Assembly (NCBI GenBank): GCA_965237715.1
Contig: CBDEGM010000003.1
Span: 519,913 to 583,912, forward strand
Reading direction: 5' to 3'
DNA from: Acidobacteriota bacterium
GTDB taxonomy: Bacteria > Acidobacteriota > UBA6911 > RPQK01 > CBDEGM01
Length of the DNA stretch: 64,000 bases
The position numbers were made by a program, and so were the translations under genes. This document shows, piece by piece, positions 1 to 64,000 of this stretch (its first letter is position 1; every line of letters begins with the position of its first letter). The notes under the pieces are model-generated. The model saw nothing but the letters and a program-made list of their open reading frames with translations, did no database searches and had not been told where the DNA came from.

Positions 1-602
1 CAGCGGAAAGATGACGAGAGAATGCTTGACGCAAGGTTGGAGGGCTGATAGGTTCTGATCATCCATCACGAAGAAGCTAGGCGAACTCGGATCTGGGGTT
101 AATATGAGGAATGTCGATTAAAGGGTGTCGGTATCTTGCGCAGCTGCAAAAACGGCTGAGAGAAACCGTCGCAGAAAAACCGAGAGTGGCCTTGTCGTTC
201 CTTCGCACAGTGCCCAGCTTCGTTTTTGTATTAACTTCTTTGGGTGTATATTTAATGTGTCAGTGCCCGACCATAGGCGTCCGGCATGGGTTTTGCACTT
301 AAGAAAACGCTAAAACATGATGGAGCAGGGTGTGGAGATCGAGCTGCCCAGGAAGAAAAAGCCGGCAATCGATATACATGCCCGGGTTATCGCTGTGGGT
401 TAACCCCATGGACGTTCGTGTTTTGGGTGGGTGTGCGCCTAACAGCAAGGTGGCAGATCGCTTTGACACTGTCTCGTCGACCTCGGCTACCACGTTTACA
501 CGGTGCTGGATGGTGGTCCCTGGACCCATCCGGGAAACAAGACGTGACAGTCGCCCTGATACCGAGTGGCCAGAGTATTCCCCTGCCCACGGAGCCTTGA
601 CC

Positions 603-1598
603 ATGAGGGCACGAAAATCAGGATCAACTTACCGCGCAAAATCGTCCAAGGAACGAGGCATTGTTTTGCTGGTCTCCATTTTGGCCTTGCTCCTACTCAC
701 CTTGCTGGGCCTGGCTCTCACCACCATGGGGATTGTCGCCACCAACGCCTGGGAGAACAGCGAAGCCTTCTATATTGCGGACTCGGGGATCACCCACGCC
801 AAAGCCCTCATCTTTGATTCGGCCACAGACCCAGACGTTTTTCTTCAGGCGGGAAATGGCATCGCCTGCGACGGTGACGAGTTGAGCGGCGTGGCGGTGG
901 GCCCCATTACCTCGATTGCAGCCGGAGGCCATCCCTTCCCCCCGGGAGGCCGCTATGAAGTCCAGGTCTGTGATGATGACGAGTCGAATTTAAATCCTCC
1001 CGACTTCGATCCCAACACCGATATCAACGGGCGCTTCCGGGTACTCTCGACAGGCTTCGGGCGTAACGGTTCGGTAGCTGCATTGGAGCTGATCGTGGGC
1101 AGCAACGCCGCGCCCGCCATTCTGGTGGAAGGGAATCTGCGCATCAACGGGAATCCCAAGATCCAGGGGCAGAACGGAGCAGCCCAGGCCAATGGGCAAC
1201 TGGAGCTCAACGGGAACCCGAAAGCAGAGCAGGCGTTCAATGCCGGCGGCGCTGCGACCATCTCAGGGGGCCCCAAGACCGGACCGCCTCCTGACTACGA
1301 CGACGATCCTGCTGATATCAATTCGGGAGAAGAAGCCGTCGAGGCTCCGGACCTTGAGCCCCAGGACCTTCGGCCTTCTGCCGATTCCATTCTGGGAAGT
1401 GATGGGCTCATCAGAGACCAATCTGGAGCGGTGATTGGGAACGCCACAGGCGGACCCTGGAAGAGATGGTCCTGGGATCCGGGGGGACAACGCTGGGTGG
1501 CCGGCAACGATATCCCCCAAGGCACCTACTATGCGGAAGGGAATATCGATTTAGACGCTTCGGGCTCCGCTCCCTCTTCAGGTTCGATGCTTCCATAG
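603..1598 (+). CDS. PilX-like type IV pilus minor pilin/pseudopilin (PilX_N domain) protein
   Basis: ATG at 603 inside the 330..1598 ORF. N-terminus is short basic segment, hydrophobic helix, then ...ATNAWENSEAFYIADSGI, which is typical of PilX N-terminal domains. Gly/Asn-rich secreted C-terminus. Confidence 0.55.
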   Translation: MRARKSGSTYRAKSSKERGIVLLVSILALLLLTLLGLALTTMGIVATNAWENSEAFYIADSGITHAKALIFDSATDPDVFLQAGNGIACDGDELSGVAVGPITSIAAGGHPFPPGGRYEVQVCDDDESNLNPPDFDPNTDINGRFRVLSTGFGRNGSVAALELIVGSNAAPAILVEGNLRINGNPKIQGQNGAAQANGQLELNGNPKAEQAFNAGGAATISGGPKTGPPPDYDDDPADINSGEEAVEAPDLEPQDLRPSADSILGSDGLIRDQSGAVIGNATGGPWKRWSWDPGGQRWVAGNDIPQGTYYAEGNIDLDASGSAPSSGSMLP

Positions 1599-1830
1599 CG
1601 GAATCCTCCGCGGATTCCGCTGCCAAAAAGTCCAAACCATGCTATCAGCAGCCGGATTCAGCTCCCGCTACCCGAGCGCGTAGCCGGGATCGATGTTCTG
1701 AAAGAAAAGAAGAATCTGGTGGATATCAACTGAAAGTAATTGGTCATGAAAAAGGGGACAGTCTACTGTGTCCCTTCGGGGGGAAGAGTTGGCAGTGGGA
1801 ACCAGATGTCCGAATGAGAAGAACGCCCCC

Positions 1831-2052
1831 TTATTCCTGGCACATGCCTCGCCGAGGTGCCCCGCATGCGCCGCAAGGCCCACTTTCGTCGGAAAAGGCC
1901 TTAGGCGAACCGCCCGCGACAGCAAAGGTCGACAATAGCCTTTCCGCCTCGGGACTCTGGCAGTTGGGGCACTCCACCCCGTCAGAATTAGGGAAGACGA
2001 TTTTCTCAAACCGGGCGTCACAGCTCGTGCAGCGATATTCGAAGATCGGCAT
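1831..2052 (-). CDS. FmdB-family zinc-ribbon regulatory protein
   Basis: Internal start MPIFEYRCTSCDARFE...CPNC is the classic FmdB CxxC...CxxC zinc-ribbon signature. ATG confirmed at 2050-2052 (reverse complement). Confidence 0.7.
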   Translation of the reverse strand: MPIFEYRCTSCDARFEKIVFPNSDGVECPNCQSPEAERLLSTFAVAGGSPKAFSDESGPCGACGAPRRGMCQE

Positions 2053-2091
2053 GGCTATATTATACAAGGGATATTATCCTAGTACTCGCTT

Positions 2092-2824
2092 ATGTCTCAG
2101 CCTTTTCTTTCTCTCATAATAATCCTTCCCCTGGCTCTTCCTCCGCCAAGCTTCACTGACTAGCTGTGGGAGGAGAATCGGGATATCTACGCGGAGATCC
2201 TGGGACATCCTTTCCTAGAGGGGTTGGTTGAGGGCAGCCTGAAGCGCGACGTGTTTGCTTTCTATTATGATTCAGGACGCCCACTATCTGCGCGAGTTTG
2301 CCAGGGCTCTCAGTGTCACAGCCGCGAAGGCGCCCCGAGAAGAATGGGCTGCACTGCTCAATACGCACGCGGCAGACACTCTCCGCTACGAAAGAGAGCT
2401 GCACGAAAGCGTCTTCAAAGAATATAGCATCACTCCCAGCAATGTGATGCACACGGAACCTGCGCCTGAGGCCTTTGCTTATACCAACTTCTTGGTCGCA
2501 ACCGCCCACAGCCGCCCTTTTTCCGAATCGATGGGAGCACTTCTCCCCTGTTACTGGATTTACTGGGAGGTGGGAAAGGAGCTGAAAAAGCGGGGATCCA
2601 AGAATCCAATCTATCAAAAATGGATCGACGCTTATTCCTCGCAAGACTATGGGGCGACCGTCAAGGCCATCTTGAACATCGCGAATGAGGTAGCCGTCAC
2701 TGCCGGTGCCGCCGAGGTCCAGAAGATGAGGGAGCACTTTCGCCGCAGTGCTCGTTACGAGTGGATGTTCTGGGACTCTGCTTATCATCGACGTCGCTGG
2801 CTACCGGGTACAGCGAAGGAATGA
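2092..2824 (+). pseudogene. tenA: thiaminase II / aminopyrimidine aminohydrolase TenA, disrupted (in-frame TAG at 2161 plus a frameshift near 2265)
   Basis: Frame 1 reads MSQPF..SFTD*LWEENRDIYAEILGHPFLEGLVEGSLKRDVFAFYY. It then shifts to the 2255..2824 frame (M)IQDAHYL...CYWIYWEVGKEL...WMFWD. Together these match the TenA/PqqC family end to end. Confidence 0.6.
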
Positions 2825-3558
2825 TTCGCCGGGCGAAGGGCTCTGACGGAGTGGGTCGTGAAGCGGATGTGCGCTTGGATGGTTTTCGCCCCGAGTTTCT
2901 CGACTTTCAACGCGGAATTCGAGTCGGTCGTCTGGAACCTCATCAGCGAATCACTCAAATCCTGAAGCGATCTTTGGAGAGCAGGTACCAGCAGCCTTTT
3001 GTGACCGACCGATGGGGACGTGGAGTCTACTGGCAATGGATCTGCTTCCTCCCCAAGGCCAACCGCTCAGCGAAGCCACTTTCCAGTCACGTCAACTTTG
3101 GGTGCTCCAAATTCTTCATCATGATCGATCGCGAGGAAGAGGTGTTCCAGTCTGGAACGCAGGTGGAGCGAGGTTTTGTCAGGGCACCCAAAGGATACCA
3201 ATCCTGCCAACTGTGCGAAGACTGGGATTGGCAGCGATTGATCCGCTCGCTGAAGGGAAAATCCACTCTTTATGAGGAAGTTCGCGGACTCGTGATGCAG
3301 GAAGGCTTCCGCCTGCATTCCGGAGCCTGGGAAGCCGCCAACGAATACTCGCGCTCGAATTTCCCTTCACGAAACCGACTCCTGCGGGTATTGAGGGAGG
3401 TCCCTGACCGCGAATGGAGCGGCTTTCAGGTTTACTATCCGATGAGGGCAAGCGAGGTGCAACACTCCACAGGCCCGGATCTGGTAGAAGCGATGCTCGC
3501 CGTATTTGAAGAGGTCAGGCCACTCATGAACCAATCCATGCAAATCGATCTCATTTGA
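2821..3558 (+). CDS. hypothetical protein
   Basis: Long ORF 2761..3558 with no recognisable motif. Start set to the first ATG after the tenA remnant; start is uncertain. Confidence 0.3.
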   Translation: MIRRAKGSDGVGREADVRLDGFRPEFLDFQRGIRVGRLEPHQRITQILKRSLESRYQQPFVTDRWGRGVYWQWICFLPKANRSAKPLSSHVNFGCSKFFIMIDREEEVFQSGTQVERGFVRAPKGYQSCQLCEDWDWQRLIRSLKGKSTLYEEVRGLVMQEGFRLHSGAWEAANEYSRSNFPSRNRLLRVLREVPDREWSGFQVYYPMRASEVQHSTGPDLVEAMLAVFEEVRPLMNQSMQIDLI

Positions 3559-3566
3559 TCCGTTCT

Positions 3567-4841
3567 TTATTCGGTCAGCTCCCGAAGTGGAGGTCCCTGG
3601 TAAACCTGGCGAGGCCGCGCGATTTTCTGCTCTGAGTCGAGAATCATCTCCTGCCACTGAGCCAGCCATCCCGAAGTTCGAGCGACAGCAAAGAGCACGG
3701 TGAACATAGTAGAGGGAAAACCCATCGCCTCGTATATTAATCCGGAGTAAAAGTCCACATTGGGGTAAAGTCTTCGGCTGACAAAGTAGTCATCCTGCAG
3801 AGCAATCCTTTCCAACTCCAGGGCGACCTCGAGCAAAGGGTTAGTTCCAGTCACTTCAAAGACTTCATCCGCCAGGCGCTTAATGATCCTGGCTCGAGGG
3901 TCGTAATTCTTATAAACGCGATGGCCAAAGCCCATCAGGCGTACTTCTCCTGCTTTTACGCCCTTGATGTGCTTGGGGACCCGATCCTTGGAACCAATCT
4001 GCTGCAACATGCGCAGCACCGCCTCGTTGGCTCCTCCGTGAAGCGGACCGTAAAGGGCACCGATGGCAGCTGCAGCCGCGCAGTAAGGGTCCGCCAGCGA
4101 GCTTCCCACGCTGCGCATGGCACTGGTACTGCAGTTTTGCTCATGGTCAGCGTGCAGGACAAAGAGGACGTCGAGGGCTCGCTCCAAAACCGAATTCACC
4201 GGAGATTCCTTCCCGCCCTCCTGAAACATCATATTGAGGAAGTTAGCGGCATAGGAAAGTGTCTGATCCGGTTCAGCATGAGGAAGACCCCTGCTGTGAC
4301 GACAGACATTGGCCGCGACCCCCGGCATGTGGGCAATCAGCCGATGGATCTGCAGATGCCTGTTCTCCTTCTCTTTTACTCTCTTGGCATCTGGGTAGAC
4401 GGTAGACAGCGCAGCCACAGCGCTGATTACCATTCCCATAGGGTGCGCGCCACGCGCAAAGGCATCGATCAGTTTCTTCACTTCTTCAGGGAGAGGGGCT
4501 CGCTCGGCGATTGTGGAAGTCCACTCCGCGTACTGGGCGTCAGTGGGCAGCTCACCGAAGAGAAGGAGATACGCTGTCTGGAGATACGTGCATCTTTCCG
4601 CCAGCTGCTCAATGGGATAGCCTCGATAACGAAGGATTCCTCTTTCACCGTCGATCTCTGTGATGCGGCTGCTACAGCTGGCGGTATTCGAGAAGGCAGG
4701 ATCGTAACCCATCATCCCGAAGTCGTCATCCGATAATTTGATCTGGCGCAGGTCCGCAGTGCGAATGGTGCCGTCGGTAACCGGAATCTCGTACTCTTTG
4801 CCCGAGCGATTATCAGTGATGGACAAGGTATTCTGCGGCAT
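3567..4841 (-). CDS. gltA: citrate synthase
   Basis: MGFGHRVYKNYDPRA citrate synthase signature. N-terminus MPQNTLSITDNRSGKEYEIPV. ATG at 4841 (reverse complement) confirmed in sequence. Confidence 0.9.
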   Translation of the reverse strand: MPQNTLSITDNRSGKEYEIPVTDGTIRTADLRQIKLSDDDFGMMGYDPAFSNTASCSSRITEIDGERGILRYRGYPIEQLAERCTYLQTAYLLLFGELPTDAQYAEWTSTIAERAPLPEEVKKLIDAFARGAHPMGMVISAVAALSTVYPDAKRVKEKENRHLQIHRLIAHMPGVAANVCRHSRGLPHAEPDQTLSYAANFLNMMFQEGGKESPVNSVLERALDVLFVLHADHEQNCSTSAMRSVGSSLADPYCAAAAAIGALYGPLHGGANEAVLRMLQQIGSKDRVPKHIKGVKAGEVRLMGFGHRVYKNYDPRARIIKRLADEVFEVTGTNPLLEVALELERIALQDDYFVSRRLYPNVDFYSGLIYEAMGFPSTMFTVLFAVARTSGWLAQWQEMILDSEQKIARPRQVYQGPPLRELTE

Positions 4842-5091
4842 TCTTCTCTCTGTGATCGAGCTGATCGCTGGACCGAAGCCCGTAACCCGCATTTGTCAGA
4901 CCCGATCTCTTGACTGCGTTGGGCTCCGTCGCTTCCCCGACGTACTGTTTCATTACGCCTTTCGAGGGCGTGAGCTCGTCAGGACAGTATCTGCGCCACC
5001 TCGCACAGCCCCACGGCGAGAAAGGTGGGTTCAAGAAGCTCAATGATAGCCAACTATTCTGGGAAACTCAATTGCGTGCTAGAGTTTTCTC

Positions 5092-5634
5092 ATGCGGAAG
5101 ATCGCTTTGGTCCTTCTCTGGTGGATCCTCGCCGGGCAGCTCGAGGCGGGAAGGACTCTGAGAATTCACACAAATACTTTTTCCTTCCTGGTGACCGAGC
5201 CGGAAGGCTGGATAATCGACGCTCGGTCCGCAGTTCAAATTGCCAGTTTGGTCATGCACAAGAGAGGAACAACGTGGAGAGAAGCTGAAGTCGTCGTGTT
5301 CGCACGCTTCATCGAAAAGGCAGAGGGCGAGACCCTGGCTGACTTCGGCAAGTCACACCTGGATCACCTTGCAGAACGATGTCCACCATTGAAGATCGGT
5401 GATCTAACGCTGAAGCTGGCCGGCAAACGGAAATTTCTGACCAAGGCCTATGGCTGTCCAGAGGGCAGAAACGAAGTGGTCGCCTTCACTGAGCTCCCCG
5501 GGGTTTTTGGCGTTTTCATCCTCTCCTCCCGAGACCAGAGTGTCATTCGCTCGGCCCTGGGGCCCTTCCAAGAAATGCTGCTGTCGTTCCGGTGGCTAGG
5601 TGAAGAGGACGGTCCCGCCCTCGCTAGCCCTTAA
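5092..5634 (+). CDS. hypothetical secreted protein (N-terminal signal peptide)
   Basis: MRKIALVLLWWILAGQLEA signal-like N-terminus. No recognised domain. Confidence 0.45.
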   Translation: MRKIALVLLWWILAGQLEAGRTLRIHTNTFSFLVTEPEGWIIDARSAVQIASLVMHKRGTTWREAEVVVFARFIEKAEGETLADFGKSHLDHLAERCPPLKIGDLTLKLAGKRKFLTKAYGCPEGRNEVVAFTELPGVFGVFILSSRDQSVIRSALGPFQEMLLSFRWLGEEDGPALASP

Positions 5635-5751
5635 TTGCCGAAGTTCGACTTATACGGCAAGAAGCACGAAATCCAAAGAATCCGCATCAGCCAAGAGCTC
5701 GCAGCGAGGACTTTACGAGCATCGATTCTTGCGTGTATGCTGCCACCCATT

Positions 5752-7143
5752 ATGCGGATTCTGATCTTGGGCGGAGGGCAAGTGGGGACACTGGTTGCCC
5801 GTCGCTTGATTCGGGAGAAAAATGAAGTGGTGATTGTGGAAAGCAACGAGGAGCGCTGTGCCGACCTGGAAGAAATCCTCGATGCCAAGATTGTTCAGGG
5901 CAAAGCCAGCAGCATCACGACACTGGAGAAAGTGGGTCTGCGCCACGCCGAGATGCTCATAGCCGTCACCCGCAGCGACGAGGCGAATATCTTAGGCTGC
6001 CTCATTGCCCAGGCTCACTCCAATGTGAAGATCAAGGTGGCACGCCTGCGCACCCATGAGGTCGACCGTTGGAGAGAAATTTGTAGGAATCGTGTTTTGA
6101 ACATCGATCTCGTGATCCATCCCGACAGCGAGACTGCTCAGCGTATTCTGGGGGTGCTGGGTTTACCGGGGATCTCGGATATCGTTGAGTTTGCTGAGGG
6201 ACGAGTCAAGCTTTTCGGAATGAACATCGACGACGACAGCTGGGTGCTCGACAAGAGTATGTCGGAGCTGGACCATTCCAGTCCTCCCAAAAACTCGCTG
6301 ATGGCAATTCTTTTTCGCGGCCATCGAGCGATCATTCCGCGAAGCAACGACCGGCTGCGCGCCGGAGACCACGTCTACATTGTCGTGCCCAGTGCGGAAC
6401 TGGACGAGTGCCTGAGATTCATGGGCGTTCCCAAACCTCAGAAGGTGGAGCGAGTGTTTATTCTGGGTGGAAAGCAGCTCGGCATCGAGATCGCCCTGCA
6501 GTTGGAGAAGAAGGGAGTCCAGGTCAAAGTTTTTGAGCGAGATTTTGTCCGCTGTCAGATGATCTCGGGTCTGCTCCAGAACACCGTCGTTCTTCACGCT
6601 GACGGAACAGACCAGCGTGTTCTGGAGGAGGAAAACATCGAAGGAATTGACGCCTATCTGGCTTTGACCGGAGACGACGAAGACAATATTATCGCCTCCC
6701 TCCTGGCCAAGCGGTTGGGAGCTCGTAAGGCCGTGGCCCTTGTCAACCGACTGAACTACCTCTCCATGGCGCAACTGTTGGGAATCAATTCCACCTTCAG
6801 TACCCGCTCCACCGTAGTGGACCGGATCTTGCAGTTTGTGCGAAAAGGACACGTGCTTTCCGTGACTACCTTCCGAGAGGAAGAAGTCGAAGCCATTGAA
6901 TTGGTTGCGACACCCGGCGCGAAATACGTGGGAAAGAAGTTGAAAGATGTCCACCTTCCCCACGGAGCCATCGTGGGAGCTATCGCTCGACCTTCCGGGG
7001 AAGAGATCGTCCCCCGTGGCGAAGTCGTGATCCAGGCCGGCGACCGGGTCATTTTCGTGTGCTTGGAAAACCTGGTTGCCCAACTGGAGTCGGTCTTCAT
7101 TGGCGAACCCCACGAGGTTGCGGGTAAGAGAGAAAAAGTGTGA
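5752..7143 (+). CDS. trkA: Trk potassium uptake system NAD-binding protein TrkA (tandem RCK domains)
   Basis: MRILILGGGQVGTLVARRL Rossmann motif, then a second RCK_N (VFILGGKQLGIEIA) and RCK_C domains. ATG at 5752. Confidence 0.85.
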   Translation: MRILILGGGQVGTLVARRLIREKNEVVIVESNEERCADLEEILDAKIVQGKASSITTLEKVGLRHAEMLIAVTRSDEANILGCLIAQAHSNVKIKVARLRTHEVDRWREICRNRVLNIDLVIHPDSETAQRILGVLGLPGISDIVEFAEGRVKLFGMNIDDDSWVLDKSMSELDHSSPPKNSLMAILFRGHRAIIPRSNDRLRAGDHVYIVVPSAELDECLRFMGVPKPQKVERVFILGGKQLGIEIALQLEKKGVQVKVFERDFVRCQMISGLLQNTVVLHADGTDQRVLEEENIEGIDAYLALTGDDEDNIIASLLAKRLGARKAVALVNRLNYLSMAQLLGINSTFSTRSTVVDRILQFVRKGHVLSVTTFREEEVEAIELVATPGAKYVGKKLKDVHLPHGAIVGAIARPSGEEIVPRGEVVIQAGDRVIFVCLENLVAQLESVFIGEPHEVAGKREKV

Positions 7144-8591
7144 CCCACTGGTTCGGCTTCCTGCGCTTGCTGGGATTCTTGATCCTCTTTCTTGCCCTCG
7201 CACTGAGCCTCCCCCTGCTTATCGCTTTTATCCTCGGTGATAGTGGATTCAGTTCCCTGCTCAAGGCAACGCTGACCACTGCAGGTCTCGGATTCTTTCT
7301 TTTCTGGATTTTTCAAACACCTCCTCATGAATTGACACGGCGGGAGGGAATTCTACTGGTGGTGGCTTGCTGGCTCTCAGCCAGTCTTCTAGGGGCACTC
7401 CCCTTCCATTTCTCCCCCTATTTCCCAAGCTTTACAGACGCGTTTTTTGAATCGATCTCCGGATTTACGACCACCGGAGCTTCGGTACTTGCCAGCGTGG
7501 AAGCGCTTCCCAAGAGCTTGCTCTTGTGGCGCTCTTTCACCCAGTGGCTGGGAGGCATGGGGATTATCTTGCTGGGAATTGTGATTCTTCCCTTAATTGG
7601 GGTGGGAGGTACCCAGCTCTATCGAGCGGAGTTCTCCGGTGCTCGTTCCGAGAAGCTCAGACCGCGGATTGCCGAAACAGCGATCGCTCTGTGGAAAATC
7701 TACGCTGCCTTTACCGTGGCAGGATATTTGGCCTTGCGTTGGGCGGGGATGGGCCCCTTCGATGCCGTCTGCCATACCCTCACCACCATGGCAACGGGAG
7801 GCTTTTCCACTCGAAACGAGAGCATCGAAGCTTTTGCCAGTCCCCACGTCGAGATGGTCATTGTGTTTTTCATGATCCTGGCCGGAATTAACTTTACCCG
7901 CCATTATCGTTTTCTGGTGGAGCGCCAGCCGGCCGGGTTTTTCGGCGACTTGGAGCTTCGTGTGTATGGTGTCATTCTTGCCGCAGCTACTCTGGTCATC
8001 ACGCTGTCGATTTTTCAGTCGTCCTCAGATCCCTTCTGGGAAGGTACACGAAAGGCACTCTTCCAGGTCGTCTCGATTACGACCACAACGGGCTTCGCTT
8101 CCACCGATTTCGAGCAGTGGAGTTCCTTCGCCCAACTGCTGCTGTTGGCCCTCATGTTCGCTGGAGGGTGCACCGGCTCCACCGCCGGCGGTCTCAAGAC
8201 GGCCCGGCTGGTGCTGCTCGCAAAGGTGGTGGGGCGCCAATTTAGACACATGGTGGAACCACGAGGCGTGTTTACCCTTCGGTTCAGTAATCAGACGGTC
8301 AGCGAAGTCTCGATCCAGAGTCTTCTGAATCTGATCTACCTTTCTTTTCTCGTCAATTTTGCCAGTTGTCTCCTGCTCACACTGGTGGGGATCGATATTC
8401 TGACGGCGATTTCCGCGGTGGCGGCCGCGATGTTCAATATTGGCCCGGGGCTCGGTGAGGTGGGCCCCACAGAAAATTATGGCCACCTCCCTGCCCTGGC
8501 GAAATGGGTTCTGAGCATCTGTATGCTGGCAGGACGACTTGAGTTCTACACCCTTTTTGTCCTCTTCACTCCCAGCTTTTGGAGAAAATGA
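7140..8591 (+). CDS. trkH: Trk/Ktr-family potassium transporter membrane subunit TrkH
   Basis: Multi-pass membrane protein with the TrkH-type repeated pore-loop pattern (GFTTTG, ...TTTGF...). GTG start overlaps the trkA stop, so the two are translationally coupled. Confidence 0.85.
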   Translation: MTHWFGFLRLLGFLILFLALALSLPLLIAFILGDSGFSSLLKATLTTAGLGFFLFWIFQTPPHELTRREGILLVVACWLSASLLGALPFHFSPYFPSFTDAFFESISGFTTTGASVLASVEALPKSLLLWRSFTQWLGGMGIILLGIVILPLIGVGGTQLYRAEFSGARSEKLRPRIAETAIALWKIYAAFTVAGYLALRWAGMGPFDAVCHTLTTMATGGFSTRNESIEAFASPHVEMVIVFFMILAGINFTRHYRFLVERQPAGFFGDLELRVYGVILAAATLVITLSIFQSSSDPFWEGTRKALFQVVSITTTTGFASTDFEQWSSFAQLLLLALMFAGGCTGSTAGGLKTARLVLLAKVVGRQFRHMVEPRGVFTLRFSNQTVSEVSIQSLLNLIYLSFLVNFASCLLLTLVGIDILTAISAVAAAMFNIGPGLGEVGPTENYGHLPALAKWVLSICMLAGRLEFYTLFVLFTPSFWRK

Positions 8592-8596
8592 AACTG

Positions 8597-8669
8597 CGGA
8601 TCACGCAGATCGTCACGGATTTTTGCAGATATGATCCGCGTCGATCTGTTCCGATCCGCGGATCCGCGG
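8597..8669. repeat. intergenic repeat family B copy 1 (GATCACGCrGATCGTCACGGAT..GCAGATAT.GATCCG.GTC.ATC)
   Basis: About 60 nt highly similar to 18095..18155. Both copies lie immediately 3' of a gene. Contains GATCCGCGGATC palindromes. Confidence 0.6.
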
Positions 8670-8765
8670 TCTCTGCTTTGACAGCAGTCAAATTCGGAAG
8701 GTATAATCCCTTTTCTCAACGACTTGTCGACTTTGTCGAACACTTCTTCTGAGGAGATACCTGTC

Positions 8766-9239
8766 TTGTACGCGATTATCAGAACGGGGGGCAAGCAGTG
8801 GCGGGTCAACCAGGGCGATGTGATTCGTGTGGAACGCCTCACTGGAGATGTGGGCAAACAGATACAATTCGAGGAAGTGATGTTCGTTGGAAATGAGAAT
8901 GAGATACGGGTTGGTACTCCGCTGGTCCCTGAAGCCCGCGTGGTGGGCACGATCACCCAGCAGGGGAAAGCAGCGAAGGTTCTGGTTTTTAAATACAAGC
9001 GGCGCAAGAAGTACCGGAGAACAAAAGGACATCGGCAGCTTTTTACCGAAGTCAGGATCGAGAAAATAGAACTCGCTGCACCCGCAGAGCGAAAAAGAAA
9101 GAAAGAGGCGACACCAAAGAAAGAGGTGAAGGCTGCGCCAAAGACGCCCATAAAAAAGAAAGAAGTCAAGAAAGCAGCAAAGGGACGGGTCGCAGAAGGA
9201 AAGATCAAGAAGGAAGCAGCTAAGAAACGCACCGAGTAA
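8766..9239 (+). CDS. rplU: 50S ribosomal protein L21 with Lys/Ala/Glu-rich C-terminal extension
   Basis: (TTG)YAIIRTGGKQWRVNQGDVIRVERL is canonical L21. About 60 extra residues of KKEVKAAPK-type basic tail follow. Confidence 0.85.
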   Translation: MYAIIRTGGKQWRVNQGDVIRVERLTGDVGKQIQFEEVMFVGNENEIRVGTPLVPEARVVGTITQQGKAAKVLVFKYKRRKKYRRTKGHRQLFTEVRIEKIELAAPAERKRKKEATPKKEVKAAPKTPIKKKEVKKAAKGRVAEGKIKKEAAKKRTE

Positions 9240-9284
9240 GACAAGGACCCCAAAGAAAAAGAGACAAGTCAAGGAATAGACTGC

Positions 9285-9548
9285 ATGGCGCATAAGAAAG
9301 GGTTAGGCAGTTCCCGAAATGGTCGCGACAGTCAGTCCAAGCGACTAGGAGTAAAGCGTTTCGACGGGCAATTCGTCACGGGCGGCGCCATTTTAGTGCG
9401 CCAGCGCGGTACGCGGATTCAGCCGGGTCTAAACGTCGGCCGGGGCAGTGACGACACACTCTTCGCCAAGATCGGCGGCATGGTCAAGTTCCAAAATCGA
9501 GGCCGGAGGGGCCGTTACGTTCACGTCCTGGCGGGCCAGGAAGTTTAG
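9285..9548 (+). CDS. rpmA: 50S ribosomal protein L27
   Basis: [31 protein letters not shown] is canonical L27. Confidence 0.9.
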
Positions 9549-9578
9549 CCCGGACTATTCGGCGGCTTGCTCGGAGGG

Positions 9579-10580
9579 ATGTTCATCGACCACGCCCGGA
9601 TCTATATCAAAGCGGGGGATGGCGGAAATGGTTGTTTAGCCTTTCGGCGAGAAAAGTTTGTGCCGAGAGGAGGCCCCAGCGGCGGCGACGGCGGTAAAGG
9701 GGGCGACATCTACTTCCGCAGTACCACCCAACTCAATACCCTCCTCCCTTTTAGATACCAACAGCACTTCAAAGCTGGATCAGGCCGCCACGGGTCAGGC
9801 AACAAGCGCCGTGGCAAAGATGGTAAATCGATGATCGTTGAAGTGCCTGTCGGCACTCAGATCTGCGAGCAGGCCAGCGGTGAAATGCTTTGTGATCTTG
9901 ATCGCCCCAACCGTCTGGAGTTGGCTGCCGAAGGAGGAAGAGGCGGGCGGGGAAACGCTCACTTTGCCACTTCGAAGAACCAGGCACCCAGGCATTTCGA
10001 GGAGGGAAAACCCGGACAGGAGCGGACCCTGGTCCTGGAACTGAAAATCCTGGCCGATGTGGGGCTGATCGGTTACCCCAATGCGGGTAAGTCCACTCTT
10101 GTCTCAGCGATTTCCTCCGCCCGGCCAAAAATTGCAGATTACCCTTTCACCACTCTCACCCCCACACTCGGGGTCGTCTCCTATGGAGACTATGGGAACT
10201 TTGTGGTGGCCGACATTCCAGGCCTGATCGAAGGAGCCCATAGCGGAACTGGCCTGGGAGACCAATTCCTGCGACACGTGGAGCGGACTCGACTACTGGT
10301 CCACCTGATCGATGTCACAGAAGGAGGTGAGGAGAGTCCTGTGGGCGCTCTTAAGGCGATCAATCGAGAACTAGAGCTTTACAATCCGTCACTACTGGAG
10401 AAACAGCAGATCATCACCGCCTCCAAAGTGGACTCAGTGAATCTCAAAAAACTCAACGGTTTGCGTCGCTACTGCCGGCAGCACCGGTTAGTTTTCTGTC
10501 AAATTTCGGCCGTGACGGGAAAAGGAATCAGGGAACTGAAGGAGAGAATCGCTCAACAACTCGGAGTTACAGGGAATTGA
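9579..10580 (+). CDS. obg: GTPase Obg/CgtA
   Basis: MFIDHARIYIKAGDGGNGCLAFRREKFVPRGGPSGGDGGKGGDIYF Obg fold, followed by GYPNAGKST and DIPGLIEGA GTPase motifs. Confidence 0.9.
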   Translation: MFIDHARIYIKAGDGGNGCLAFRREKFVPRGGPSGGDGGKGGDIYFRSTTQLNTLLPFRYQQHFKAGSGRHGSGNKRRGKDGKSMIVEVPVGTQICEQASGEMLCDLDRPNRLELAAEGGRGGRGNAHFATSKNQAPRHFEEGKPGQERTLVLELKILADVGLIGYPNAGKSTLVSAISSARPKIADYPFTTLTPTLGVVSYGDYGNFVVADIPGLIEGAHSGTGLGDQFLRHVERTRLLVHLIDVTEGGEESPVGALKAINRELELYNPSLLEKQQIITASKVDSVNLKKLNGLRRYCRQHRLVFCQISAVTGKGIRELKERIAQQLGVTGN

Positions 10581-11236
10581 GGATTGGCATTCTGGGAGGA
10601 ACTTTTGATCCCATTCACCAGGGACATACCTACCTTGCCAAGGAAGTGCTGAAAATCTTCAAGCTCGATCGTGTCCTCTTTATGATATCCCGTCTCCCTC
10701 CTCATAAGCCTGGAGGGGAAATCAGCAGCCCCTTTCACCGCTATGCGATGGTGGTTCTGGCGCTGCTTGGCCAGAAGCGGCTCTACACGTCACAGTGGGA
10801 GCTGCTGCGAGGGCGCTTCTCCTATACCGTGGACACGCTTCGACACTTCGCCCGGACACAACCCCAGCATCTCTACTGCTTCATCGCAGGCAGTGATTCC
10901 CTTAAGGAGATCCACCTATGGAAAGATTATGATAGGCTTCTAAGAAAGTACACGTTGATTTTTGTGCAGCGGCCCGGTGCTAGGATCAAGCTTCAGGAGC
11001 TAACGATCCCCGGGCCTCTGAAGGGAGCGATCAAGATCGTTCAAGATGGAGAAAGGCCTGCCATCCAGGCCGGGCAATCCTTCCTGGTCTCTCTTGACCC
11101 TCCCCCCATCAGCTCAACCTCAATTCGAGAGATGATTGTCGCAGGAAAGGAACCCAGCCAGCGGTGGGTCTCTCCGTCGGTTCTCCGTTACCTCCAGAAA
11201 CACAGACTGTATGAACGAAACAAGAAGCGTTGTTAA
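10577..11236 (+). CDS. nadD: nicotinate-nucleotide adenylyltransferase
   Basis: (TTG)RIGILGGTFDPIHQGHTYLA is the HxGH nucleotidyltransferase motif. Conserved obg-nadD-rsfS order. Confidence 0.8.
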   Translation: MRIGILGGTFDPIHQGHTYLAKEVLKIFKLDRVLFMISRLPPHKPGGEISSPFHRYAMVVLALLGQKRLYTSQWELLRGRFSYTVDTLRHFARTQPQHLYCFIAGSDSLKEIHLWKDYDRLLRKYTLIFVQRPGARIKLQELTIPGPLKGAIKIVQDGERPAIQAGQSFLVSLDPPPISSTSIREMIVAGKEPSQRWVSPSVLRYLQKHRLYERNKKRC

Positions 11237-11570
11237 AAAGGTTTACCGGGCAATTGACAACAAGAAGGGGGAAGAGGTTGTGATCCTGGATATCTCGAAA
11301 ATCTCCTCCTTCACCGACTATTTTGTAATCTGCCAGGGTCGCAATCAGAAGCAGAACCAGGCTATTTGCGGTGGAATTCAGGAGAAGCTGAAGAAGGAAG
11401 AGCAGCTCCCTGCCGGCCATATCGAAGGGTACCAGGAGGCAGAGTGGATCCTCATGGATTACCTCGGCTTCGTGGTTCATATCTTCTCCCCAGAGGCTCG
11501 CCAATTCTATCAGTTGGAAAAGCTGTGGAGCGACGGAGAGATGGTGAAGTTTCGAGCCCTCAGTGCCTAA
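11211..11570 (+). CDS. rsfS: ribosome silencing factor RsfS (Iojap)
   Basis: VILDISKISSFTDYFVICQGRNQKQNQAI...DYLGFVVHIF is the RsfS/Iojap family. Overlaps the nadD 3' end by 26 nt. Confidence 0.85.
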   Translation: MNETRSVVKKVYRAIDNKKGEEVVILDISKISSFTDYFVICQGRNQKQNQAICGGIQEKLKKEEQLPAGHIEGYQEAEWILMDYLGFVVHIFSPEARQFYQLEKLWSDGEMVKFRALSA

Positions 11571-11725
11571 AGAGACTCTAGTCTCTCGTTAGTTGTCATT
11601 CGTAGTCACTGGTCAGCTGGTCATTCGTCATTGACTAGATGTTCCAGGGCAGTAGCAGTGGCAGCCGGTCAGCTTTTCCCACTTGTCCCGGCGAGAAGAA
11701 TTTAGTATAAGGTCTCCTTTTGCGA

Positions 11726-12196
11726 ATGCGCTTGAGGTTTCTATGGGTCGGGAAGACAAGGGATCCCCATTGGGTTGGACTTGAGGAAAGATACCTGGAG
11801 AGGCTTCGCCGGTTCTTTCCGACCGAAAGAACCACAGTGCGGGACTTGAAGAAAACCGACCCTCGCCAGTACAAGGCACGTATACGAAAGGAAGCAGAGT
11901 CGATTGAAGAGAAATTCTTGAGGGCGGGTTATCGGGTGGTTCTTGACCAGGAAGGGAAACAGTACAACAGCCAGCAATTGGCCTCCCTTTTGGAGAAGTC
12001 GATGAATCAAGGAATTTCGGAACTGGCCTTCCTGGCAGGAGGCTGCCATGGCATTCCGGATCAGATAAAAGATTTGGGGCATCTGAGACTTTCGTTGAGT
12101 AAACTCACGATGCCTCATGAACTGGCTCGAATTCTGCTCTTGGAGCAAGTGTACCGTGCCTTGACCATCCTGAGAGGTTGGCCATACCACAAATGA
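11726..12196 (+). CDS. rlmH: 23S rRNA (pseudouridine1915-N3)-methyltransferase RlmH
   Basis: SPOUT-type RlmH: MRLRFLWVGK...ELAFLAGGCHGIPD... Confidence 0.85.
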   Translation: MRLRFLWVGKTRDPHWVGLEERYLERLRRFFPTERTTVRDLKKTDPRQYKARIRKEAESIEEKFLRAGYRVVLDQEGKQYNSQQLASLLEKSMNQGISELAFLAGGCHGIPDQIKDLGHLRLSLSKLTMPHELARILLLEQVYRALTILRGWPYHK

Positions 12197-12209
12197 CGGA
12201 GGTGGTACG

Positions 12210-12575
12210 ATGCGAGCCAAGGAATTGAAGAGTTTTCAGAAGAAGCTGCTGGAGAAACGAGAGGAATTGATCGTTGCGGTTCAGAAGACCGAGACCTATG
12301 GTCGTGAAGCTGACGCCGAGGGTGAGGCCATGGACATTGCCGATAAAGCCTCAAGCTCGTACACCAAAGAATTTATGTTCAGCAAAAGCAACACGGACCG
12401 ACAGCTGCTGCAGAGAGTGACCGAGGCCTTGGAGCGGATCGAAGCTAAGTCCTTTGGTGAATGCGTCAATTGTGAGGAGCAAGTGGAACGGAAACGGTTG
12501 TCAGCGGTGCCGTGGGCCCATTTGTGCCTCAAGTGCCAGGAACTCGAAGAAGAGGGGAAGCTGCCTGAGAACTGA
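12210..12575 (+). CDS. DksA/TraR-family C4 zinc-finger transcription factor
   Basis: Coiled-coil N-terminus followed by CVNCEEQVERKRL....CLKC, the four-cysteine DksA/TraR finger. Confidence 0.75.
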   Translation: MRAKELKSFQKKLLEKREELIVAVQKTETYGREADAEGEAMDIADKASSSYTKEFMFSKSNTDRQLLQRVTEALERIEAKSFGECVNCEEQVERKRLSAVPWAHLCLKCQELEEEGKLPEN

Positions 12576-12620
12576 CGGCGGTGGATTCGCAGATTCTTCC
12601 ACTCCCGCGTTATCTATTAT

Positions 12621-13369
12621 GTGACCTTCCGAGAGACACTGTGCAAATGTTGCCAGGCTCTTTTTTTCCCTCAAGAGTGTGTCACCTGCAAAGAGTACGT
12701 GCTTAACGCCGATTTCAGCCCCTTGTGCCAGGCTTGTTTCCAGTCTCTAGAGAACCTTTCCTCTCCCATCTGCTACTACTGTGGCGTTCCCTGCCCGGAA
12801 ACCTGCTGGAAGAGCTGGCCATCTGTAGCCAGTGCCGCTCCGGCGCCCGGATTTTCGATTTCGCACGCGCCTATGGACCGTATGGAGGAAAGCTTCGCAA
12901 GGTTATCCGCAAACTGAAATTCGAGGGTTTTCAGCGCCTGGTGCACCCACTGGCCACCCTGCTGGAGCAGTGTTACCAGAACAGTGGACTGGATCTGCAG
13001 CCCCACTGGATCCTCCCTGTTCCCTTGCATCAGAAGAGAAGGAGGCTGAGAGGTTTCGACCAGACTCTGCTGCTTGGACGGCTCCTTTCTCGGCGGCTTG
13101 GAGTGCCCCTGTTCCAAGGACTTCGGCGGGTGAAAAATACGCCTGCCCTCTTCGGTCTCGATGCTGGTGAGCGCGGCCGTACCATTTCTGGTGCCTTTTC
13201 ACTGAGGGATGCCCAATTGCTTTACCAACGCAGTATACTTCTCGTCGATGATGTAATGACCACAGGGACGACCGTTACAGAGATTTCCCGATTGCTTCGA
13301 CAGCAGTCGAACATCGACACGATTACGGTGCTCACCGTAGCCCGCGTCCATCTGCTCTCTTCTCTTTAA
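12621..13369 (+). pseudogene. comF: ComF/GntX-family phosphoribosyltransferase, apparent +1/-1 frameshift near 12795-12805
   Basis: The zinc-finger N-terminus (CQACF...ICYYCGVPCPE) lies in frame 0. The remainder (NLLEELAICSQCRSG...YGGKLRKVIRKLKFEG...LLVDDVMTTGTT PRTase motif) lies in frame 2. Confidence 0.65.
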
Positions 13370-13464
13370 GCGCGTCCCTGTCAGGGCCGCCATTGAAGGA
13401 GACGCAGACAGAATAGATGATTTCAGCGACAGGAGAGAATCTCTTGAACTATCGAGGCCTATTG

Positions 13465-13956
13465 ATGAGCTTCTTCTGGCTGATCCTGGTCGGGGAAATG
13501 ATGGGTTTATCCTGCACTCAGCGGAAGAGCAAGATGGACCATGGTGATATGGTATCCATTCTCGAGGTGAATCCCGCCTCACTCCCCGCTGGACCTGATC
13601 ACTTCCTAAAGGCAATCTTCACGGTTCGGAGTATTGGCTCCAAGCCGATTCCACTTGTTTTCAACAACGGTCAACTCTACGACTTCACTGTTGAGGACGA
13701 AGGCGGTCGCCTTTACTGGAAATGGTCGATAGGCAAATTCTTTACCATGATGATCGTCAGACGAGAATTGCGCAAAGAACCGTGGATTTATCGAGAAAAC
13801 ATCTCCACAATCGATGAACAAGGCCAGCCACTGCCGCCCGGAAACTACATTCTGCGTGCCAGGCTCAGCGCAGACAGGACGGCAGAGAACAGCCTCTCCT
13901 TTCGAATCGAGCCGGCTCCTGAAGAAATAAATCCTGAAGTAAATCCTAAATCCTAA
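13465..13956 (+). CDS. BsuPI-like intracellular proteinase-inhibitor domain protein, probably secreted/lipoprotein
   Basis: Signal-like MSFFWLILVGEMMGLSC. Then LVFNNGQLYDFTVEDEGGRLYWKWSIGKFFTMM...PLPPGNYIL matches the BsuPI beta-sandwich pattern. The 3' end runs into a heptamer repeat array. Confidence 0.5.
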   Translation: MSFFWLILVGEMMGLSCTQRKSKMDHGDMVSILEVNPASLPAGPDHFLKAIFTVRSIGSKPIPLVFNNGQLYDFTVEDEGGRLYWKWSIGKFFTMMIVRRELRKEPWIYRENISTIDEQGQPLPPGNYILRARLSADRTAENSLSFRIEPAPEEINPEVNPKS

Positions 13957-14008
13957 ATCCTAAATTCCAAGCACCAAGCTCCAAATAAATTCTCAATTCT
14001 AAATCCTA

Positions 14009-14095
14009 GCCTGCATTTCTCATCACCTCTCTACTGCATCGGCGTCGCCTTCACCTGAGCGAAGTGAAGAAATGATCCGTCCTGACTGCGTTGCG
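14009..14095. repeat. intergenic repeat family A copy 1 (GCCTGCATTTCTCATCAC...CTTCACCTGAGCGAAGTGAAG...CCTGACTGCGTTGCG)
   Basis: About 87 nt, roughly 90% identical to 28399..28485. Contains the internal hairpin CTTCAC-n9-GTGAAG. Confidence 0.7.
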
Positions 14096-14180
14096 TTTCT
14101 TCGGCCTCCTCGACGTACTGCACGAGTACGCCTGCGGGGGCCTCGGTCGCGCGCCTTGTCAGGCCGGCCCTTCCGCCGCT

Positions 14181-14210
14181 TGACACGAGTGTCTTGACAC
14201 AAGTGTCTCG
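14181..14210. repeat. tandem GACACGAGTGTC palindromic units
   Basis: GACAC-GA-GTGTC hairpin unit repeated twice. The same unit pair occurs at 18176..18205 and 35121..35161. Confidence 0.65.
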
Positions 14211-14312
14211 TGACGAGCCGTGATGAGAAATGCAGGTCAGAAGGTTTGGGATTTGGAATTTGGGATTTGGGATTAGAATTTAGAACTTACTCTGAGGATT
14301 TAGAATTTGTCA

Positions 14313-15075
14313 CTACTGCTTGTCAGAGTCTGACGTAATGGCCAGTTCGACGCAAGGCAGCGGCGCAGGCAGCTCTGGCAGGCGGCCCGAGAAGAAGTCC
14401 TTCATACGACCTCGCCAGTGTCCCAGAAGATTCCTTCTCTTGTAGCAATGGTCTCGAATTGAGTGGTAAAGCAGCGCCATGTAAATCATGAAGTTCTGGG
14501 CCGTGTCCGCTTCGTCGAACTCAGCGAACGGGTACTGTAGCTCAATCCAGGTCTCGGGATCACCGATCGAGAAGTAACGATCCAGCAGTTCTTCCAGGTC
14601 AGCGGCGTGATCCAACACCGATAAAGGGGTTCCTGTCAACACCATTGGCTTGGCACGCCGAAACAGATCAGCCAACACCCTGCGGTGCTGGCGCCACAAC
14701 CTGTTGAATGCCCGCCGCTCAGATCCTCCCCACACCTGGAATCCTACTGAGAAGAGGCAACTCTTATACGGCAGGATCGAAAACTTCAGGTGGACTCCGG
14801 CTGCATCGGTTCCGTCCTTCATAGGGATCCGGAGCCTTACGCTTTCGAAAATAGGCGGCTTCGGGAAAGAATTCCATGGTCGCAGCCGAATTGATTGAGT
14901 AACGGAATTGGTTGTGGTCACGAAAGTCCGCGTCAAAGATCTCGGCAGCTTGAATCGCCACTCTTTCAAAGAGATCCCATATGACATCATAGAGTTCCTC
15001 TTCAGGGTTGTTGATACACTGATAGGATTTCTCCTGAGTTGCATTCCTGAACATTTCGTAGTAACGGTTGTCCAC
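14313..15075 (-). pseudogene. hypothetical protein with apparent frameshift near 14760-14780
   Basis: Protein-like N-terminal part is in the 14764..15075 frame (MDNRYYEMFRNATQEKSYQCINNPEEELYDVIWDLFERV...). Protein-like C-terminal part is in the 14313..~14760 frame (...ERRAFNRLWRQHRRVLADLF...DRYFSIGDPETWIELQYPF...). The first ~85 aa of the 254-aa ORF are low-complexity. Confidence 0.35.
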
Positions 15076-15236
15076 AACTGGCTGCTTCTTGCTTTCTGCT
15101 CTTAAAGCGAATCGGGAAGCTTTGCCGCCCTCTCCCCAATAGAAGGTTACAATGTACTACAAGAGGGCAGACAAAATGTACAGAAATCTGTCCAGAAAGA
15201 GGCTCCGTAAGTCTCCCTCTTCGATTTGAAATTCCC

Positions 15237-16160
15237 ATGAAACAGATTATCGAGTGCGTCATGAATGTCAGCGAGGGAAAGGATTCTGCCAAACTCCAGG
15301 CCATCGCCGCAGAGATCGAGGGAGCGGCCGAGAGTTATTTGTTGAGCTGTGCCCCAGATGGCGATCACCACCGAGCCGTCTACTCCTTCATAGGAACTCC
15401 TGTCTCAATCCTGGCTGCTACCTTTGCAGCCATTCACAAAGCCGTAGATCTGATCGATCTAGGCAACCATCGGGGTGTTCATCCCCGTATCGGAGCCGTA
15501 GATGTGGTTCCTTTCGTTCCCTTGAAGGGAGTCTCGATGCAAAAGTGCGTAGAGCTAGCCCGCCGGCTAGGGAAAAAGGTGGCCCACAAACTACAAATCC
15601 CCGTCTATCTCTACGAGCGGGCTGCCCTGCGCCCAGAGCGCCGAAGCCTTTCCCAAATCCGGAAGGGTGGATTCGAGTTGCTCTTGCACCAGGTGGTGGA
15701 TCCCTCGCGTAGGCCCGATTTTGGTCCTCTGCGACTGCATCCTTCAGCCGGAGCCACGGTCATCGGAGCCCGGGACCCCCTCATTGCCTTCAACATTTAC
15801 CTGAATGCCTCTGAGGCCGGGGTGGCAAAGAAGATTGCCGCTCGGATTCGCGAAACGAGCAGGGGGCTTCCCGGGGTCAGGGCACTCGGCTTTCTCCTGC
15901 CCAGCCGAAACCAGGCCCAGGTTTCCACCAACGTGACCAACTACCGGCAGACACCTTTGCTTGCTGTGTACGAAAAGGTGTGCGAGGAAGCCTCTCGACT
16001 AGGCTACCAGGTGGTTTCCAGCGAGGTGATCGGCTTGGTTCCCCGGGAGGCTCTCCCCAATTCCGTCCTCAGGCACCTGCGGCTGGAGAACTTTCACCCC
16101 GGTCTGGTTCTGGAAAGCAGGATTTCAGAAGTGCTGGGAGTTGAAAATCATAAATCATAA
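15237..16160 (+). CDS. glutamate formimidoyltransferase (FtcD transferase domain)
   Basis: MKQIIECVMNVSEGKD matches the ECVPNFSEGR signature of formiminotransferase N-terminal domains. Full-length two-subdomain protein. Confidence 0.8.
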   Translation: MKQIIECVMNVSEGKDSAKLQAIAAEIEGAAESYLLSCAPDGDHHRAVYSFIGTPVSILAATFAAIHKAVDLIDLGNHRGVHPRIGAVDVVPFVPLKGVSMQKCVELARRLGKKVAHKLQIPVYLYERAALRPERRSLSQIRKGGFELLLHQVVDPSRRPDFGPLRLHPSAGATVIGARDPLIAFNIYLNASEAGVAKKIAARIRETSRGLPGVRALGFLLPSRNQAQVSTNVTNYRQTPLLAVYEKVCEEASRLGYQVVSSEVIGLVPREALPNSVLRHLRLENFHPGLVLESRISEVLGVENHKS

Positions 16161-16227
16161 ATCCTAAACAAATTATAAATCCTAAATCATCAGCACTACT
16201 CAGCCATTCCTTCGCCGCACGGTCTTT

Positions 16228-18051
16228 ATGCTAGAATTCGGTGCGAAGCAATCAGTGTTCCCAGGTCTGAATTTGAGAGGCGCGATTCGATTGAAATTCC
16301 AAACTCAACCATTCGACATTAAGCTCACTTTCCTCGCCATTTTTCTGACCTCCAATCTGGCAGTGAGCGCTGGAGTACGTCGCGAGATCGAGTCTGCTTA
16401 CGTCCAGAAATACGAGAATAAGGCAATCTTTCTCAGAGTCCCGGTCAGAGGGTTACAGCAAGTGGTCTTCGTGACCGCGGCAGGGCCAAGCCTGAATCGA
16501 GGCAACGTCACTGAATCACTCATGTTCAGAGTAGGGGACCAGGTACGAATTACAGAGGTGAAGTTTGGTGCAGACTACGTACGCTTCAAGATTGCCTCAA
16601 TCGACTTGCGGAGAGCAAGCGAAGTGGTCTTCCGATTCCCCTCACGTCTCCAGGAAAATTTCATCCAGAAAGACTCTCTCGATCGAGCTCTGGAGTACAG
16701 CTTTACGGAGGGTCTTCACTACGCTGAACTGGATTCTGCCAAGGAGCAATTTGTTCTGGATGAATTTGAAAAGATGCTGCAGCTTTTTGCCCGAGCGTCG
16801 GGTAGCTCAACCGATTTCGTGAGGAAGACGATCTCAGAGAAGAATCCGGACTATCTGGCCGTGAAAAAAGAGGCCACCGGGTTGAGACAAAAACTGGCGA
16901 ATGTAGAGGAAGAGTTGCAGCGGCAAGGGAAGGCTCGGGCTGGGTTGGAATCCCAGTTGTCGGGACTTAGAGAGAAGTTGACCCAGAGCGATTCTCGGCT
17001 GGATTCTGCGAAAATGGATTCCCGGCGGCTTTCCGAACAGAACGACTCCCTGAACAGACAGTTGAGGCAGCTTCAAGAGACGAACCGGGAGTATGAACAT
17101 CGTGTCGACGAACTGATCAGAACCCTGGACGTGAAGACCACCTCCAATGCCGATCTGGGCAAACGAGTAGAGGCTCTCAGTACCGCGATTCAATTGTTGC
17201 GGGAGGAGCGGGCGAGCCTTTCCCAAAAGCTGGATCAAGTAAGTGAGGAACTCGAAACGTTTCGCAAAAAGAACAGGCAACTTGAGGCAAAGCTGAGGCG
17301 GGCACGCCAGAAAAACACCAGACTGAGTAAGGACCTGCGGGCGCTCACTTCAAATCGGGAGAGCCTGGAAGCGCGCTACCTTGAAACCAAGAAGCGGAAA
17401 GAAGCTTTGGAAAATGCGGACGCGCTTGCCCAGGCTATGAGACTGGACAAGAGTATGGAAGAGAGAGCCGAAGGCACTTATCAGGTGGCCAATCTGTACC
17501 TGCTCAGTCAAAGGGTGGGAACCTTCGAGGTCCGGGTGCCCAAACATCCCGGAGAGGCCTGTCCCGTCCAGTTTTCGGCAGAATCGCCCGACACGGTTCA
17601 ATTCACCGAAGAAGAGCGCACACTCTACGAGGGTTTGGGAGAGAAACTGCAGATCGAGACAGCCTGGTCAACTACCTCTGACCGCTTGCACGCCGAGCTG
17701 GTGGAGAAGGAAGCACTACAGAGCCTGGCTCCCCGGGAAAAGGTTCAGTGGCCCTGGCGCCTGGAGGGCGAGCTCGCTCGGCCGGAGCGGGTCCTACTGC
17801 ACATCGATTTGATCAGCGCGGACGGGGAAAAGATTTCGCTGCCAGCCCAGGAATTTGTGGTAGAGCCGGGAGGAATGGTGGGTCAGCTGCGTCAGCATTG
17901 GTCTCTACCCTCGCTTCTTGCCGGAAGCCTATTGGGAATCTTCCTTTTTGGCCTTCTCTTCGGCTTCCGCCGTCGCTCCAGAAGTCAGTTTTCGCCGCCG
18001 TCGCCGAGCTCCTCCCGCAGCAGTGACTACGGAGCACCGAAAAGACTTTAA
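16228..18051 (+). CDS. hypothetical coiled-coil protein with N-terminal signal/TM and C-terminal membrane anchor
   Basis: A long heptad-rich central region of about 250 aa (LRQKLANVEEELQRQG...). N-terminal hydrophobic segment. C-terminal LLAGSLLGIFLFGLLFGF TM helix, then a basic tail. Confidence 0.5.
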   Translation: MLEFGAKQSVFPGLNLRGAIRLKFQTQPFDIKLTFLAIFLTSNLAVSAGVRREIESAYVQKYENKAIFLRVPVRGLQQVVFVTAAGPSLNRGNVTESLMFRVGDQVRITEVKFGADYVRFKIASIDLRRASEVVFRFPSRLQENFIQKDSLDRALEYSFTEGLHYAELDSAKEQFVLDEFEKMLQLFARASGSSTDFVRKTISEKNPDYLAVKKEATGLRQKLANVEEELQRQGKARAGLESQLSGLREKLTQSDSRLDSAKMDSRRLSEQNDSLNRQLRQLQETNREYEHRVDELIRTLDVKTTSNADLGKRVEALSTAIQLLREERASLSQKLDQVSEELETFRKKNRQLEAKLRRARQKNTRLSKDLRALTSNRESLEARYLETKKRKEALENADALAQAMRLDKSMEERAEGTYQVANLYLLSQRVGTFEVRVPKHPGEACPVQFSAESPDTVQFTEEERTLYEGLGEKLQIETAWSTTSDRLHAELVEKEALQSLAPREKVQWPWRLEGELARPERVLLHIDLISADGEKISLPAQEFVVEPGGMVGQLRQHWSLPSLLAGSLLGIFLFGLLFGFRRRSRSQFSPPSPSSSRSSDYGAPKRL

Positions 18052-18094
18052 CCCGGATTATGCATAAAGCGTCTACTGCATCGAGGAACCCACA

Positions 18095-18155
18095 GATCAC
18101 GCGGATCGTCACGGATGTTCGCAGATATTGATCCGTGTCAATCCGTTCTCATCTG
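18095..18155. repeat. intergenic repeat family B copy 2
   Basis: Matches 8597..8669 (gatcacgcggatcgtcacggatgttcgcagatattgatccgtgtcaatc). Confidence 0.6.
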
Positions 18156-18175
18156 TATTATCCGCGGGTTCCCCG

Positions 18176-18205
18176 CTCGACACGAGTGTCTCGACACGAG
18201 TGTCT
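18176..18205. repeat. tandem GACACGAGTGTC palindromic units
   Basis: ctcgacacgagtgtctcgacacgagtgtct. Confidence 0.65.
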
Positions 18206-18285
18206 TTGCTACGACATTTTTAGGTTAGGAATTGGGAATATAAGACCTACTTGACGTACACGGTAACGAGGTGTAGTTTGTTTGG

Positions 18286-18531
18286 GTGCGTTGGCAAAAA
18301 TGGTCCAGATGGATTGGAGCGAAGCCAGTATCAAGGATTGCAATTATTGCGCTGGTGCCAGGGATTGTCGGTGCGATTGGCGGAGGAATCTGGGAGTACA
18401 TCATGACTAGGGGACTATCAGGCTGGGTTCCGCTCTATGCAGGTCTGATTTCTGGGTTGATTTCGGGAATCGGAACCCTATTGTTTTCGTGGTATCTGGC
18501 GACGGCTCACCCTTTGGACCTGAACCACTGA
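18286..18531 (+). CDS. small hypothetical membrane protein (two predicted TM helices), IS passenger
   Basis: GTG-start ORF. RIAIIALVPGIVGAIGGGIW and LYAGLISGLISGIGTLLFSWYL hydrophobic helices. Low-GC cargo region. Confidence 0.3.
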   Translation: MRWQKWSRWIGAKPVSRIAIIALVPGIVGAIGGGIWEYIMTRGLSGWVPLYAGLISGLISGIGTLLFSWYLATAHPLDLNH

Positions 18532-18558
18532 GAATTCTCACCTCGTAAGCCATCTGAG

Positions 18559-18885
18559 TTGGTGGCAGAAATTAACGGCCTTACCGGCATAGCCAGGCAA
18601 TCCGTCATAGACCGACACGCCAACAAATGGTTGCGTGTAGCTGGAACTGTGTACGATGTTTTCGACAAAAACCAGCTAGTAATTTTGTGTTTGGATGGTA
18701 GCGATATTGGACCTAACTACTGGTTAGAATTCGACGCTTCCGACTGGCGAGACTCGCTAAAAACACTTAATGTCGGCGACCAAATCAGGGCGACCGGGAA
18801 AATAAAATCGTTCAACTCTCTGTATATTGTCCTTGCTCAGTGCGAGAAGGAGCAGGGGTTACACAATCTGAGCGCAATACAATGA
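18559..18885 (+). CDS. hypothetical protein, IS passenger
   Basis: 108-aa ORF with protein-like composition, immediately upstream of and overlapping the MTase start. No recognisable motif. Confidence 0.35.
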   Translation: MVAEINGLTGIARQSVIDRHANKWLRVAGTVYDVFDKNQLVILCLDGSDIGPNYWLEFDASDWRDSLKTLNVGDQIRATGKIKSFNSLYIVLAQCEKEQGLHNLSAIQ

Positions 18886-20235
18886 GCACGCCCAACTGGG
18901 CCAACCAGACCATCTGGACCGGGGATAACCTGCCGATCATGCGGGGCATGAACTCGGAGTCGGTAGACCTTATCTACTTAGACCCCCCCCTTCAACAGCA
19001 ATACGAACTACGCTGCTCCCATTGGCAGCAAGGCTGCTGGAGCCGAGTTCAAGGACACCTGGACCCTCACAGACATCAACGTCGAGTGGGTGAACCTGAT
19101 CGAGTCCAAGCACCCCGCTCTCCACCGTGTCCTGTTGGCGGCGATGACTTCCAGCGACAAGTCCTATCTGATCTACATGGCCGCTCGACTTCTCGAAATC
19201 AGGAGGATTCTCAAGCCCAAAGGCTCGATCTACCTGCACTGTGACCCGACCATGAGCCACTACCTCAAACTGCTCATGGACGCGGTTTTCGGTAAACGTA
19301 AATTCAGAAACGAAATCATCTGGAAGCGCAACTCATCACATAACGACTCGAAGGCATTTGGCCGCGTGGTCGACTCGCTCCTATTCTACGGCCCGCCAAT
19401 AAGGACCGATTCCGTCCGTGTCCCGCTAAGCACAGATTACACTGAGAAGTTTTACCGTCACCGGGACCACCGAGGGCTGTATCGACACGACAACATTATT
19501 CGATCCGCATCGATGGGCGAACGGCCTAACCTGACCTATGAGTACAAAGGCTTTACGCCACCCTTTGGGTGGCGAATGACCAAAGACAAGATAACGGCGC
19601 TGGACGCGGAAAACCGAATAGCTTGGTCTGCATCTGGGCGACCCTATCTGAAACGCTATTTGAGTGAGAACAAGGGGCAGGTTCCGTCGGCGATCTGGAC
19701 CGATATTTCGCCAATTTCAGGCCATGCCAAGGAACGAGTCGGCTATCCGACGCAGAAACCTGTCGCGCTACTGGCTCGCATCATCCAAGCAAGCTCCAAC
19801 ACGGGTGATATGGTTCTGGACCCGTTCTGCGGATGCGCCACGGCCTCCATTACGGCTCAGGGTTTACACAGGCAGTGGGTAGGAATCGATATCTCTCCCA
19901 AGGCCGCCGATCTAGTTCAACAGAGAATGCATGACGAACTGGGCCTATTTTCCAAGGTCATCCACCGCACGGATACTCCCAAACGCACGGACCTAGGAAC
20001 GCTCCCTAGGTACAACTCCGATGCCAATCGAAAGGAGATCTACGGCGATCAGGAAGGTCACTGCAACGGATGTCGGATCCACTTCGAGCTACGCAACTTG
20101 GAGGTAGGCCACATCATCTCCAAGGGCAAAGGCGGGACCGATCACATTGGAAACCTGCAACTTCTTTGTGGGAACTGTAATCGGATCAAAGGAGACCGTG
20201 GCATGGAGTACCTGAAAGCGAAGCTACAGATATGA
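18882..20235 (+). pseudogene. beta-class N6-adenine/N4-cytosine DNA methyltransferase fused to C-terminal HNH endonuclease; reading frame broken at a C8 homopolymer (18983..18990)
   Basis: N-terminus MSTPNWANQTIW..SVDLIYLDPP is in frame 0. With C7 instead of C8 it would read DPPFNSNTNY...KDTWT..., motif IV, and continue into the 19090..20235 frame. That frame carries HPTQKP-like GYPTQKPVALLARII, motif I VLDPFCGCATA, and the HNH motif HCNGC...HIISK...GNLQLLCGNCN. Confidence 0.7.
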
Positions 20236-21258
20236 GAAAACGACCTGACTATGGAAACGCAACCCCGGAAGACTTGGTGAGAGCTCTTCTGCGCGTGCAC
20301 CGGAAGACAGCCCGTTATCGGCAATCAGTTCCTGGTACATCAGTTGTTTCCCAGCCAAGCCCCGCACAACCCGTCTCATCTGGTGCAGAGTGTCCAGCTG
20401 GCGAAGGTTGTGCTTCCCAGCGAACTCACGAACATAGCGATCCAGATGTTTAGGACTGATCTTGTGAAAGACTCCCGTATGCGCCCTTTTGAGCATAGAC
20501 CAGAAGCTCTCGACGCCATTGGTATACGCTTTCCCTCGCACATACTCACCAATCGAGTGCTTAACCGTCTCATGATTCGGAAGGGTGTGGTAGGTCAAAG
20601 CGTCATCGGTGTAGATTTTGGTTCCCAGCTTGACGTGCTCCATAATGAAAAGGCTCATGGTCTCAGACTTGGTATTGCGGACAACTTGGGCGGAGACTTG
20701 ATTAGAGGATCGATCTTTGATCCCCGCTACAGCCATTTTGCCAGTCGGTCCACGACCACTCATCTGAGCTCTCTTGGTCTTGTTCATGTTCCTGCGCTTT
20801 CCTCCTATGTAGGTCTCATCGACTTCGACCGGGCCGGAGAAAGACGTTCCACCGTTTTTAGTTCTGGTCCAGGCTTCTCGAATTCTGTGGAGCATGAACC
20901 ATGCAGCGGGTTGACTGACCCCAATGTCGCTCGCCAACTTGGTGGAGGCGATGCTCTTCAAACTGGTCAGTTCCAGATAAATGGCCATAGCCCATTTGTG
21001 GAGCGAGAGGTTTGTTTTGGCAATGGGCGTCCCAGTGCGGACCGAGAAATACCGCTCGCAATCTCGGCACCGATACGGCATGGGCTTTCGGTTGGGCACG
21101 GTGTAGGTATTGGTGGACCCGCAATGCCCACAACACCTTTCCTCTGGCCACAGTGTCTTTTCAAACCACTCCTCAGCTGCTTTTTCGTTGGGGAACATGT
21201 CCATCAAGTGGATAATGTTGAGTTTCCTGCGTTGCCGGTTTCTTGTTTGTTTTCCCAT
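20224..21258 (-). CDS. IS1595-family (ISXO2-like) transposase
   Basis: N-terminal zinc ribbon CCGHCGS...YRCRDCERYFSVRTGT, then the ISXO2-like DDE domain (VEVDETYIGGK...). 344 aa. Confidence 0.85.
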   Translation of the reverse strand: MGKQTRNRQRRKLNIIHLMDMFPNEKAAEEWFEKTLWPEERCCGHCGSTNTYTVPNRKPMPYRCRDCERYFSVRTGTPIAKTNLSLHKWAMAIYLELTSLKSIASTKLASDIGVSQPAAWFMLHRIREAWTRTKNGGTSFSGPVEVDETYIGGKRRNMNKTKRAQMSGRGPTGKMAVAGIKDRSSNQVSAQVVRNTKSETMSLFIMEHVKLGTKIYTDDALTYHTLPNHETVKHSIGEYVRGKAYTNGVESFWSMLKRAHTGVFHKISPKHLDRYVREFAGKHNLRQLDTLHQMRRVVRGLAGKQLMYQELIADNGLSSGARAEELSPSLPGLRFHSQVVFSYL

Positions 21259-21337
21259 AGGAGTATTATATGTCAGGAGAAGGGAAAAGTCAAGTAGGTC
21301 TTATAATCCCCTTAGGAATCTATGCCTTGGTGCTTTG

Positions 21338-22012
21338 GTGGTAAGAAGAAAAAGTAGAGGGCAGGAAAAGGAGCAGTATCGGGTATCGGAAATTGTTCGG
21401 CGCCTGGCCGATGAGTACCCGGACGCGACCTGCGCCCTCTACCACGAAACCCCCTACCAGCTTCTTGTGGCCACTATTCTCTCGGCGCAGTGCACTGACG
21501 CCCGCGTCAACATGGTTACTCCCCAACTGTTCCGGCGTTATCCAAACCCGGGAGCCATGTCCCGTGCGAAGCAGCCTGCAATGGAAAAACAGATCCGAAG
21601 TACTGGCTTTTTTCGAAACAAGGCCAAGAGCCTGATTGGAACCTCGAAAAAGCTGGTCGGCGAGTTTGCAGGGGAGGTACCGAAAAGGATGGAGGATCTT
21701 CTGCAGCTGCCCGGGGTAGCCCGCAAGACGGCCAACGTGGTCTTAGGAACAGCCTATGGAATCCCCAGCGGGGTCGTGGTGGACACTCATGTCAGTCGTC
21801 TCTCCCGTCGTCTCGGCCTCAGCAGCTCAGAGAACGCCGAGAAGATCGAAAAGGAACTCATGGATCAACTCCCTCAGGAGCAGTGGATTGATTTCTCCCA
21901 CTGGCTGATTCATCACGGGCGCCGTGTCTGTCGAGCCCAAAAGCCCCACTGTAAACAGTGCGTGCTGGCCGATCTGTGCCCCTATTACCAGGAAATGGTT
22001 TCAGGTCGATGA
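21338..22012 (+). CDS. nth: endonuclease III (DNA-(apurinic/apyrimidinic site) lyase)
   Basis: HhH-GPD LQLPGVARKTANVV and the C-terminal CRAQKPHCKQCVLADLC [4Fe-4S] cluster loop. GTG/TTG start at 21335-21338, only 16-19 bp downstream of the IS1595 right-hand TSD. Confidence 0.85.
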   Translation: MVRRKSRGQEKEQYRVSEIVRRLADEYPDATCALYHETPYQLLVATILSAQCTDARVNMVTPQLFRRYPNPGAMSRAKQPAMEKQIRSTGFFRNKAKSLIGTSKKLVGEFAGEVPKRMEDLLQLPGVARKTANVVLGTAYGIPSGVVVDTHVSRLSRRLGLSSSENAEKIEKELMDQLPQEQWIDFSHWLIHHGRRVCRAQKPHCKQCVLADLCPYYQEMVSGR

Positions 22013-22207
22013 CCTTTACCTGACCCCAGCGGGCATAGCCTGGTACTATGGTTGGCAGGATAGCTGGGATTGTGAAACCCATGAACCTTACATGGCGTCA
22101 CTCCTCAGTCGGGGCGAGGCGCTTGAGTTCCTGGTATAGTGCATCTTGAGCAAGCCTTGGAGACGAGGGTCGGAGCGTGCCGCCGCAATCCGACAGAAAA
22201 GGTGAAG

Positions 22208-23275
22208 ATGGACAACATTTCATCGCTTCGAATGGAAATCAAGCAGCGTGGATGGTACAAAAAGGCGACTGGCAAAATACTTCTCGAGCTGGCGTTGCAG
22301 CTGACCGTAGCCCTGGGTGGAATAGCCGTTTTCATCATTTCAGACTCCATCTTTGTGTGCGCGTGCGCCATGCTGCTTTCCACGGCTGGTTCCATGGGAG
22401 TGGGTACTAACAGCCACACCTCGTCTCACTATGGAACAAGCGACAAGAAATGGCTAAATGAGCTTCTCACTTACTTCGGTTTTCCTGTATTTCTTGGACT
22501 GTCGGCCAGCTACTGGCGTTACATGCACGTGATTCGTCATCACCCTGCACCCAACGTCATGGGAATGGACATGGATCATGATCTCATGCCATGGTTCTCC
22601 ATGATCGAGAAACAAGTCCAGAAAACGACCGGGCTCCGCCGCTTCTACCATGAGCGAATTCAATCGATTGCATTCCCGTTCGCACTGGTGCTCAATGGTT
22701 TCAGCTTTCAAATTGCCGGGTGGCGGCACCTGCTTGCCGTTCTCCGAAATACACAGAAGCGGAAGAAGATTCACTGGATCGATCTGGGCGCCATGGTGAC
22801 CTACTGGGTGATCTGGCTGGGAGTTCCCATGGTTTTCTTTCCAGCCACGGACGTAGTGTTGTTTTATCTACTTCGGATCGGGTTGATAGGTTACGCGATG
22901 TTCGCAGTTCTAGCCCCCGGCCACTACCCCGCCGAAGCAGTCTGCCTTGCGAAGGATCACGGAGAGCAGGATTCCGTATTGCGGTTAACCGCGACTACGC
23001 TCAACTTTCGGACCGGACTGTTGGGGCGATTCATTTGCTCCGGCCTGGAGTATCAAATCGAGCATCATCTGTTCCCCGGTGTGAGTCACGTCTATTATCC
23101 GAAGATGAGCAAACTCGTGGAAGACTTCTGCCGGAAGAACAGGTATCCGTACCGCACTCTAAACTGGGACCAAGCTGTCTGGAAGAGCCTTGATGTGTTT
23201 CGTGCGCCGAAAGTGGTGCAACCTAGCCTGCAACGGACAGAGACGAAACGATCTGTCTTGGGCTTCGGGCAATAG
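22208..23275 (+). CDS. membrane fatty-acid desaturase family protein (His-box di-iron enzyme)
   Basis: Histidine boxes HVIRHH and [14 protein letters not shown], with several TM helices. Confidence 0.7.
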
Positions 23276-23291
23276 AGGAAGGACAAAGATC

Positions 23292-24953
23292 TTGTCGATA
23301 GAAGACCACTACGACGCCATCAGAGAATTGATTCATGTGGGCAAACAAAAAGGATATCTGGCTTACGACGAGGTGATCGAAGTCCTCCCTCACGACGTTT
23401 GTTCCTCGGAAAATCTGGATGACATCTTCAATCTTTTTGAGGATGCCGGGATCGAAATGATCGAACCCAGGCAGCGGTTCGAAGCAATCCAAAAGAGAAT
23501 CCTCACTAAGACTGAAACGGAAGACCAGGATCAGGATGTAGTTCTGTGGGCTAAGAGCCTGGACAAAAACCATGATGCGGTTCGAATCTATCTGAGGGAA
23601 ATGGGCACGGTGCCTCTCTTGAGCCGACAGGCCGAAGTGGAAATTGCGAAGCGGATTGAAAAGAGCCAGGAGACCGTGCTGAAAGCTTTATCTCAATCCC
23701 CGGTCGTGGTGGCCGAAGTGTTGAGGTACGGCGATGAATTGAGAAAGGACGACATCAATATCAAGGATCTGGTCAATTTCAATAATGAGGAGATCACCGA
23801 GGAGGTCCTGGTCAGGCGCCGCAAAGAGGTTTTACGTAGGATCAACAAGATCCGACACGAGGATCAGGAAGCTGCGAAAGTCCAAAAACGGTTGTGCAAG
23901 GCTCGCAAGGATGGACGGACATCTAAGAAACTTCTTTCCCAGCTGGCCCTCTATCGGATGCGCATGGAACGAGGGATCTGTCGGGTGAATCTCAATCCGG
24001 CCACTCGTGCCGAACTGGTCTGTACCATAAAAGATGCCGTAGGCCGAATCGTGGAGCTGGAGCGAGAAAGAAACAATCTGAAAAGGGTGCACGATTCCAC
24101 GCAGAGGGTCATTGAGACGAAACACACCAAGCTCCGCTTGCGGGAAATTGAAAAGGAGATGAAGGAGATCGTGGAGAAAGTCCCGGCTTCTCCTGCGAAT
24201 CTGAAAAGGACCCTAGCCACCATTAGGCAGGCAGAACTGGGAGCGGAGATCGCAAAGAAACAACTGGTGGAGGCCAACTTGCGGCTGGTCGTCTCAATCG
24301 CCAAAAAGTATGGCAAACGAGGGCTCGACTTCCTGGACCTCATCCAGGAAGGAAACATTGGGCTGATGACGGCGGTGGACAAATTCGACTACCGACGAGG
24401 CTATAAGTTTTCCACGTATGCTCACTGGTGGATTCGCCAGGGCATTACTCGAGCCATTTCTGACCAGGCCCGAACCATCCGTATTCCCGTCCACATGGTC
24501 GATGCCGTGAACAAGTTGATGCGGACATCACACTCTTTGACCCAGGAGTATGGTCGGGAGCCAACCTGGGAAGAAATCGCCAAGAAAATGGACATTCCGG
24601 TGAGCAAGGTCCGGAAAGTCTTCAAAACCACCCAAATGCCGATCTCCCTGGAGACACCCATCCGGGAAGGAGAAAACAGGTACTTGAGTGATTTTATTGA
24701 GGACCGCGGGGTGATTTCACCGGCTGACATCGCAACTGATATCCTCTTAAAGGATCAGACGGCAGCGGTCTTACAAAACTTGACTCCACGCGAAGCGCAG
24801 GTGATTCGCATGCGCTTCGGCATCGGGGATGGGAGTGAACATACCTTGGAGGAGGTGGGCCAACGTTTCTCGCTCACCCGAGAGCGGATTCGCCAGATCG
24901 AGGTCAAGGCACTGCGCAAGCTGCGGAAACCATGGCATAGTGCCCGATGCTGA
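23292..24953 (+). CDS. rpoD: RNA polymerase sigma-70 factor RpoD
   Basis: Regions 2-4: [35 protein letters not shown]..., region 4 [23 protein letters not shown] start at 23292 with an aggaagg RBS chosen over the overlapping upstream ATG; start is uncertain. Confidence 0.85.
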
Positions 24954-25025
24954 GTCTGCCATTGATCTGGAAGGGATCTCCTATATGGGATCCCCGTGCG
25001 GCAGCTTTGCTTCACACTCATTTCA

Positions 25026-25200
25026 CACTGAGTACTCTCTTTCATAAATACGGTAACGTATGCGGATGGGGCGGGACGGGCCCATCTCTTTGTTGCTCCT
25101 CCTCGCCGATGTCTCGACATCGACTCGTCGTCGCGCCTCGATCTGGTCTGGGTCGCGCTCCCAACATACGTCATCGTATTTGTAAAAGTGAGTACTTAGT
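25026..25200. mobile_element. MITE-like palindromic element, copy 1 (AGTACT-terminated, about 175 bp)
   Basis: Ends are AGTACTCTCTTTCATAAATACG ... CGTATTTGTAAAAGTGAGTACT. The reverse complement of the interior matches the first ~150 bp of 51684..51976 at roughly 90% identity. Confidence 0.7.
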
Positions 25201-25212
25201 TGTATAGTCTGC

Positions 25213-26796
25213 ATGAGTTTCAATGTTGGAATAGTCAAGACGCGAACAGAAAGGGGTTTCTCCATGGGACTTCCGCGACCCAACAACGACGCGAGCATCT
25301 TTTTGGTCAATCCGGCACCCGCAGCGGAGCGAATTCAGTTCTCTTTTATCACTCCCAGAGCCTTGCCCGTGCTGGCGGCTGCCACGCCCGAGCGTTTCTC
25401 TGAAAGACTCAGGCTGATCGATCAAACTTTGGAAGAGTTTCCCCTTGACGAACTGCGATCTGGGGATCTCGTCGGGATCAGCATCCACACCTTTAATGCG
25501 ATTCATGGCTATGAATTGGCCCGCAAGGCCAAGAAACGAGGGGCAGTGGTGGTCTTTGGCGGGCCGCACACGTCGGTCTTCCCCGAAGAGACGCTGCGCT
25601 TCGGAGATGCAGCCGTCACGGGAGATGGTGAGGTGATTTGGGAGAAGTTGCTAGAGGACTATTGGAAAGGGTCTCTGAGCACCATTTACAAAGGGGGCCG
25701 GGTCAGCCCGGGAGATTTTAGACCGGCTCGTTGGGACCTTCTGCCTCTTGAAAAGTATCTCTGTGCCTCCATCCAAACGGTGCGCGGCTGCCCGAAACAG
25801 TGCTCCTTTTGCTCGGTTTGGGTGCAGGATGGCCGCGTCCCCAGGGTTCGCACCAACGACGCCATTTTGCAAGAGGTTCAATACCTTTATCAGGCCGGGT
25901 TTCGTCTGGTGATGTTTGCTGACGATAACTTTTATCCATACACCCTAACCGACATCGAGCAGGCCCGTTCAACGGAGGAAAGAAAACAGCTGGAAGAGGG
26001 AATGGAGCACCGTTTAGAACTCCTCCGCCGCCTGGAGTTCGAGGTCCCCAATGACATGTTTTTTTGTACGCAGATCACGATGGAGGTGGCCGATGATCCG
26101 GAATACCTGGCGGCCATGAAAAAAGCCGGAGTCGCAGGTGCGTTGATTGGCATCGAAACGATTACGGAAGAAGGGTTGAAGGCAACTCGCAAGTTTTTCA
26201 ACTCCACCGGCGAAACGCTTGCACAGAAATTGGAGACAATCCGAAGAGACGGGTTCCCGTACATCATGGGAGCTTTTATCTTCGGGATCGAAAGCGATAC
26301 GATTGAGAGCCTGGACGAGACGATCCAATTTGCGAGGGACTGCGGGATTGCACTGGCCCAGTTCATTCCGATGACTCCACTGCCTGGAACCGTGGACTTT
26401 AATTTGATGAGGAAGGGAAAAAAGGCGTTTAAAGAGATCAGGCCGGATTACGACTATTGGCTCGATCCCCAACACCCACGAATTCTTTACCACCACCCGC
26501 ATATGAAGGAGGGGCAGATTCTGGAGCGAGTCGAAAGGGCCTGGAAAGACTTCTACGGTGTCTTCTCGATCTTGAAACGGGCCAAGCGCTTTCGTTTCGT
26601 CCAGGATCCGAGGAAGTTTCTGGCCTACCTTGTGGTTTGCAGGGGGCTGCTGACGCGCTACCGCCGTTACGGGCTTTCGGCCGACAGCGCGGTACGCGGG
26701 ACCAAGCGAACATTCGCCACCTTCTTGGGGCGGCTTGCCTTGTCATTGATGAAAAGGGATCGAACCGACGTGGCTTGCCAACTACAGGACATGTGA
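25213..26796 (+). CDS. B12-binding domain-containing radical SAM protein (paralog 1)
   Basis: N-terminal cobalamin-binding-like domain (DLVGISIHTFNA...VVVFGGPH). Radical SAM CxxxCxxC as GCPKQCSFCSV. Confidence 0.75.
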   Translation: MSFNVGIVKTRTERGFSMGLPRPNNDASIFLVNPAPAAERIQFSFITPRALPVLAAATPERFSERLRLIDQTLEEFPLDELRSGDLVGISIHTFNAIHGYELARKAKKRGAVVVFGGPHTSVFPEETLRFGDAAVTGDGEVIWEKLLEDYWKGSLSTIYKGGRVSPGDFRPARWDLLPLEKYLCASIQTVRGCPKQCSFCSVWVQDGRVPRVRTNDAILQEVQYLYQAGFRLVMFADDNFYPYTLTDIEQARSTEERKQLEEGMEHRLELLRRLEFEVPNDMFFCTQITMEVADDPEYLAAMKKAGVAGALIGIETITEEGLKATRKFFNSTGETLAQKLETIRRDGFPYIMGAFIFGIESDTIESLDETIQFARDCGIALAQFIPMTPLPGTVDFNLMRKGKKAFKEIRPDYDYWLDPQHPRILYHHPHMKEGQILERVERAWKDFYGVFSILKRAKRFRFVQDPRKFLAYLVVCRGLLTRYRRYGLSADSAVRGTKRTFATFLGRLALSLMKRDRTDVACQLQDM

Positions 26797-26809
26797 TCGA
26801 GGATCAGAA

Positions 26810-28396
26810 ATGAACATTCTCCTGTACAACCCCGACAATGAAGTGACACGGAACTATATGCCACACCTCTGGATGTTCGTTCTGCAAGCATTGACTCCTC
26901 CCGAACACAAAGTGTTTCTCATCGATGGGAATGTTCAACCATTGACGGAAAAAGAAATCGCAGATTTCGTCAGGAAGAATGAGATCAAGCTCGCTGGAAT
27001 CGGTGCCATGACTCGCATGGCGGCCCGTGCTTATCGAATGGCGGATTCAATCCGCGGCGCTGGCGCCAAGGTCGTCATGGGAGGGCCCCACGTCACGGAG
27101 GTGCCGGATGAACCCTTAGGACGAGACAGCGAGCCTCGCCACGCCGATGCTGTTGCTCTCGGAGAGGCTGATAATACCTGGCCGGAAGTCGTGCAAGACG
27201 CCGAACGAGGCGAGCTCCGGGAAGTCTACTTGCCCGTGGATGCAACGGGAAAGGAGATCAAGCCGTCCCTGGAAAACTATCCACTTATACCCTGGGAGCG
27301 GTTGGATCTGGACCAGTTCGACCTCATCAAGAAGATACCTGGCTGGGTGAGCCGCGTTATGAAACGAGCGGGAATCCACCTCTGGAACAGCTTTTATGTG
27401 CTCCCCGTCGAATCCGGGCGCGGTTGTCCTTACGGCTGTGACTTTTGCACGGTGACTGGTTTCTTCGGAGACTCCATTCGGTTTCGGACAGACAAGAGTG
27501 TGGTTGATGAGCTGCTCCGCATCAAAAATCGAGCCAAGGCCGAAGGAGGAAGGGTTGCGGTCTTCTTCATCGACGACAACTTCGCCATCAACGTAAAAAG
27601 AACCAAGTCGCTGCTGCGTGAAATCATCGCGCGTAATGCCATATTGCCATGGGTGGCTCAAATCAGTGCGAATCTACTTCGTGACGAAGAGCTGGTCGAC
27701 CTGATCGCTGCCAGTGGCGGCCGTTGGATATTCATGGGACTCGAATCGATTGACACGGAGACCCTGAAAGATGTCAACAAAGGGTTCAACAAGCCGGCTC
27801 AATACGGAGCGATTATAAACCGCTTGAGACATCGAGGAATTTATGCCATCACTTCCTTCATTTTCGGTATGGACGGGGACCGCTTTGGGGTCGCAGCAAA
27901 GACACTTGAGGCCATAGAGTCTTGGCCCCCAGGCCTTCCCGTATTCGGGCTCCTCACACCTTACCCGGCCACCCCCCTTTATGATCGCCTGCTCCAACAG
28001 AACCGCCTCACACGGCCCAAGCACTGGCTCGATTTCCGTCCTTTCCGGATGGCCTTCACGCCCAAGAACATGAGCGTGGAACAGGCGGAAGCCGAAGTTC
28101 ACGAGGCCTGGGATCGACGCTACAGCTCACAGGCGATTGCGTCTGCTCTCAAAAAGATCGAGGAACGCCCGTTTGGTGAACGCCTGACCCTGTTCTTCGC
28201 GCAACTCGCCTTTCGCGGCATCTATTTTCCCCAAATGACGGCATGGCACTGGATCTCCCTGTTGTTCAGCAACCGGAGGACCTTGATGCAGTTAATGGGT
28301 GAAGGCTTAGCTGAACATAGAAAAGGTCGCACGAGCGTTGAGGCCAACGTCCTCAGGTCGGCACCGGTGGAACAGTCGCAACGCAAAGCCCACTAG
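26810..28396 (+). CDS. B12-binding domain-containing radical SAM protein (paralog 2)
   Basis: Same architecture as paralog 1. GRGCPYGCDFCTV radical-SAM cysteine triad. FFIDDNF matches FADDNF in paralog 1. Confidence 0.75.
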   Translation: MNILLYNPDNEVTRNYMPHLWMFVLQALTPPEHKVFLIDGNVQPLTEKEIADFVRKNEIKLAGIGAMTRMAARAYRMADSIRGAGAKVVMGGPHVTEVPDEPLGRDSEPRHADAVALGEADNTWPEVVQDAERGELREVYLPVDATGKEIKPSLENYPLIPWERLDLDQFDLIKKIPGWVSRVMKRAGIHLWNSFYVLPVESGRGCPYGCDFCTVTGFFGDSIRFRTDKSVVDELLRIKNRAKAEGGRVAVFFIDDNFAINVKRTKSLLREIIARNAILPWVAQISANLLRDEELVDLIAASGGRWIFMGLESIDTETLKDVNKGFNKPAQYGAIINRLRHRGIYAITSFIFGMDGDRFGVAAKTLEAIESWPPGLPVFGLLTPYPATPLYDRLLQQNRLTRPKHWLDFRPFRMAFTPKNMSVEQAEAEVHEAWDRRYSSQAIASALKKIEERPFGERLTLFFAQLAFRGIYFPQMTAWHWISLLFSNRRTLMQLMGEGLAEHRKGRTSVEANVLRSAPVEQSQRKAH

Positions 28397-28398
28397 CA

Positions 28399-28485
28399 GC
28401 CTGCATTTCTCATCACTCCTCTACTGCGTCGGTGTCGCCTTCACCTGAGCGAAGTGAAGAAAGCATCTGGCCTGACTGCGTTGCG
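28399..28485. repeat. intergenic repeat family A copy 2
   Basis: gcctgcatttctcatcactcctctactgcgtcggtgtcgccttcacctgagcgaagtgaagaaagcatctggcctgactgcgttgcg. Matches 14009..14095. Confidence 0.7.
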
Positions 28486-28585
28486 ACACTCGTGAGTTAT
28501 TCGGGTCCTGGTTCCCCCTCGGCCAGGGTTGGAAGCTGTGCTGCTTCCCATGCCGCTATCCCACCCACCAGATCAGCACTGCCCG

Positions 28586-29920
28586 TCACCTTGTGCCGCT
28601 CCAGGAGGGGCTGACAGCGATCGAGGAGCGGTATCCGCTTGCACAGTGCACGACCACCATTCGATCGCTGGAAACCCTATTGATTTGTTCCTGCAGGTGA
28701 TTCAAGGGAATATTGAGACTTCTCTCGATTTGTTTGGCCCGCCACTCCTTCCCTGTGCGGACATCCAGCACAAGCGGCGGTTGCGACGAGGCAAGTTCTT
28801 CAACAAGCGTGGCAGCCGTGATACGAAGAGTCTGTCGCACCAGATCGGGGGTTGCCTCGAGCGCCTGCATTCCCCCCTTGAGATAGCCGGCCACATGGTC
28901 AAAACCGATGCGACCCAGTCTCATCGCTGCTTCTTCCTCACGTCCCGGCTCGGCGATAATCACAATCGGGTCCTTTTCATCGAGGATCGTTCCGGCCCAG
29001 GTCGCGTATTTTCCACCAAGGCCAATGTTGATGGCGTCAACCAAGTGTGCGCCCGCAAAGTCCGCGGGATCGCGTACGTCCAAAAACTGAGCTCCACCCT
29101 CTTTCAATCGAAGTACTTCCTTGACAGTAAGGGGTGTAAGTGTCTGCTTGAGCGTCTCCTCGAGGGTGGGTGCTCCTTCATGTTCAGGACGGCACCATAG
29201 GTCATAGGTAAAATAGTGTGGTGCATCGAGCTGGTCGGCAGTCACAATCTGGACAAATTCTTCCGGGCTCATGGGTTGGAGTGCGTAGTTGTATCGGCGC
29301 TGGATTCCGATTGTGGACCGGGTTTCTTCGCTCAGGTTCTTGCCACACATCGACCCGGCTCCATGTGCCGGATAGACCAAGGTTTCATCCGGAAGGCGGA
29401 GGAGCTTTTTGTGAAGTGAGTCGTAGAGCATGCGTCCCAGTTTCCTCGAGGACCATCCGAGGGAAGCCCTCAGGTCAGGACGCCCCACATCGCCTATAAA
29501 GAGGGTGTCTCCTGTGAGGACGGCATGTGGATTGCGGGCATCCTTCTTCAGATCGTATACGACAATCGAGATCGACTCGGGCGAGTGGCCCGGTGTCTCG
29601 AGGATCTCAAGGCGTACCTTGCCGAACTGTAAGGCGTCCCTATCCTTTACCGGGGTAAACTCATACTCGGTTTGGGCCCGGGCACCCAGGTGAATCCTGG
29701 CTCCAAGCCGATCTCTCAGTTCCAGATGACCAGCCACAAAGTCGGCATGGAAGTGACTGAGAAACACGTGGCGGATTTGGAGGCCTTGTCGCCTGGCATC
29801 TTTCAAGTATTGGTCTATATCTCGCTGAGGATCCACAACCACAGCCGTTCGGCTTTCCTCATCTCCGATCAGATACGAGGCATGTGCGAGACAACCCAGG
29901 TAGTATTGTTGAAAGAGCAT
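28586..29920 (-). CDS. MBL-fold persulfide dioxygenase fused to rhodanese domain(s)
   Basis: HFHADFVAGH metallo-beta-lactamase motif and ETPGHSPES. C-terminal rhodanese active-site loop VVHCASGYRSS. Confidence 0.75.
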   Translation of the reverse strand: MLFQQYYLGCLAHASYLIGDEESRTAVVVDPQRDIDQYLKDARRQGLQIRHVFLSHFHADFVAGHLELRDRLGARIHLGARAQTEYEFTPVKDRDALQFGKVRLEILETPGHSPESISIVVYDLKKDARNPHAVLTGDTLFIGDVGRPDLRASLGWSSRKLGRMLYDSLHKKLLRLPDETLVYPAHGAGSMCGKNLSEETRSTIGIQRRYNYALQPMSPEEFVQIVTADQLDAPHYFTYDLWCRPEHEGAPTLEETLKQTLTPLTVKEVLRLKEGGAQFLDVRDPADFAGAHLVDAINIGLGGKYATWAGTILDEKDPIVIIAEPGREEEAAMRLGRIGFDHVAGYLKGGMQALEATPDLVRQTLRITAATLVEELASSQPPLVLDVRTGKEWRAKQIERSLNIPLNHLQEQINRVSSDRMVVVHCASGYRSSIAVSPSWSGTR

Positions 29921-30094
29921 ATCCTGTTTATTGTAACCGCAAGCTATTGGTGCGTGGTACCGGGATCAAAAACCGTACCTTTTTCCCTTATCATGACGGT
30001 TGTCTCAAGACTGCTGGAGGAGCAGCCCAACTGGTAATATAGTGATAGATTATGTGATATATGACACATACGAGGTCGAAGGAGGTGTTGCGCA

Positions 30095-30379
30095 ATGAGA
30101 GCCGTTTGGAAGAATGTCACTCTTGCTGAAAGTGACCAGACCATTGTCGTGGAGGGGAACCATTATTTCCCACCCGACTGCATCAACAGGGAATATTTTG
30201 AAGAAGGCGACACACACACCACTTGTCCTTGGAAAGGGCAAGCCAGTTACTACCACATCACCGTGGATGGCCAGCGCAATGAGGACGCTGCCTGGTATTA
30301 CCCAGAGCCCAAGGAGACGGCAGCGGAGATCAAAGGCCGTGTCGTCTTTTGGAAGGGTGTTGAGGTTGTTTCGTCATGA
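30095..30379 (+). CDS. DUF427-domain protein
   Basis: VVEGNHYFPPD and GQASYYHI...AAWYYPEP, characteristic of DUF427. Confidence 0.6.
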   Translation: MRAVWKNVTLAESDQTIVVEGNHYFPPDCINREYFEEGDTHTTCPWKGQASYYHITVDGQRNEDAAWYYPEPKETAAEIKGRVVFWKGVEVVSS

Positions 30380-30427
30380 GTCATACCAAATCCCAGTTTC
30401 GGAATCATTTTGAAAAATGGAGCAGTT

Positions 30428-30805
30428 ATGATCGTCGTCACCAACCGAATCCCTGTGACTTCCGGCCACGAGATTGATTTCGAGGACCGCTTCAGGAACC
30501 GAGTGCATCTCGTGGACCAGGCACCAGGATTCATTCGGAACGAAGTCCACCGCCCGAAACCCATGCGGTTCGATCACGAGACCGGCAACTGGAGGGAGGA
30601 CTCTGACGTGCAGGGATACTACGAGGTCAAGACCTGGTGGCATTCCTTCGACGACTTCGTGGCCTGGACTCAGAGCAGCGCCTTCGCTGAGGCCCACAAG
30701 AACAAGCCACCCAAAGAGATGTTCGCTGGGTCTAGTCAGCTTGAAGTTCACGAGGTTTTCCTGAGCACCGATGCCAACCGCCACCTCAAGCTACCGATTG
30801 GGTAA
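30428..30805 (+). CDS. antibiotic-biosynthesis-monooxygenase (ABM) domain protein
   Basis: MIVVTNRIPV...HEIDFEDRF... ferredoxin-like ABM fold pattern. Start set at the internal ATG. Confidence 0.5.
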   Translation: MIVVTNRIPVTSGHEIDFEDRFRNRVHLVDQAPGFIRNEVHRPKPMRFDHETGNWREDSDVQGYYEVKTWWHSFDDFVAWTQSSAFAEAHKNKPPKEMFAGSSQLEVHEVFLSTDANRHLKLPIG

Positions 30806-31004
30806 GCGAACAGTTTCTCAATCCAGGCTACAGCCAGAGGGGAACGGATGAATTCTTTTTCCTGCCCCGGGACGCCTGAACTGCCCGTTTCGATCAAACG
30901 GTTTGAGGCGCTTCCCCATCCCCGGCTTTGGATCGCATCAAGGCAGCGGCAATGCCACCAAACAGAGTCCCGAACACCACGGTAAACATAATCCAGAAGG
31001 TCAT

Positions 31005-31592
31005 TTAGGGCAGCAGAGCCAGCAGAAGAAACTTCGCCAAAAAGCCCATCTCCGGGTACCCGGCAGGTCCCAGCTCGTAATGGGTCCCCCAATTGCCAAC
31101 CATGGCAACGAACGCCACGATCAACACAGGAATACGTGACGCAAAGGCGTAGCTGAGCATGGTTTGAAAGAAAGCGGGCCACACGCTGCGTAAGATCCAG
31201 AGAGCGACCACAGAGGCAGCTACGAATCCCAGCTGTTGAGCAATCGCTCCACCGAAGCTAACGCTCACATCAGGGTTCCCAGTCAGGGCAACCACCGCTA
31301 TGCTCATCGCAATCGCTGCTACCAGCCCCAGCACAGAGAACCCAATCACTCTGCCGGCACTCTCCGGTGCATGACCACTCCGGGCCAGCTTGACGGCAAA
31401 GTAAATCCCAAAGATGGGGATCAACCAAACAATACCTACCAGTGCTCCCTGGCCCCCGGCCTCCCTGTTGAAAAGAGCCGATGGTCCACCGCCCAACTCA
31501 CCAACCAGGCGAGCAATCGTGACCGCCAGAGCGATCAATGCGGGAACCATGACGAGCCGCTTCACGTTAAGACCTGAACTAGACGTTTCCAT
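31005..31592 (-). CDS. hypothetical integral membrane protein
   Basis: Five to six predicted TM helices. No motif recognised. Confidence 0.45.
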   Translation of the reverse strand: METSSSGLNVKRLVMVPALIALAVTIARLVGELGGGPSALFNREAGGQGALVGIVWLIPIFGIYFAVKLARSGHAPESAGRVIGFSVLGLVAAIAMSIAVVALTGNPDVSVSFGGAIAQQLGFVAASVVALWILRSVWPAFFQTMLSYAFASRIPVLIVAFVAMVGNWGTHYELGPAGYPEMGFLAKFLLLALLP

Positions 31593-31770
31593 AAGTGACC
31601 TCCGAAAAGACCTTATGCATAATGCAGGCTCCTAGAACCATAACTGGAGTGAAAAAGCGAGTCAACTCCCAGTGGTCTGTCAAATTTCTGCTGGCTACTT
31701 CATCAGGTTTGAGCGGTCCATTCCCGATGGTAGCGGCCCCACCAGTGAAATCCCAATAGAGCAACCAGAA

Positions 31771-34700
31771 TCACGCGAGAATTGCCCCTGCAAAGGCCGA
31801 TGGATAGGCCTCATAAAAACCCTCTTGGAGTTGAGAGAGAATTACGACCGCCGCAGTCGAGACTGGAATCAGCGTCAGGTCAAAGCGGAAAACGAAAATG
31901 TAGCACAGCAGAAGGATCATTCCGGTAATGAGTCCTGAAGCGAGCCACCCCAGGGGAGCGTCGACAGATGTACCGCTCACAACGAAACCGAGCACAATCA
32001 GCAGCGTGGAAAAGAGACCCTTTTTTCGGGACCAACCACCCGTGTAGTGATCCACTGCGAGAAAAACGAGCAGGACAAAAGAGGTCATCAACAGATAATT
32101 GAGAAGTGAATCCAAGGCGGAACCCAAGACCGGGAGAACCCCGTCAGCAGCGCCATAGTGGCCCCAGTTTGGAGAGAGAGAAGGCATCTGACCCAATGCG
32201 AGTGTTCTTAACGCTACCGCAATAAAACCCAGGGAAAGACCTGACCAGAATCGGGTCCAATCCTTTTCACTCGCTACTGGAGCCCTCCATTGGTGGAGAA
32301 ACCCTGCCATCAGTCCGATCAATGCGGAAAGAAACAGAAGGCTCAGAAATCCCACAGCAATGGCGGTTAAGATTTGGTTGCTTATAGGCTGATCTGTGAA
32401 AAAGCCCGCCTTCATGGCTGGCCATTCGTTAATACGGCCAAGAAGGTTTACGAGAGAAGAGAGACCCAGAAAAGTGAGGAAGGCAGGTACAGCAAACTGC
32501 CGGCGGCTCCATCTCACCACAGCGCCTACGACACCGGCCAAAAGCAGCAGACCCAAAATCGAGCTGCTCAGAATCCCGATGATCCGGGCGGCGCTGTTTC
32601 TGCTGCGATCCTCACGAAGCCACTCCTCCGGCACATGGATATGGCGATAGGAATCCACTATCTCCTGGCCTGCGATTTCCACAACGATTCTTGCTTCACC
32701 TTCCGGCAGGGGAGAAGTTTCATCTACGAAAGTGAAGGACCAATCCCGACGGGCGGAAAGTTTCGAGGGCTTGGCGGAGATTTCTCTCAGCTGCGATGGT
32801 CCGAGCCGATAATTCGTCTCCACAACTGAAAAGGCCATCTTTCTGGTCTCATCTTCCGACAACGTCTCTCCGGATCTAGCCTCAGGCAGCTGATGGCGGT
32901 ACCTCAGAGTCTCACCATCCTGACCAATGCCCACCACATGTTCCTCAGCTCGTTCTTCTACATCGCCCTCGAAGGTGGCAAAGCAAACCCGCCAGTGTGG
33001 TGGACTCAGAAAATTTCCAATGAGCTTCCCATAAAGCTCTTCACCTCCGGTCTGCCAGATGAATCGGTGCTGTACGCCCACCCTTGCCTGAACAGAGCTC
33101 AGGACTTCCCACGATTCCGGCAGTTCGACCCCTCGATCTGACAAGACCTGGTGGGCCCGGCCTACTGCTTCTTGGCGCGAAACCTTCAGAGCCGGAGCGT
33201 CATTTTGAAAATCCCCGGCCAGCACCCAAATCCCCAATCCCAGAATTCCTCCCACCTGAAGAGAACGCAAAACGCCGGGCCTAAGCCTCACTGCAGCAGT
33301 ATCAGCCGGTTCCTCTAACGGTGCTTCGACAACTTCCAGCTCCTCCTGAAGCGGAGGACTCCAGGAGGTGTTGAGGTGTTCCGGAGAGACCTTGTCCCAT
33401 TGCCTGGCACGCCATCTCCTCCCCAACACCACCCATAAAGGAATCAGCGTTAGAGCAACCACCAGCACCTTATCCAACCAGACTCCCGGCGCCGATGAGA
33501 CAAATAGCGGAAGGGCAAACCAAATCACATCGAATGCGAAGTGCAAAACGATTCCCGGAAGAAGTCCGAAATAAAGGTACAGCAGGCCAAAGAACAATGA
33601 GGGAATAATCAGCTCAACAACTCGGGCGTAGGCAGGTTGGTTGGGATATGCGGCGTGCCCGGCACCGAAAATGAGGGCCTGGATCACGAAGGCAGCGATA
33701 ATCCAAGCCCGGCGGTGGCCAAAGCGCTGCCCGATACAGGCCGCACCCGCAATCGGCACCGCTCGAAAGAGGCACTCTTCCCAGAATCCCGCCTGAAAAG
33801 AAATCGCGATCGAAGAAAACCAGGGCAAATAGGTCGCCAATACATCAGGGCTAAAGAGCGTGTGGGAGGGCGTCCACCAACCCAATACCCTGTTTGAAAA
33901 AAAGTAAAGGATCACCTCGTAAGCAAAAAAGAGCGGCACCAGCAGATAACCCACCACACTCCGCCCCATGACTGCAGGCGTATTCGCAACTCCCCGGGAC
34001 CACGATTTCCACAACTGGATATGATGGGGAAAAGCTCGACGGGACAGACTCTCGGCAGCCATAAAGGACAGGCTCAACAAGATCGACAGGATCACAAACT
34101 GGCCAAATATCGTCACCATCTGCTGAACCATGAAAGTTTTCACTGACAATGCCGTGTCATACATCATCCAGGCAAGCGGCCACTGGTTGATCATGGCAAG
34201 AGCTTGCAGAAGAGCCACGAATACTCCCCAGCAGAGGGCCATTCGCCAGAGGACCCAGCCTTTGCGAAGGAGAAAGAACAATCCGATAATGCACCCCCCC
34301 AGGATATAAAGCAGCGCCATTGCAACGTTGCCGATAACTCCAATGGTCCGATTGGCGGATCGCATTTCTCCATAACGGCGCTGGAAGCCTTCCGGAATCT
34401 TGATGAAGTGCGAAAGCTCAGTGAATTCATCGCCGCTGACGATCAGCCTAAGTCGATAGCGCCCTTCCCCAAGCTTCTGACTGCCATGCTCGTAGACCAG
34501 GCTATGATCGATCCGACCGCCCGTGCGAACCTCCTGAGACTCTTCCACCAGATGATAACTACCCAGGTTGATCTTCCAATCTCTAACGGCCGCTGTTTCG
34601 GCAATGGTTCGAGCGGATTCAGCGGGCAAAGCGGCCCCTGGTTCGTCTTCCGGAATCTTCTCAGTAAACCCATAGGGCTGGCCTGCCGGGGTGAAACGGA

Positions 34701-35052
34701 TCTCTGTCTCGTTGGTCTCCCTCTCTCGGTAGTGGCGTACACGCCAGGTGTAAGGAGAGTAGAGCCCTTCTCGGAGGATGCGGTTGAACGTTTCTTTACC
34801 GCCTCCCTCCAGCTCCACGAAGGTCTGTACTTCCCCCTCCAATAGAAAGGACGCAGCCTGTGCAAAGTCTTCGGGCCCCCAGTGGTATTTCTCCGCCAGA
34901 GCAGAGGCTTTCTGAAGAGCACTCTCGCGGTTCATCTGAATATCCAGATTCACCAAGGAAAATGCCTGTGGAAAATACTGAAAGCTGAAAACAGTCGCGA
35001 TCAGGGCCGCCAAAGCCAGCACGATCCAGAAGGCAGGTTTCTTAACAGACAT
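31771..35052 (-). CDS. large membrane protein containing a CPBP-family (CAAX/Abi) intramembrane glutamic protease domain
   Basis: 1093 aa. The C-terminal polytopic region carries EECLFRAV (EExxxR), FGAGH and HFAFD, the CPBP catalytic motifs. Large N-terminal extracytoplasmic region. Confidence 0.6.
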   Translation of the reverse strand: MSVKKPAFWIVLALAALIATVFSFQYFPQAFSLVNLDIQMNRESALQKASALAEKYHWGPEDFAQAASFLLEGEVQTFVELEGGGKETFNRILREGLYSPYTWRVRHYRERETNETEIRFTPAGQPYGFTEKIPEDEPGAALPAESARTIAETAAVRDWKINLGSYHLVEESQEVRTGGRIDHSLVYEHGSQKLGEGRYRLRLIVSGDEFTELSHFIKIPEGFQRRYGEMRSANRTIGVIGNVAMALLYILGGCIIGLFFLLRKGWVLWRMALCWGVFVALLQALAMINQWPLAWMMYDTALSVKTFMVQQMVTIFGQFVILSILLSLSFMAAESLSRRAFPHHIQLWKSWSRGVANTPAVMGRSVVGYLLVPLFFAYEVILYFFSNRVLGWWTPSHTLFSPDVLATYLPWFSSIAISFQAGFWEECLFRAVPIAGAACIGQRFGHRRAWIIAAFVIQALIFGAGHAAYPNQPAYARVVELIIPSLFFGLLYLYFGLLPGIVLHFAFDVIWFALPLFVSSAPGVWLDKVLVVALTLIPLWVVLGRRWRARQWDKVSPEHLNTSWSPPLQEELEVVEAPLEEPADTAAVRLRPGVLRSLQVGGILGLGIWVLAGDFQNDAPALKVSRQEAVGRAHQVLSDRGVELPESWEVLSSVQARVGVQHRFIWQTGGEELYGKLIGNFLSPPHWRVCFATFEGDVEERAEEHVVGIGQDGETLRYRHQLPEARSGETLSEDETRKMAFSVVETNYRLGPSQLREISAKPSKLSARRDWSFTFVDETSPLPEGEARIVVEIAGQEIVDSYRHIHVPEEWLREDRSRNSAARIIGILSSSILGLLLLAGVVGAVVRWSRRQFAVPAFLTFLGLSSLVNLLGRINEWPAMKAGFFTDQPISNQILTAIAVGFLSLLFLSALIGLMAGFLHQWRAPVASEKDWTRFWSGLSLGFIAVALRTLALGQMPSLSPNWGHYGAADGVLPVLGSALDSLLNYLLMTSFVLLVFLAVDHYTGGWSRKKGLFSTLLIVLGFVVSGTSVDAPLGWLASGLITGMILLLCYIFVFRFDLTLIPVSTAAVVILSQLQEGFYEAYPSAFAGAILA

Positions 35053-35120
35053 GGTTTCGCTCCTTATTTTTGCGGGAAGCTTGCGACGAAAGCCGACTCA
35101 CTATGCGTAAACTGTCTACT

Positions 35121-35161
35121 GACACGAGTGTCTTGACACGAGTGTCTTGACGACGAGTGCC
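35121..35161. repeat. tandem GACACGAGTGTC palindromic units (x2 plus a degenerate third)
   Basis: gacacgagtgtcttgacacgagtgtcttgacgacgagtgcc. Confidence 0.65.
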
Positions 35162-35455
35162 TTCGCTGTTAATGCTCACTGAGAACCGTAGTTTTTTGGA
35201 CACCCGCCGGTAGTTAACTCAACATCATCCGCACCGCAGGTGCGCGTTTCATCATCCGCGCTTGAAAAGCGCGGGGCCATTTTTCCTGAACAGTTGGTGT
35301 AGTGTCTGGGGGCCAAAGGTGGAAAGGACCTCGACCCTTTGACCGAGAATCGAGGTCCGGTTGTGGCAACCCCGTTACAAGTGGAGGACCACCGCAGACT
35401 TCACTGTAGCCTGTCATGATCCTGGGCTGTTGTCCAGTTCCGCCGGGACTGGACT

Positions 35456-35899
35456 ATGGCCGATCCGCTGGTTGTTTTCCGCCTCCGCTCGTGCCGCGCT
35501 GCAGGCTGCGGTGCACTGTTTTGGATCTGTCGCCGTTGCGGCCGAGGCCATCGCTATTGCAGTGTGCGCTGTCGGCAACAAGCGCGCCGCCAGCAGTGCC
35601 GGGAAGCCAATCGGCGGCATCAACAGTCCCCCGGGGGGCGACTGGATCATCGAGACCGTCAGCGCGCGTATCGGCGGCGGCCGGAGCGCGTGACGGATCA
35701 AGGTAGACGCGAGGATCGCATCTTCGTCAGCATGGCTGCCGTAGCCTCCCTCCAGTTCTCCCTGCCGGGAAAGGAGGGGGAGCCTCGAAAGGAGCGCCAT
35801 GTCCCATCCCATGGGGAGCGTCCCCGCCGTTTTCGGGTTCGCTGTGTCGTGTGTGGTCGGTCCGGCCACTGGATCCATCTGTTTCGGGAAGGAGGGTGA
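35456..35899 (+). CDS. Cys/Arg-rich ORF (possible zinc ribbon) ending 4 bp before istA. May be a spurious frame within the IS21 left terminal region
   Basis: CRAAGCGALFWICRRCGRGHRYCSVRC and C-terminal CVVCGRSG cysteine pairs. The Arg/Gln-rich composition is also typical of out-of-frame GC-rich DNA. Confidence 0.2.
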   Translation: MADPLVVFRLRSCRAAGCGALFWICRRCGRGHRYCSVRCRQQARRQQCREANRRHQQSPGGRLDHRDRQRAYRRRPERVTDQGRREDRIFVSMAAVASLQFSLPGKEGEPRKERHVPSHGERPRRFRVRCVVCGRSGHWIHLFREGG

Positions 35900-35902
35900 A
35901 GC

Positions 35903-37341
35903 ATGATCGATCGAGAACTGCTCGCCCGAATCCGCCATCTTTTCCATGCCGAACATTGGAAGATCGGGACCATTGCTGATCACTTGGGGCTTCACTGGGA
36001 GACCGTGCGCCAGGCTCTCCAGACCGATCGCTTCAATCGCCAGAAGATGGAACGGCCCCGTCTGACCGATCCCTACCTTCCCTTTATCCGAGAGACCCTG
36101 GAGCGCTACCCTCGGCTTCGTGTCACGCGTCTGTTCGAGATGCTGCGCGCCCGGGGCTACACGGGCTCGGTCGTGCAGTTGCGGCGCGTGGTGGCCACGC
36201 TGCGCCCCACCCCTCGGGAGGCCTTCGCTGCGTCTGCGGACCTTCCCGGGGGAGGCGGGTCAAGCCGACTGGGCGCACTTCGGTAAAGTCCGGGTGGGCC
36301 GTGCCGAGCGCATCCTGTCCTGCTTTGTGTTCACCCCCTCCTATTCGCGGGCGCTGTTTCTGGAGTTTTGTTTTGACCAGCAAATGGAAAACTTCCTGCG
36401 CGCTCACATCCACGCCTTCGAAGACATCGGTTGTCCACGCACCATCCTGTACGACAACACCAAAAGCGTCGTGTTGGAACGTCGGGGCGAGGCTGTTCAC
36501 TTTCATCCGCGCCGGTTGGAGCTGGCCGCCCATTATCACTTTGCGCCACGCCCCTGCCACCCCTACCGGGCTTCCGAGAAAGGGCGCGTCGAAAGAGCCA
36601 TCTCCTATGTGCGCCATTCCTTCTTCGCCGCCCGCCCCTTTAGCACGCTCTCAGACTTCAACCGTCAAGCGCTCCTCTGGCGCGACCAGGTAGCGCCATC
36701 GTCGGCCCTGGCCCGGCGGCGATGGGCGCACCGTCGAGGAAGTGTGGGAAGAAGAAAAAGCCTTCCTTCTTCCCTTGCCGGCTCATCGCCTGGAAACCGA
36801 TCTGGTTCTGCCGGTCCGCTCCCGCAAAACCATCTACATCCGTTTTGATTTAAACGACTATTCGATCCCGCCTTCGGCCGTGGGCCGGCCCCTGACACTG
36901 GTGGCCTCCGAGCAGACGGTGCGCATTTTGGACGGAAGCACCGAGATCGCCCGCCATCTCCGCTCCTATGACCGCCACGACGTCCGCACCGATCCGGCTC
37001 ACCAGGAAGCGCTGCTGGCCGCCGTTCCGGAAACGGAAACCTTGCTGGACGAGGCCTTTCAGCGCGGAGAGCCCACCGGCCGCCAGACGGCCAAGCTGGT
37101 GGAACTCTTGGATCTCTATGGGGCCGAAGAGCTGCAGGCGGCGGTGCGTGAAGCCCTGCAACGGGGCACCCCGCGCGCCGCCTCGGTGGCCTTTCTGCTG
37201 GGCCGGCGCCAGCGCGCTCAGGGGCGAAAGGCGCCTCTACCCATTGAGTTGCGCCAGCGTCCCGAACTGGAGGACCTCTATGTCCAATCCCATAACCCGG
37301 AGACCTATGACGAACTGGCTTCCGATGACGACGAATCCTGA
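35903..37341 (+). pseudogene. istA: IS21-family transposase IstA, two frameshifts (near 36240 and near 36695)
   Basis: HTH N-terminus in frame 2 (35903..36286). Integrase core ...[15 protein letters not shown]...[10 protein letters not shown]... in frame 0 (36120..36848). C-terminus [19 protein letters not shown]... in frame 1 (36742..37341). Confidence 0.75.
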
Positions 37342-38089
37342 TCTGATGCAGCTTTTGCACAAGACCGGTCTGGTGACGCTCGCCGGTGAGCTGGAGGATT
37401 TTCTGGCCCGCGCCACCAAGGGGCGCTGGTCCCCCCGTCAGATCTTGGAGGAACTGGCTCGTCGGGAGCATGAGGAGCGAGCCCAACGCAGTCTCAAGCG
37501 GCGTCTGCGCCTGGCCAAGATCGGCCGCTTCAAGCCGATGGATGACTTTGACTGGAACTGGCCGACCCGGATCGACCGGGAAGTCATTGAGCGCGCCTTT
37601 ACCCTGGACTTTATCCAGGAAGGCCGCAACCTCATCTTACTGGGTACCAACGGCCTGGGAAAAACCATGATCATCAAGAATCTGGCTTACCAGTCCGTCC
37701 TGGCCGGCTACTCTGTGCTCTTTCGAACCGCCCCGGAGATTCTCGACGACCTGCAATCGGAGGCGCCGGAACTGCAGCGCCGCAAGCTGAAAAAATACGC
37801 GCGCGCGCAGGTGCTCTACCTCGATGAAGTCGGCTGTCTCACCTACGACAGTGAGGCCGCCGACCTGCTCCATGAAATCGTCAACCGGCGCTATGAGTGC
37901 CGGTCGCTCGTGCTGACCTCCAACAAAGCCTTTAAGGAGTGGAATAGCGTCTTTCCCCAATCCGGCTGCTTGATTGCGCTTCTGGACCGTCTCACCCACC
38001 ATGCTGACGTCACTGTGATGGAGGGGCAAAGCTACCGCGTGCGGGAAAGCGAGCAGGAAGCGGCCGCCCGTCGCAAGAAAACAAGATGA
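37328..38089 (+). CDS. istB: IS21-family helper ATPase IstB
   Basis: Walker [13 protein letters not shown] and Walker [12 protein letters not shown] overlaps the istA stop as ATGACGACGAATCCTGA. Confidence 0.85.
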
Positions 38090-38493
38090 GCACTCCCGTC
38101 CAGCGTCGCGCTCATATCCAGACCCTCTTGGCGGATTATCTCGAACTTCCCCATACGCCCACTCGAGCACGCCCGCCGGATCGGCGACTCGCCGCTCACT
38201 TCTATGACCGCGCTATCCCTCTGGCCACCGTCCAGGATGCCTTCCTGGTGGCGACCAGCCGCCGTCTTTTCCGAGACCCAGCGCTTCCTCGACTTTCTCC
38301 CATTCGCTCCCTTTACTACTTCCTCCCCATTGTCGAAGAGTTGCTTCAGTATCCGCTCCCCCACGGTTACGCTCAGTATCTCGAACGCAAACCACGCGCC
38401 CATCACAAGCCCAAGGAGGGGCACCCCATGGAAAAACCCGTTGATCGAGGTTCGCCACCCGGCGTGTGTTCAGAAAAGTTCAGATCCTCGTGA
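38086..38493 (+). CDS. hypothetical protein, translationally coupled to istB (ATGA overlap)
   Basis: 135-aa ORF whose ATG overlaps the istB TGA. No recognisable domain. Confidence 0.35.
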   Translation: MSTPVQRRAHIQTLLADYLELPHTPTRARPPDRRLAAHFYDRAIPLATVQDAFLVATSRRLFRDPALPRLSPIRSLYYFLPIVEELLQYPLPHGYAQYLERKPRAHHKPKEGHPMEKPVDRGSPPGVCSEKFRSS

Positions 38494-38534
38494 TCGCTAA
38501 CACCTTCGCTACCACACCTTATGCATGATCCGGG

Positions 38535-39341
38535 CTAGTCGACCTTCCAATAGCGGTGGAAGTGACCCAGTGGTCCGTGTCCTGCCCCCAGAGGAAAGGA
38601 GTGCCGGATCGCCTCTACAATGTACTCCTTCGCCCTGCCCACCGCTTCTTTCAGTTCCAGACCGCGTGCCAGATAAGCCGTGATGGCCGAGGCGAACGTG
38701 CAACCACTACCATGAGTGTTCGGCGTCTTCAAGCGCGCTCCAGAAAATGGAGTGAATTCCTGACCGTCGAAAAAGTAATCCGTACATTGGTTCGGATCGT
38801 CGAAGTGCCCCCCCTTCACAATGACCGAACGGGGACCGAGCTGGAAAATTTGCCGAGCGGCCTCCTTGATTTCTGCTTCGTTTGTGATCTCTTGTCCCGT
38901 CAAAACCTCAGCCTCCCGGAGGTTTGGAGTTACCGTCAAGGCCAGTGGAAAGAATTCTCTTTTCAGGATCTCAACGGCATCTTCTCGAATCAGCGGGCTG
39001 CCACTGGTGGTGACCATTACCGGGTCGACCACCAGCCGCTCGACCCTGTAGTGCTTCATCTTGGCGGCGACAAGACAGATGATCTCCACAGAAGAGAGCA
39101 TTCCGGTTTTCACTGCGTCCACTCCGATATCCTCCACCACCGCCTGAATCTGTTTTTCGATGTTGTCTAGAGGCAAATCTGCACTTGCGTAGACACGTCG
39201 AGTGTCCTGAGCAGTAACCGAGGTAATCACGCTCATCCCGTGCACTCCCAGAGCCGCGAAAGTCTTGATATCCGCCTGAATTCCGGCACATCCACCACTG
39301 TCGGAACCAGCGATGGTCAGGGCCCTGGATACGGGAGGCAT
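38535..39341 (-). CDS. thiD: hydroxymethylpyrimidine/phosphomethylpyrimidine kinase
   Basis: ALTIAGSDSGGCAGIQADIKT...GGHFDD...THGSGCTFASAI ribokinase-fold ThiD motifs. Confidence 0.85.
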   Translation of the reverse strand: MPPVSRALTIAGSDSGGCAGIQADIKTFAALGVHGMSVITSVTAQDTRRVYASADLPLDNIEKQIQAVVEDIGVDAVKTGMLSSVEIICLVAAKMKHYRVERLVVDPVMVTTSGSPLIREDAVEILKREFFPLALTVTPNLREAEVLTGQEITNEAEIKEAARQIFQLGPRSVIVKGGHFDDPNQCTDYFFDGQEFTPFSGARLKTPNTHGSGCTFASAITAYLARGLELKEAVGRAKEYIVEAIRHSFPLGAGHGPLGHFHRYWKVD

Positions 39342-39349
39342 GGAGGGAT

Positions 39350-39380
39350 ACTACCACTACCACTACCACTGCCACTGCCA
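39350..39380. repeat. (CTACCA/CCACTA)n hexamer tandem repeat, about 5 units, 9 bp upstream of the thiD start codon
   Basis: ctaccactaccactaccactgccactgccat. Confidence 0.7.
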
Positions 39381-39637
39381 TACCTCTTAGCCGACATTCC
39401 CCATATCATTCTCGGAAGGACCTTTTTCCGGTCTCTCCAGTGAATGACCACAACTTATCAGACCGTCAACCTTGCCTCAAGTGGTCTTTGGTCCCTCTCT
39501 CCATCAAAAGCGCCTCTGCTCCCTCGGTTTTCCAGGTGCTTTTCGTCAAAAACCTGATGTTGCAAAACCGGAAGAATGGAGCGCTTCCAGTGCTCAATCC
39601 TACAGCTGCGTGAGGCTTACCTGGTAAGGGAATGAGG

Positions 39638-39662
39638 TTTCGGCACCTGAGGTGCCTCCCAC
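39638..39662. repeat. repeat family C copy 1 (TTCGGCACCTGAGGTGCCTCCCAC, palindromic core GGCACC-TGA-GGTGCC)
   Basis: Identical 24-mer at 59678..59701. Confidence 0.6.
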
Positions 39663-39726
39663 GCTGAATGGGGCGACCGTAACAGAGCGGTCAGCTTTTT
39701 CGGTCAGCCGGTCCGGGCTTCCTCTC

Positions 39727-42131
39727 CTACTTTGCAAGAATCACCGACAGGGGGCGAGCGATACCTTGTGCCGGTGGGACCTCTCGAAGAGGTTTGCCCT
39801 GCCGGTAGAGGTCGAGATGCCTGTCCAGATCCGTGGCTTGTTTCTCATCCTTTTTTACCGAGGCCAGCTCGAGCGCGGCTTTCGCGGCGGCTATGGCGCG
39901 GTCGAACTGCCCGGTCGCGGCATAGGCTGCTGCCAGTGTCTTCAGAACTCCGGCGTCGTGCCCGCCGACCCGCTTCGATGCGTGCTGGGCCAGACGGAGC
40001 GCTTCTTCGCCATCATGGAGGTTGGGGTCGGGATGGGTGGAAAGGATCCAGGCCATGCTCTTCAAGGGAGCTATATAGTCCGGCTCGAGACGAATTGCTT
40101 CTCGGAAATGCCCCACAGTGCCTCCTGGATTCGGCCGATCAGGCTAAGCGCCCTGCCCTGGCTGTAGTGTCCTTCGGCCAGCTTGCCTTGAGACTGAACT
40201 GTCAGGCCCAGGTTGAAATGGGCGTTGGGAAAGTTCGGCTCCGTCTTCAGGGCCTGACGAAAGTGCCGGATGGCTTCCTCCAGTTTGCCTTGAGAGCCCA
40301 GCAAAATCCCCAGGCCGTTATGGGCGGGGGCATAATCGGGATTGAGCTCGAGCGCCTGATTGTAGTGACGAGCCTCCTCCTCCAGCTCCCCCTGTGCTTT
40401 CAACGTACTGCCCAGGTTGGCGTTCATTTCGACCAAGTCGGGATCCGCCTCCAGTCCCTGGCGAAAATGCTCGATCGCTTCCTGAAGCCTGCCCTGCGAA
40501 GCCAGTGCAATACCCAAACTGTTGTGTGCCAGGACGTAATCGGATTTTAGCTGTAGGGCCTTGCGGAAGTGCCGGATCGCCTCCTCCACTTTGCCCTGAG
40601 AGGAGAGCGCTGCACCCAGCGTGTTGTGCGCCTGGGCATCGTCGGGGCTGAGCCGCAGTACCTCACGAAACTGCGCGATCGCTTCCTCCAGTTTTCCCTC
40701 CGAGTGCAGCAGTGCGCCCAGATGGTAGCGGGCCCAAACATCGTCGGGATCGACCTCAAGCTCTTTTTCGTAGCCGGCGCGCTGAGCGTGAAGCTCTTTG
40801 GCCGCAAAATCACGCCTCAAAACCTCAAGGTCCTCGCCGTTTTCCGGCAAGAGCTGAACCCAGAAATCCCCCATCTCATCGGAGGATTCCGGGCCGTACA
40901 GCACACGCCGGGGAGGAGTGTGCGGATTGCCAACGTTGGCGGCGGAATTATCGTATGTGAACCCCATCGACAGGATCGTACCACGAGGCAGACGCACCGG
41001 TTGTGCGTAGCGATATTCGTCCTGCCAGTTGAAATCCCATTCCTTGATATGGAGAAGTGTCGCTTGAGATCCATCCGGAAAGGTCGCAATGCCTTTCATT
41101 TCTCGGGCCAGATAATGGGCATGTGGATACACACTCAGCACCTCGACGTCCACGGGGAGTCGGTACGTGTCTTCGATTCGGTAATCCTTCTCTCCGGCGG
41201 GAATGTCTATGGTACGAGAGCCCAGCCGGATCAAGACGGGGATTTGGGTGGGCGGCTTGTCGGTAAAGTAAAAGTCGGCCCTGGCCTCGATTTGCTCCGG
41301 CCTTCCGCTGGGTAGCATGTGGAACTGAAGGAGGAGGTTACTGCCTTTCTTGAGACGCCAGGCCATCTCTTCGGGTACCTTGAAGGGCACCTTGCCTGGC
41401 GTCCAGCCCAGGAAATGGCCATCGGGGTTGTGGGCACTGCTGGGGGTGAACATGCCGTTGAAGCCCACTCCAGGATCTTGTTCGTCGAGGTGTCGGGAGG
41501 CCGGCGTTCGATCGATCATCAATACCGCGTGGTGCACGATCTTGGGATTGCCCGGCTGCAATTGCATGCCTACCACATACCGTCCGGTCGAGACGGGGAT
41601 CGGGATCACAAAATTACGAAACACATCGCGACCCGCAGCGGGGAGCGTGTAGGATTCATCCATACGGATGACCAGGTCCGGTTCTCCGAACTGCCAACCC
41701 TCCTTCCATACGGGAGCAGGCGGCAGGTCGGAGGGGTTCCCCTCCATGGCCCCTTCTTCCACCCATTGTCCTACCCTACCGATCTGATCGACGCTGAGTC
41801 TGCGCTCAGCGGCAAACTCAAGATCCCCTGGCTCGGGCAGCCAGGGAGGCATGAATCGACTCTTGGTGACCGCTGCGATCTGCCGGGCCTGCCTCTTGAC
41901 GTCACCGTACGTGAGCAAAGGGAATGGTCCCGATCCGGAGGGGCGATGACACACGGCGCAGTTGCGAAAGATGATGGGAGCGATGTCCCGTGTAAAGGTC
42001 AAGGTACCCGGCGAGCGCGGAACGTACACATGGGTTGGGTTGGCCACTCCCGCTTCCACTCCGGTCTCCATACCCAGGACGATGCCGAAGAGTGACAGCT
42101 GCAGGCAGGCGATACTCCAACAGATTCTCAC
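39727..42131 (-). pseudogene. secreted heme-c (CxxCH) + copper-monooxygenase-like + C-terminal TPR protein; frameshift at a G4 run near 40116
   Basis: The 40071..42131 frame carries a signal peptide, CAVCH, His clusters HHAVLM / HAHYLAREM, then about 8 TPR units. The TPR array continues without a break into the 39727..40116 frame (GHFREAIRLEPDYIAPL...) if ctgtggggcat is read with five G rather than four. Confidence 0.6.
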
Positions 42132-42254
42132 ATCACAACTCCCGGATGACTATGGATCTTGATCATGAAATTATAGCAGTGTCGTGGAATGAGGTTCTGC
42201 GTTCCCGGTTTCGGGTTCCGCGTTTTGGGTTATCATGGACCAGGGCGTGGGCCA

Positions 42255-43505
42255 ATGACCCTTACATCACTTTTCAGGCCAGCTCGGGTCTATACGTTTG
42301 TGTCGACCTTTACGCTGGCGCCCCTTCTGCTTTTCATTGCGCTTAGCACCCCTGTCGTGGTCGCTGAAGATACGAAGCCCGACCCTCGGCTTGTCGAATT
42401 GTTTGAGAATCAGGTCCGCCCCCTCCTGGCCAAGAATTGCTTCTCCTGTCACGGACCCTCACAGCAGCTCTCTTCGCTGCGGCTCGATTCCCGACAGCGG
42501 ATGTTGAAGGGCGGAAATAGGGGACCCGCCATTGTCGCCGGCCGTGCTGCGGACAGCTTGCTGATGAGGGCCATTCGCCACCAGGGACTCGAGATGCCGT
42601 TGGGCGGCGGCAAGCTCAAGGACGAAGAGATTGCAGCTATCGAGAAGTGGATCGACCTGGGAGCCCCCTGGCAGGAGAAAGTGGCCGAAGACGCTCTCGG
42701 ACCCGGTGATCCTGGCTTCTATGAAAGGATCACCAGAGAGCACTGGGCGTTTCAGCCCGTGCGTAAATCAAAAACGCCGCTACGAGATCTCTCCGGGTCA
42801 GACCATCCGGTAGACCGTTTCATCCTTACCGCATTGGAAAAGGCAGAATTGAAACCGTCTCCGCCGGCCGATCGGCGGACGCTTGTCCGGCGCTTGAGTT
42901 TCGTTCTTACAGGCCTCCCTCCTACTCCTTTGGAAGTCGACCTATTTGTCCGCGATCAATCTCCCGGGGCTTACCCGAGGCTGGTGGACCGCCTGCTGGC
43001 ATCGCCCCATTTCGGTGAGCAGTGGGCCCGGCACTGGATGGATGTGATGCGATTCGCCGAAACCCTGGGCAACGACTGGAACTATGAACTCCACGGTGCC
43101 TGGATGTACCGGGATTACCTGATCCGCGCTTTCAACCAGGATCTCCCATACGATCAGTTCGTCCGCGAACATTTCGCCGGCGACCTGCTCGAAAATCCGC
43201 GCCTCAACCTCGAAGAAGGGATCAACGAATCGGAAATCGGAACGGCTTTCTTTCGTCTGGGCGAGCAGGGTCACGATGACTGTGTACGCTTCCGGGAGAT
43301 CCGCACCGACGTTGTCGACAATCAGATCGACACTTTGGGCAAGGCGTTCCAGGGACTGACCATCGCCTGCGCGCGCTGCCATGATCACAAGCTCGACCCC
43401 ATCCCCACCAGCGACTACTATTCCCTATACGGTGTGCTGACCAGTTCCCGTCTGCTCACGCGCACCGTTGACCTGCCGGAAGTCCACACCGCTCTCAAAC
43501 AGTGA
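42255..43505 (+). CDS. PSCyt1 (CxxCH) + PSCyt2/DUF1549 domain protein, N-terminal part of a gene interrupted by in-frame TGA at 43503
   Basis: Signal peptide. CFSCHG cytochrome-like motif. DUF1549 block HFGEQWARHWMDVMRFAE. Confidence 0.6.
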   Translation: MTLTSLFRPARVYTFVSTFTLAPLLLFIALSTPVVVAEDTKPDPRLVELFENQVRPLLAKNCFSCHGPSQQLSSLRLDSRQRMLKGGNRGPAIVAGRAADSLLMRAIRHQGLEMPLGGGKLKDEEIAAIEKWIDLGAPWQEKVAEDALGPGDPGFYERITREHWAFQPVRKSKTPLRDLSGSDHPVDRFILTALEKAELKPSPPADRRTLVRRLSFVLTGLPPTPLEVDLFVRDQSPGAYPRLVDRLLASPHFGEQWARHWMDVMRFAETLGNDWNYELHGAWMYRDYLIRAFNQDLPYDQFVREHFAGDLLENPRLNLEEGINESEIGTAFFRLGEQGHDDCVRFREIRTDVVDNQIDTLGKAFQGLTIACARCHDHKLDPIPTSDYYSLYGVLTSSRLLTRTVDLPEVHTALKQ

Positions 43506-43514
43506 TTGCGGGAG

Positions 43515-45629
43515 ATGAAGCCGCAGATCCGTGAAGAATTGGCTCGCGAGTGGATCCGCGAGACGGCAACCATACCCCGCTATCTGCTGGCTGCCCACAG
43601 GGCATGGAAGGGACTTCCCCCGGAAGTGAAGGACCTCACCGAACTATCTTTGGACCGGGTTCAGGCCTGGCTGAGTCTACTGGAAAAACCCAAACCGGAG
43701 ATGGAAGATCTCCTCTACCCATGGATCCAGGTGGCGCAGTCCAGGGCCGATGTCTCCCCGGCCGAGTGGCAGAAACTGGCTGTCCGCTACCTCGAAGAGA
43801 GCCGATCCCGCGTCGCCTTTAATCGCGAGAACTTCCAGCCCTTCGGGGATTTCTCCCTGGCTGGATTCGGAAACTGGCATCCTGACGGAAATGCCTTGAG
43901 GGATGGGGCCTCGCCGAGTGGTGAATTCGCAGTAGCCAACCGCGGACCGGAAGCGGTCACTGGGGTTTTCCCTGCCGGCACTTATACGCATCCACTGTCG
44001 GAGCGCCTCAATGGAGCTCTCCGCTCGCCCCTGGTTCCCAAAGACAAGAAGTTTGTCAGTCTACGGATCCTGGGCGGCAATTTGGGTGCACGTCGCACGG
44101 TCCTGGACAACTGTATGCTCAACGAGGACTATGAGGTTCTTGATCAGGATTCTCTTGCTTGGCTTAAGATCCCGAATCGCGACGATCAGAAAGACCTGCC
44201 TTTTTACATCGAGCTGGTTACCAAGTCGGACAATCCTCGCATCCCCGGTCGCCCGGGACGCCTGAAAGCCTCGCCAGAGCAATTGGCCTCGCCCCACTCC
44301 TACTTTGGCATCACCCGAGCCGTCCTGCATGAGATCGACGAGACGCCGAAGGACGAACTGACCCATATGAACCGGCTCTTCACTGGCGAGTCTCCGGTCA
44401 ACCTCACCCTGCTCGTACACCACTACTCGGACCTTGCGAGCCGGGCGCTTGGCGTATGGGCCCGGGGTAAAGCCTCCGACGATGATGCCCGCTGGATCGG
44501 CTGGCTGTTGTATAACGGACTCGTCACCAATTCGAAAGATCTCAGCCCGCAGCTGCGAGTGCTGATTGATCAGTACCGCGCCTTGGAGTCCCGTATTACG
44601 CCGCCCAGGGTCTTCCACGGGATGGCCGATCTCGATGTCGGCTACGACTTTCCGGTGTTGCCCGGCGGCGACGCCCACCACCCCGGAAAGACCGTCCCGC
44701 GTGGTTTCCTGCAGCTCATCAGCAGATCCCGGGAGGGATTCCAGGCTTTCGGCAGCGGCCGGCGTGAGCTGGCCAGGCTGCTCGCCAACCCTGACAATCC
44801 GCTCACAGCCCGCGTCATGGTCAACCGCATCTGGCAACAACTCTTCGGGCAGGGCATCGTGGCGACTGCGGATAACTTCGGTACCTACGGCGAGCCGCCC
44901 TCACATCCCGAGTTGCTCGATTCTCTGGCGGAGCGCTTCGTTCAGGAGGGCTGGTCCGTCAAGAAGCTCATCCACTTCCTCGTGCTTTCCAGGACCTTTC
45001 AGCAATCCAGCCAGGATACACCGGAGGCAAGTCGTGTCGATCCCTTGAACCGGCTGCTGTCCCACTACCCCGTGCGCCGCCTGGGAGGAGAGTCCATACG
45101 GGATGCCATCCTCGCCGTCTCAGGTCGTCTCGACCGCTCGCTGTATGGACCAAGCATTCAGCCCTACCGGGAGCAGCCCAAACCTTACCGCAGGTTGTTC
45201 CAGGGTCCGCTCGACGGCAATGGCCGGCGCAGCATTTACCTGAAGGTCACCCGCCACCAGGGCCCGCGTTTCCTTGAAATTTTCGATTTTCCCAATCCCA
45301 CGGTGACGCGGGGAACCCGCGACGTGACCAACGTGCCAACCCAGGCCCTTGCCCTGATGAACGATCCCTTCGTACTCGACCAGGCCGGTGTCTGGGCGGA
45401 TCGTCTCCTGGCCCAGACTGTCTCCATGGAAGCACGCATCGAGTCCCTCTTTCGAACAGCGTTAGGCCGGCTTCCAGACGCTGCCGAAAGCGAGCAGTTC
45501 CAGGGGCTGACCCAAGAGCTGGCAAAGCTCCATGAGGTGGAGGACGACCAGATCCTCGCCAGCCGGGAGGTGTGGAAAGACATCTGTCACGCGGTGTTCA
45601 ACTTGAAGGAATTCATTTATACTCGATAG
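43515..45629 (+). CDS. DUF1553 (PSD1) domain protein, C-terminal part of the same interrupted gene
   Basis: Same frame as 42255..43505; TGA then TTG then ATG. DUF1553-type C-terminus, ending ...VWKDICHAVFNLKEFIY. Confidence 0.6.
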   Translation: MKPQIREELAREWIRETATIPRYLLAAHRAWKGLPPEVKDLTELSLDRVQAWLSLLEKPKPEMEDLLYPWIQVAQSRADVSPAEWQKLAVRYLEESRSRVAFNRENFQPFGDFSLAGFGNWHPDGNALRDGASPSGEFAVANRGPEAVTGVFPAGTYTHPLSERLNGALRSPLVPKDKKFVSLRILGGNLGARRTVLDNCMLNEDYEVLDQDSLAWLKIPNRDDQKDLPFYIELVTKSDNPRIPGRPGRLKASPEQLASPHSYFGITRAVLHEIDETPKDELTHMNRLFTGESPVNLTLLVHHYSDLASRALGVWARGKASDDDARWIGWLLYNGLVTNSKDLSPQLRVLIDQYRALESRITPPRVFHGMADLDVGYDFPVLPGGDAHHPGKTVPRGFLQLISRSREGFQAFGSGRRELARLLANPDNPLTARVMVNRIWQQLFGQGIVATADNFGTYGEPPSHPELLDSLAERFVQEGWSVKKLIHFLVLSRTFQQSSQDTPEASRVDPLNRLLSHYPVRRLGGESIRDAILAVSGRLDRSLYGPSIQPYREQPKPYRRLFQGPLDGNGRRSIYLKVTRHQGPRFLEIFDFPNPTVTRGTRDVTNVPTQALALMNDPFVLDQAGVWADRLLAQTVSMEARIESLFRTALGRLPDAAESEQFQGLTQELAKLHEVEDDQILASREVWKDICHAVFNLKEFIYTR

Positions 45630-45652
45630 ACGAGGCTGGAGGTGCGATTGCC

Positions 45653-47092
45653 ATGAAGCAGAACCATCACGGTGGGTGCCCCGGATGCCTTCGAACTCCT
45701 CTCACGCGCAGGGACGTCCTAAAAATTGCTTCCAACGGATTCGGCATGTTGGCGCTGTCGGCACTGATGGCTGACGAGACCTATGCGGGCCTGGTTCCTC
45801 ACTCGGGACCCCATTTCCCGCCCAGAGCCAAAAACGTCATCTTTTTGTTCATGCCCGGCGCGGTCTCACACATCGACACATTCGACCCCAAGCCGAAGCT
45901 GGAGGAATTCGACGGCAAACCGTTCGACGGCTTTTATCAGGTGGGAGCTAAGCGGGAGACAGACCGCACGTGGATGAAGAGCCCCTGGAAATTTACTGAG
46001 TACGGCCAATCCGGGATCCCCGTGAGCGAATTATTCCCGCACATCGCCACCTGCGTGGATGATCTTGCCATCATCCGTTCCATGGTTTCCGGATTCCCCC
46101 TGCATCCGCGGGCCAATCTGCTGATGCACACGGGACGCACCATGGGCGGCCACCCCAGCCTCGGGTCGTGGATCAGCTACGCCCTGGGGAGCGAGAACAA
46201 GAATCTGCCCGGCTATGTGCTGCTGCACGCGGGCGCGGTTCCACCCGGAGGACTCGAAAACTTCGCCAACGGCTTTTTGCCTGCTTCCCACCAGGCAATG
46301 CCCATGCAGGCGGAGGGAACTCCCGTCGAAAACATCGAGCCGGCCGACAAGAATCCCAAAGTGCAGCGTGCCAAGCTGGATCTCCTGCTCCGGCAGGACC
46401 GGCGATTCCTTGCTTCCCTGGGATCGAATGACGCCATCGAGTCCGCCATCCACAATTACGAGATGGCCTACCAGATGCAGTCGCTGGTTCCCGATGTTCT
46501 GAACCTCGACAAAGAGAGCAAAGCTACCCGGCGCCTCTACGGGCTCGAAGCTTCAGACAAGAACAAGCAATTCTATGGCCTGCAGTGCCTTCGGGCCCGC
46601 AGGCTCATCGAAGCCGGAGTCCGCTTCGTCGAAATCACCTGCCCGGAAGTCTACGGTGACAACAACGGGACCTGGGATCAGCACACCGAGTTGAAGAAGG
46701 GACATGAAGGCAATGCTCTCATCACCGATCAGGGCGTGGCGGCACTGCTGCAGGATCTGAAGGTGCGAGGCATGCTGGAGGAGACACTGGTGGTCTGGGC
46801 AACTGAGTTCGGACGCACCCCCCATACCAAAAACGGCCATGGCCGCGATCACCATGAGACCGGCTTCACGATCTGGATGGCGGGCGCCGGCGTCAAGGGC
46901 GGTGTCATTCACGGAGCCACCGATGAGACCGGAATGCACGCGGTCGAGAATATCACCGCCGTCCACGACGTGCACGCCACCATCCTTCACTTGCTCGGCC
47001 TCGATCACAAGCGAACCACCTACCGTTTCGGCGGCCGCGACGTCAGCCTCACGGATGTGCACGGCCGCGTGATCCGCGAAATTCTGAGCTGA
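45653..47092 (+). CDS. DUF1501 domain protein (sulfatase-like fold, Tat signal)
   Basis: Tat-like TRRDVLKIASNGFGMLAL. DUF1501 motifs. Canonical partner of a DUF1549/DUF1553 gene. Confidence 0.8.
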   Translation: MKQNHHGGCPGCLRTPLTRRDVLKIASNGFGMLALSALMADETYAGLVPHSGPHFPPRAKNVIFLFMPGAVSHIDTFDPKPKLEEFDGKPFDGFYQVGAKRETDRTWMKSPWKFTEYGQSGIPVSELFPHIATCVDDLAIIRSMVSGFPLHPRANLLMHTGRTMGGHPSLGSWISYALGSENKNLPGYVLLHAGAVPPGGLENFANGFLPASHQAMPMQAEGTPVENIEPADKNPKVQRAKLDLLLRQDRRFLASLGSNDAIESAIHNYEMAYQMQSLVPDVLNLDKESKATRRLYGLEASDKNKQFYGLQCLRARRLIEAGVRFVEITCPEVYGDNNGTWDQHTELKKGHEGNALITDQGVAALLQDLKVRGMLEETLVVWATEFGRTPHTKNGHGRDHHETGFTIWMAGAGVKGGVIHGATDETGMHAVENITAVHDVHATILHLLGLDHKRTTYRFGGRDVSLTDVHGRVIREILS

Positions 47093-47186
47093 GCCGCCGG
47101 GTTGGTTGAGCACGTGCCCGTAGGAGTTCTTGTAACGCCGCCGTCTCGGCGGTACGGGAGGGCAACTCAAGGAAGTAGAGAAGATC

Positions 47187-47366
47187 ATGTCAGGGAAAGG
47201 CAGAATGAATCGCCGTCACCTGCTCACCCGAACTGCCGCAGCAGGGTTGGGGGTCTGGGTGGCCGGTTGCGGCAGTCAACCGGAGCGGGTCGGGTTTTTC
47301 GACCTGTACGGCACATTCGATCGACGACTTTTTCCGTATAATCGATGGCACTTCGCCGGGAAGTAG
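47187..47366 (+). CDS. small ORF (59 aa) with Tat-like signal and lipobox; possible gene remnant
   Basis: MSGKGRMNRRHLLTRTAAAGLGVWVAGC, preceded by an aggaag RBS. Below the 60-aa cutoff of the ORF track. Confidence 0.25.
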   Translation: MSGKGRMNRRHLLTRTAAAGLGVWVAGCGSQPERVGFFDLYGTFDRRLFPYNRWHFAGK

Positions 47367-47447
47367 CGCCGGCTTCCCGCCGGCCGGGATGTAGCGGAAT
47401 CCGCGGAGGATTCCGCCCGGACAGCGTTGCGCTCCTGTGTCAGCCCT

Positions 47448-49151
47448 TCACACCGACAAGCGATCCAGGATGTTTCGGGTGATCCTCTCCACGGTCTTGT
47501 CTCTGCCCCGCAGGCCATAAGCCCATTGGGTGCAACCCGTGGTGACCACGGTGCCGGCACGGGTGTAGGTACCCAGAACGGTTGCCCCGGGTTGAGGATG
47601 CTGCTTCCCTGAGCCTTCACCATAGAGAGCCCCGCTGACCAAACCAAGCGAGTCGTCTTGAGTGGTCAAGCCCGCCGGGGCAGTGGCGAGGATCTCAAAC
47701 CCTTCCGGGGTCCCGTCACGGTGGGTGGGAACCGGAAGCCCGTCCCGCAGTTCAAAGTCACAGCCGTCGCACTCGTAGCCGACAATCCGGTCCTGCTGAC
47801 CCAGAAGATCCCCCCCTGTTAACCCGGTACCCTCAAGGATCCAGTGCTCGGGCCGATGGACCGTGTAGGCTCCGGGGCTGTCAAGGAACTGATCGAAAAA
47901 GTTGTAATAGCCTCCGTAGGCAAAGCTGACTCCTGTCAACTGGTTCTCCGGTCGGCCAATCAGCCCGTGGCACCACATGGTGCTCAGCAGTTTGTGGTCC
48001 CCGCTTTCGTAGACCGGATCCTGTTTGTAGGCCTCCTTCCAGCAGACCAGTGCTCTGCCGTTGTCTTCAGAACGAACCTGCCACCATACAGCGTTGCCGC
48101 TGAAGAAGGCCACATTGCCGCCGGCGGCAATGAACTCTTCCAAATGATCCCGCATGGGTGAGGACCAGTACTCGTCGTGCCCAACACTGAGTATGAGGCG
48201 ATAATGGGGGAGGATTTCGGGGTGAAATTCCAGGTCCGAGCTGACTGCGTACTCAATCCGGTACCCCTGCCGCTCGGCCCAGGCCACGAACGGTTGTTCC
48301 CATCGCCTCCATTCGTTCTCCCAGGCGGTTGTTGCCTCGTGGACGTTGAGCCCGTCCGCTTCCTTCCGTATCTTGTATTCTGGAGGTCCGTTCCCGGAGA
48401 GATCTTCGATGCGCCACTGCTCACCCTCCCGGTCGGTAGTAATGGTTCCCCTCTCCGAGAGGGCAATGGGAGAGGCGTGAATGTAGGGTCCGGGAACTCG
48501 ATATTCTACCGCCTTCCGATGGAATTCCTCCTGAAGGCTGGCCGTGACCGTACCCGCCTCCAACACATCCTGGAATTCTCCCGCCATGGGAAACAGGAAG
48601 ATTCCTTCGGAGGAAGGGAAACCTGTGTAGGGGCGGTCAAAGGAGACTCTCCGGGCAGGGCCTTCCGGACCACGGTACAGGTTGCTGCCCCCGAAGGTAT
48701 TGTAGGCATTGGAGGTGTTGGTAGTCAGCTGCAACAGGATCCTGGCTTCCCGTCCCGGATGCATGGCACGCACCACAAAGAACATTTCCCCCTCGGTGGT
48801 CTGTCCCCCGCGGCTTGCCCGCAGCATCACGCTGTAGTACCCGGATTTCCATTCTTCCGGCACCGGCACTGCCACTGTCAGCGGCCAGCCGCATCCATGC
48901 GAGGACGCATTGTCGGGAATCTCATACTCAACCCCCGATACATCGTCCCGGGTCCAAACCACCTGCCTCTCGGCTCCCACACGAGCGATCTCGATCGAGT
49001 ATTTCTGTGCGTTGGTGGAAATGTGAAACCCGATCTCGTCCCCTGCGGAAACGCTCAACTGGTCAGGGTAGCCTTCGATGAAGAGTCTGCCACTGGGGGG
49101 AGTAGTCAAGTTGGCCTCCTTATGTCCTACTTCGAAGCCCGCCTTCCGCAA
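47448..49151 (-). CDS. hypothetical protein, possibly N,N-dimethylformamidase large-subunit-like family
   Basis: 567 aa. A GHDEYWS-containing segment loosely recalls DmfA2-like proteins. Assignment is tentative. Confidence 0.45.
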   Translation of the reverse strand: MRKAGFEVGHKEANLTTPPSGRLFIEGYPDQLSVSAGDEIGFHISTNAQKYSIEIARVGAERQVVWTRDDVSGVEYEIPDNASSHGCGWPLTVAVPVPEEWKSGYYSVMLRASRGGQTTEGEMFFVVRAMHPGREARILLQLTTNTSNAYNTFGGSNLYRGPEGPARRVSFDRPYTGFPSSEGIFLFPMAGEFQDVLEAGTVTASLQEEFHRKAVEYRVPGPYIHASPIALSERGTITTDREGEQWRIEDLSGNGPPEYKIRKEADGLNVHEATTAWENEWRRWEQPFVAWAERQGYRIEYAVSSDLEFHPEILPHYRLILSVGHDEYWSSPMRDHLEEFIAAGGNVAFFSGNAVWWQVRSEDNGRALVCWKEAYKQDPVYESGDHKLLSTMWCHGLIGRPENQLTGVSFAYGGYYNFFDQFLDSPGAYTVHRPEHWILEGTGLTGGDLLGQQDRIVGYECDGCDFELRDGLPVPTHRDGTPEGFEILATAPAGLTTQDDSLGLVSGALYGEGSGKQHPQPGATVLGTYTRAGTVVTTGCTQWAYGLRGRDKTVERITRNILDRLSV

Positions 49152-49343
49152 GCTGGACGGGCTAGACTATCATCAACGAAGAAAAACTGCATGAGTGTGG
49201 TGGCGAATTCTTACTGGCCTTCTTATGGAAGCCGCCTCAGACGGCGAGGGGTAAAATCATTTGGTCAACGCGCCCTTGGAACCTGATGGAACTTGGAACT
49301 CAGCGAGCATACCTTACTATATTTAAGGAATGGTGTACGTAGG

Positions 49344-51638
49344 ATGAATCATACTCATGGGACCTGGGAGTCACTCCCCAGCCTGGTCACTGCCACCTTG
49401 TGCCTGTTCCTGTTTGGCTGTAATCATGTCTTGCCTCAGGAGCGAAGAGATACTTCCGGCGCAGAAGAGCCGGTGCCGGAAAAGCCAGCCGCATCAGAGC
49501 TGCCGAGGACCCAGACCCCGGGGCATCGCAGGATGCTCGATCTTCTCACTGAGATTGCTCGACGCACGCCGGAGGAGCATCCCTATCTGGGAGACCGGAG
49601 GGCACGTGAATTGCGGCAGCAGCTGGCGAGTTTGGACGAGGAGGAGGAGGACGCGGATCCTCTCGACCGGTGGCTACTCCACCTCCGCCTGGGAGCCGCT
49701 GAGCTGGATTTGGGGAATGTGCGAACCGGCATCGAGCATCTTTCTCGGGCTCATCAACTCCTACCCCAGGTAAAAGCGAAGATCAAACCGTTTTGGGCCA
49801 ATGAGACGATTTTCCAGCTCGGGATGGGCTACCTGCGGTTAGGCGAGATCGAGAATTGCGCGCTGCGCCACACGGCCGAAAGCTGTATTGTACCGATCCG
49901 GAAAGAAGGTGTGCATGTGCTGCAGGAAGGCTCGAGAAAGGCCATTCGGCATTTTCTCGAGTTATTGAACGAGACCTCGGAGGAAGAAGCCTCACACCTC
50001 TCGGCCCGGTGGCTGCTCAACATCGCCTACATGACGATCGGGGGCTATCCCGACGATGTGCCCGGGCGCCACCTGATCCCACCCAAGGCATTCGAATCTG
50101 AGATCGACTTCCCTCGTTTCCAGAACATTGCTCCGAAGCTGGGGCTGGACACGATGAGCTTGTCCGGAGGCGCGATCGTCGATGACTTTGACAACGATGA
50201 TTTTCTGGATATCGTCACCTCGAGCTGGGACGTTTCCGGACCGATGCGCCTGTTCCGAAACAACCGGGACGGTACCTTCTCTGAGCGCAGCCGGGAGGCC
50301 GGGCTGACGGGCCTGTATGGAGGTCTCAACCTGAAGCAAGCCGACTATGACAATGACGGCAACCTGGACATCCTGGTGCTGCGTGGCGCCTGGGCGGGAA
50401 AAGCGGGGCGACATCCCAACTCGCTCCTTCGCAACCAGGGAGACGGGACGTTTCGGGACGTGACCTTTGAGGCAGGACTGGGTGAGGTCCACTACCCGAC
50501 TCAAACGGCTGCCTGGGCAGACTACGACAACGACGGTGATCTGGACCTTTACATAGGCAATGAGGCAACGGCAGGCTTTGCCGCTCCCGGACAGCTGTTT
50601 CGCAATAACGGCGACGGCACCTTCACAGACGTAGCCGCCCAGGCGGGCGTCCAGAATCAGGGCTACACCAAAGGGGTAGCCTGGGGAGACTATAACAGCG
50701 ATCGATTTCCCGATCTTTACGTTTCCAACTACCAGGGTCCGAATCGCCTTTACCACAACAACAGCGACGGAACCTTTACGGACGTGGCGCCACGGCTGCA
50801 GGTGGGCAGGCCCAAGGTGAGTTTTCCGGTTTGGTTTTGGGATTTTGACAATGACGGCGTGCGGGATCTGTTTGTCCCCACATACGAAGGGTTCGTCGAG
50901 CATGTTGCGGCATATTACCTGGGCCTACCTCCCAAGTTTGAATTGGCTTGCCTGTATCGCGGCGACGGGCAAGGTGGATTCCAGGAGGTGGCCAAAGAGT
51001 ACAATCTCGACTATCCGATGCTTCCCATGGGATCGAATTTCGGTGATTTGAACAACGATGGCTACCTCGATTTTTACCTGGGTACGGGCGATCCGGCTTT
51101 CAAAAGCCTGATGCCCAACATCATGTTTCTGAATGATCGAGGCAAAAGGTTCACCAATGTAACTATGGGGGGCGGTTTTGGCCACCTGCAGAAGGGACAC
51201 TCGGTGGCCTTTGCCGATCTGGACAACGACGGAGATCTGGACATCTTCGAGCAAATGGGGGGCGCCTTCCCCGGCGATCCCTTCAGCGATGCTCTCTATG
51301 AAAACCCGGGGTTTGGCAATCACTGGATCACGGTAAAGCTGGTCGGGGTCCAGTCCAACCGCTCGGCATTGGGAGCTCGTATCCGAGTCGAGATCCTGGA
51401 GGAGGGAAAGATGCGGTCGATTTACCGAGACGTCGACAGCGGCGGCAGCTTTGGCGGTAATCCCCTCCGTCAAACCATCGGCCTGGGAAGGGCCAGCAAG
51501 ATTCGGGTGCTCGAGGTCTTCTGGCCGGCGACCGGGCTTACCCAAGTCTTCTCCAACATCCCTTTCGATCAGATCATTCAGATTGTTGAAGCCAGCAGCG
51601 AGTACACGACTTTGTCTCTGAAGAGGCTTCGTTTTTGA
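49344..51638 (+). CDS. CRTAC1-like lipoprotein: N-terminal helical/TPR-like region + FG-GAP repeats + ASPIC/UnbV C-terminal domain
   Basis: Lipobox LFLFGC. Repeated FDNDDFLD/YDNDGNLD/YDNDGDLD beta-propeller calcium-binding repeats. C-terminal NRSALGARIRVEI...GGSFGG UnbV/ASPIC domain. Confidence 0.7.
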   Translation: MNHTHGTWESLPSLVTATLCLFLFGCNHVLPQERRDTSGAEEPVPEKPAASELPRTQTPGHRRMLDLLTEIARRTPEEHPYLGDRRARELRQQLASLDEEEEDADPLDRWLLHLRLGAAELDLGNVRTGIEHLSRAHQLLPQVKAKIKPFWANETIFQLGMGYLRLGEIENCALRHTAESCIVPIRKEGVHVLQEGSRKAIRHFLELLNETSEEEASHLSARWLLNIAYMTIGGYPDDVPGRHLIPPKAFESEIDFPRFQNIAPKLGLDTMSLSGGAIVDDFDNDDFLDIVTSSWDVSGPMRLFRNNRDGTFSERSREAGLTGLYGGLNLKQADYDNDGNLDILVLRGAWAGKAGRHPNSLLRNQGDGTFRDVTFEAGLGEVHYPTQTAAWADYDNDGDLDLYIGNEATAGFAAPGQLFRNNGDGTFTDVAAQAGVQNQGYTKGVAWGDYNSDRFPDLYVSNYQGPNRLYHNNSDGTFTDVAPRLQVGRPKVSFPVWFWDFDNDGVRDLFVPTYEGFVEHVAAYYLGLPPKFELACLYRGDGQGGFQEVAKEYNLDYPMLPMGSNFGDLNNDGYLDFYLGTGDPAFKSLMPNIMFLNDRGKRFTNVTMGGGFGHLQKGHSVAFADLDNDGDLDIFEQMGGAFPGDPFSDALYENPGFGNHWITVKLVGVQSNRSALGARIRVEILEEGKMRSIYRDVDSGGSFGGNPLRQTIGLGRASKIRVLEVFWPATGLTQVFSNIPFDQIIQIVEASSEYTTLSLKRLRF

Positions 51639-51641
51639 TCC

Positions 51642-53339
51642 ATGAGCAAATCTCTGCTTCTGATGTTCTCCTTGGCAACTCTTAGTACTCCCTTCCATAA
51701 ATACGATGACGTATGTTGGGAGCGCGACGGAGACCAGATCGAGGCGCGACGACGAGTCGATGTGGAGACATCGGCGAGGAGGAGCAACAAAGAGATGGGC
51801 CCGTACCGCCCCAACCCTTTGGGCGGATGGGGGTTGCGGGCGATCTCTTTGTCGTTTGTCGTCGACGATGCCTCTGCATCGCCTAACGATGCCACCGCAT
51901 CGCCTCCTCCTCTCTTCGCGACCTCACCTCGCAAGCCCCATCCGCATACGTCATCGTATTTATGGAAGGGAGTACTAAGTCCGGCTCCGGGACCAACGCA
52001 ACTGCGGGCCTTCCCACAAGGGGAGGATAGTGAAGAAGCGGTGAGCTTGGCGCGTCGGTACGCCCGGGAAGAGAAGCTTCTGAAGGCCGTGTCCGAGTAC
52101 CGGCGGGCACTGCAGTGGGACCCCACTCATGAACCGGCAGCCTTGGAATTTACGAGCCTTCTCTATGGTATGGGTCGCCATAAGGAGGCCTACGCCGTCA
52201 GCCGCCAGCTCCTGCGCGATCATCCAGAGCTGCTGCGGGTACGTCTCAATTTCGCTTCTCTTCTGCAGAAGGCCGGAAAGCTGGAAGAGGCGGAAACCGA
52301 GACTCAGATGGTATTGTCGGAACTGGAAGGAAAGGTCTCCGAGGACCACCCGATTCGAGCGTACGCGCTGCACCTGCTGGGAAGGAATCGACTCAATAGT
52401 GAACGCTACGGAGAAGCAGAGAAATATTTCCTGAAGGTGATCGGGTGGAATCCCGACTTTTCCGAAGCCCATCTCAATCTGGCACAGTTGTACACACTGA
52501 TGCCGGAGAGCAAGGAGAGAGCAGTCCTGCATTTTCAGAAGGTAGTGGAACTACTGCCCGAGTCGGCATTTGCCCGCCTGAAATTTGGGGAAACCCTGCT
52601 CAATATAGGGAAGAGCCGCCAGGCCATCGCCCATCTGGAAAAGGCGGTTGAGTTGGCTCCCGATTCCGCAGCAGCGTACTATCGCCTTGCTTCCGCCTAC
52701 CGCAATGAGGGCGACATTGCAAAAACCGAACGGATTCTTTCCCGCTTTCACACACTCGACTCCAAGAACCGGTTCTGGGAGAGATCCCGGGCAAAAGCTC
52801 AGGCCTTCTATAAGGAAGGAACAGAGAATCTGAAGCGTGGCGACGTGGGTCACAACAACCAAAAGAACGTGGAAAAGGCCCTCAGGGTATTTGAGAAAGC
52901 AGTGGCACTCTCACCCGATTATCATGAAGCTCATTCCGGCCTGGCTCAAGGCTATCTGGATCTTTCCCGTCCCCGGGAAGCGCTAAACCATATTGATCAG
53001 GCTCTCTCACTGCAACCCTACGACTCCCACTGCCACTATATTCGAGCCCTCTGCCTACAGGGGCTCAGAAACATTACCGCTGCCCTCGAGGCGCTGGAAA
53101 ACGCCATCAACCTGGATCCCTCTCTGGCCCAATACCACAATCTTCTGGGGAATCTCTTCTTCAGCAACGGCCAGTACCAGGAAACCGTATCTGCTTACCG
53201 GAAGGCGGTGGATTTGGAGCCCTTGAATGCCCTGTACCATCTGAACCTCTCCTCCGCCTTAGCGAAAATTAACCGCTTCGATGAAAGCAAGAAGGAGAAG
53301 GAACGGTATCAAAAGCTTCTCACCAAACCGTCGGAGTAG
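51642..53339 (+). CDS. TPR-repeat protein; 5' region traversed by the MITE (true start may be GTG near 52036)
   Basis: About 10 TPR units from residue ~130 onward. The ORF is open through the 293-bp MITE, which begins after a signal-like MSKSLLLMFSLATL. Confidence 0.6.
   Translation: MSKSLLLMFSLATLSTPFHKYDDVCWERDGDQIEARRRVDVETSARRSNKEMGPYRPNPLGGWGLRAISLSFVVDDASASPNDATASPPPLFATSPRKPHPHTSSYLWKGVLSPAPGPTQLRAFPQGEDSEEAVSLARRYAREEKLLKAVSEYRRALQWDPTHEPAALEFTSLLYGMGRHKEAYAVSRQLLRDHPELLRVRLNFASLLQKAGKLEEAETETQMVLSELEGKVSEDHPIRAYALHLLGRNRLNSERYGEAEKYFLKVIGWNPDFSEAHLNLAQLYTLMPESKERAVLHFQKVVELLPESAFARLKFGETLLNIGKSRQAIAHLEKAVELAPDSAAAYYRLASAYRNEGDIAKTERILSRFHTLDSKNRFWERSRAKAQAFYKEGTENLKRGDVGHNNQKNVEKALRVFEKAVALSPDYHEAHSGLAQGYLDLSRPREALNHIDQALSLQPYDSHCHYIRALCLQGLRNITAALEALENAINLDPSLAQYHNLLGNLFFSNGQYQETVSAYRKAVDLEPLNALYHLNLSSALAKINRFDESKKEKERYQKLLTKPSE
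51684..51976. mobile_element. MITE-like palindromic element, copy 2 (293 bp), lying inside the 51642..53339 ORF
   Basis: Ends are AGTACTCCCTTCCATAAATACGATGACGTATG ... CATACGTCATCGTATTTATGGAAGGGAGTACT. Its first half matches the reverse complement of copy 1. Confidence 0.7.
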
Positions 53340-53341
53340 AA

Positions 53342-55102
53342 GTGGGAATCCTCAAAGGTACGCTGGGTTTTCTGCTGCTTTTTCCCGTTCTCACTGAAGC
53401 GGGGCCGGCGCAATCACCCCAGGATGCTCCTGCGTCAGTGGAATTCGTCGATGTGACCGGGGCCTCCGGAATTGATTTCCAGCATGTGAGGGCCTCGACT
53501 TCTGAGAAATACCTGGTGGAGGTTATGGGCTCCGGTTGCGCGTTTTTCGATTACGACGCAGATGGTTGGTTGGACATCTTTCTGGTGAACGGGGGCGCGG
53601 TCCCGGGCTTCCGCTACCCGGGAGCGATCGATCACGCCCTCTATCGAAATCTCGGCAACGGAAAGTTTCAGAACATGACCCGTCGATCCGGAATCCGAAA
53701 ACCATCCCACTATGGCATGGGTGTGGCGGTTGGCGATTACGACAATGACGGGTTCGATGATCTCTACCTGACCTACTTCGGAGGCCCAAACCAGCTTTAC
53801 CGCAATCGTGGAGACGGAAGCTTCGACGACGTAACCAGGAGGGCCGGTGTGGGGGGTGATGGCCAGTGGAGCACGAGTGCCGCCTTTTTTGACTACAACA
53901 ATGACGGGTTCCTGGATCTCTATGTTACCCGCTACACGGATTTTCACTATGATCGCAACCGAGTCTGTGGACCCGTGGAGAAGGGACACCGGGGCTACTG
54001 CAACCCCAAGGTTTATGATGGCGTTTCCGATCTGCTTTTCCAAAACAACAGAGACGGTACCTTCACCGACGTCAGTGTCGCCAGTGGTATTTCCGTGTTG
54101 CCGGCCAAAGGCCTTGGTGTGGTGGGAGCCGATCTCGATCAAGACGGCTGGCCGGATCTCTATGTGGCAAACGATACGGATCCGAATTATCTTTTTCGCA
54201 ACAACGGGGACGGAACCTTTCGGGAGATGGGCCTTCTGGCGGGGGTGGCCCTCAGCGAGAACGGAAAGGCACAATCGGGTATGGGTATTGGTTGTGCCGA
54301 CTATGACCGGGATGGCCTGTTCGATCTGGCCGTGACCAATCTTGACGTACCGGAATATCTTGCGGTGTATCGCAACCTGGGTCACCTCTTTTTTGAGGAT
54401 GTGAGCGCGCGACTCCGCATCAAGCGTGCCAGCAGCAGGTACGTGGGATTCGGAGTGGGATTTTTCGATTTTGATAATGATGGAGATTTGGATCTGTTTG
54501 TCGGCAACGGGCACATCAACGATGTTCTCCTGACGGGTGAGAATATCTCCCTGAAACAGCCGAAGCTCCTGTTTGAGAATCTGCGAGGGAGGTTTCGGGA
54601 AGTTGCCTCACACCACGGCGAAGCCCTGCTCGAAACACAACTCAGCCGGGGGGTGGCCTTCGGTGACTACGATAACGATGTCGATGTCGACGTTCTCGTT
54701 GCTAACGGTGGGGAGAAACCTGCACTTCTGCGCAATGACGGGGGCAATCGGAAGCACTGGCTCAGCATTCGCCTTCAGGGAACCAAAAGTAACCGCAATG
54801 GAATTGGCGCGGTTCTCACTCTGAAAACGGAAGCGGGCATTCAGAAAACCGTGCTGGCGGAAGGGGGAAGCTACCTTTCCAGCAACGATCTGAGACTTCA
54901 TTTCGGCCTGAGGGAGCAACAGAAAGTCAGTAAACTGGAGATTCACTGGCCCAGCGGCGTCGTGGATCAGATGGGGCCCATCGAATGCAACCAGTTGATT
55001 GTGGTAAGAGAAGGGACGAAACAGAAAGGGCGGCAGGTCGAACTCAATTCGGGCTCTACAGTTAACCACCAAGACACAAAGACACCAAGGTTCACAAAGT
55101 AA
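53342..55102 (+). CDS. CRTAC1-like secreted protein (FG-GAP repeats + ASPIC/UnbV domain)
   Basis: GTG start with signal peptide. YDADGWLDIFLVNGG-type FG-GAP repeats. C-terminal NRNGIGAVLTLKT...GGSYLS UnbV/ASPIC domain. Confidence 0.7.
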   Translation: MGILKGTLGFLLLFPVLTEAGPAQSPQDAPASVEFVDVTGASGIDFQHVRASTSEKYLVEVMGSGCAFFDYDADGWLDIFLVNGGAVPGFRYPGAIDHALYRNLGNGKFQNMTRRSGIRKPSHYGMGVAVGDYDNDGFDDLYLTYFGGPNQLYRNRGDGSFDDVTRRAGVGGDGQWSTSAAFFDYNNDGFLDLYVTRYTDFHYDRNRVCGPVEKGHRGYCNPKVYDGVSDLLFQNNRDGTFTDVSVASGISVLPAKGLGVVGADLDQDGWPDLYVANDTDPNYLFRNNGDGTFREMGLLAGVALSENGKAQSGMGIGCADYDRDGLFDLAVTNLDVPEYLAVYRNLGHLFFEDVSARLRIKRASSRYVGFGVGFFDFDNDGDLDLFVGNGHINDVLLTGENISLKQPKLLFENLRGRFREVASHHGEALLETQLSRGVAFGDYDNDVDVDVLVANGGEKPALLRNDGGNRKHWLSIRLQGTKSNRNGIGAVLTLKTEAGIQKTVLAEGGSYLSSNDLRLHFGLREQQKVSKLEIHWPSGVVDQMGPIECNQLIVVREGTKQKGRQVELNSGSTVNHQDTKTPRFTK

Positions 55103-55140
55103 TCCTCTTGGTGCCTCTTTGTGTCTTGGTGTCTTTGTGG
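55062..55140 (+). terminator. long imperfect hairpin spanning the stop codon of the 53342..55102 gene, followed by a T-rich tract
   Basis: caccaagacacaaagacaccaagg ... ccttggtgtctttgtg arms, then gtaaaaaactcttt. Confidence 0.35.
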
Positions 55141-55223
55141 TAAAAAACTCTTTCCCGAAGATCAACTAAGCCAACTGGCAGCTGCCGGCTGGAAGCCGGC
55201 GTTACTTTCCGGAGGAGGGAGAC

Positions 55224-56102
55224 ATGGCAACGCTGATTACAGGCGGTACTGGATTCATAGGGGCCGAAGTAGCGCGTCTCTTGCTCAAGCGGGGGGAAGA
55301 CGATACTACTGTCTTCGATATCAGCGCCTCCACCCAGCGCCTGGACGAGATCGCCGGAGATGTGAAGTTGGTCCCAGGGGATCTGGGGAATTTCAGCCAT
55401 GTCCTGGATGTGGTGCGCCAGAGCTCGCCGGAAGTCGTGTACCACCTGGGCGGCATGCTCTCGGTGCCGTCGGAAAAGGATCCGCAGGCGGCGATTTCCG
55501 TCAACGCAATGGGGACGTTTCACGTGCTGGAGGCTGCGCGCCTGTTTGACGTACAGAAGGTGATTTTCACGAGCAGCATCGGCACCTACGGCCTGGGGCT
55601 GACCGAGGACTCGCTCAATGACTTAACGCTTCAGAGACCACAGCTGATCTATGGCGCGTGCAAGCTCTTTGGGGAACACATGGGCCTCTTCTACCGGCGC
55701 AAGTACGGAATCGACTACCGAGGTATCCGATACCCGTCCATCCTCGGACCTGGTGTTCGATCACCCGGCGCGACCCAGTACACCTCGTGGGTCCTGGAGG
55801 AGAGCTTCAAAGGCAACCCTTTCACGATTTGGGCCAGGCCGGACACCAGAGCACCCATGCTCTACTTTAAGGACGCCGCCCTTGCCATAGTCGCGCTGGC
55901 ACAGGCTTCGGCCGAGCGCATGAAGACAGTCAACTATCTGGTTGCGGGTCCTACACCGATTCCGAGCGCGAGTGAACTGGTGGACGTGGTCCGAAGAAAG
56001 ATTCCGGAAGCTCGAATCGACTTCAAGGTCGACGAGGAAATTCAGTCGCTCCTCGACAATTTCCTTAAGCCGATCGACGACCGGTGCGCCCGAGAGGAGT
56101 AG
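55224..56102 (+). CDS. NAD-dependent epimerase/dehydratase family SDR
   Basis: MATLITGGTGFIGAEVARLL Rossmann motif. YGACK catalytic Tyr-x3-Lys. Confidence 0.8.
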   Translation: MATLITGGTGFIGAEVARLLLKRGEDDTTVFDISASTQRLDEIAGDVKLVPGDLGNFSHVLDVVRQSSPEVVYHLGGMLSVPSEKDPQAAISVNAMGTFHVLEAARLFDVQKVIFTSSIGTYGLGLTEDSLNDLTLQRPQLIYGACKLFGEHMGLFYRRKYGIDYRGIRYPSILGPGVRSPGATQYTSWVLEESFKGNPFTIWARPDTRAPMLYFKDAALAIVALAQASAERMKTVNYLVAGPTPIPSASELVDVVRRKIPEARIDFKVDEEIQSLLDNFLKPIDDRCAREE

Positions 56103-56290
56103 GGGTGGCAGCCGTCTTATGAGCTGGAAGAAATGGTAGATGATTTTCTTCGAGAGCTGCGCGAGAATCCCCAGAGATATGAGTCACCTCAAAAGCCCCA
56201 AGTCGCCACATAGCAGCGAGTGACGGAAGCGCGCTTCCAAGATGGTCCTTGCTTGAAAAGGGATTTCCTATGTGCCAGGGTATCGGAGGA

Positions 56291-58318
56291 ATGGCAAAGA
56301 TGGCAAAACCCAGGCTCAGCAAGAAGGCACTACTGGACTTGTACCGTGTGATGCAGCTGATTCGCCAGTGCGAGGAGCAGCTGGCCCGAGCCCATCAACG
56401 CGGTCTGGTTCTTGGAGCGTGTCATACCTATGTAGGTGAAGAAGCGATCGCTTCCGGCGTCTGTGCCCATCTGCGCAGCAACGATGCCGTGTTCAGCACC
56501 CATCGCGGACACGGCCACGCCCTGGCGAAGGGACTTTCTCCTCGTGAACTGATTGCGGAGTTGTTTGGTCGCGAGACGGGCTGCTCGCAGGGTCGCGGCG
56601 GCAGCATGCATCTCTTCGCTCCCGAGGTGGGTTTGATGGGAACCAGCGGCGTTGTGGGGCCCTCTATCCTGCAGGCGGCTGGAGCAGGCTACAGTTTTAA
56701 GTTGCTCAAAACCGATCAGGTTGCGGTCGCCTTCTTCGGCGACGGTGCCGTGAACAACGGGGCCTTCCATGAGGGCTTGAACATGGCGAGCATCTGGAAA
56801 CTACCGGTGCTCTTTGTTTGCGAGAACAATCAATTCGCTACGGAGGTGCCGTTCTCCTATGCCAGCGCCAATCCCCGCATCGGGGACCGGGGCAAGATGT
56901 ACCAATTGCCGGGCTTTGAAGTGGACGGCAATGATGTTCTTGCCGTGCACAAGATCGCTGCACAGGCTGTGCGCCGGGCCCGCAAAGGAGAGGGCGCGAC
57001 CTTGATCGAATGTAAGACCTACCGCACCCGCGCCCATGCGGAAGGGCACCCGGATTACACCTATCGCAGTCGGGAAGACGTGCAGGAATGGAGGACTCGC
57101 TGCCCGATCCTGCGCCTGAAGCAACTGCTGCTGCAGGGGAGCGCGGAGGAGTCGGAGCTGGCAAAGATTGAAGAGCAAGTTCGCGAGGTGGTTCGCGAGG
57201 CTCAAGCATTTGCTCAGAAGAGCTCCTGGCCGGATCCGGCCACGGCAACGACTCACGTTTTCTACGAGGGACCCGCCGCTTCCTCAGGCAGCGGGAAGAA
57301 TCCCGTGGTGAACCAGCCAGCCCATCAGGATCCGAAGAAGACGCGGGAAATCACTTTCATGCAAGCCACGCTGGAAGCGCTTTCCGAGGAAATGGCAAAG
57401 AATCCCAAAATCTTTGTCATGGGAGAGGGTGTGGGCAAACGGGGCGGCAATTTTGCCACCACCACGGGTCTGTATGATCTCTACGGTCCGGAACGCCTCT
57501 GCGATACGCCGATTTGCGAACGCGGTTTCGTGGGGTTGGGGGGGGGAGCTGCCATGACCGGCACCCGGCCGGTGATCGATTTCATCTTTGCGGACTTCAT
57601 GCTGGACACCGTGGGCGAGCTGATCAACCAGATCGCCAAGATGCAGTATATGAGCAGCGGCAGGCTCAAGATGCCGGTTCTTCTCCGTGGCTGTATCGGC
57701 ATTGGCCATTCGGCATCGACCCACCACTCGGGAAACTACTATCCCATGTACTCGCATTTCCCGGGATTCCGCGTGGTCGTCCCTGCAACTCCCTATGACG
57801 CCAAGGGTCTGTTCAAACGAGCACTGAACTGCAATGACCCGGTGCTGTTTTTGGAACACCGGGAATTGCTTGCCTTGAAAGGACACGTACCCAAACAAGA
57901 ATACGAAATCGAATTCGGCAAGGCTTGCGTCGTGCGTGCAGGGAACGACGTCACGGTGGTGGCGATTGCCCGAATGCTGCATGAGTCCCTGGAGGCCTGC
58001 AGGGCGTTGGAGGAAGAAGGGATTTCAGTGGAATTGATCGATCCGCGTACTGTTGCGCCGCTGGATGTGGAAACCATCCGACAGTCGGTGCACAAGACCG
58101 GCCGTCTGCTCATCGTGGACGAAACCTTTGCAAGCTGCGGCATCGGAGCGGAGATCGCGGCCCGAATCGCGGATGAGGGCTTCGATGACTTGGATGCGCC
58201 GATTCGTCGGGTCAACGGCGCATTCGCCCCGACTCCCTACAGTCCCACATTGGAAAAGGCGATCCTTCCCCAAAAAGAGCAGATCGTGGAAGCCATCCGC
58301 AATTTGGCAGCTGAGTAA
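56291..58318 (+). CDS. fused E1 alpha-beta subunit of a TPP-dependent 2-oxoacid (pyruvate/acetoin) dehydrogenase complex
   Basis: The N-terminal half is E1-alpha-like with the TPP motif GDGAVNNGAFHEGLNMA. The C-terminal half is E1-beta-like (transketolase pyrimidine-binding and C-terminal domains). Confidence 0.8.
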   Translation: MAKMAKPRLSKKALLDLYRVMQLIRQCEEQLARAHQRGLVLGACHTYVGEEAIASGVCAHLRSNDAVFSTHRGHGHALAKGLSPRELIAELFGRETGCSQGRGGSMHLFAPEVGLMGTSGVVGPSILQAAGAGYSFKLLKTDQVAVAFFGDGAVNNGAFHEGLNMASIWKLPVLFVCENNQFATEVPFSYASANPRIGDRGKMYQLPGFEVDGNDVLAVHKIAAQAVRRARKGEGATLIECKTYRTRAHAEGHPDYTYRSREDVQEWRTRCPILRLKQLLLQGSAEESELAKIEEQVREVVREAQAFAQKSSWPDPATATTHVFYEGPAASSGSGKNPVVNQPAHQDPKKTREITFMQATLEALSEEMAKNPKIFVMGEGVGKRGGNFATTTGLYDLYGPERLCDTPICERGFVGLGGGAAMTGTRPVIDFIFADFMLDTVGELINQIAKMQYMSSGRLKMPVLLRGCIGIGHSASTHHSGNYYPMYSHFPGFRVVVPATPYDAKGLFKRALNCNDPVLFLEHRELLALKGHVPKQEYEIEFGKACVVRAGNDVTVVAIARMLHESLEACRALEEEGISVELIDPRTVAPLDVETIRQSVHKTGRLLIVDETFASCGIGAEIAARIADEGFDDLDAPIRRVNGAFAPTPYSPTLEKAILPQKEQIVEAIRNLAAE

Positions 58319-58329
58319 GGAATTGGGAA

Positions 58330-59586
58330 ATGGCAGTTGAGATCATTGTGCCTCGCCTGGGCTGGTCGATGGACGAAGGCGTCTTCAGCGAGTGGCTCAA
58401 AGAGGACGGCCAGGCTGTCCAGGAGGGGGACCTGTTGTTCGTGCTGGAAAGCGACAAGGCGGCCCAGGAAGTCGAATCGATGGACGCGGGTGTCTTGCGG
58501 ATCCCTCCCCACGCGCCCAAGCCTGGCGACACGGTGGTGGTGGGTCAGCTGTTGGGTTACCTGGTCGAAGAAGGAGAGGCCGTCCCCTCTCCACCCAAAG
58601 CAGCGATCTCTCCGATGGGTGACTCCAAGTCGGTGGAAGAAACTACCCATCTCGGAACCGAGACCCGGGAGAAAGACGCCGCGCCAGCCGCCCGAGAAGG
58701 AGACGAGAAATCGACGAGAAAGCAGGGCTCTATTGCCATCAGCCCCCGTGCGCGACATCTCGCTCGGGAATTGGGCGTGGATTGGTCCACCCTCCGGGGA
58801 AGCGGTCGCGACGGTCGGATTCGGGAACGTGACATCCGCACCTTTGCGCTGGCGCAAGGTTCCACTCGATCCGCTCCCGCCCAGCATCTGGCAGACGCCG
58901 GACAGATCGTGCCCGTGACGCCGATTCGACGGACCATTGCCGAGCGGATGCTCGCCGCTGTGCGGGACACCGCTCCCGTCACATTGACCGTCAAAGGGGA
59001 CGCTTCCAACCTGGTGAACCTGCGTCGCCAGTTCACTTCCTCTTCCTCTCCAGATGATGTCGTCCCCAGCTATACGGATCTGATCGTCAAACTGGCTGCC
59101 GTTGCCCTGGAAAAACACCCGATGCTCAACGCGCAGTGGAGAAAGGACGGAATCTTCATTCCCGAGCAGATTCATATTGCCATCGCCGTCGAAACGGAAG
59201 ATGGGTTGTTGGCGCCCGTGCTCCGCGACGTCGGCAGACTGAGCCTGCGGGAAGTGGCCACCCAATCCAGCGCGCTCATCAGCAGGGCTCGGAGTCGAAA
59301 GTTGGCTGCTCAGGAAATGCAGGGAGCCACTTTTACGATTTCCAACCTGGGGAACTACGGTGTGGATACGTTCACGCCCATCATCAGCGTATCCCAGTGC
59401 TCCGTGCTGGGCCTGGGAAGAATCCTTCCCGAAGCTGTGGTTGTGGATGCCGAAATTGTCGTCCGGGAGATGCTTTCTCTGAGTCTGACATTTGACCACC
59501 GTGTCGTTGACGGCGTACCGGCCGCTCGATTCCTTGACACGGTTCGCAGCTGTGTGGAGCAGCCCAGCCCCTGGCTGATGCCCTGA
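58330..59586 (+). CDS. dihydrolipoamide acyltransferase (E2) component
   Basis: N-terminal lipoyl domain LESDKAAQEVES. Subunit-binding domain. C-terminal catalytic DHRVVDG. Confidence 0.85.
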   Translation: MAVEIIVPRLGWSMDEGVFSEWLKEDGQAVQEGDLLFVLESDKAAQEVESMDAGVLRIPPHAPKPGDTVVVGQLLGYLVEEGEAVPSPPKAAISPMGDSKSVEETTHLGTETREKDAAPAAREGDEKSTRKQGSIAISPRARHLARELGVDWSTLRGSGRDGRIRERDIRTFALAQGSTRSAPAQHLADAGQIVPVTPIRRTIAERMLAAVRDTAPVTLTVKGDASNLVNLRRQFTSSSSPDDVVPSYTDLIVKLAAVALEKHPMLNAQWRKDGIFIPEQIHIAIAVETEDGLLAPVLRDVGRLSLREVATQSSALISRARSRKLAAQEMQGATFTISNLGNYGVDTFTPIISVSQCSVLGLGRILPEAVVVDAEIVVREMLSLSLTFDHRVVDGVPAARFLDTVRSCVEQPSPWLMP

Positions 59587-59612
59587 TCCACCCGCCCCAA
59601 CGGAGAACGAAC

Positions 59613-59701
59613 GTGGGAGGAGCCTCAGTGTGGGAGGAGCCTCAGGCTCCGAAAAAAGGTTACGGGTTTCACTGCCGTTCGGCACCTGAGGTGCCTCCCA
59701 C
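59613..59701. repeat. repeat family C copy 2: 2x direct GTGGGAGGAGCCTCAG + inverted partner TTCGGCACCTGAGGTGCCTCCCAC (long hairpin)
   Basis: gtgggaggagcctcag t gtgggaggagcctcag, then about 32 nt, then ttcggcacctgaggtgcctcccac. Confidence 0.6.
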
Positions 59702-59754
59702 ATTCCCGGAGCGCCGGGAGGCGGTCCCGGCCTACACAGCTCCCCGAGCCGCGC

Positions 59755-60543
59755 TCACCAGTCTCTGGCAAATCCGGCCGTCCAGCCGCCGTCGACCACC
59801 AGGACGGTGCCGGTAATGTAGGAAGCGGCGGGCGACGCCAGAAACAAGACGGCATTTGCGATCTCTTCCGGCTCCCCGACCCTGCCCAGGGGTACATGGC
59901 TGAGTAAGCTTTCCGCCAGATCTTGTTTGTCAGGATTGTAGAAGAGCTTCCGAACCCCTTCAGTCAGAGTGGAGCCCGGCGCCACGGCGTTGGCCCGGAT
60001 CCCATGGGGCCCCAGCTCCAACGCGATGGATCGAGTGAAATTGATGACGGCCGCCTTGGCAGAAGCGTAAGACAACTGCTTTCTTATGGGGACGATACCC
60101 ATGGTTGAGGCTATGGTAATGATGGTACCCTGCTTGCGCTTTACCATCCCCGGTGTAACGGCTCGACAGCAATAAAACAATCCGTGCAGATCGATGTCGA
60201 TCACACGGTGCCACTCTACCTCACTGAATTCATGGACGGGTCGGCGCTCTTCGGCCGGCGTATTGACTCCCGCATTGCCCACCAGAATGTCAATAGCACC
60301 GCACTCTCGCTCCGCCTCCGAAATGAGATGATCCACTTCCTCACGCTTGCTCACATCGGCATGGATGAGCACGGCCTGCCGACCCAGCTTCGTGACCTCG
60401 TCCCTGGTTTCTTCCCCCCGGCCCTCCAGGTCATTGACAATAATGGAGGCACCGTTCTGCGCCATAGCCAGAGCAATGGCACGGCCAATGCCCTCGGCTG
60501 ATCCTGTGACCAGGGCCACTTTCCCTTCCAGATCCACTTTCAT
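59755..60543 (-). CDS. SDR-family oxidoreductase (3-oxoacyl-ACP reductase-like)
   Basis: [24 protein letters not shown] (TGxxxGIG). YSASKAAV catalytic motif. ATG at 60543 (reverse complement) confirmed. Confidence 0.8.
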
Positions 60544-60548
60544 GGCTC

Positions 60549-62087
60549 TCACCTTAGATTTCTGGTTTCGGTGCCTGTCCTTGGAGGCTGATACAGGAAG
60601 CGCAGCTGGAAAGCCAGAAACATCGCAGCGAAGAGCACAGCCGGAAAAATCACGGCATGCCAGACGGTGTGATCCCAAAGTGCCGTCAGTCCCATGTATC
60701 CAAAGATCACGCCCCCAATGACGTTCAGGGCCACCAGCCAGCCGGGCATGCGGAGGGGAGCCGGAAGAAAACGCCAGTCCACCCAGACATTGGCCAGACA
60801 GTAGAAACCACACAGCAGCACTCCGGTATAGAGACCGGCAGGAGTAATGATGTCAATCAGCGTGACCCCTGGAAAGGGGCGACTCAACCACAGAATCGAC
60901 AATCCTCCCCCCAGCGTCCAGAAGATCACGGCCCACCGGATTTTGCCTGCAGGCAGGCGGTCACGCCAGCGAGGCAGTGTCAGTAAGAACTCGTTATAGA
61001 TGCGGTAGCCCATTTCAGGTCCGGCATACAGACTGCCGAAAAAGGCGAGAAAAACCGCGAGCTGGTACAGGGGCAGCAGCGCCGGACTCAAGGTGGTCAG
61101 GAACTGCGCCTGGTGGTTCAAAAGGTCCACACCGTCGGGGACCAGTTTTTGGGGCTGCAGGATCATGGCCCCCAGGATGGCAAAGGCGGCAGCGATCAAG
61201 ACAATCATCGCAAAGCTCAAGACCGTGTCGATCACTCCTGCCCGAACCCAGACTCGAACGGGATGTTTCTTGCTCTCCGCGATTCGCGCCACTTCCTCTG
61301 CGCTTGCAATACCCATGTCGGCCCGCCCCCACCTCTTGTCCCGCAAAAACGAGGCATAGCAGAAGTAGTCGTAGCTCTGACCTCCGATGGCAGCAGCGTA
61401 TACGGTATACTCAACCCATTCCGAGCGGTCTCGGAAACTCGGGTACAGCTGGGGCACCCAATCGGGATAAACCAGCACCTGCGGCAAGAAGAGCCCCTTG
61501 AGTACTCCCCACCAGTCCGGGCCAACGTAGACCAGCGCGACAAAAACGGCCACCAGCATCGACCCCAGAATCACCAGTTGTGTCTTTTCCAAAAAGTTAT
61601 ACCCCCCCATGGCGAGGAGAACCAGTGAGACCGCGACCCACACGGTGGCCCAGATGTGCAGGTCGCCAACTCCAAAAATCCAGGTGCTGACCGAACCCAG
61701 AATTCCCTGCATAAAGGAGTTCCAAACCGGTGAGCAGAGTAGAGCAACGATGATGATAAACAGCGGCAGCCAGCCGCGCGGCCCGGGCAGGGAGCTCCAA
61801 CGCTCATAAGGGTGGGCTCCCGTGAGCATCATGTGCCTCATGCTGGAGTACGCCATGGCCCACTTCAGGACGGAGAAGAGAAGGAAGATCCAGAGGAGAT
61901 CGTAGCCGAATATGGCTCCACTGCGAGAGGGGAAGAGTACCTCTCCACTTCCCACATTCAGTGAGGCGATGATGGCCCCGGGGCCAAAGAATCGCAGCCA
62001 CTGCATGGGATTGCGGGAGAGGAGGGGCCGAGGTGGAGCCAGCAGCCGGTCGTTCTCACTCACCTTCACGGCTTCCGATTCCTGCAA
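60549..62087 (-). CDS. NRAMP-family divalent metal cation transporter
   Basis: [18 protein letters not shown] resembles the Nramp GPG.. consensus. 11-12 TM helices. TTG start. Confidence 0.65.
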
Positions 62088-62124
62088 TGAGACCTCCGCA
62101 ACAAATAAAACCCGTCAAAATCCG

Positions 62125-63411
62125 TCACGAACGTGCTGCACTAACCGTAGACCGGGGGCTCACAGAACTCACGTCGTTCCATCCCTGCCACGATTTTCGG
62201 AAAAACCGCAGGGCATTGCCACTCAAAATTGCTTCAGCATCCTGTTCCGAATAGCCTGCCTCTTGCAGCACGGAACCGAACCGGGATACATCGGCAATGG
62301 TGTCCACGTCGGTGGGAGTCAGTTCCGCACCGAACCCCCCGTCTATGTCGGTGCCGATCGCGATGTGTTCCAGTGATCCGCCAGCCAGATTGCCCAGGTG
62401 CTCGACGTGCGGGAGCAACGCTTCCATTGTGTATTTGGACACGTAGTCCCGCTTGGCCGGTTGCGTTTCCCAAACCACGTCGGGATCGAACATGAAATGG
62501 CAGAAAACGAGCCCCATGATGCCGCCGCGACGGAATAACTCCCGAATCATGTCGTCGTTCAAATGCCGCTGTCCTCGGATCAGGGAACGGCAGTTGCGAT
62601 GCGACGCCAAAATCGGCCCGTCCCAGATCTCAAACGACTCCCACACCGCCTGATCGGCCATATGAGTGATATCCAGGATCATCCCCTTCTCGCGCATGGC
62701 CTTGTAGAGCGCGGCAGCGGCAGCCTTGAGACCTCCTTCCGTTCCCGTACCTTGAATGTAGGTATTGTCCCCAAAGTGGGCCGGCCCAACCACCCTCAGG
62801 CCCGCGTCCCACCAGAATTCCACATCGTGGAGGTCGATAATGGGGTCGGCACTCTCCATGGAAAGAATGTGATAGATGGGGGTTTTTTCCCCAGGGTTTG
62901 TCCAGGCTTTCACAGCTTCTTCGAGATCGGCCACTCCCCCCACCGGCTTGATCTCCCCTCGCTCCACCATCATCTGGTAATAGGCCAGATGGCCTCGCCC
63001 CATGGCGATGGCCTGCTCCTGGGTCTGCATGCCATCGCGCATCACGTCGCCGCGTGCGTTGATTCGGCTCATGATGGTGCTCAGAATCACCCCTACCCTG
63101 CCCCGGCGAAGCTCAGGAAAGGTTGCGGTGCAAAGACCACAGCTGATGTCCGCGGCAACCTGGGGAGGCTCACTGGCCTCCTGTTCCCGCACCTGGTGGG
63201 GATCCAGCGTCAGGTTGCGGTTCCAGAAAATCGCGTCCCACGCCAAATCCAAATGCAAATCGACGACGAGTGGTTCTCCCACGAGTTCTCCTTGAACGCA
63301 AGCTTTGTAGCAGTTTGTCGGCAGGGAGTCAATTCGTTGCGAGCGTGGCCGTGCACCTACAGGATGATGAACCCGGGCGAAGCTTCGCTCCGGGAAAAAC
63401 AAGGCGTCCAT
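62125..63411 (-). CDS. membrane dipeptidase (peptidase M19 family)
   Basis: VVDLHLDLAWD (DxHxD-type), ILASHRNCRSL, and the GGIMGLVF segments of renal-dipeptidase-family amidohydrolases. Confidence 0.7.
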   Translation of the reverse strand: MDALFFPERSFARVHHPVGARPRSQRIDSLPTNCYKACVQGELVGEPLVVDLHLDLAWDAIFWNRNLTLDPHQVREQEASEPPQVAADISCGLCTATFPELRRGRVGVILSTIMSRINARGDVMRDGMQTQEQAIAMGRGHLAYYQMMVERGEIKPVGGVADLEEAVKAWTNPGEKTPIYHILSMESADPIIDLHDVEFWWDAGLRVVGPAHFGDNTYIQGTGTEGGLKAAAAALYKAMREKGMILDITHMADQAVWESFEIWDGPILASHRNCRSLIRGQRHLNDDMIRELFRRGGIMGLVFCHFMFDPDVVWETQPAKRDYVSKYTMEALLPHVEHLGNLAGGSLEHIAIGTDIDGGFGAELTPTDVDTIADVSRFGSVLQEAGYSEQDAEAILSGNALRFFRKSWQGWNDVSSVSPRSTVSAARS

Positions 63412-63492
63412 CGCTTTACTGACTGACGCCCATCGGGTATCATTGAAAAGCCTTCACATACCACTCACGACGTCAAGGAAGGTTGGGCAACC

Positions 63493-64000
63493 ATGCAATC
63501 CCGAGTGATATTGACCAGGCCGAGAAACTCTCGCTTGATGGGATGGATTCTTCTCTTCTCGGGAACCTTCCTGTGGGCACAGGACGAAAAGAAACCCGAC
63601 ACTCCTCCCAGAGAACCAGAGCTGATTTCCATGTTTCCTCTGGCGGGGAGATCCGGCTCGACGGTCCAGGCCACCATTCGGGGCCGAACCCTTGCCAGTG
63701 TCTATGCCGTCTGGTTCGACAGTGGTGATGTACAAGGACGGGTCATCGGGGTGGAACAGATCGACCTGGACCAGTCGGAGAAGAACGAGAAGAACCAGAA
63801 AGCAGGAGAAACGGCCAAGAAGAGCCGCATCGGCCATCGCGTCACCCTGCAGCTTCGTGTCAAGCCCGAGGCTCGGACCGGCGCTCAATCACTGCGACTG
63901 GTCTCGCCACAGGGAATCTCCAACGCTCTCCCTCTCTGGGTTCATTCCGGTCCCGTGGTCACGGAAACTTCCCGCCCCCATCAGACACCAAGAGATGCAC
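63493..64000 (+). CDS. hypothetical secreted protein, 3' partial (runs off window)
   Basis: MQSRVILTRPRNSRLMGWILLFSGTFLWAQ signal peptide. Open to the end of the window. Confidence 0.4.
   Translation, partial: MQSRVILTRPRNSRLMGWILLFSGTFLWAQDEKKPDTPPREPELISMFPLAGRSGSTVQATIRGRTLASVYAVWFDSGDVQGRVIGVEQIDLDQSEKNEKNQKAGETAKKSRIGHRVTLQLRVKPEARTGAQSLRLVSPQGISNALPLWVHSGPVVTETSRPHQTPRDA

Follow-up and report, generated by a model that had tools for sequence, protein, structure and literature searches.

Class-B radical-SAM enzymes carry out some of the hardest known C-H functionalisations, and to our knowledge a reaction has been assigned to only a minority of their families. MgmA, which C-methylates a glutamine of methyl-coenzyme M reductase (MCR) in archaea, joins an N-terminal B12 domain to a single-cluster radical-SAM barrel, while BchE, the anaerobic Mg-protoporphyrin IX monomethyl ester cyclase, is a class-B enzyme with non-methylating chemistry. 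AprD4, a radical-SAM diol dehydratase, has a B12-like domain yet is not known to use cobalamin, and Tes/GDGT-MAS and Mss are radical-SAM enzymes that lack a B12 domain and carry additional Fe-S clusters. Other class-B enzymes methylate, cyclise or desaturate the inert chains of archaeal and hopanoid lipids (PMC11214058; 10.1101/2025.10.20.683597; PMC13459092). The locus described here lies in a 64-kb stretch of DNA from an uncultured acidobacterium, which we call the window, and it encodes two adjacent class-B radical-SAM proteins, rSAM1 and rSAM2. These appear to be two independent single-cluster enzymes, each from its own family, brought together in this lineage, and we are highly confident of this structural and evolutionary description of the locus.

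The two reading frames lie on the same strand (Table 1), downstream of a fatty-acid desaturase gene and rpoD, much as the first-pass annotation had it. That annotation also read an N-terminal B12-binding-like domain and a CxxxCxxC radical-SAM core in each protein, and both Pfam domains indeed score above their cut-offs, the B12-binding signature included. Its start for the first gene fares less well. Because the N-termini of homologues coincide with the ATG 17 codons further on, a separate gene call gives a protein of 510 aa, a Shine-Dalgarno-like sequence precedes this ATG and a stop codon interrupts the intervening frame (25213-25263) in a ~90%-identical relative, rSAM1 probably starts at the later ATG. 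The stretch 25227-25256 upstream of it is kept in the same 90% relative. The short spacer between the genes, with its GAGGA Shine-Dalgarno sequence, suggests that rSAM1 and rSAM2 are probably co-transcribed; no terminator-like site was found between them, and the junction sequence is identical in the relative L086. Across the whole window Rfam returned no match at gathering score, and no riboswitch. A protein 100% identical to rSAM2 is already on record (P0121).

Table 1. Features of the rSAM1-rSAM2 locus in window coordinates.
Feature	Position	Strand	Basis or remark
Fatty-acid desaturase	22232-23275		Pfam, 98 bits
RpoD	23292-24953		NCBIfam, 571.8 bits (cut-off 555)
Putative promoter-like site, TTGTAA-17-TATAGT	25180-25208	+	Upstream of rSAM1; match to consensus only
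Longer reading of rSAM1, 527 aa	25213-26796	+	ORF calling, translation
Putative Shine-Dalgarno, AAGGGG	25251-25256	+	Upstream of rSAM1; match to consensus only
rSAM1, class-B radical-SAM protein, 510 aa (probable start)	25264-26796	+	ORF, translation, Pfam, start evidence
rSAM1 B12-binding domain, N-terminal, Rossmann-type	25351-25647	+	PF02310, 36.0 bits (cut-off 32.1); residues 47-145 of the 527-aa reading
rSAM1 radical-SAM core	25774-26334	+	PF04055, 68.9 bits (cut-off 29.5); residues 188-374
rSAM1 C-x3-C-x2-C cluster motif	25789-25812	+	GCPKQCSFC
rSAM1-rSAM2 spacer, 13 nt	26797-26809	+	Includes GAGGA Shine-Dalgarno at 26799-26803
rSAM2, class-B radical-SAM protein, 528 aa	26810-28396	+	ORF, translation, Pfam
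rSAM2 B12-binding domain, N-terminal	26849-27190	+	PF02310, 43.8 bits (cut-off 32.1); residues 14-127
rSAM2 radical-SAM core	27410-27880	+	PF04055, 64.0 bits (cut-off 29.5); residues 201-357
rSAM2 C-x3-C-x2-C cluster motif	27425-27448	+	GCPYGCDFC

Both domains have strongly kept motifs in both proteins. The B12-binding domain of rSAM1 has the conserved motifs DLVGIS, HTFNA, FGGPH and VxGDxE, and in that of rSAM2 the motifs GIGxMT, GGPH and GExD are invariant. The three cysteines of the cluster motif do not vary among the aligned orthologues, either in rSAM1 (C176, C180 and C183 in the 510-aa numbering; 55 sequences) or in rSAM2 (C206, C210 and C213; 57 sequences), and these three are the only cysteines that rSAM2 has. 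An auxiliary cysteine cluster is absent from both proteins, with no further invariant cysteine in the 55 rSAM1 sequences; a B12 domain and this lack of extra invariant cysteines led us to reject identity with Tes/GDGT-MAS or Mss, as their architecture is described. In AF2 models (pLDDT 86 for rSAM1 and 80 for rSAM2) the predicted overall fold is like that of solved class-B enzymes: Foldseek matched both models to AprD4, MgmA, TsrM, CysS, TokK and OxsB at probability 1.00, with E values from 1e-15 to 1e-9 and target-normalised TM scores of 0.37-0.69. AprD4 (PDB 6FD2) was the top match for both (E 3e-14 and 2e-15; TM 0.67-0.69), but is only 16% identical and scores 25 and 35 bits in NCBIfam against a cut-off of 500. 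The B12-binding domain predicts that both proteins use cobalamin, a prediction to be held with caution because the corresponding domain of AprD4 does without it.

Judged by profile comparison, no characterised family claims rSAM1 or rSAM2, and our literature search found no paper that names either family. None of the curated NCBIfam families reached its cut-off for either protein, nor did any of the 87 clusters (at 50% identity) that lie nearest to rSAM1 reach one. The best score of rSAM1 was 68 bits, to TIGR04013 (cut-off 251), and that of rSAM2 was to BchE (TIGR02026; 98.3 bits, with 45.9 for rSAM1, cut-off 481), at E 5e-28 over residues 11-425 of the protein and 15-415 of the 497 in the model. 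The other scores, given for rSAM1 and rSAM2 in turn, were 65.5 and 73.4 bits to the ladderane-type lipid B12 radical-SAM family (TIGR04072; cut-off 360), 65.7 and 68.4 to HpnJ (TIGR03471; 577.6), 49.9 and 60.6 to HpnR (TIGR04367; 650), 43.2 and 80.0 to the PhpK P-methyltransferases (TIGR04479; 600), 45.5 and 71.7 to MgmA (TIGR04014; 360) and 55 and 22 to ApyD (750). The RiPP class-B family rSAM_ocin_1 (TIGR03975) scored 51.6 bits against 281.85, and KedN5 was also among the sub-threshold matches. The first-pass annotation's view that the pair falls outside the characterised families is thus upheld. MgmA, of all solved structures the closest in sequence (E 3e-6 and 5e-12) and second in Foldseek for both models, was identified as the protein methylase in PDB 9ccb (PMC11796369). 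It differs from our proteins in being only 19% identical, about 100 residues shorter and without the conserved C-terminal helical region of rSAM1 and rSAM2; moreover, bacteria have no MCR, its substrate. BchE aligns with rSAM2 over ~400 residues, but neither of our proteins has a photosynthesis or tetrapyrrole context. With HpnR, HpnJ, TIGR04072, GrsA/GrsB, Gmm, Cgm and Ted they have in common the superfamily and the order of domains. Some lipid-modifying class-B genes also stand alone, as ours do; hopanoid genes, in contrast, usually lie in hpn clusters, and no hpn genes were found near the pair.

The first-pass annotation had called the two genes tandem duplicates, which does not stand. They are 24% identical over almost their full length (E 2e-28) and each has an orthologue family of its own, with 51-99% identity among the members of the rSAM1 family (median 66%), 57-97% among those of the rSAM2 family (median 67%) and only 23-30% between the two; moreover, another paralogue family is nearer to rSAM1, at 43-48%, so that a recent tandem duplication is ruled out. 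We regard it as very probable that these are two old, highly conserved families that are essentially confined to Acidobacteriota. Among the best 80 of 314 rSAM1 matches, 78 of the 80 genome loci are titled as Acidobacteriota lineages and the other two look mis-binned; the named relatives of rSAM2 belong to Acidobacteriota, Terriglobales or Ca. Sulfotelmatobacter, apart from one that is labelled Aminicenantes. Within the same best 80, the rSAM1 orthologues come from ~45 species-level genomes, MAGs only, and rSAM2 is very abundant in Terriglobales MAGs of soil and peat. A search for cultured carriers, through the names of cluster members and by homology seeded with a soil orthologue, returned only MAG and metagenome sources. 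In three related loci the conservation could be set against that of the adjacent RpoD, at 57% for rpoD and 83% for rSAM2 in L089, 49% and 66% in L136, and 52% for rpoD and 69% for rSAM1 in L029.

The two genes are as independent in their surroundings as in their sequences. We compared 80 species-level genome loci for rSAM1, 45 of them with orthologues, and 80 metagenome loci plus five assembly contexts for rSAM2. An rSAM2 gene was never found within 10 kb of the rSAM1 orthologue in the 45 other loci; conversely, rSAM1 lay beside none of the 80 metagenomic rSAM2 orthologues and was absent from four of the five other contexts. The pair recurs in a single ~90%-identical relative, with the same junction and different flanks. 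There can be little doubt that the adjacency is specific to this lineage, at about the level of a genus, and that either gene is normally alone. No neighbour is conserved, and for either family the most frequent ones are unrelated housekeeping genes: the commonest is found in 11 of the 45 rSAM1 loci, where the recurrent genes are unrelated (PSD1/DUF1501 proteins, a transposase, an amidohydrolase, an aminotransferase and a permease), and in 7 of the 88 rSAM2 loci, where EF-G, glyQS, recO, recQ and hemE/hemY are each limited to single clades. As the first-pass annotation had noted, the pair itself has no methyltransferase, peptide or cofactor-pathway partner nearby. The desaturase, which it had mentioned after raising lipid tailoring, provides no evidence for a lipid role because tblastn finds it in none of 169 related loci.

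If the architecture is a guide to mechanism, the CxxxCxxC [4Fe-4S] cluster would reductively cleave SAM, the resulting 5'-deoxyadenosyl radical would take hydrogen from an unactivated sp3 carbon, and cobalamin in the N-terminal Rossmann domain would lead to methyl delivery, that is C-methylation, or to some other C-C bond-forming or ring-forming outcome. As to whether rSAM1 and rSAM2 act on some unactivated carbon by methylation or C-C chemistry, we see the odds as about even. Their substrate may well be a conserved cellular molecule rather than a cluster-encoded natural product. Both families are unusually well conserved, confined to Acidobacteriota and plentiful in metagenomes from soil and peat, and their target is probably central to the biology of this phylum. 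Tentatively, we favour a substrate that is conserved and hydrophobic, for which the alkyl chains of acidobacterial membrane lipids, of the iso-diabolic-acid or brGDGT type, are our preferred guess, with C-methylation by a radical route or formation of a C-C bond as the reaction; that the substrate is a lipid at all is possible rather than probable.

Macromolecules offer another kind of conserved substrate. After the example of the class-B protein methylases MgmA and Mmp10 and of stand-alone RNA-modifying radical-SAM enzymes, each protein might modify a conserved ribosomal or other core protein, rRNA or tRNA. The conservation described above, which at least equals that of the neighbouring RpoD and is commoner for enzymes that act on macromolecules, argues for such targets and against lipids, and each gene occurs by itself in surroundings that vary and consist mostly of housekeeping genes, as often with RNA-modification or protein-modification genes; rpoD lies near rSAM2 in 5 loci, and 7 loci have a gene for an RRM-type RNA-binding protein there. 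The solved structure nearest in sequence, too, is that of a protein methylase. However, the MgmA profile gives only 45 and 72 bits where 360 are required, there is no conserved partner or substrate gene, and a universal target is at odds with restriction to one phylum and with the patchy spread of rSAM1. We also know of no bacterial class-B enzyme that modifies core proteins or RNA, and consider a macromolecular target unlikely.

It is rather improbable that the substrate is a tetrapyrrole, another cofactor or a quinone, undergoing BchE-like anaerobic ring chemistry or C-methylation at low oxygen. BchE is the best NCBIfam match of rSAM2, at 98 bits, and stand-alone, highly conserved genes would suit a role in core-cofactor synthesis; in four Terriglobales soil contigs, furthermore, rSAM2 is closely followed by a hemY-like oxidase gene and hemE. 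Yet that match is a fifth of the cut-off and rSAM1 reaches only 46 bits, the hem neighbours are convergent and belong to one closely related clade (4 of 88 loci), and the 64-kb window holds no tetrapyrrole genes. Least probable by far is tailoring of a secondary metabolite, as the first-pass annotation suggested, or of a RiPP by a recently duplicated tandem pair, a reading that sequence and gene context largely refute. In its favour are the adjacency and probable co-transcription of the genes, the frequent occurrence of class-B enzymes in pathways to RiPPs and antibiotics, and the presence of ApyD, rSAM_ocin_1 and KedN5 in the sub-threshold matches. Against it stand two separate orthologue families at 24% identity, an adjacency absent beyond the one close relative, no biosynthetic genes near the pair, no small ORF in either flanking intergenic region that is convincing as a RiPP precursor or common to relatives (the 86-aa ORF after rpoD in L089 differs in sequence from the window's own overlapping 86-aa ORF) and 60-75% identity across orders, atypical of natural-product tailoring enzymes. 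Secondary-metabolite tailoring is unlikely because cluster context is lacking and both families are conserved to the degree of housekeeping genes.

Lipid tailoring, which the first-pass annotation had also raised, is still a reasonable idea. Acidobacteriota are suspected to be the chief producers of brGDGT lipids, whose methylation and cyclisation patterns underpin palaeotemperature and pH proxies. It is tempting to speculate that one or both families, perhaps together with the paralogue that is 43-48% identical to rSAM1, take part in making or modifying iso-diabolic-acid and brGDGT lipids, by C5/C6 methylation, cyclopentane ring formation or tail-to-tail coupling, although we regard this as a long shot. 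The tail-coupling enzymes of Acidobacteria are still being sought: a search for Mss there was negative, and of 14 producers only 3 have Tes (PMC13159169). A pathway paper leaves the C5/C6 methylations aside while proposing B12 radical-SAM (Grs-like) homologues for ring formation (PMC10087280); our literature search found no paper naming a brGDGT methylation enzyme. Were this so, rSAM1 and rSAM2, as candidates for the enzymes that tailor acidobacterial membrane lipids, would provide genes by which the organisms behind a widely used palaeothermometer could be followed, and molecular markers for brGDGT producers.

Several observations touch on the same subject from either side. No lipid gene is conserved beside either family, and adjacency to the desaturase is unique to this genome. 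The restriction of rSAM1 to those ~45 species-level MAGs counts against a lipid substrate, as does the fact that no cultured iso-diabolic-acid producer is among the best 80 of 314 matches, while the abundance of rSAM2 in soil and peat Terriglobales counts for it. Neither protein has a hydrophobic window of transmembrane grade, and the amphipathicity of the C-terminal helices, from their hydrophobic moments, is unremarkable. The strongest sub-threshold matches include the ladderane family, HpnJ and HpnR, at 50-73 bits against cut-offs of 360-650, but also the non-lipid families BchE, MgmA and PhpK, and are hence not discriminating. Finally, some distant relatives carry a fused GNAT or STAS domain, neither of them a lipid domain, and one carries a PLD/cardiolipin-synthase-like domain, which favours a connection with lipids.

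rSAM1 and rSAM2 represent two uncharacterised families of class-B radical-SAM enzymes, those with a cobalamin (B12) domain, and not a new kind of system. The first-pass annotation had described an adjacent pair, each with a B12-binding-like domain followed by a radical-SAM core, and both points are upheld: there are two co-oriented ORFs (25213-26796 and 26810-28396), and Pfam places a B12-binding domain above the gathering score of 32.1 bits in both proteins (36.0 bits in rSAM1, 43.8 in rSAM2), with the Radical_SAM core C-terminal to it (68.9 and 64.0 bits). The cysteines of the cluster motifs, GCPKQCSFC in rSAM1 and GCPYGCDFC in rSAM2, are invariant across the aligned orthologues (n = 55 and n = 57); as these three are the only cysteines of rSAM2, and rSAM1 has no further invariant one, both are single-cluster enzymes. 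The rSAM1 start placed at 25213 is replaced, as translation almost certainly begins at ATG 25264: homologue N-termini coincide with it, the protein is 510 aa long in an independent gene call, an AAGGGG Shine-Dalgarno sequence lies 5' of it with a promoter-like site at 25180-25208, and the frame upstream is interrupted by a stop codon in the 90%-identical relative (the other genome carrying the pair). The intergenic gap of 13 nt includes GAGGA, and no terminator-like site was found between the genes.

Features of the window, with the genes upstream of the pair in order
Feature	Coordinates	Strand	Remarks
N6/N4 DNA methyltransferase-HNH nuclease fusion	19090-20235	+	12-bp overlap with transposase end
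IS1595-family transposase	20224-21258	-	opposite strand
Endonuclease III			
Fatty-acid desaturase	22232-23275		
RpoD	23292-24953		
Promoter-like site	25180-25208		consensus matches
rSAM1	25264-26796	+	510 aa
rSAM2	26810-28396	+	528 aa
Metallo-beta-lactamase-rhodanese gene			downstream, convergent to pair
1093-aa and 195-aa ORFs	31005-35052 (195-aa ORF 31005-31592)	-	zero Pfam/NCBIfam matches
IS21-type element	36000-38100		IstB ATPase 36968-38089; Mu-transposase C-terminal domain gene upstream
PSCyt1/PSCyt2 ORF	42189-43505	+	in-frame TGA 43503-43505
PSD1 ORF	43506-45629	+	same frame
Pyruvate/2-oxoacid dehydrogenase E1	56249-58318	+	689 aa, fused alpha and beta subunits

The two genes are not the tandem duplicates they had been taken for, as they share 24% identity and each has its own orthologue family: identity is 51-99% among rSAM1 orthologues (median 66%), 57-97% among those of rSAM2 (median 67%) and 23-30% between families. 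When the library is clustered at 50% identity, the rSAM1 orthologues form one cluster, followed by about ten full-length paralogue clusters at 34-49% and a long tail at 30-37%. A closer paralogue family of rSAM1 (43-48% identity) has its own motif, CPKHCSFCSVWRTD, and occurs in the same acidobacterial orders (loci L047-L081, match at about 10001-11450), with a same-strand BlaR1-like M56 membrane protein directly upstream in seven loci and a 124-aa ORF also in five. Among the best 80 of 314 genome loci aligned to rSAM1, all are MAGs and 78 are titled as Acidobacteriota lineages (Vicinamibacterales, Bryobacterales, Terriglobia, UBA6911 and Marinacidobacterales among the matches listed); the other two look mis-binned. 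The best match among species representatives, a set from which the window's own species is absent, is 75%. Named rSAM2 relatives are likewise Acidobacteriota, one carrying an Aminicenantes label, and include a soil clade of Terriglobales and Ca. Sulfotelmatobacter whose clusters hold hundreds of metagenome members. Both families combine striking conservation with restriction to a single phylum, and they are abundant in the environment.

The claim that neither protein belongs to a characterised family is borne out by the NCBIfam profiles, for which every score falls far under its cut-off.

NCBIfam profile scores (bits)
Profile	rSAM1	rSAM2	Cut-off
BchE	46	98	481
PhpK	43	80	600
Ladderane-type	65	73	360
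MgmA	45	72	360
HpnJ	66	68	578
HpnR	50	61	650
TIGR04013	68	59	251

None of the 87 cluster representatives nearest to rSAM1 reaches a curated NCBIfam family (best HpnJ, E 5e-38). Three distant rSAM1 relatives (32-34% identity) bear C-terminal fusions: that of P0410, PLD/cardiolipin-synthase-like, may be a faint pointer to lipid or phospholipid chemistry in that sequence space, and those of P0418 (GNAT acetyltransferase) and P0383 (STAS) would point elsewhere. AF2 models (pLDDT 86 for rSAM1, 80 for rSAM2) both matched AprD4, MgmA, TsrM, CysS and TokK in Foldseek at E 1e-15 to 1e-9, and that of rSAM2 also matched OxsB. AprD4, with a B12-like domain and no use of cobalamin, is a counter-example to the cobalamin inference. 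By sequence, the closest solved structure is MgmA (9CCB; PMC11796369; E 3e-6 for rSAM1, 5e-12 for rSAM2).

How the two genes came together can be partly reconstructed. No rSAM2 orthologue lies within 10 kb of an rSAM1 orthologue at any of 45 loci, and rSAM1 is absent near rSAM2 orthologues at all 80 metagenome loci and in four of five other contexts, separate distributions from which it follows that neither depends on the other. The pair recurs only in the ~90%-identical relative, where the junction sequence is identical and the flanks entirely different (a mandelate-racemase-like gene upstream, uvrA downstream, IS481 copies around the pair); retention of the junction suggests co-expression in this lineage. 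An 83% relative has rpoD, a transposase and then rSAM2, without rSAM1, and five loci altogether have rpoD in the vicinity of rSAM2. It is likely that rSAM1 was brought into an older rpoD-rSAM2 neighbourhood within this IS-rich lineage. At rpoD-adjacent loci, the radical-SAM protein and RpoD are, respectively, 83% and 57% (L089) and 66% and 49% (L136) identical to those of the window for rSAM2, and 69% and 52% for rSAM1 (L029), with 65% and 41% at L108 and 63% and 62% at L111; conservation at least equal to that of RpoD reflects either unusually strong constraint or within-phylum gene transfer.

The chemistry shared by the superfamily can be extended to both proteins with reasonable confidence: SAM would be cleaved reductively at the [4Fe-4S] cluster, hydrogen abstracted from an unactivated carbon, and a cobalamin-dependent methyl transfer or other C-C outcome would then follow. 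As to substrate, we would argue for a conserved cellular molecule and not a natural product, because there is no cluster context, the families are restricted to one phylum and their conservation at least equals that of the adjacent RpoD. Lipid alkyl chains are our tentative preference, since the lipids of Acidobacteria include iso-diabolic-acid and brGDGT types. The choice also draws on the fact that the coupling enzyme for these lipids is unidentified in Acidobacteria (PMC13159169), that a pathway paper leaves the C5/C6 methylations aside (PMC10087280) and no paper found by our literature search names their enzyme, and that class-B enzymes carry out reactions of this sort on archaeal lipids and hopanoids (PMC11214058; 10.1101/2025.10.20.683597; PMC13459092). 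Against it, neighbour clustering (45 and 88 loci) found no conserved lipid gene near rSAM1 or rSAM2, no clear membrane-binding feature was found in either protein, and rSAM1 is patchy and, among the matches listed, MAG-only. The desaturase, read earlier as a lipid hint, lies beside neither family in any other related locus compared, so that the hint is without comparative support. Both families would nevertheless be cheap to test against the question of brGDGT biosynthesis, to which no direct tie was found here.

Modification of a protein or RNA is unlikely. A macromolecular substrate would account for the very high conservation no less well than a lipid would, which counts against the lipid reading. 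Tetrapyrrole or cofactor chemistry is distinctly doubtful; in one Terriglobales soil clade (L127, L133, L138, L168), hemE and a gene for a hemY-like protoporphyrinogen/coproporphyrinogen oxidase are found 0.2-3 kb downstream of rSAM2 in convergent orientation, an arrangement confined to 4 of 88 rSAM2 loci with gene identities read by eye from the sequences. Natural-product tailoring, one of the roles first suggested as examples, is highly improbable on the same three grounds that favour a conserved cellular molecule.

No neighbouring family occurs in more than 11 of 45 rSAM1 loci or 7 of 88 rSAM2 loci, and families common to several neighbourhoods are unrelated or housekeeping. GC across the pair is 0.54, the same as in the flanks, and an Rfam scan of the window returned zero families, so no cobalamin or SAM riboswitch. 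The remainder is ordinary chromosome (citrate synthase, TrkAH, Obg, PSCyt/PSD1/DUF1501, TPR and FG-GAP proteins, fused PDH E1). The methyltransferase-HNH fusion and IS1595 transposase (19090-21258) may form a mobile methylase-nuclease module, and IS1595 and the IS21-type element (the latter in a block with GC up to 0.63) mark a rearrangement-prone region. AT skew across 31005-35052 is unusually strong (+0.2 on the + strand). Finally, where the window has separate PSCyt and PSD1 ORFs, relatives have one PSCyt1-PSCyt2-PSD1 protein of ~900 aa, and the split at the in-frame TGA may mean a pseudogene, an error in the sequence or stop-codon recoding.

Follow-up and report, generated by a model that had tools for sequence, protein, structure and literature searches.

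Correia, RUP and Nezha are examples of IS630-family MITEs that duplicate TA at their targets. Other mobile repeats are described inside genes. In Rickettsia, the palindromic repeats named RPEs lie in-frame in genes (Ogata et al. 2000, 2002, summarised in PMC10969869). In Coxiella burnetii, QMITE1 and QMITE2 overlap ORFs, give rise to in-frame extensions or insertions and have orphan ORFs called on them; indels between strains toggle such fusions (enhC, Dugway vs RSA 493), and the effects reported on functional genes are at 3' ends, none being described at the 5' end of any gene whose function is known (PMC5896051).

We report here on a MITE within the open frame of a TPR-protein gene from an uncultured Acidobacteriota bacterium, found in a 64-kb stretch of DNA which is called the window below. 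The case is clear, but not unprecedented in view of the Rickettsia RPEs and Coxiella QMITEs, and the original prediction overstated the rarity of such an event, for in-frame MITE fusions are 'not unusual' according to a 2024 review (PMC10969869). As far as RPEs are described in that summary, the MITE resembles them as a palindromic mobile repeat that lies in-frame in genes, adds a peptide at sites that seem to suit the fold and hits several unrelated genes. Compared by description, it differs from them in being 291 bp long, about twice the ~100-150 bp of an RPE, in having long terminal inverted repeats (TIRs) that match an identifiable IS630-family transposon, in being mostly intergenic, and in encoding a peptide without sign of selective conservation; its host is free-living, unlike the obligate intracellular host of the RPEs. 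The RPE pattern is a conserved peptide on a mainly intragenic, in-frame element, whereas the hits to the present family are mostly short orphan ORFs. With the QMITEs the MITE shares the overlap with ORFs, the orphan ORFs and the toggling of a fusion by strain indels; in contrast to their 3' effects, all three intragenic cases here are 5', in signal-peptide regions.

The element at 51684..51976 is a 293-bp quasi-palindrome with AGTACT at both ends. Its parts, and a second copy, are as follows.

51685..51975, no strand: MITE body, GTAC...GTAC, 291 bp; 51684..51976 is this body plus one flanking base per side
51684..51715, + strand: left TIR of 32 nt, AGTACTCCCTTCCATAAATACGATGACGTATG, in agreement with the termini of IS630-family ISs and of other MITE families over 24-29 of the 32 positions
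51945..51976, - strand: right TIR of 32 nt, perfect complement of the left repeat
51882..51903, + strand: 22-nt segment missing from sister strains in the alignment, corresponding to a 21-nt tandem duplication (DDASASP, NDATASP) that adjoins a CCT-repeat tract
25031..25196, - strand: second MITE copy of 166 bp, intergenic, between an rpoD-like gene and a B12-binding radical-SAM gene

It is a MITE: small (291-293 bp), without a transposase gene, and with only orphan ORFs on it. The arms 51681-51773 and 51887-51979 are complementary at 74% across 93 nt, and the single-stranded DNA fold of the element has -98.7 kcal/mol (z = -12.9), equalled in stability by 0 of 200 shuffles. A TIR core of 17 nt is found at four places in the window, where chance predicts 0. 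Two copies are present in the window, and dozens of ORF calls are found on copies in related assemblies. The second copy, placed by the original prediction at 25026..25200 with the question whether it is open in any frame, is an internal-deletion derivative in opposite orientation (93% identity over 136 nt) and is stop-free in two of six frames. The 293-nt element itself has three of six frames free of stop codons, or two with the flanking bases counted. Dinucleotide shuffles have a mean of 0.28 open frames, with probabilities of 0.029 for at least two and 0.044 for a given frame; because of these values, the openness of this single copy is somewhat above chance, modestly and not dramatically. 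The MITE-encoded peptide has no Pfam or NCBIfam match, and the whole window contains no Rfam family and no tRNA.

The origin of the MITE is indicated by elements of 1256-1303 bp in L095, L125, L137, L138, L150, L154 and L155 of the contigs compared, which share MITE-like TIRs (agreement at 24-27 of 32 positions at the search ends, 24-28 of 32 over both ends). These full-length elements (~1.28 kb) encode an HTH ORF matching HTH_23/28/29 (ORF1) and a DDE ORF, the transposase ORF matching Pfam DDE_3 at 4.7e-13. Against a cutoff of 100 bits for NCBIfam NF033545 (IS630 family transposase), ORF2 of L138 scores 109.9 bits and that of L154 92 bits. Judged by its ends, the MITE is thus a non-autonomous derivative of an IS630-family insertion sequence, and like this family it is bounded by TIRs, has full-length relatives with a DDE_3/NF033545 transposase and an upstream HTH ORF, and uses a palindromic target resembling CTAG. 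The full-length parent was not found in the host genome sequence examined (64 kb and a few loci). An IS beside the orthologous cluster in L001 (2119-3357, DDE_Tnp_1/DUF772) was considered as parent and ruled out, its ends (GGATGGGAACTAG) being unrelated. A contig scan with the 17-mer AAATACGRTRACGTATG returned 89 loci, mostly chance matches to a query that is too unspecific; by BLAST, only some of these loci have true TIR matches, in MAGs of Acidobacteriota, Terriglobia, Verrucomicrobiia, Nitrospiraceae and Opitutales.

The gene carrying the insertion is the middle one of three in an operon-like cluster.

49293..51638, + strand: upstream FG-GAP/ASPIC-UnbV gene of the cluster, its stop codon adjoining the TPR start
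51642..53339, + strand: TPR-protein ORF from the ORF list, 565 codons from the ancestral ATG through the MITE, with Pfam TPR families at residues ~146-561
51642..51683, + strand: ancestral codons 1-14, MSKSLLLMFSLATL, putative signal-peptide n-region and hydrophobic core, which aligns with MRNSLVLLFFLATV in P0002 and the hydrophobic stretch in P0003
53342..55102, + strand: downstream FG-GAP/ASPIC-UnbV gene, with a GTG start 2 nt past the TPR stop and GGAG upstream

The claim that the 293-bp AGTACT palindrome is stop-free in the frame of the TPR ORF is borne out by translation of 51642..53339, which reads through the MITE to give 565 aa. The identical product is called in another assembly (P0156), and none of the 565 codons is disrupted in either of two assemblies. 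Its TPR part matches Pfam TPR_19, TPR_2, TPR_8 and others, with E-values down to 1e-35. In the AlphaFold2 model, residues 1-126 have a pLDDT below 50, and residues 127-561 form a TPR solenoid of paired helices with a pLDDT of about 90, the first predicted helix being residues 127-142. According to this model, the MITE separates the putative signal-peptide hydrophobic core from the first TPR helix and falls in the region that AlphaFold2 leaves without a model. An n-region and an h-region can be recognised, and three orthologues share them (MSK-SLLLMFSLATL, MRN-SLVLLFFLATV, ...RRGSLVLLPFLVTVGLF), and by sequence inspection the N-terminus has no clear AXA cleavage site.

An empty site is available for comparison. 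The ATG at 51642 lies 3 nt past the TGA of the upstream gene in the context TGATCCATG. The L001 orthologue (P0002, 85% identity) has the same ATG in the identical context, lacks the MITE and continues without a gap. Its protein opens MRNSLVLLFFLATVRPALGPTQ..., while that of the window reads MSKSLLLMFSLATL[98 aa]SPAPGPTQ...; at the DNA level, TTG GCA ACC GTT CGT CCG GCT in L001 stands opposite TTG GCA ACT C-TTA-[291 bp]-TAA-G T CCG GCT in the window, the empty site GTTCG facing CTTAG. Minus the 98 codons, the TPR protein has exactly the length of both orthologues. Because the orthologue shares ATG and context and runs on without a gap, the comparison shows that the MITE sits inside the ancestral coding sequence of the TPR gene. 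The predicted location within a coding region is thereby upheld, and no orthologue starts downstream of 51976. L001 and L002 have the empty site, whereas the window, L092, L159 and L160 carry the MITE there.

The element was inserted after codon 14, at codons 14/15 (CTT AGT, Leu-Ser), and its flanks allow the target to be described.

51681..51685, no strand: left target half CTTAG, with TTA as putative 3-bp duplication, from the flank survey
51975..51979, no strand: right target half CTAAG, with TAA, the middle base unlike that of the left TTA, from the sequence and the flank survey

Relative to the orthologue, the gene has grown by a net 294 nt, equal to 98 codons (291 bp plus the 3-bp duplication). 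All compared copies occupy CTWAG-type targets, and CTW precedes AGTAC at 32 of 32 ends in the 16 elements compared. Since the empty site gives a gain of 294 and not 293, and CTW is found at every end, the flanks point to a CTWAG target with a 3-bp (TWA) or 5-bp duplication, unlike the TA of classical IS630 elements. The classical TA duplication was rejected, for it predicts a 293-nt gain and a frameshift relative to L001, against the observed 294, and the flanks are always of CTWAG type. The duplication is perfect (C-TTA-...-TTA-G) in L161 and L163, whereas the window flanks, TTA vs TAA, are one base apart; by a hand count from printed flanks, the middle base is identical on both sides in only about 10 of 17 elements.

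L161 and L163, from related assemblies, are two further independent in-frame insertions at CTT-AGT in signal-peptide regions. The one in L161 adds 273 nt to an FG-GAP/ASPIC gene with a fully intact 675-aa ORF, for which cluster look-ups found no empty-site partner, and that in L163 lies in an AhpC/TSA-like gene. A search of 1.84 billion representative proteins with the MITE peptide gives only 70 matches, nearly all of them orphans of 50-215 aa, the two longest (1,273 and 1,491 aa) being weak and repetitive with E near 1e-4. Many family copies are shifted into a frame ending ...RIYGREY*, and many are internally deleted. The 21-nt duplication is absent from most copies and present in another copy of the same genome (P0283), so it is unlikely to be a window-specific restorer of the frame. 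Related MITE families with the same TIRs have lengths of 3n in four of nine (hand count), showing no 3n bias.

The same insertion at the same site is found in L092 and in the sister strains L159/L160, which are ~99% identical. In the latter, the MITE has a 22-nt frameshifting deletion and the frame ends ...RIYGREC*, and a further 7-nt frameshifting deletion lies in the TPR domain; their downstream gene is missing 156 nt, a length that keeps the frame, and contains a 1-nt frameshift. At least one lineage could therefore do without the TPR gene once the MITE was in place. Divergence from the sister strain affects 3.3% of sites in the MITE part, as against 0.5% in the upstream gene; the MITE part has six non-synonymous and three synonymous changes and appears to evolve neutrally. 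Since the sister split, the counts of non-synonymous and synonymous changes are 6:6 for the TPR gene, 7:0 for the downstream and 4:8 for the upstream gene. The contrast of 7:0 with 4:8 (Fisher p = 0.013; three of the seven downstream changes belong to the window lineage) may point to a polar or relaxing effect of the insertion on the downstream gene. Over the long term, purifying selection holds on all three cluster genes, with dN/dS against L001 of 0.16, 0.26 and 0.22. The sister split is so recent (dS ~0.014, ~0.5% divergence) that an open frame is expected in the window lineage even without selection; openness as a sign of selection was accordingly rejected, the divergence being too small for neutral decay.

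Three places may serve as the start of translation, namely the ancestral ATG and the two following.

51780..51797, + strand: internal AGGAG-N10-ATG (ATG 51795), the start chosen in database call P0001 (514 aa)
52041..52043, + strand: in-frame GTG, alternative start, inside the first predicted TPR helix and an internal codon in orthologues

Since the ancestral start is intact and coupled to the upstream stop codon, read-through from it is the most likely outcome, as far as the sequence allows one to judge. Its product would contain the junction peptides ...LATLSTPFHK and ...YLWKGVLSPAPGPTQLR. As to the start signals asked about in the original prediction, the ATG and its coupling context are kept, but ATG 51642 lacks a Shine-Dalgarno motif at a distance of 5-12 nt and relies on its coupling to the gene before it, and no sigma-70-like promoter was found in the MITE and its surroundings. 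The RNA of 51600-52060 is predicted to fold at -226.7 kcal/mol (z = -10.6), and such a very stable hairpin in the transcript could be an obstacle to ribosomes or draw RNase III.

Taken together, we consider it somewhat more probable than otherwise that the in-frame IS630-type MITE is read through and is a tolerated passenger, not a domesticated domain. An IS630-derived MITE transposed into a CTWAG site of the gene of a putatively exported TPR protein, adding 294 nt, and the ORF was kept because this copy is stop-free in the frame exposed by the CTT-AGT insertion. If the operon is expressed, ribosomes would start at the ancestral ATG overlapping the upstream stop region and then traverse the MITE, yielding a 98-residue, probably disordered segment rich in Arg, Ser, Pro and Asp between the hydrophobic core and the first TPR helix. 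Export of the TPR protein may be retained, and the insertion may be neutral to mildly harmful in a permissive linker. The frame is probably fragile, owing to the CCT-repeat tract and to ectopic conversion that involves other copies, and it is already lost in the sister strain. A less probable reading, though one deserving attention, is that the insertion inactivated the TPR gene or the distal operon, and that the ORF is a pseudogene in waiting, open merely by recency and a stop-free copy of 3n length. The sister-strain deletions in both genes, the 6:6 and 7:0 counts against 4:8 upstream, and the highly stable mRNA hairpin fit inactivation; moreover, about one third of random insertions of this copy would spare an ORF, because two or three of its six frames are open. 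Against it are the intact codons in two assemblies, the position of the MITE in an unstructured linker ahead of the fold, the second in-frame case with an intact ORF in L161, and the three synonymous to one non-synonymous changes of the TPR gene in the window lineage since the sister split. With counts as low as these, relaxed selection cannot be told from purifying selection.

It is improbable that the start has moved to the MITE-internal ATG 51795 or to GTG 52041, leaving a TPR protein without signal peptide. The SD-like AGGAG 10 nt before ATG 51795 is in frame with the TPR body, and gene callers pick the internal ATG in many copies, P0001 and many other calls beginning MGP(S/Y)RPNP. However, the ancestral start is unchanged, the hairpin stem encloses the internal SD and ATG, and the product would lose the hydrophobic N-terminus conserved in three orthologues. 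As for the GTG expected near 52036, an in-frame GTG does exist, but at 52041, where it would cut into the first TPR helix and shows no new signal relative to the orthologue. This reading is not exclusive, because both starts could be used together. We regard it as very improbable that the MITE peptide has been exapted and, as suggested for the RPEs of Rickettsia, provides exported proteins with a functional module such as a linker or interaction segment of some use. In favour of it, many diverged copies have this frame open, the three independent intragenic insertions are all in signal-peptide regions of exported proteins, and both size classes inside genes (273 and 294 nt) are 3n. Yet there is ascertainment bias, since it was a search with the frame-0 peptide that brought up the copies, and the 3n lengths are not general among families with the same TIRs. 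In addition, most matches are short orphan ORFs of intergenic copies, frameshifts or internal deletions affect many copies, and AlphaFold2 gives no confident structure for the segment. The capture supposed in the original prediction, in the sense of an acquired function, is thus disfavoured: peptide matches (orphans only), family frames, the 6:3 neutral-looking substitutions and the frame loss in the sister strain give no sign of adaptive capture. It is also doubtful in the extreme, if a little less so than exaptation, that the family preferentially persists in or targets CTT-AGY Leu-Ser codons of signal-peptide regions, with stop-free 3n copies translated as disordered spacers and the internal AGGAG-N10-ATG giving a signal-less second start; if true, one gene would yield exported and cytoplasmic isoforms, an RPE-like protein innovation in free-living Acidobacteriota.

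The locus provides a clean, empty-site-verified entry of a MITE into coding sequence with the frame kept, from Acidobacteriota, a phylum with little study of such elements. It also represents an annotation hazard, for gene callers often place a start at the ATG within the MITE or run real genes on through copies lying upstream (P0001, P0004, P0059, P0107), and such calls produce false N-termini and orphan 'proteins'. The locus further documents an IS630-family clade with a probable CTWAG target and a 3- or 5-bp duplication, unlike the textbook TA, and it offers a natural experiment, in which the ORF is kept in one lineage and lost in its sister lineage.

The element at 51684..51976 lies inside the ancestral coding sequence of the TPR gene and in frame, as one reading of the original prediction proposed, and this is shown by comparison with relatives. 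With the whole ORF (51642..53339, 565 aa) as query, the homology search returned an 85%-identical orthologue of 467 aa (P0002) and a 66%-identical one of 449 aa (P0003), both without the element. The corresponding DNA (L001 and L002) was retrieved, and both loci keep the same gene order, FG-GAP/ASPIC - TPR - FG-GAP/ASPIC. The empty site in L001 reads TTG GCA ACC GTT CGT CCG GCT, and the filled site in the window reads TTG GCA ACT C-TTA-[GTAC...GTAC, 51685..51975]-TAA-G T CCG GCT, a net gain of 294 nt or 98 codons. The end of the upstream gene and the TPR start have the same TGATCCATG context in L001 and the window, and once the insert is removed, all three orthologues have the hydrophobic N-terminus equally far from the conserved IPQ/FPQ motif. 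Therefore, the orthologues do not begin downstream of 51976.

The structure described for the element also stands, with AGTACT at both ends and a long imperfect palindrome whose two arms, 51681-51773 and 51887-51979, show 74% complementarity. Folding energies are -98.7 kcal/mol for the single-stranded DNA (z = -12.9) and -226.7 kcal/mol for the RNA in the context 51600-52060 (z = -10.6). No stop interrupts the frame of the ORF, as claimed. Three of six frames are stop-free in the 293-nt element, and two of six once flanking bases are included, while dinucleotide shuffles have a mean of 0.28 open frames (P(>=2) = 0.029). At 51882..51903 the element carries a 21-nt imperfect tandem duplication beside a (CCT)n tract (about 51904..51915); since copies vary by -1 or +21/22 nt exactly there, this site is a frameshift hotspot deciding whether a copy is readable.

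The metagenome scan with the pattern of the terminal inverted repeat (TIR) and an earlier, less specific genome scan both gave many loci with the same ~32-nt end. Pairing of ends yields short elements of 269-321 bp, with unrelated interiors, and elements of 1256-1303 bp (L095, L125, L137, L138, L150, L154, L155). The latter encode an HTH ORF overlapping a DDE ORF, which matches the NCBIfam IS630-family transposase model at 109.9 bits (cutoff 100) and Pfam DDE_3. Because its TIRs are common to these elements, the window element is a MITE of an IS630-type transposon. In the 16 elements examined, CTW flanks 32 of 32 ends. The window element (flanks 51681..51685 and 51975..51979) and the elements of L010, L016, L076, L090, L095, L106, L114, L125, L129, L137, L138, L150, L154, L155, L161 and L163 have CTW at each end, and the target is therefore CTWAG. 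Given the empty site in L001, the duplication must measure 3 bp (TWA) or else 5 bp, and a classical TA duplication is ruled out. The TTA duplication is perfect in L161 and L163; the window flanks, TTA and TAA, differ at the middle base. Only some 10 out of 17 elements have the same middle base on both sides, little above chance. Disagreement in some IS cases may come from chimeric short-read assemblies. Elements with this TIR form a clade of the IS630 family in which the textbook duplication of TA does not occur.

Two routes of translation had been proposed, read-through of the MITE or a start displaced to a downstream GTG at about 52036; the in-frame GTG is actually at 52041, the only misstated fact. 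A start there would cost part of the first TPR helix, and it has no signal that is absent from the orthologue. The ATG at 51642 has no Shine-Dalgarno sequence of its own, but keeps its place 3 nt past the upstream stop, as in L001, and this unchanged arrangement makes initiation at 51642 with read-through the most likely course, so that the insert is probably translated. In the databases, the gene is called as 514 aa (P0001) from the MITE-internal ATG 51795, with AGGAG 10 nt upstream, and as the full 565 aa in another assembly (P0156). The first 14 codons (MSK-SLLLMFSLATL), conserved in orthologues, look like the n-region and hydrophobic core of a signal peptide. AlphaFold2 modelling from a shallow alignment assigns residues 1-126 a pLDDT below 50, and residues 127 to 561, which form a continuous TPR solenoid, one of about 90; this model places the 98 MITE residues (15-112) in an unstructured tether between the putative export signal and the fold.

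Two assemblies of a sister strain (L159, L160), about 99% identical to the window, carry the same insertion, which indicates that it is older than the split. Their MITE copy is without 22 nt (51882..51903), and reading from the ancestral ATG stops at ...RIYGREC*, at the MITE's right edge. The TPR domain has also lost 7 nt (52194..52200), and the downstream FG-GAP gene has deletions of 156 nt and 1 nt; after the insertion, the TPR and distal genes have thus decayed in at least one lineage.

Differences between window and sister strain
Upstream FG-GAP gene, 49293..51638, + strand: 8 synonymous, 4 non-synonymous, 0.5% of sites
MITE: 3 synonymous, 6 non-synonymous, 3.3% of sites
TPR body: 6 synonymous, 6 non-synonymous
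Downstream FG-GAP/ASPIC gene, 53342..55102, + strand: 0 synonymous, 7 non-synonymous (Fisher p = 0.013 vs upstream gene)

The MITE differences are partly clustered and match variants of other copies, which suggests ectopic conversion with them. With L001 as outside reference, TPR body changes are 3 synonymous and 1 non-synonymous in the window lineage and 2 and 3 in the sister, and the non-synonymous changes of the downstream gene fall 3 in the window lineage and 4 in the sister. Their excess may mean relaxed selection distal to the MITE. Against L001, dN/dS is 0.16-0.26 across all three cluster genes, each of which the comparison indicates to be under long-term purifying selection. The window lineage has too few changes for a verdict on decay, and since so little time has passed, its open frame is not taken as a sign of selection.

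The 100-aa MITE peptide has 34 protein matches in a word-indexed search and 70 among 1.84 billion representatives in an exhaustive one, nearly all orphan ORFs of 50-215 aa. Many copies are in a shifted frame ending ...RIYGREY*, or have internal deletions. Capture of the MITE in the sense of a gained function is unsupported. Most longer proteins bearing the peptide owe it to an artefactual extension of the N-terminus through an upstream copy, as in P0004 (DctP), whose cluster members of about 339 aa have no extension, P0059 (MFS) and P0107. Gene callers repeatedly take the AGGAG-N10-ATG inside the MITE (MGPSRPNP...) as the start of an ORF or extend real genes through upstream copies (P0001, P0059, P0107, P0133, P0135-P0142; P0004), giving orphan proteins and false N-terminal extensions. 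Two further in-frame insertions are genuine, both at CTT-AGT within signal-peptide regions. One (L161) adds 270 + 3 nt, 91 codons, to an FG-GAP/ASPIC gene with its ORF intact; the other (L163) is in an AhpC/TSA-like gene with GGAGGTGTC-ATG and the N-terminus MSRHRSLSLFLAIPFVLISTAQG before the insertion, the gene being split into two ORFs downstream. The frame shared by these cases is an ascertainment effect, because they were found by searching with the frame-0 peptide; the location in signal peptides that they share with the window insertion is suggestive, though n = 3.

The window also holds a second, shorter copy:
25031..25196, opposite orientation, with an rpoD-like gene on one side and a B12-binding radical-SAM gene on the other
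It has a net length of 167 nt, no multiple of 3, and lies 78 nt past the rpoD-like stop and 16 nt before the ATG of the radical-SAM gene (25213..26796), whose 5' UTR or RBS region it may occupy. Other dispersed repeats, which may be additional small mobile or regulatory repeats, are an 88-nt pair, 91% identical (14008..14095 and 28398..28485), palindromic GACACGAGTGTC units, AAATCCTAAATC-type units and one 43-nt pair (positions reported with the last three: 14182, 18179, 35121, 27890; 13948, 16145, 16170; 8590 and 18086). In the more distant relative, L002 has a long perfect hairpin and then four to five ~60-nt tandem repeats (5575..5920) in the spacer immediately before the TPR orthologue. 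Named RpoD homologues are from Acidobacteriota (67-69% identity), indicating that the host is an uncultured member of this phylum. The RpoD-like matches include P0165 and P0166, both on one 2.76 Mb contig, as well as P0167/P0172 and P0173/P0164, and related genomes appear to have two or more RpoD-like primary-sigma paralogues on one contig, 78-87% identical to the window copy.

The rarity claimed for a MITE within coding sequence is overstated. In-frame fusions are "not unusual" according to a 2024 review (PMC10969869), which singles out the Rickettsia RPEs (Ogata 2000, 2002), and the Coxiella QMITEs form in-frame extensions at 3' ends, with strain-specific on/off indels (PMC5896051). For the window MITE, no sign of exaptation was seen in the peptide searches, the copy comparison or the sister-strain substitutions. 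It is like these known cases in being an in-frame fusion, but is longer and has an identifiable IS630-type relative; unlike the QMITEs, it is located at the 5' end, in the signal-peptide/linker region of an Acidobacteriota gene. The window case is thus another instance of the established in-frame MITE fusions.
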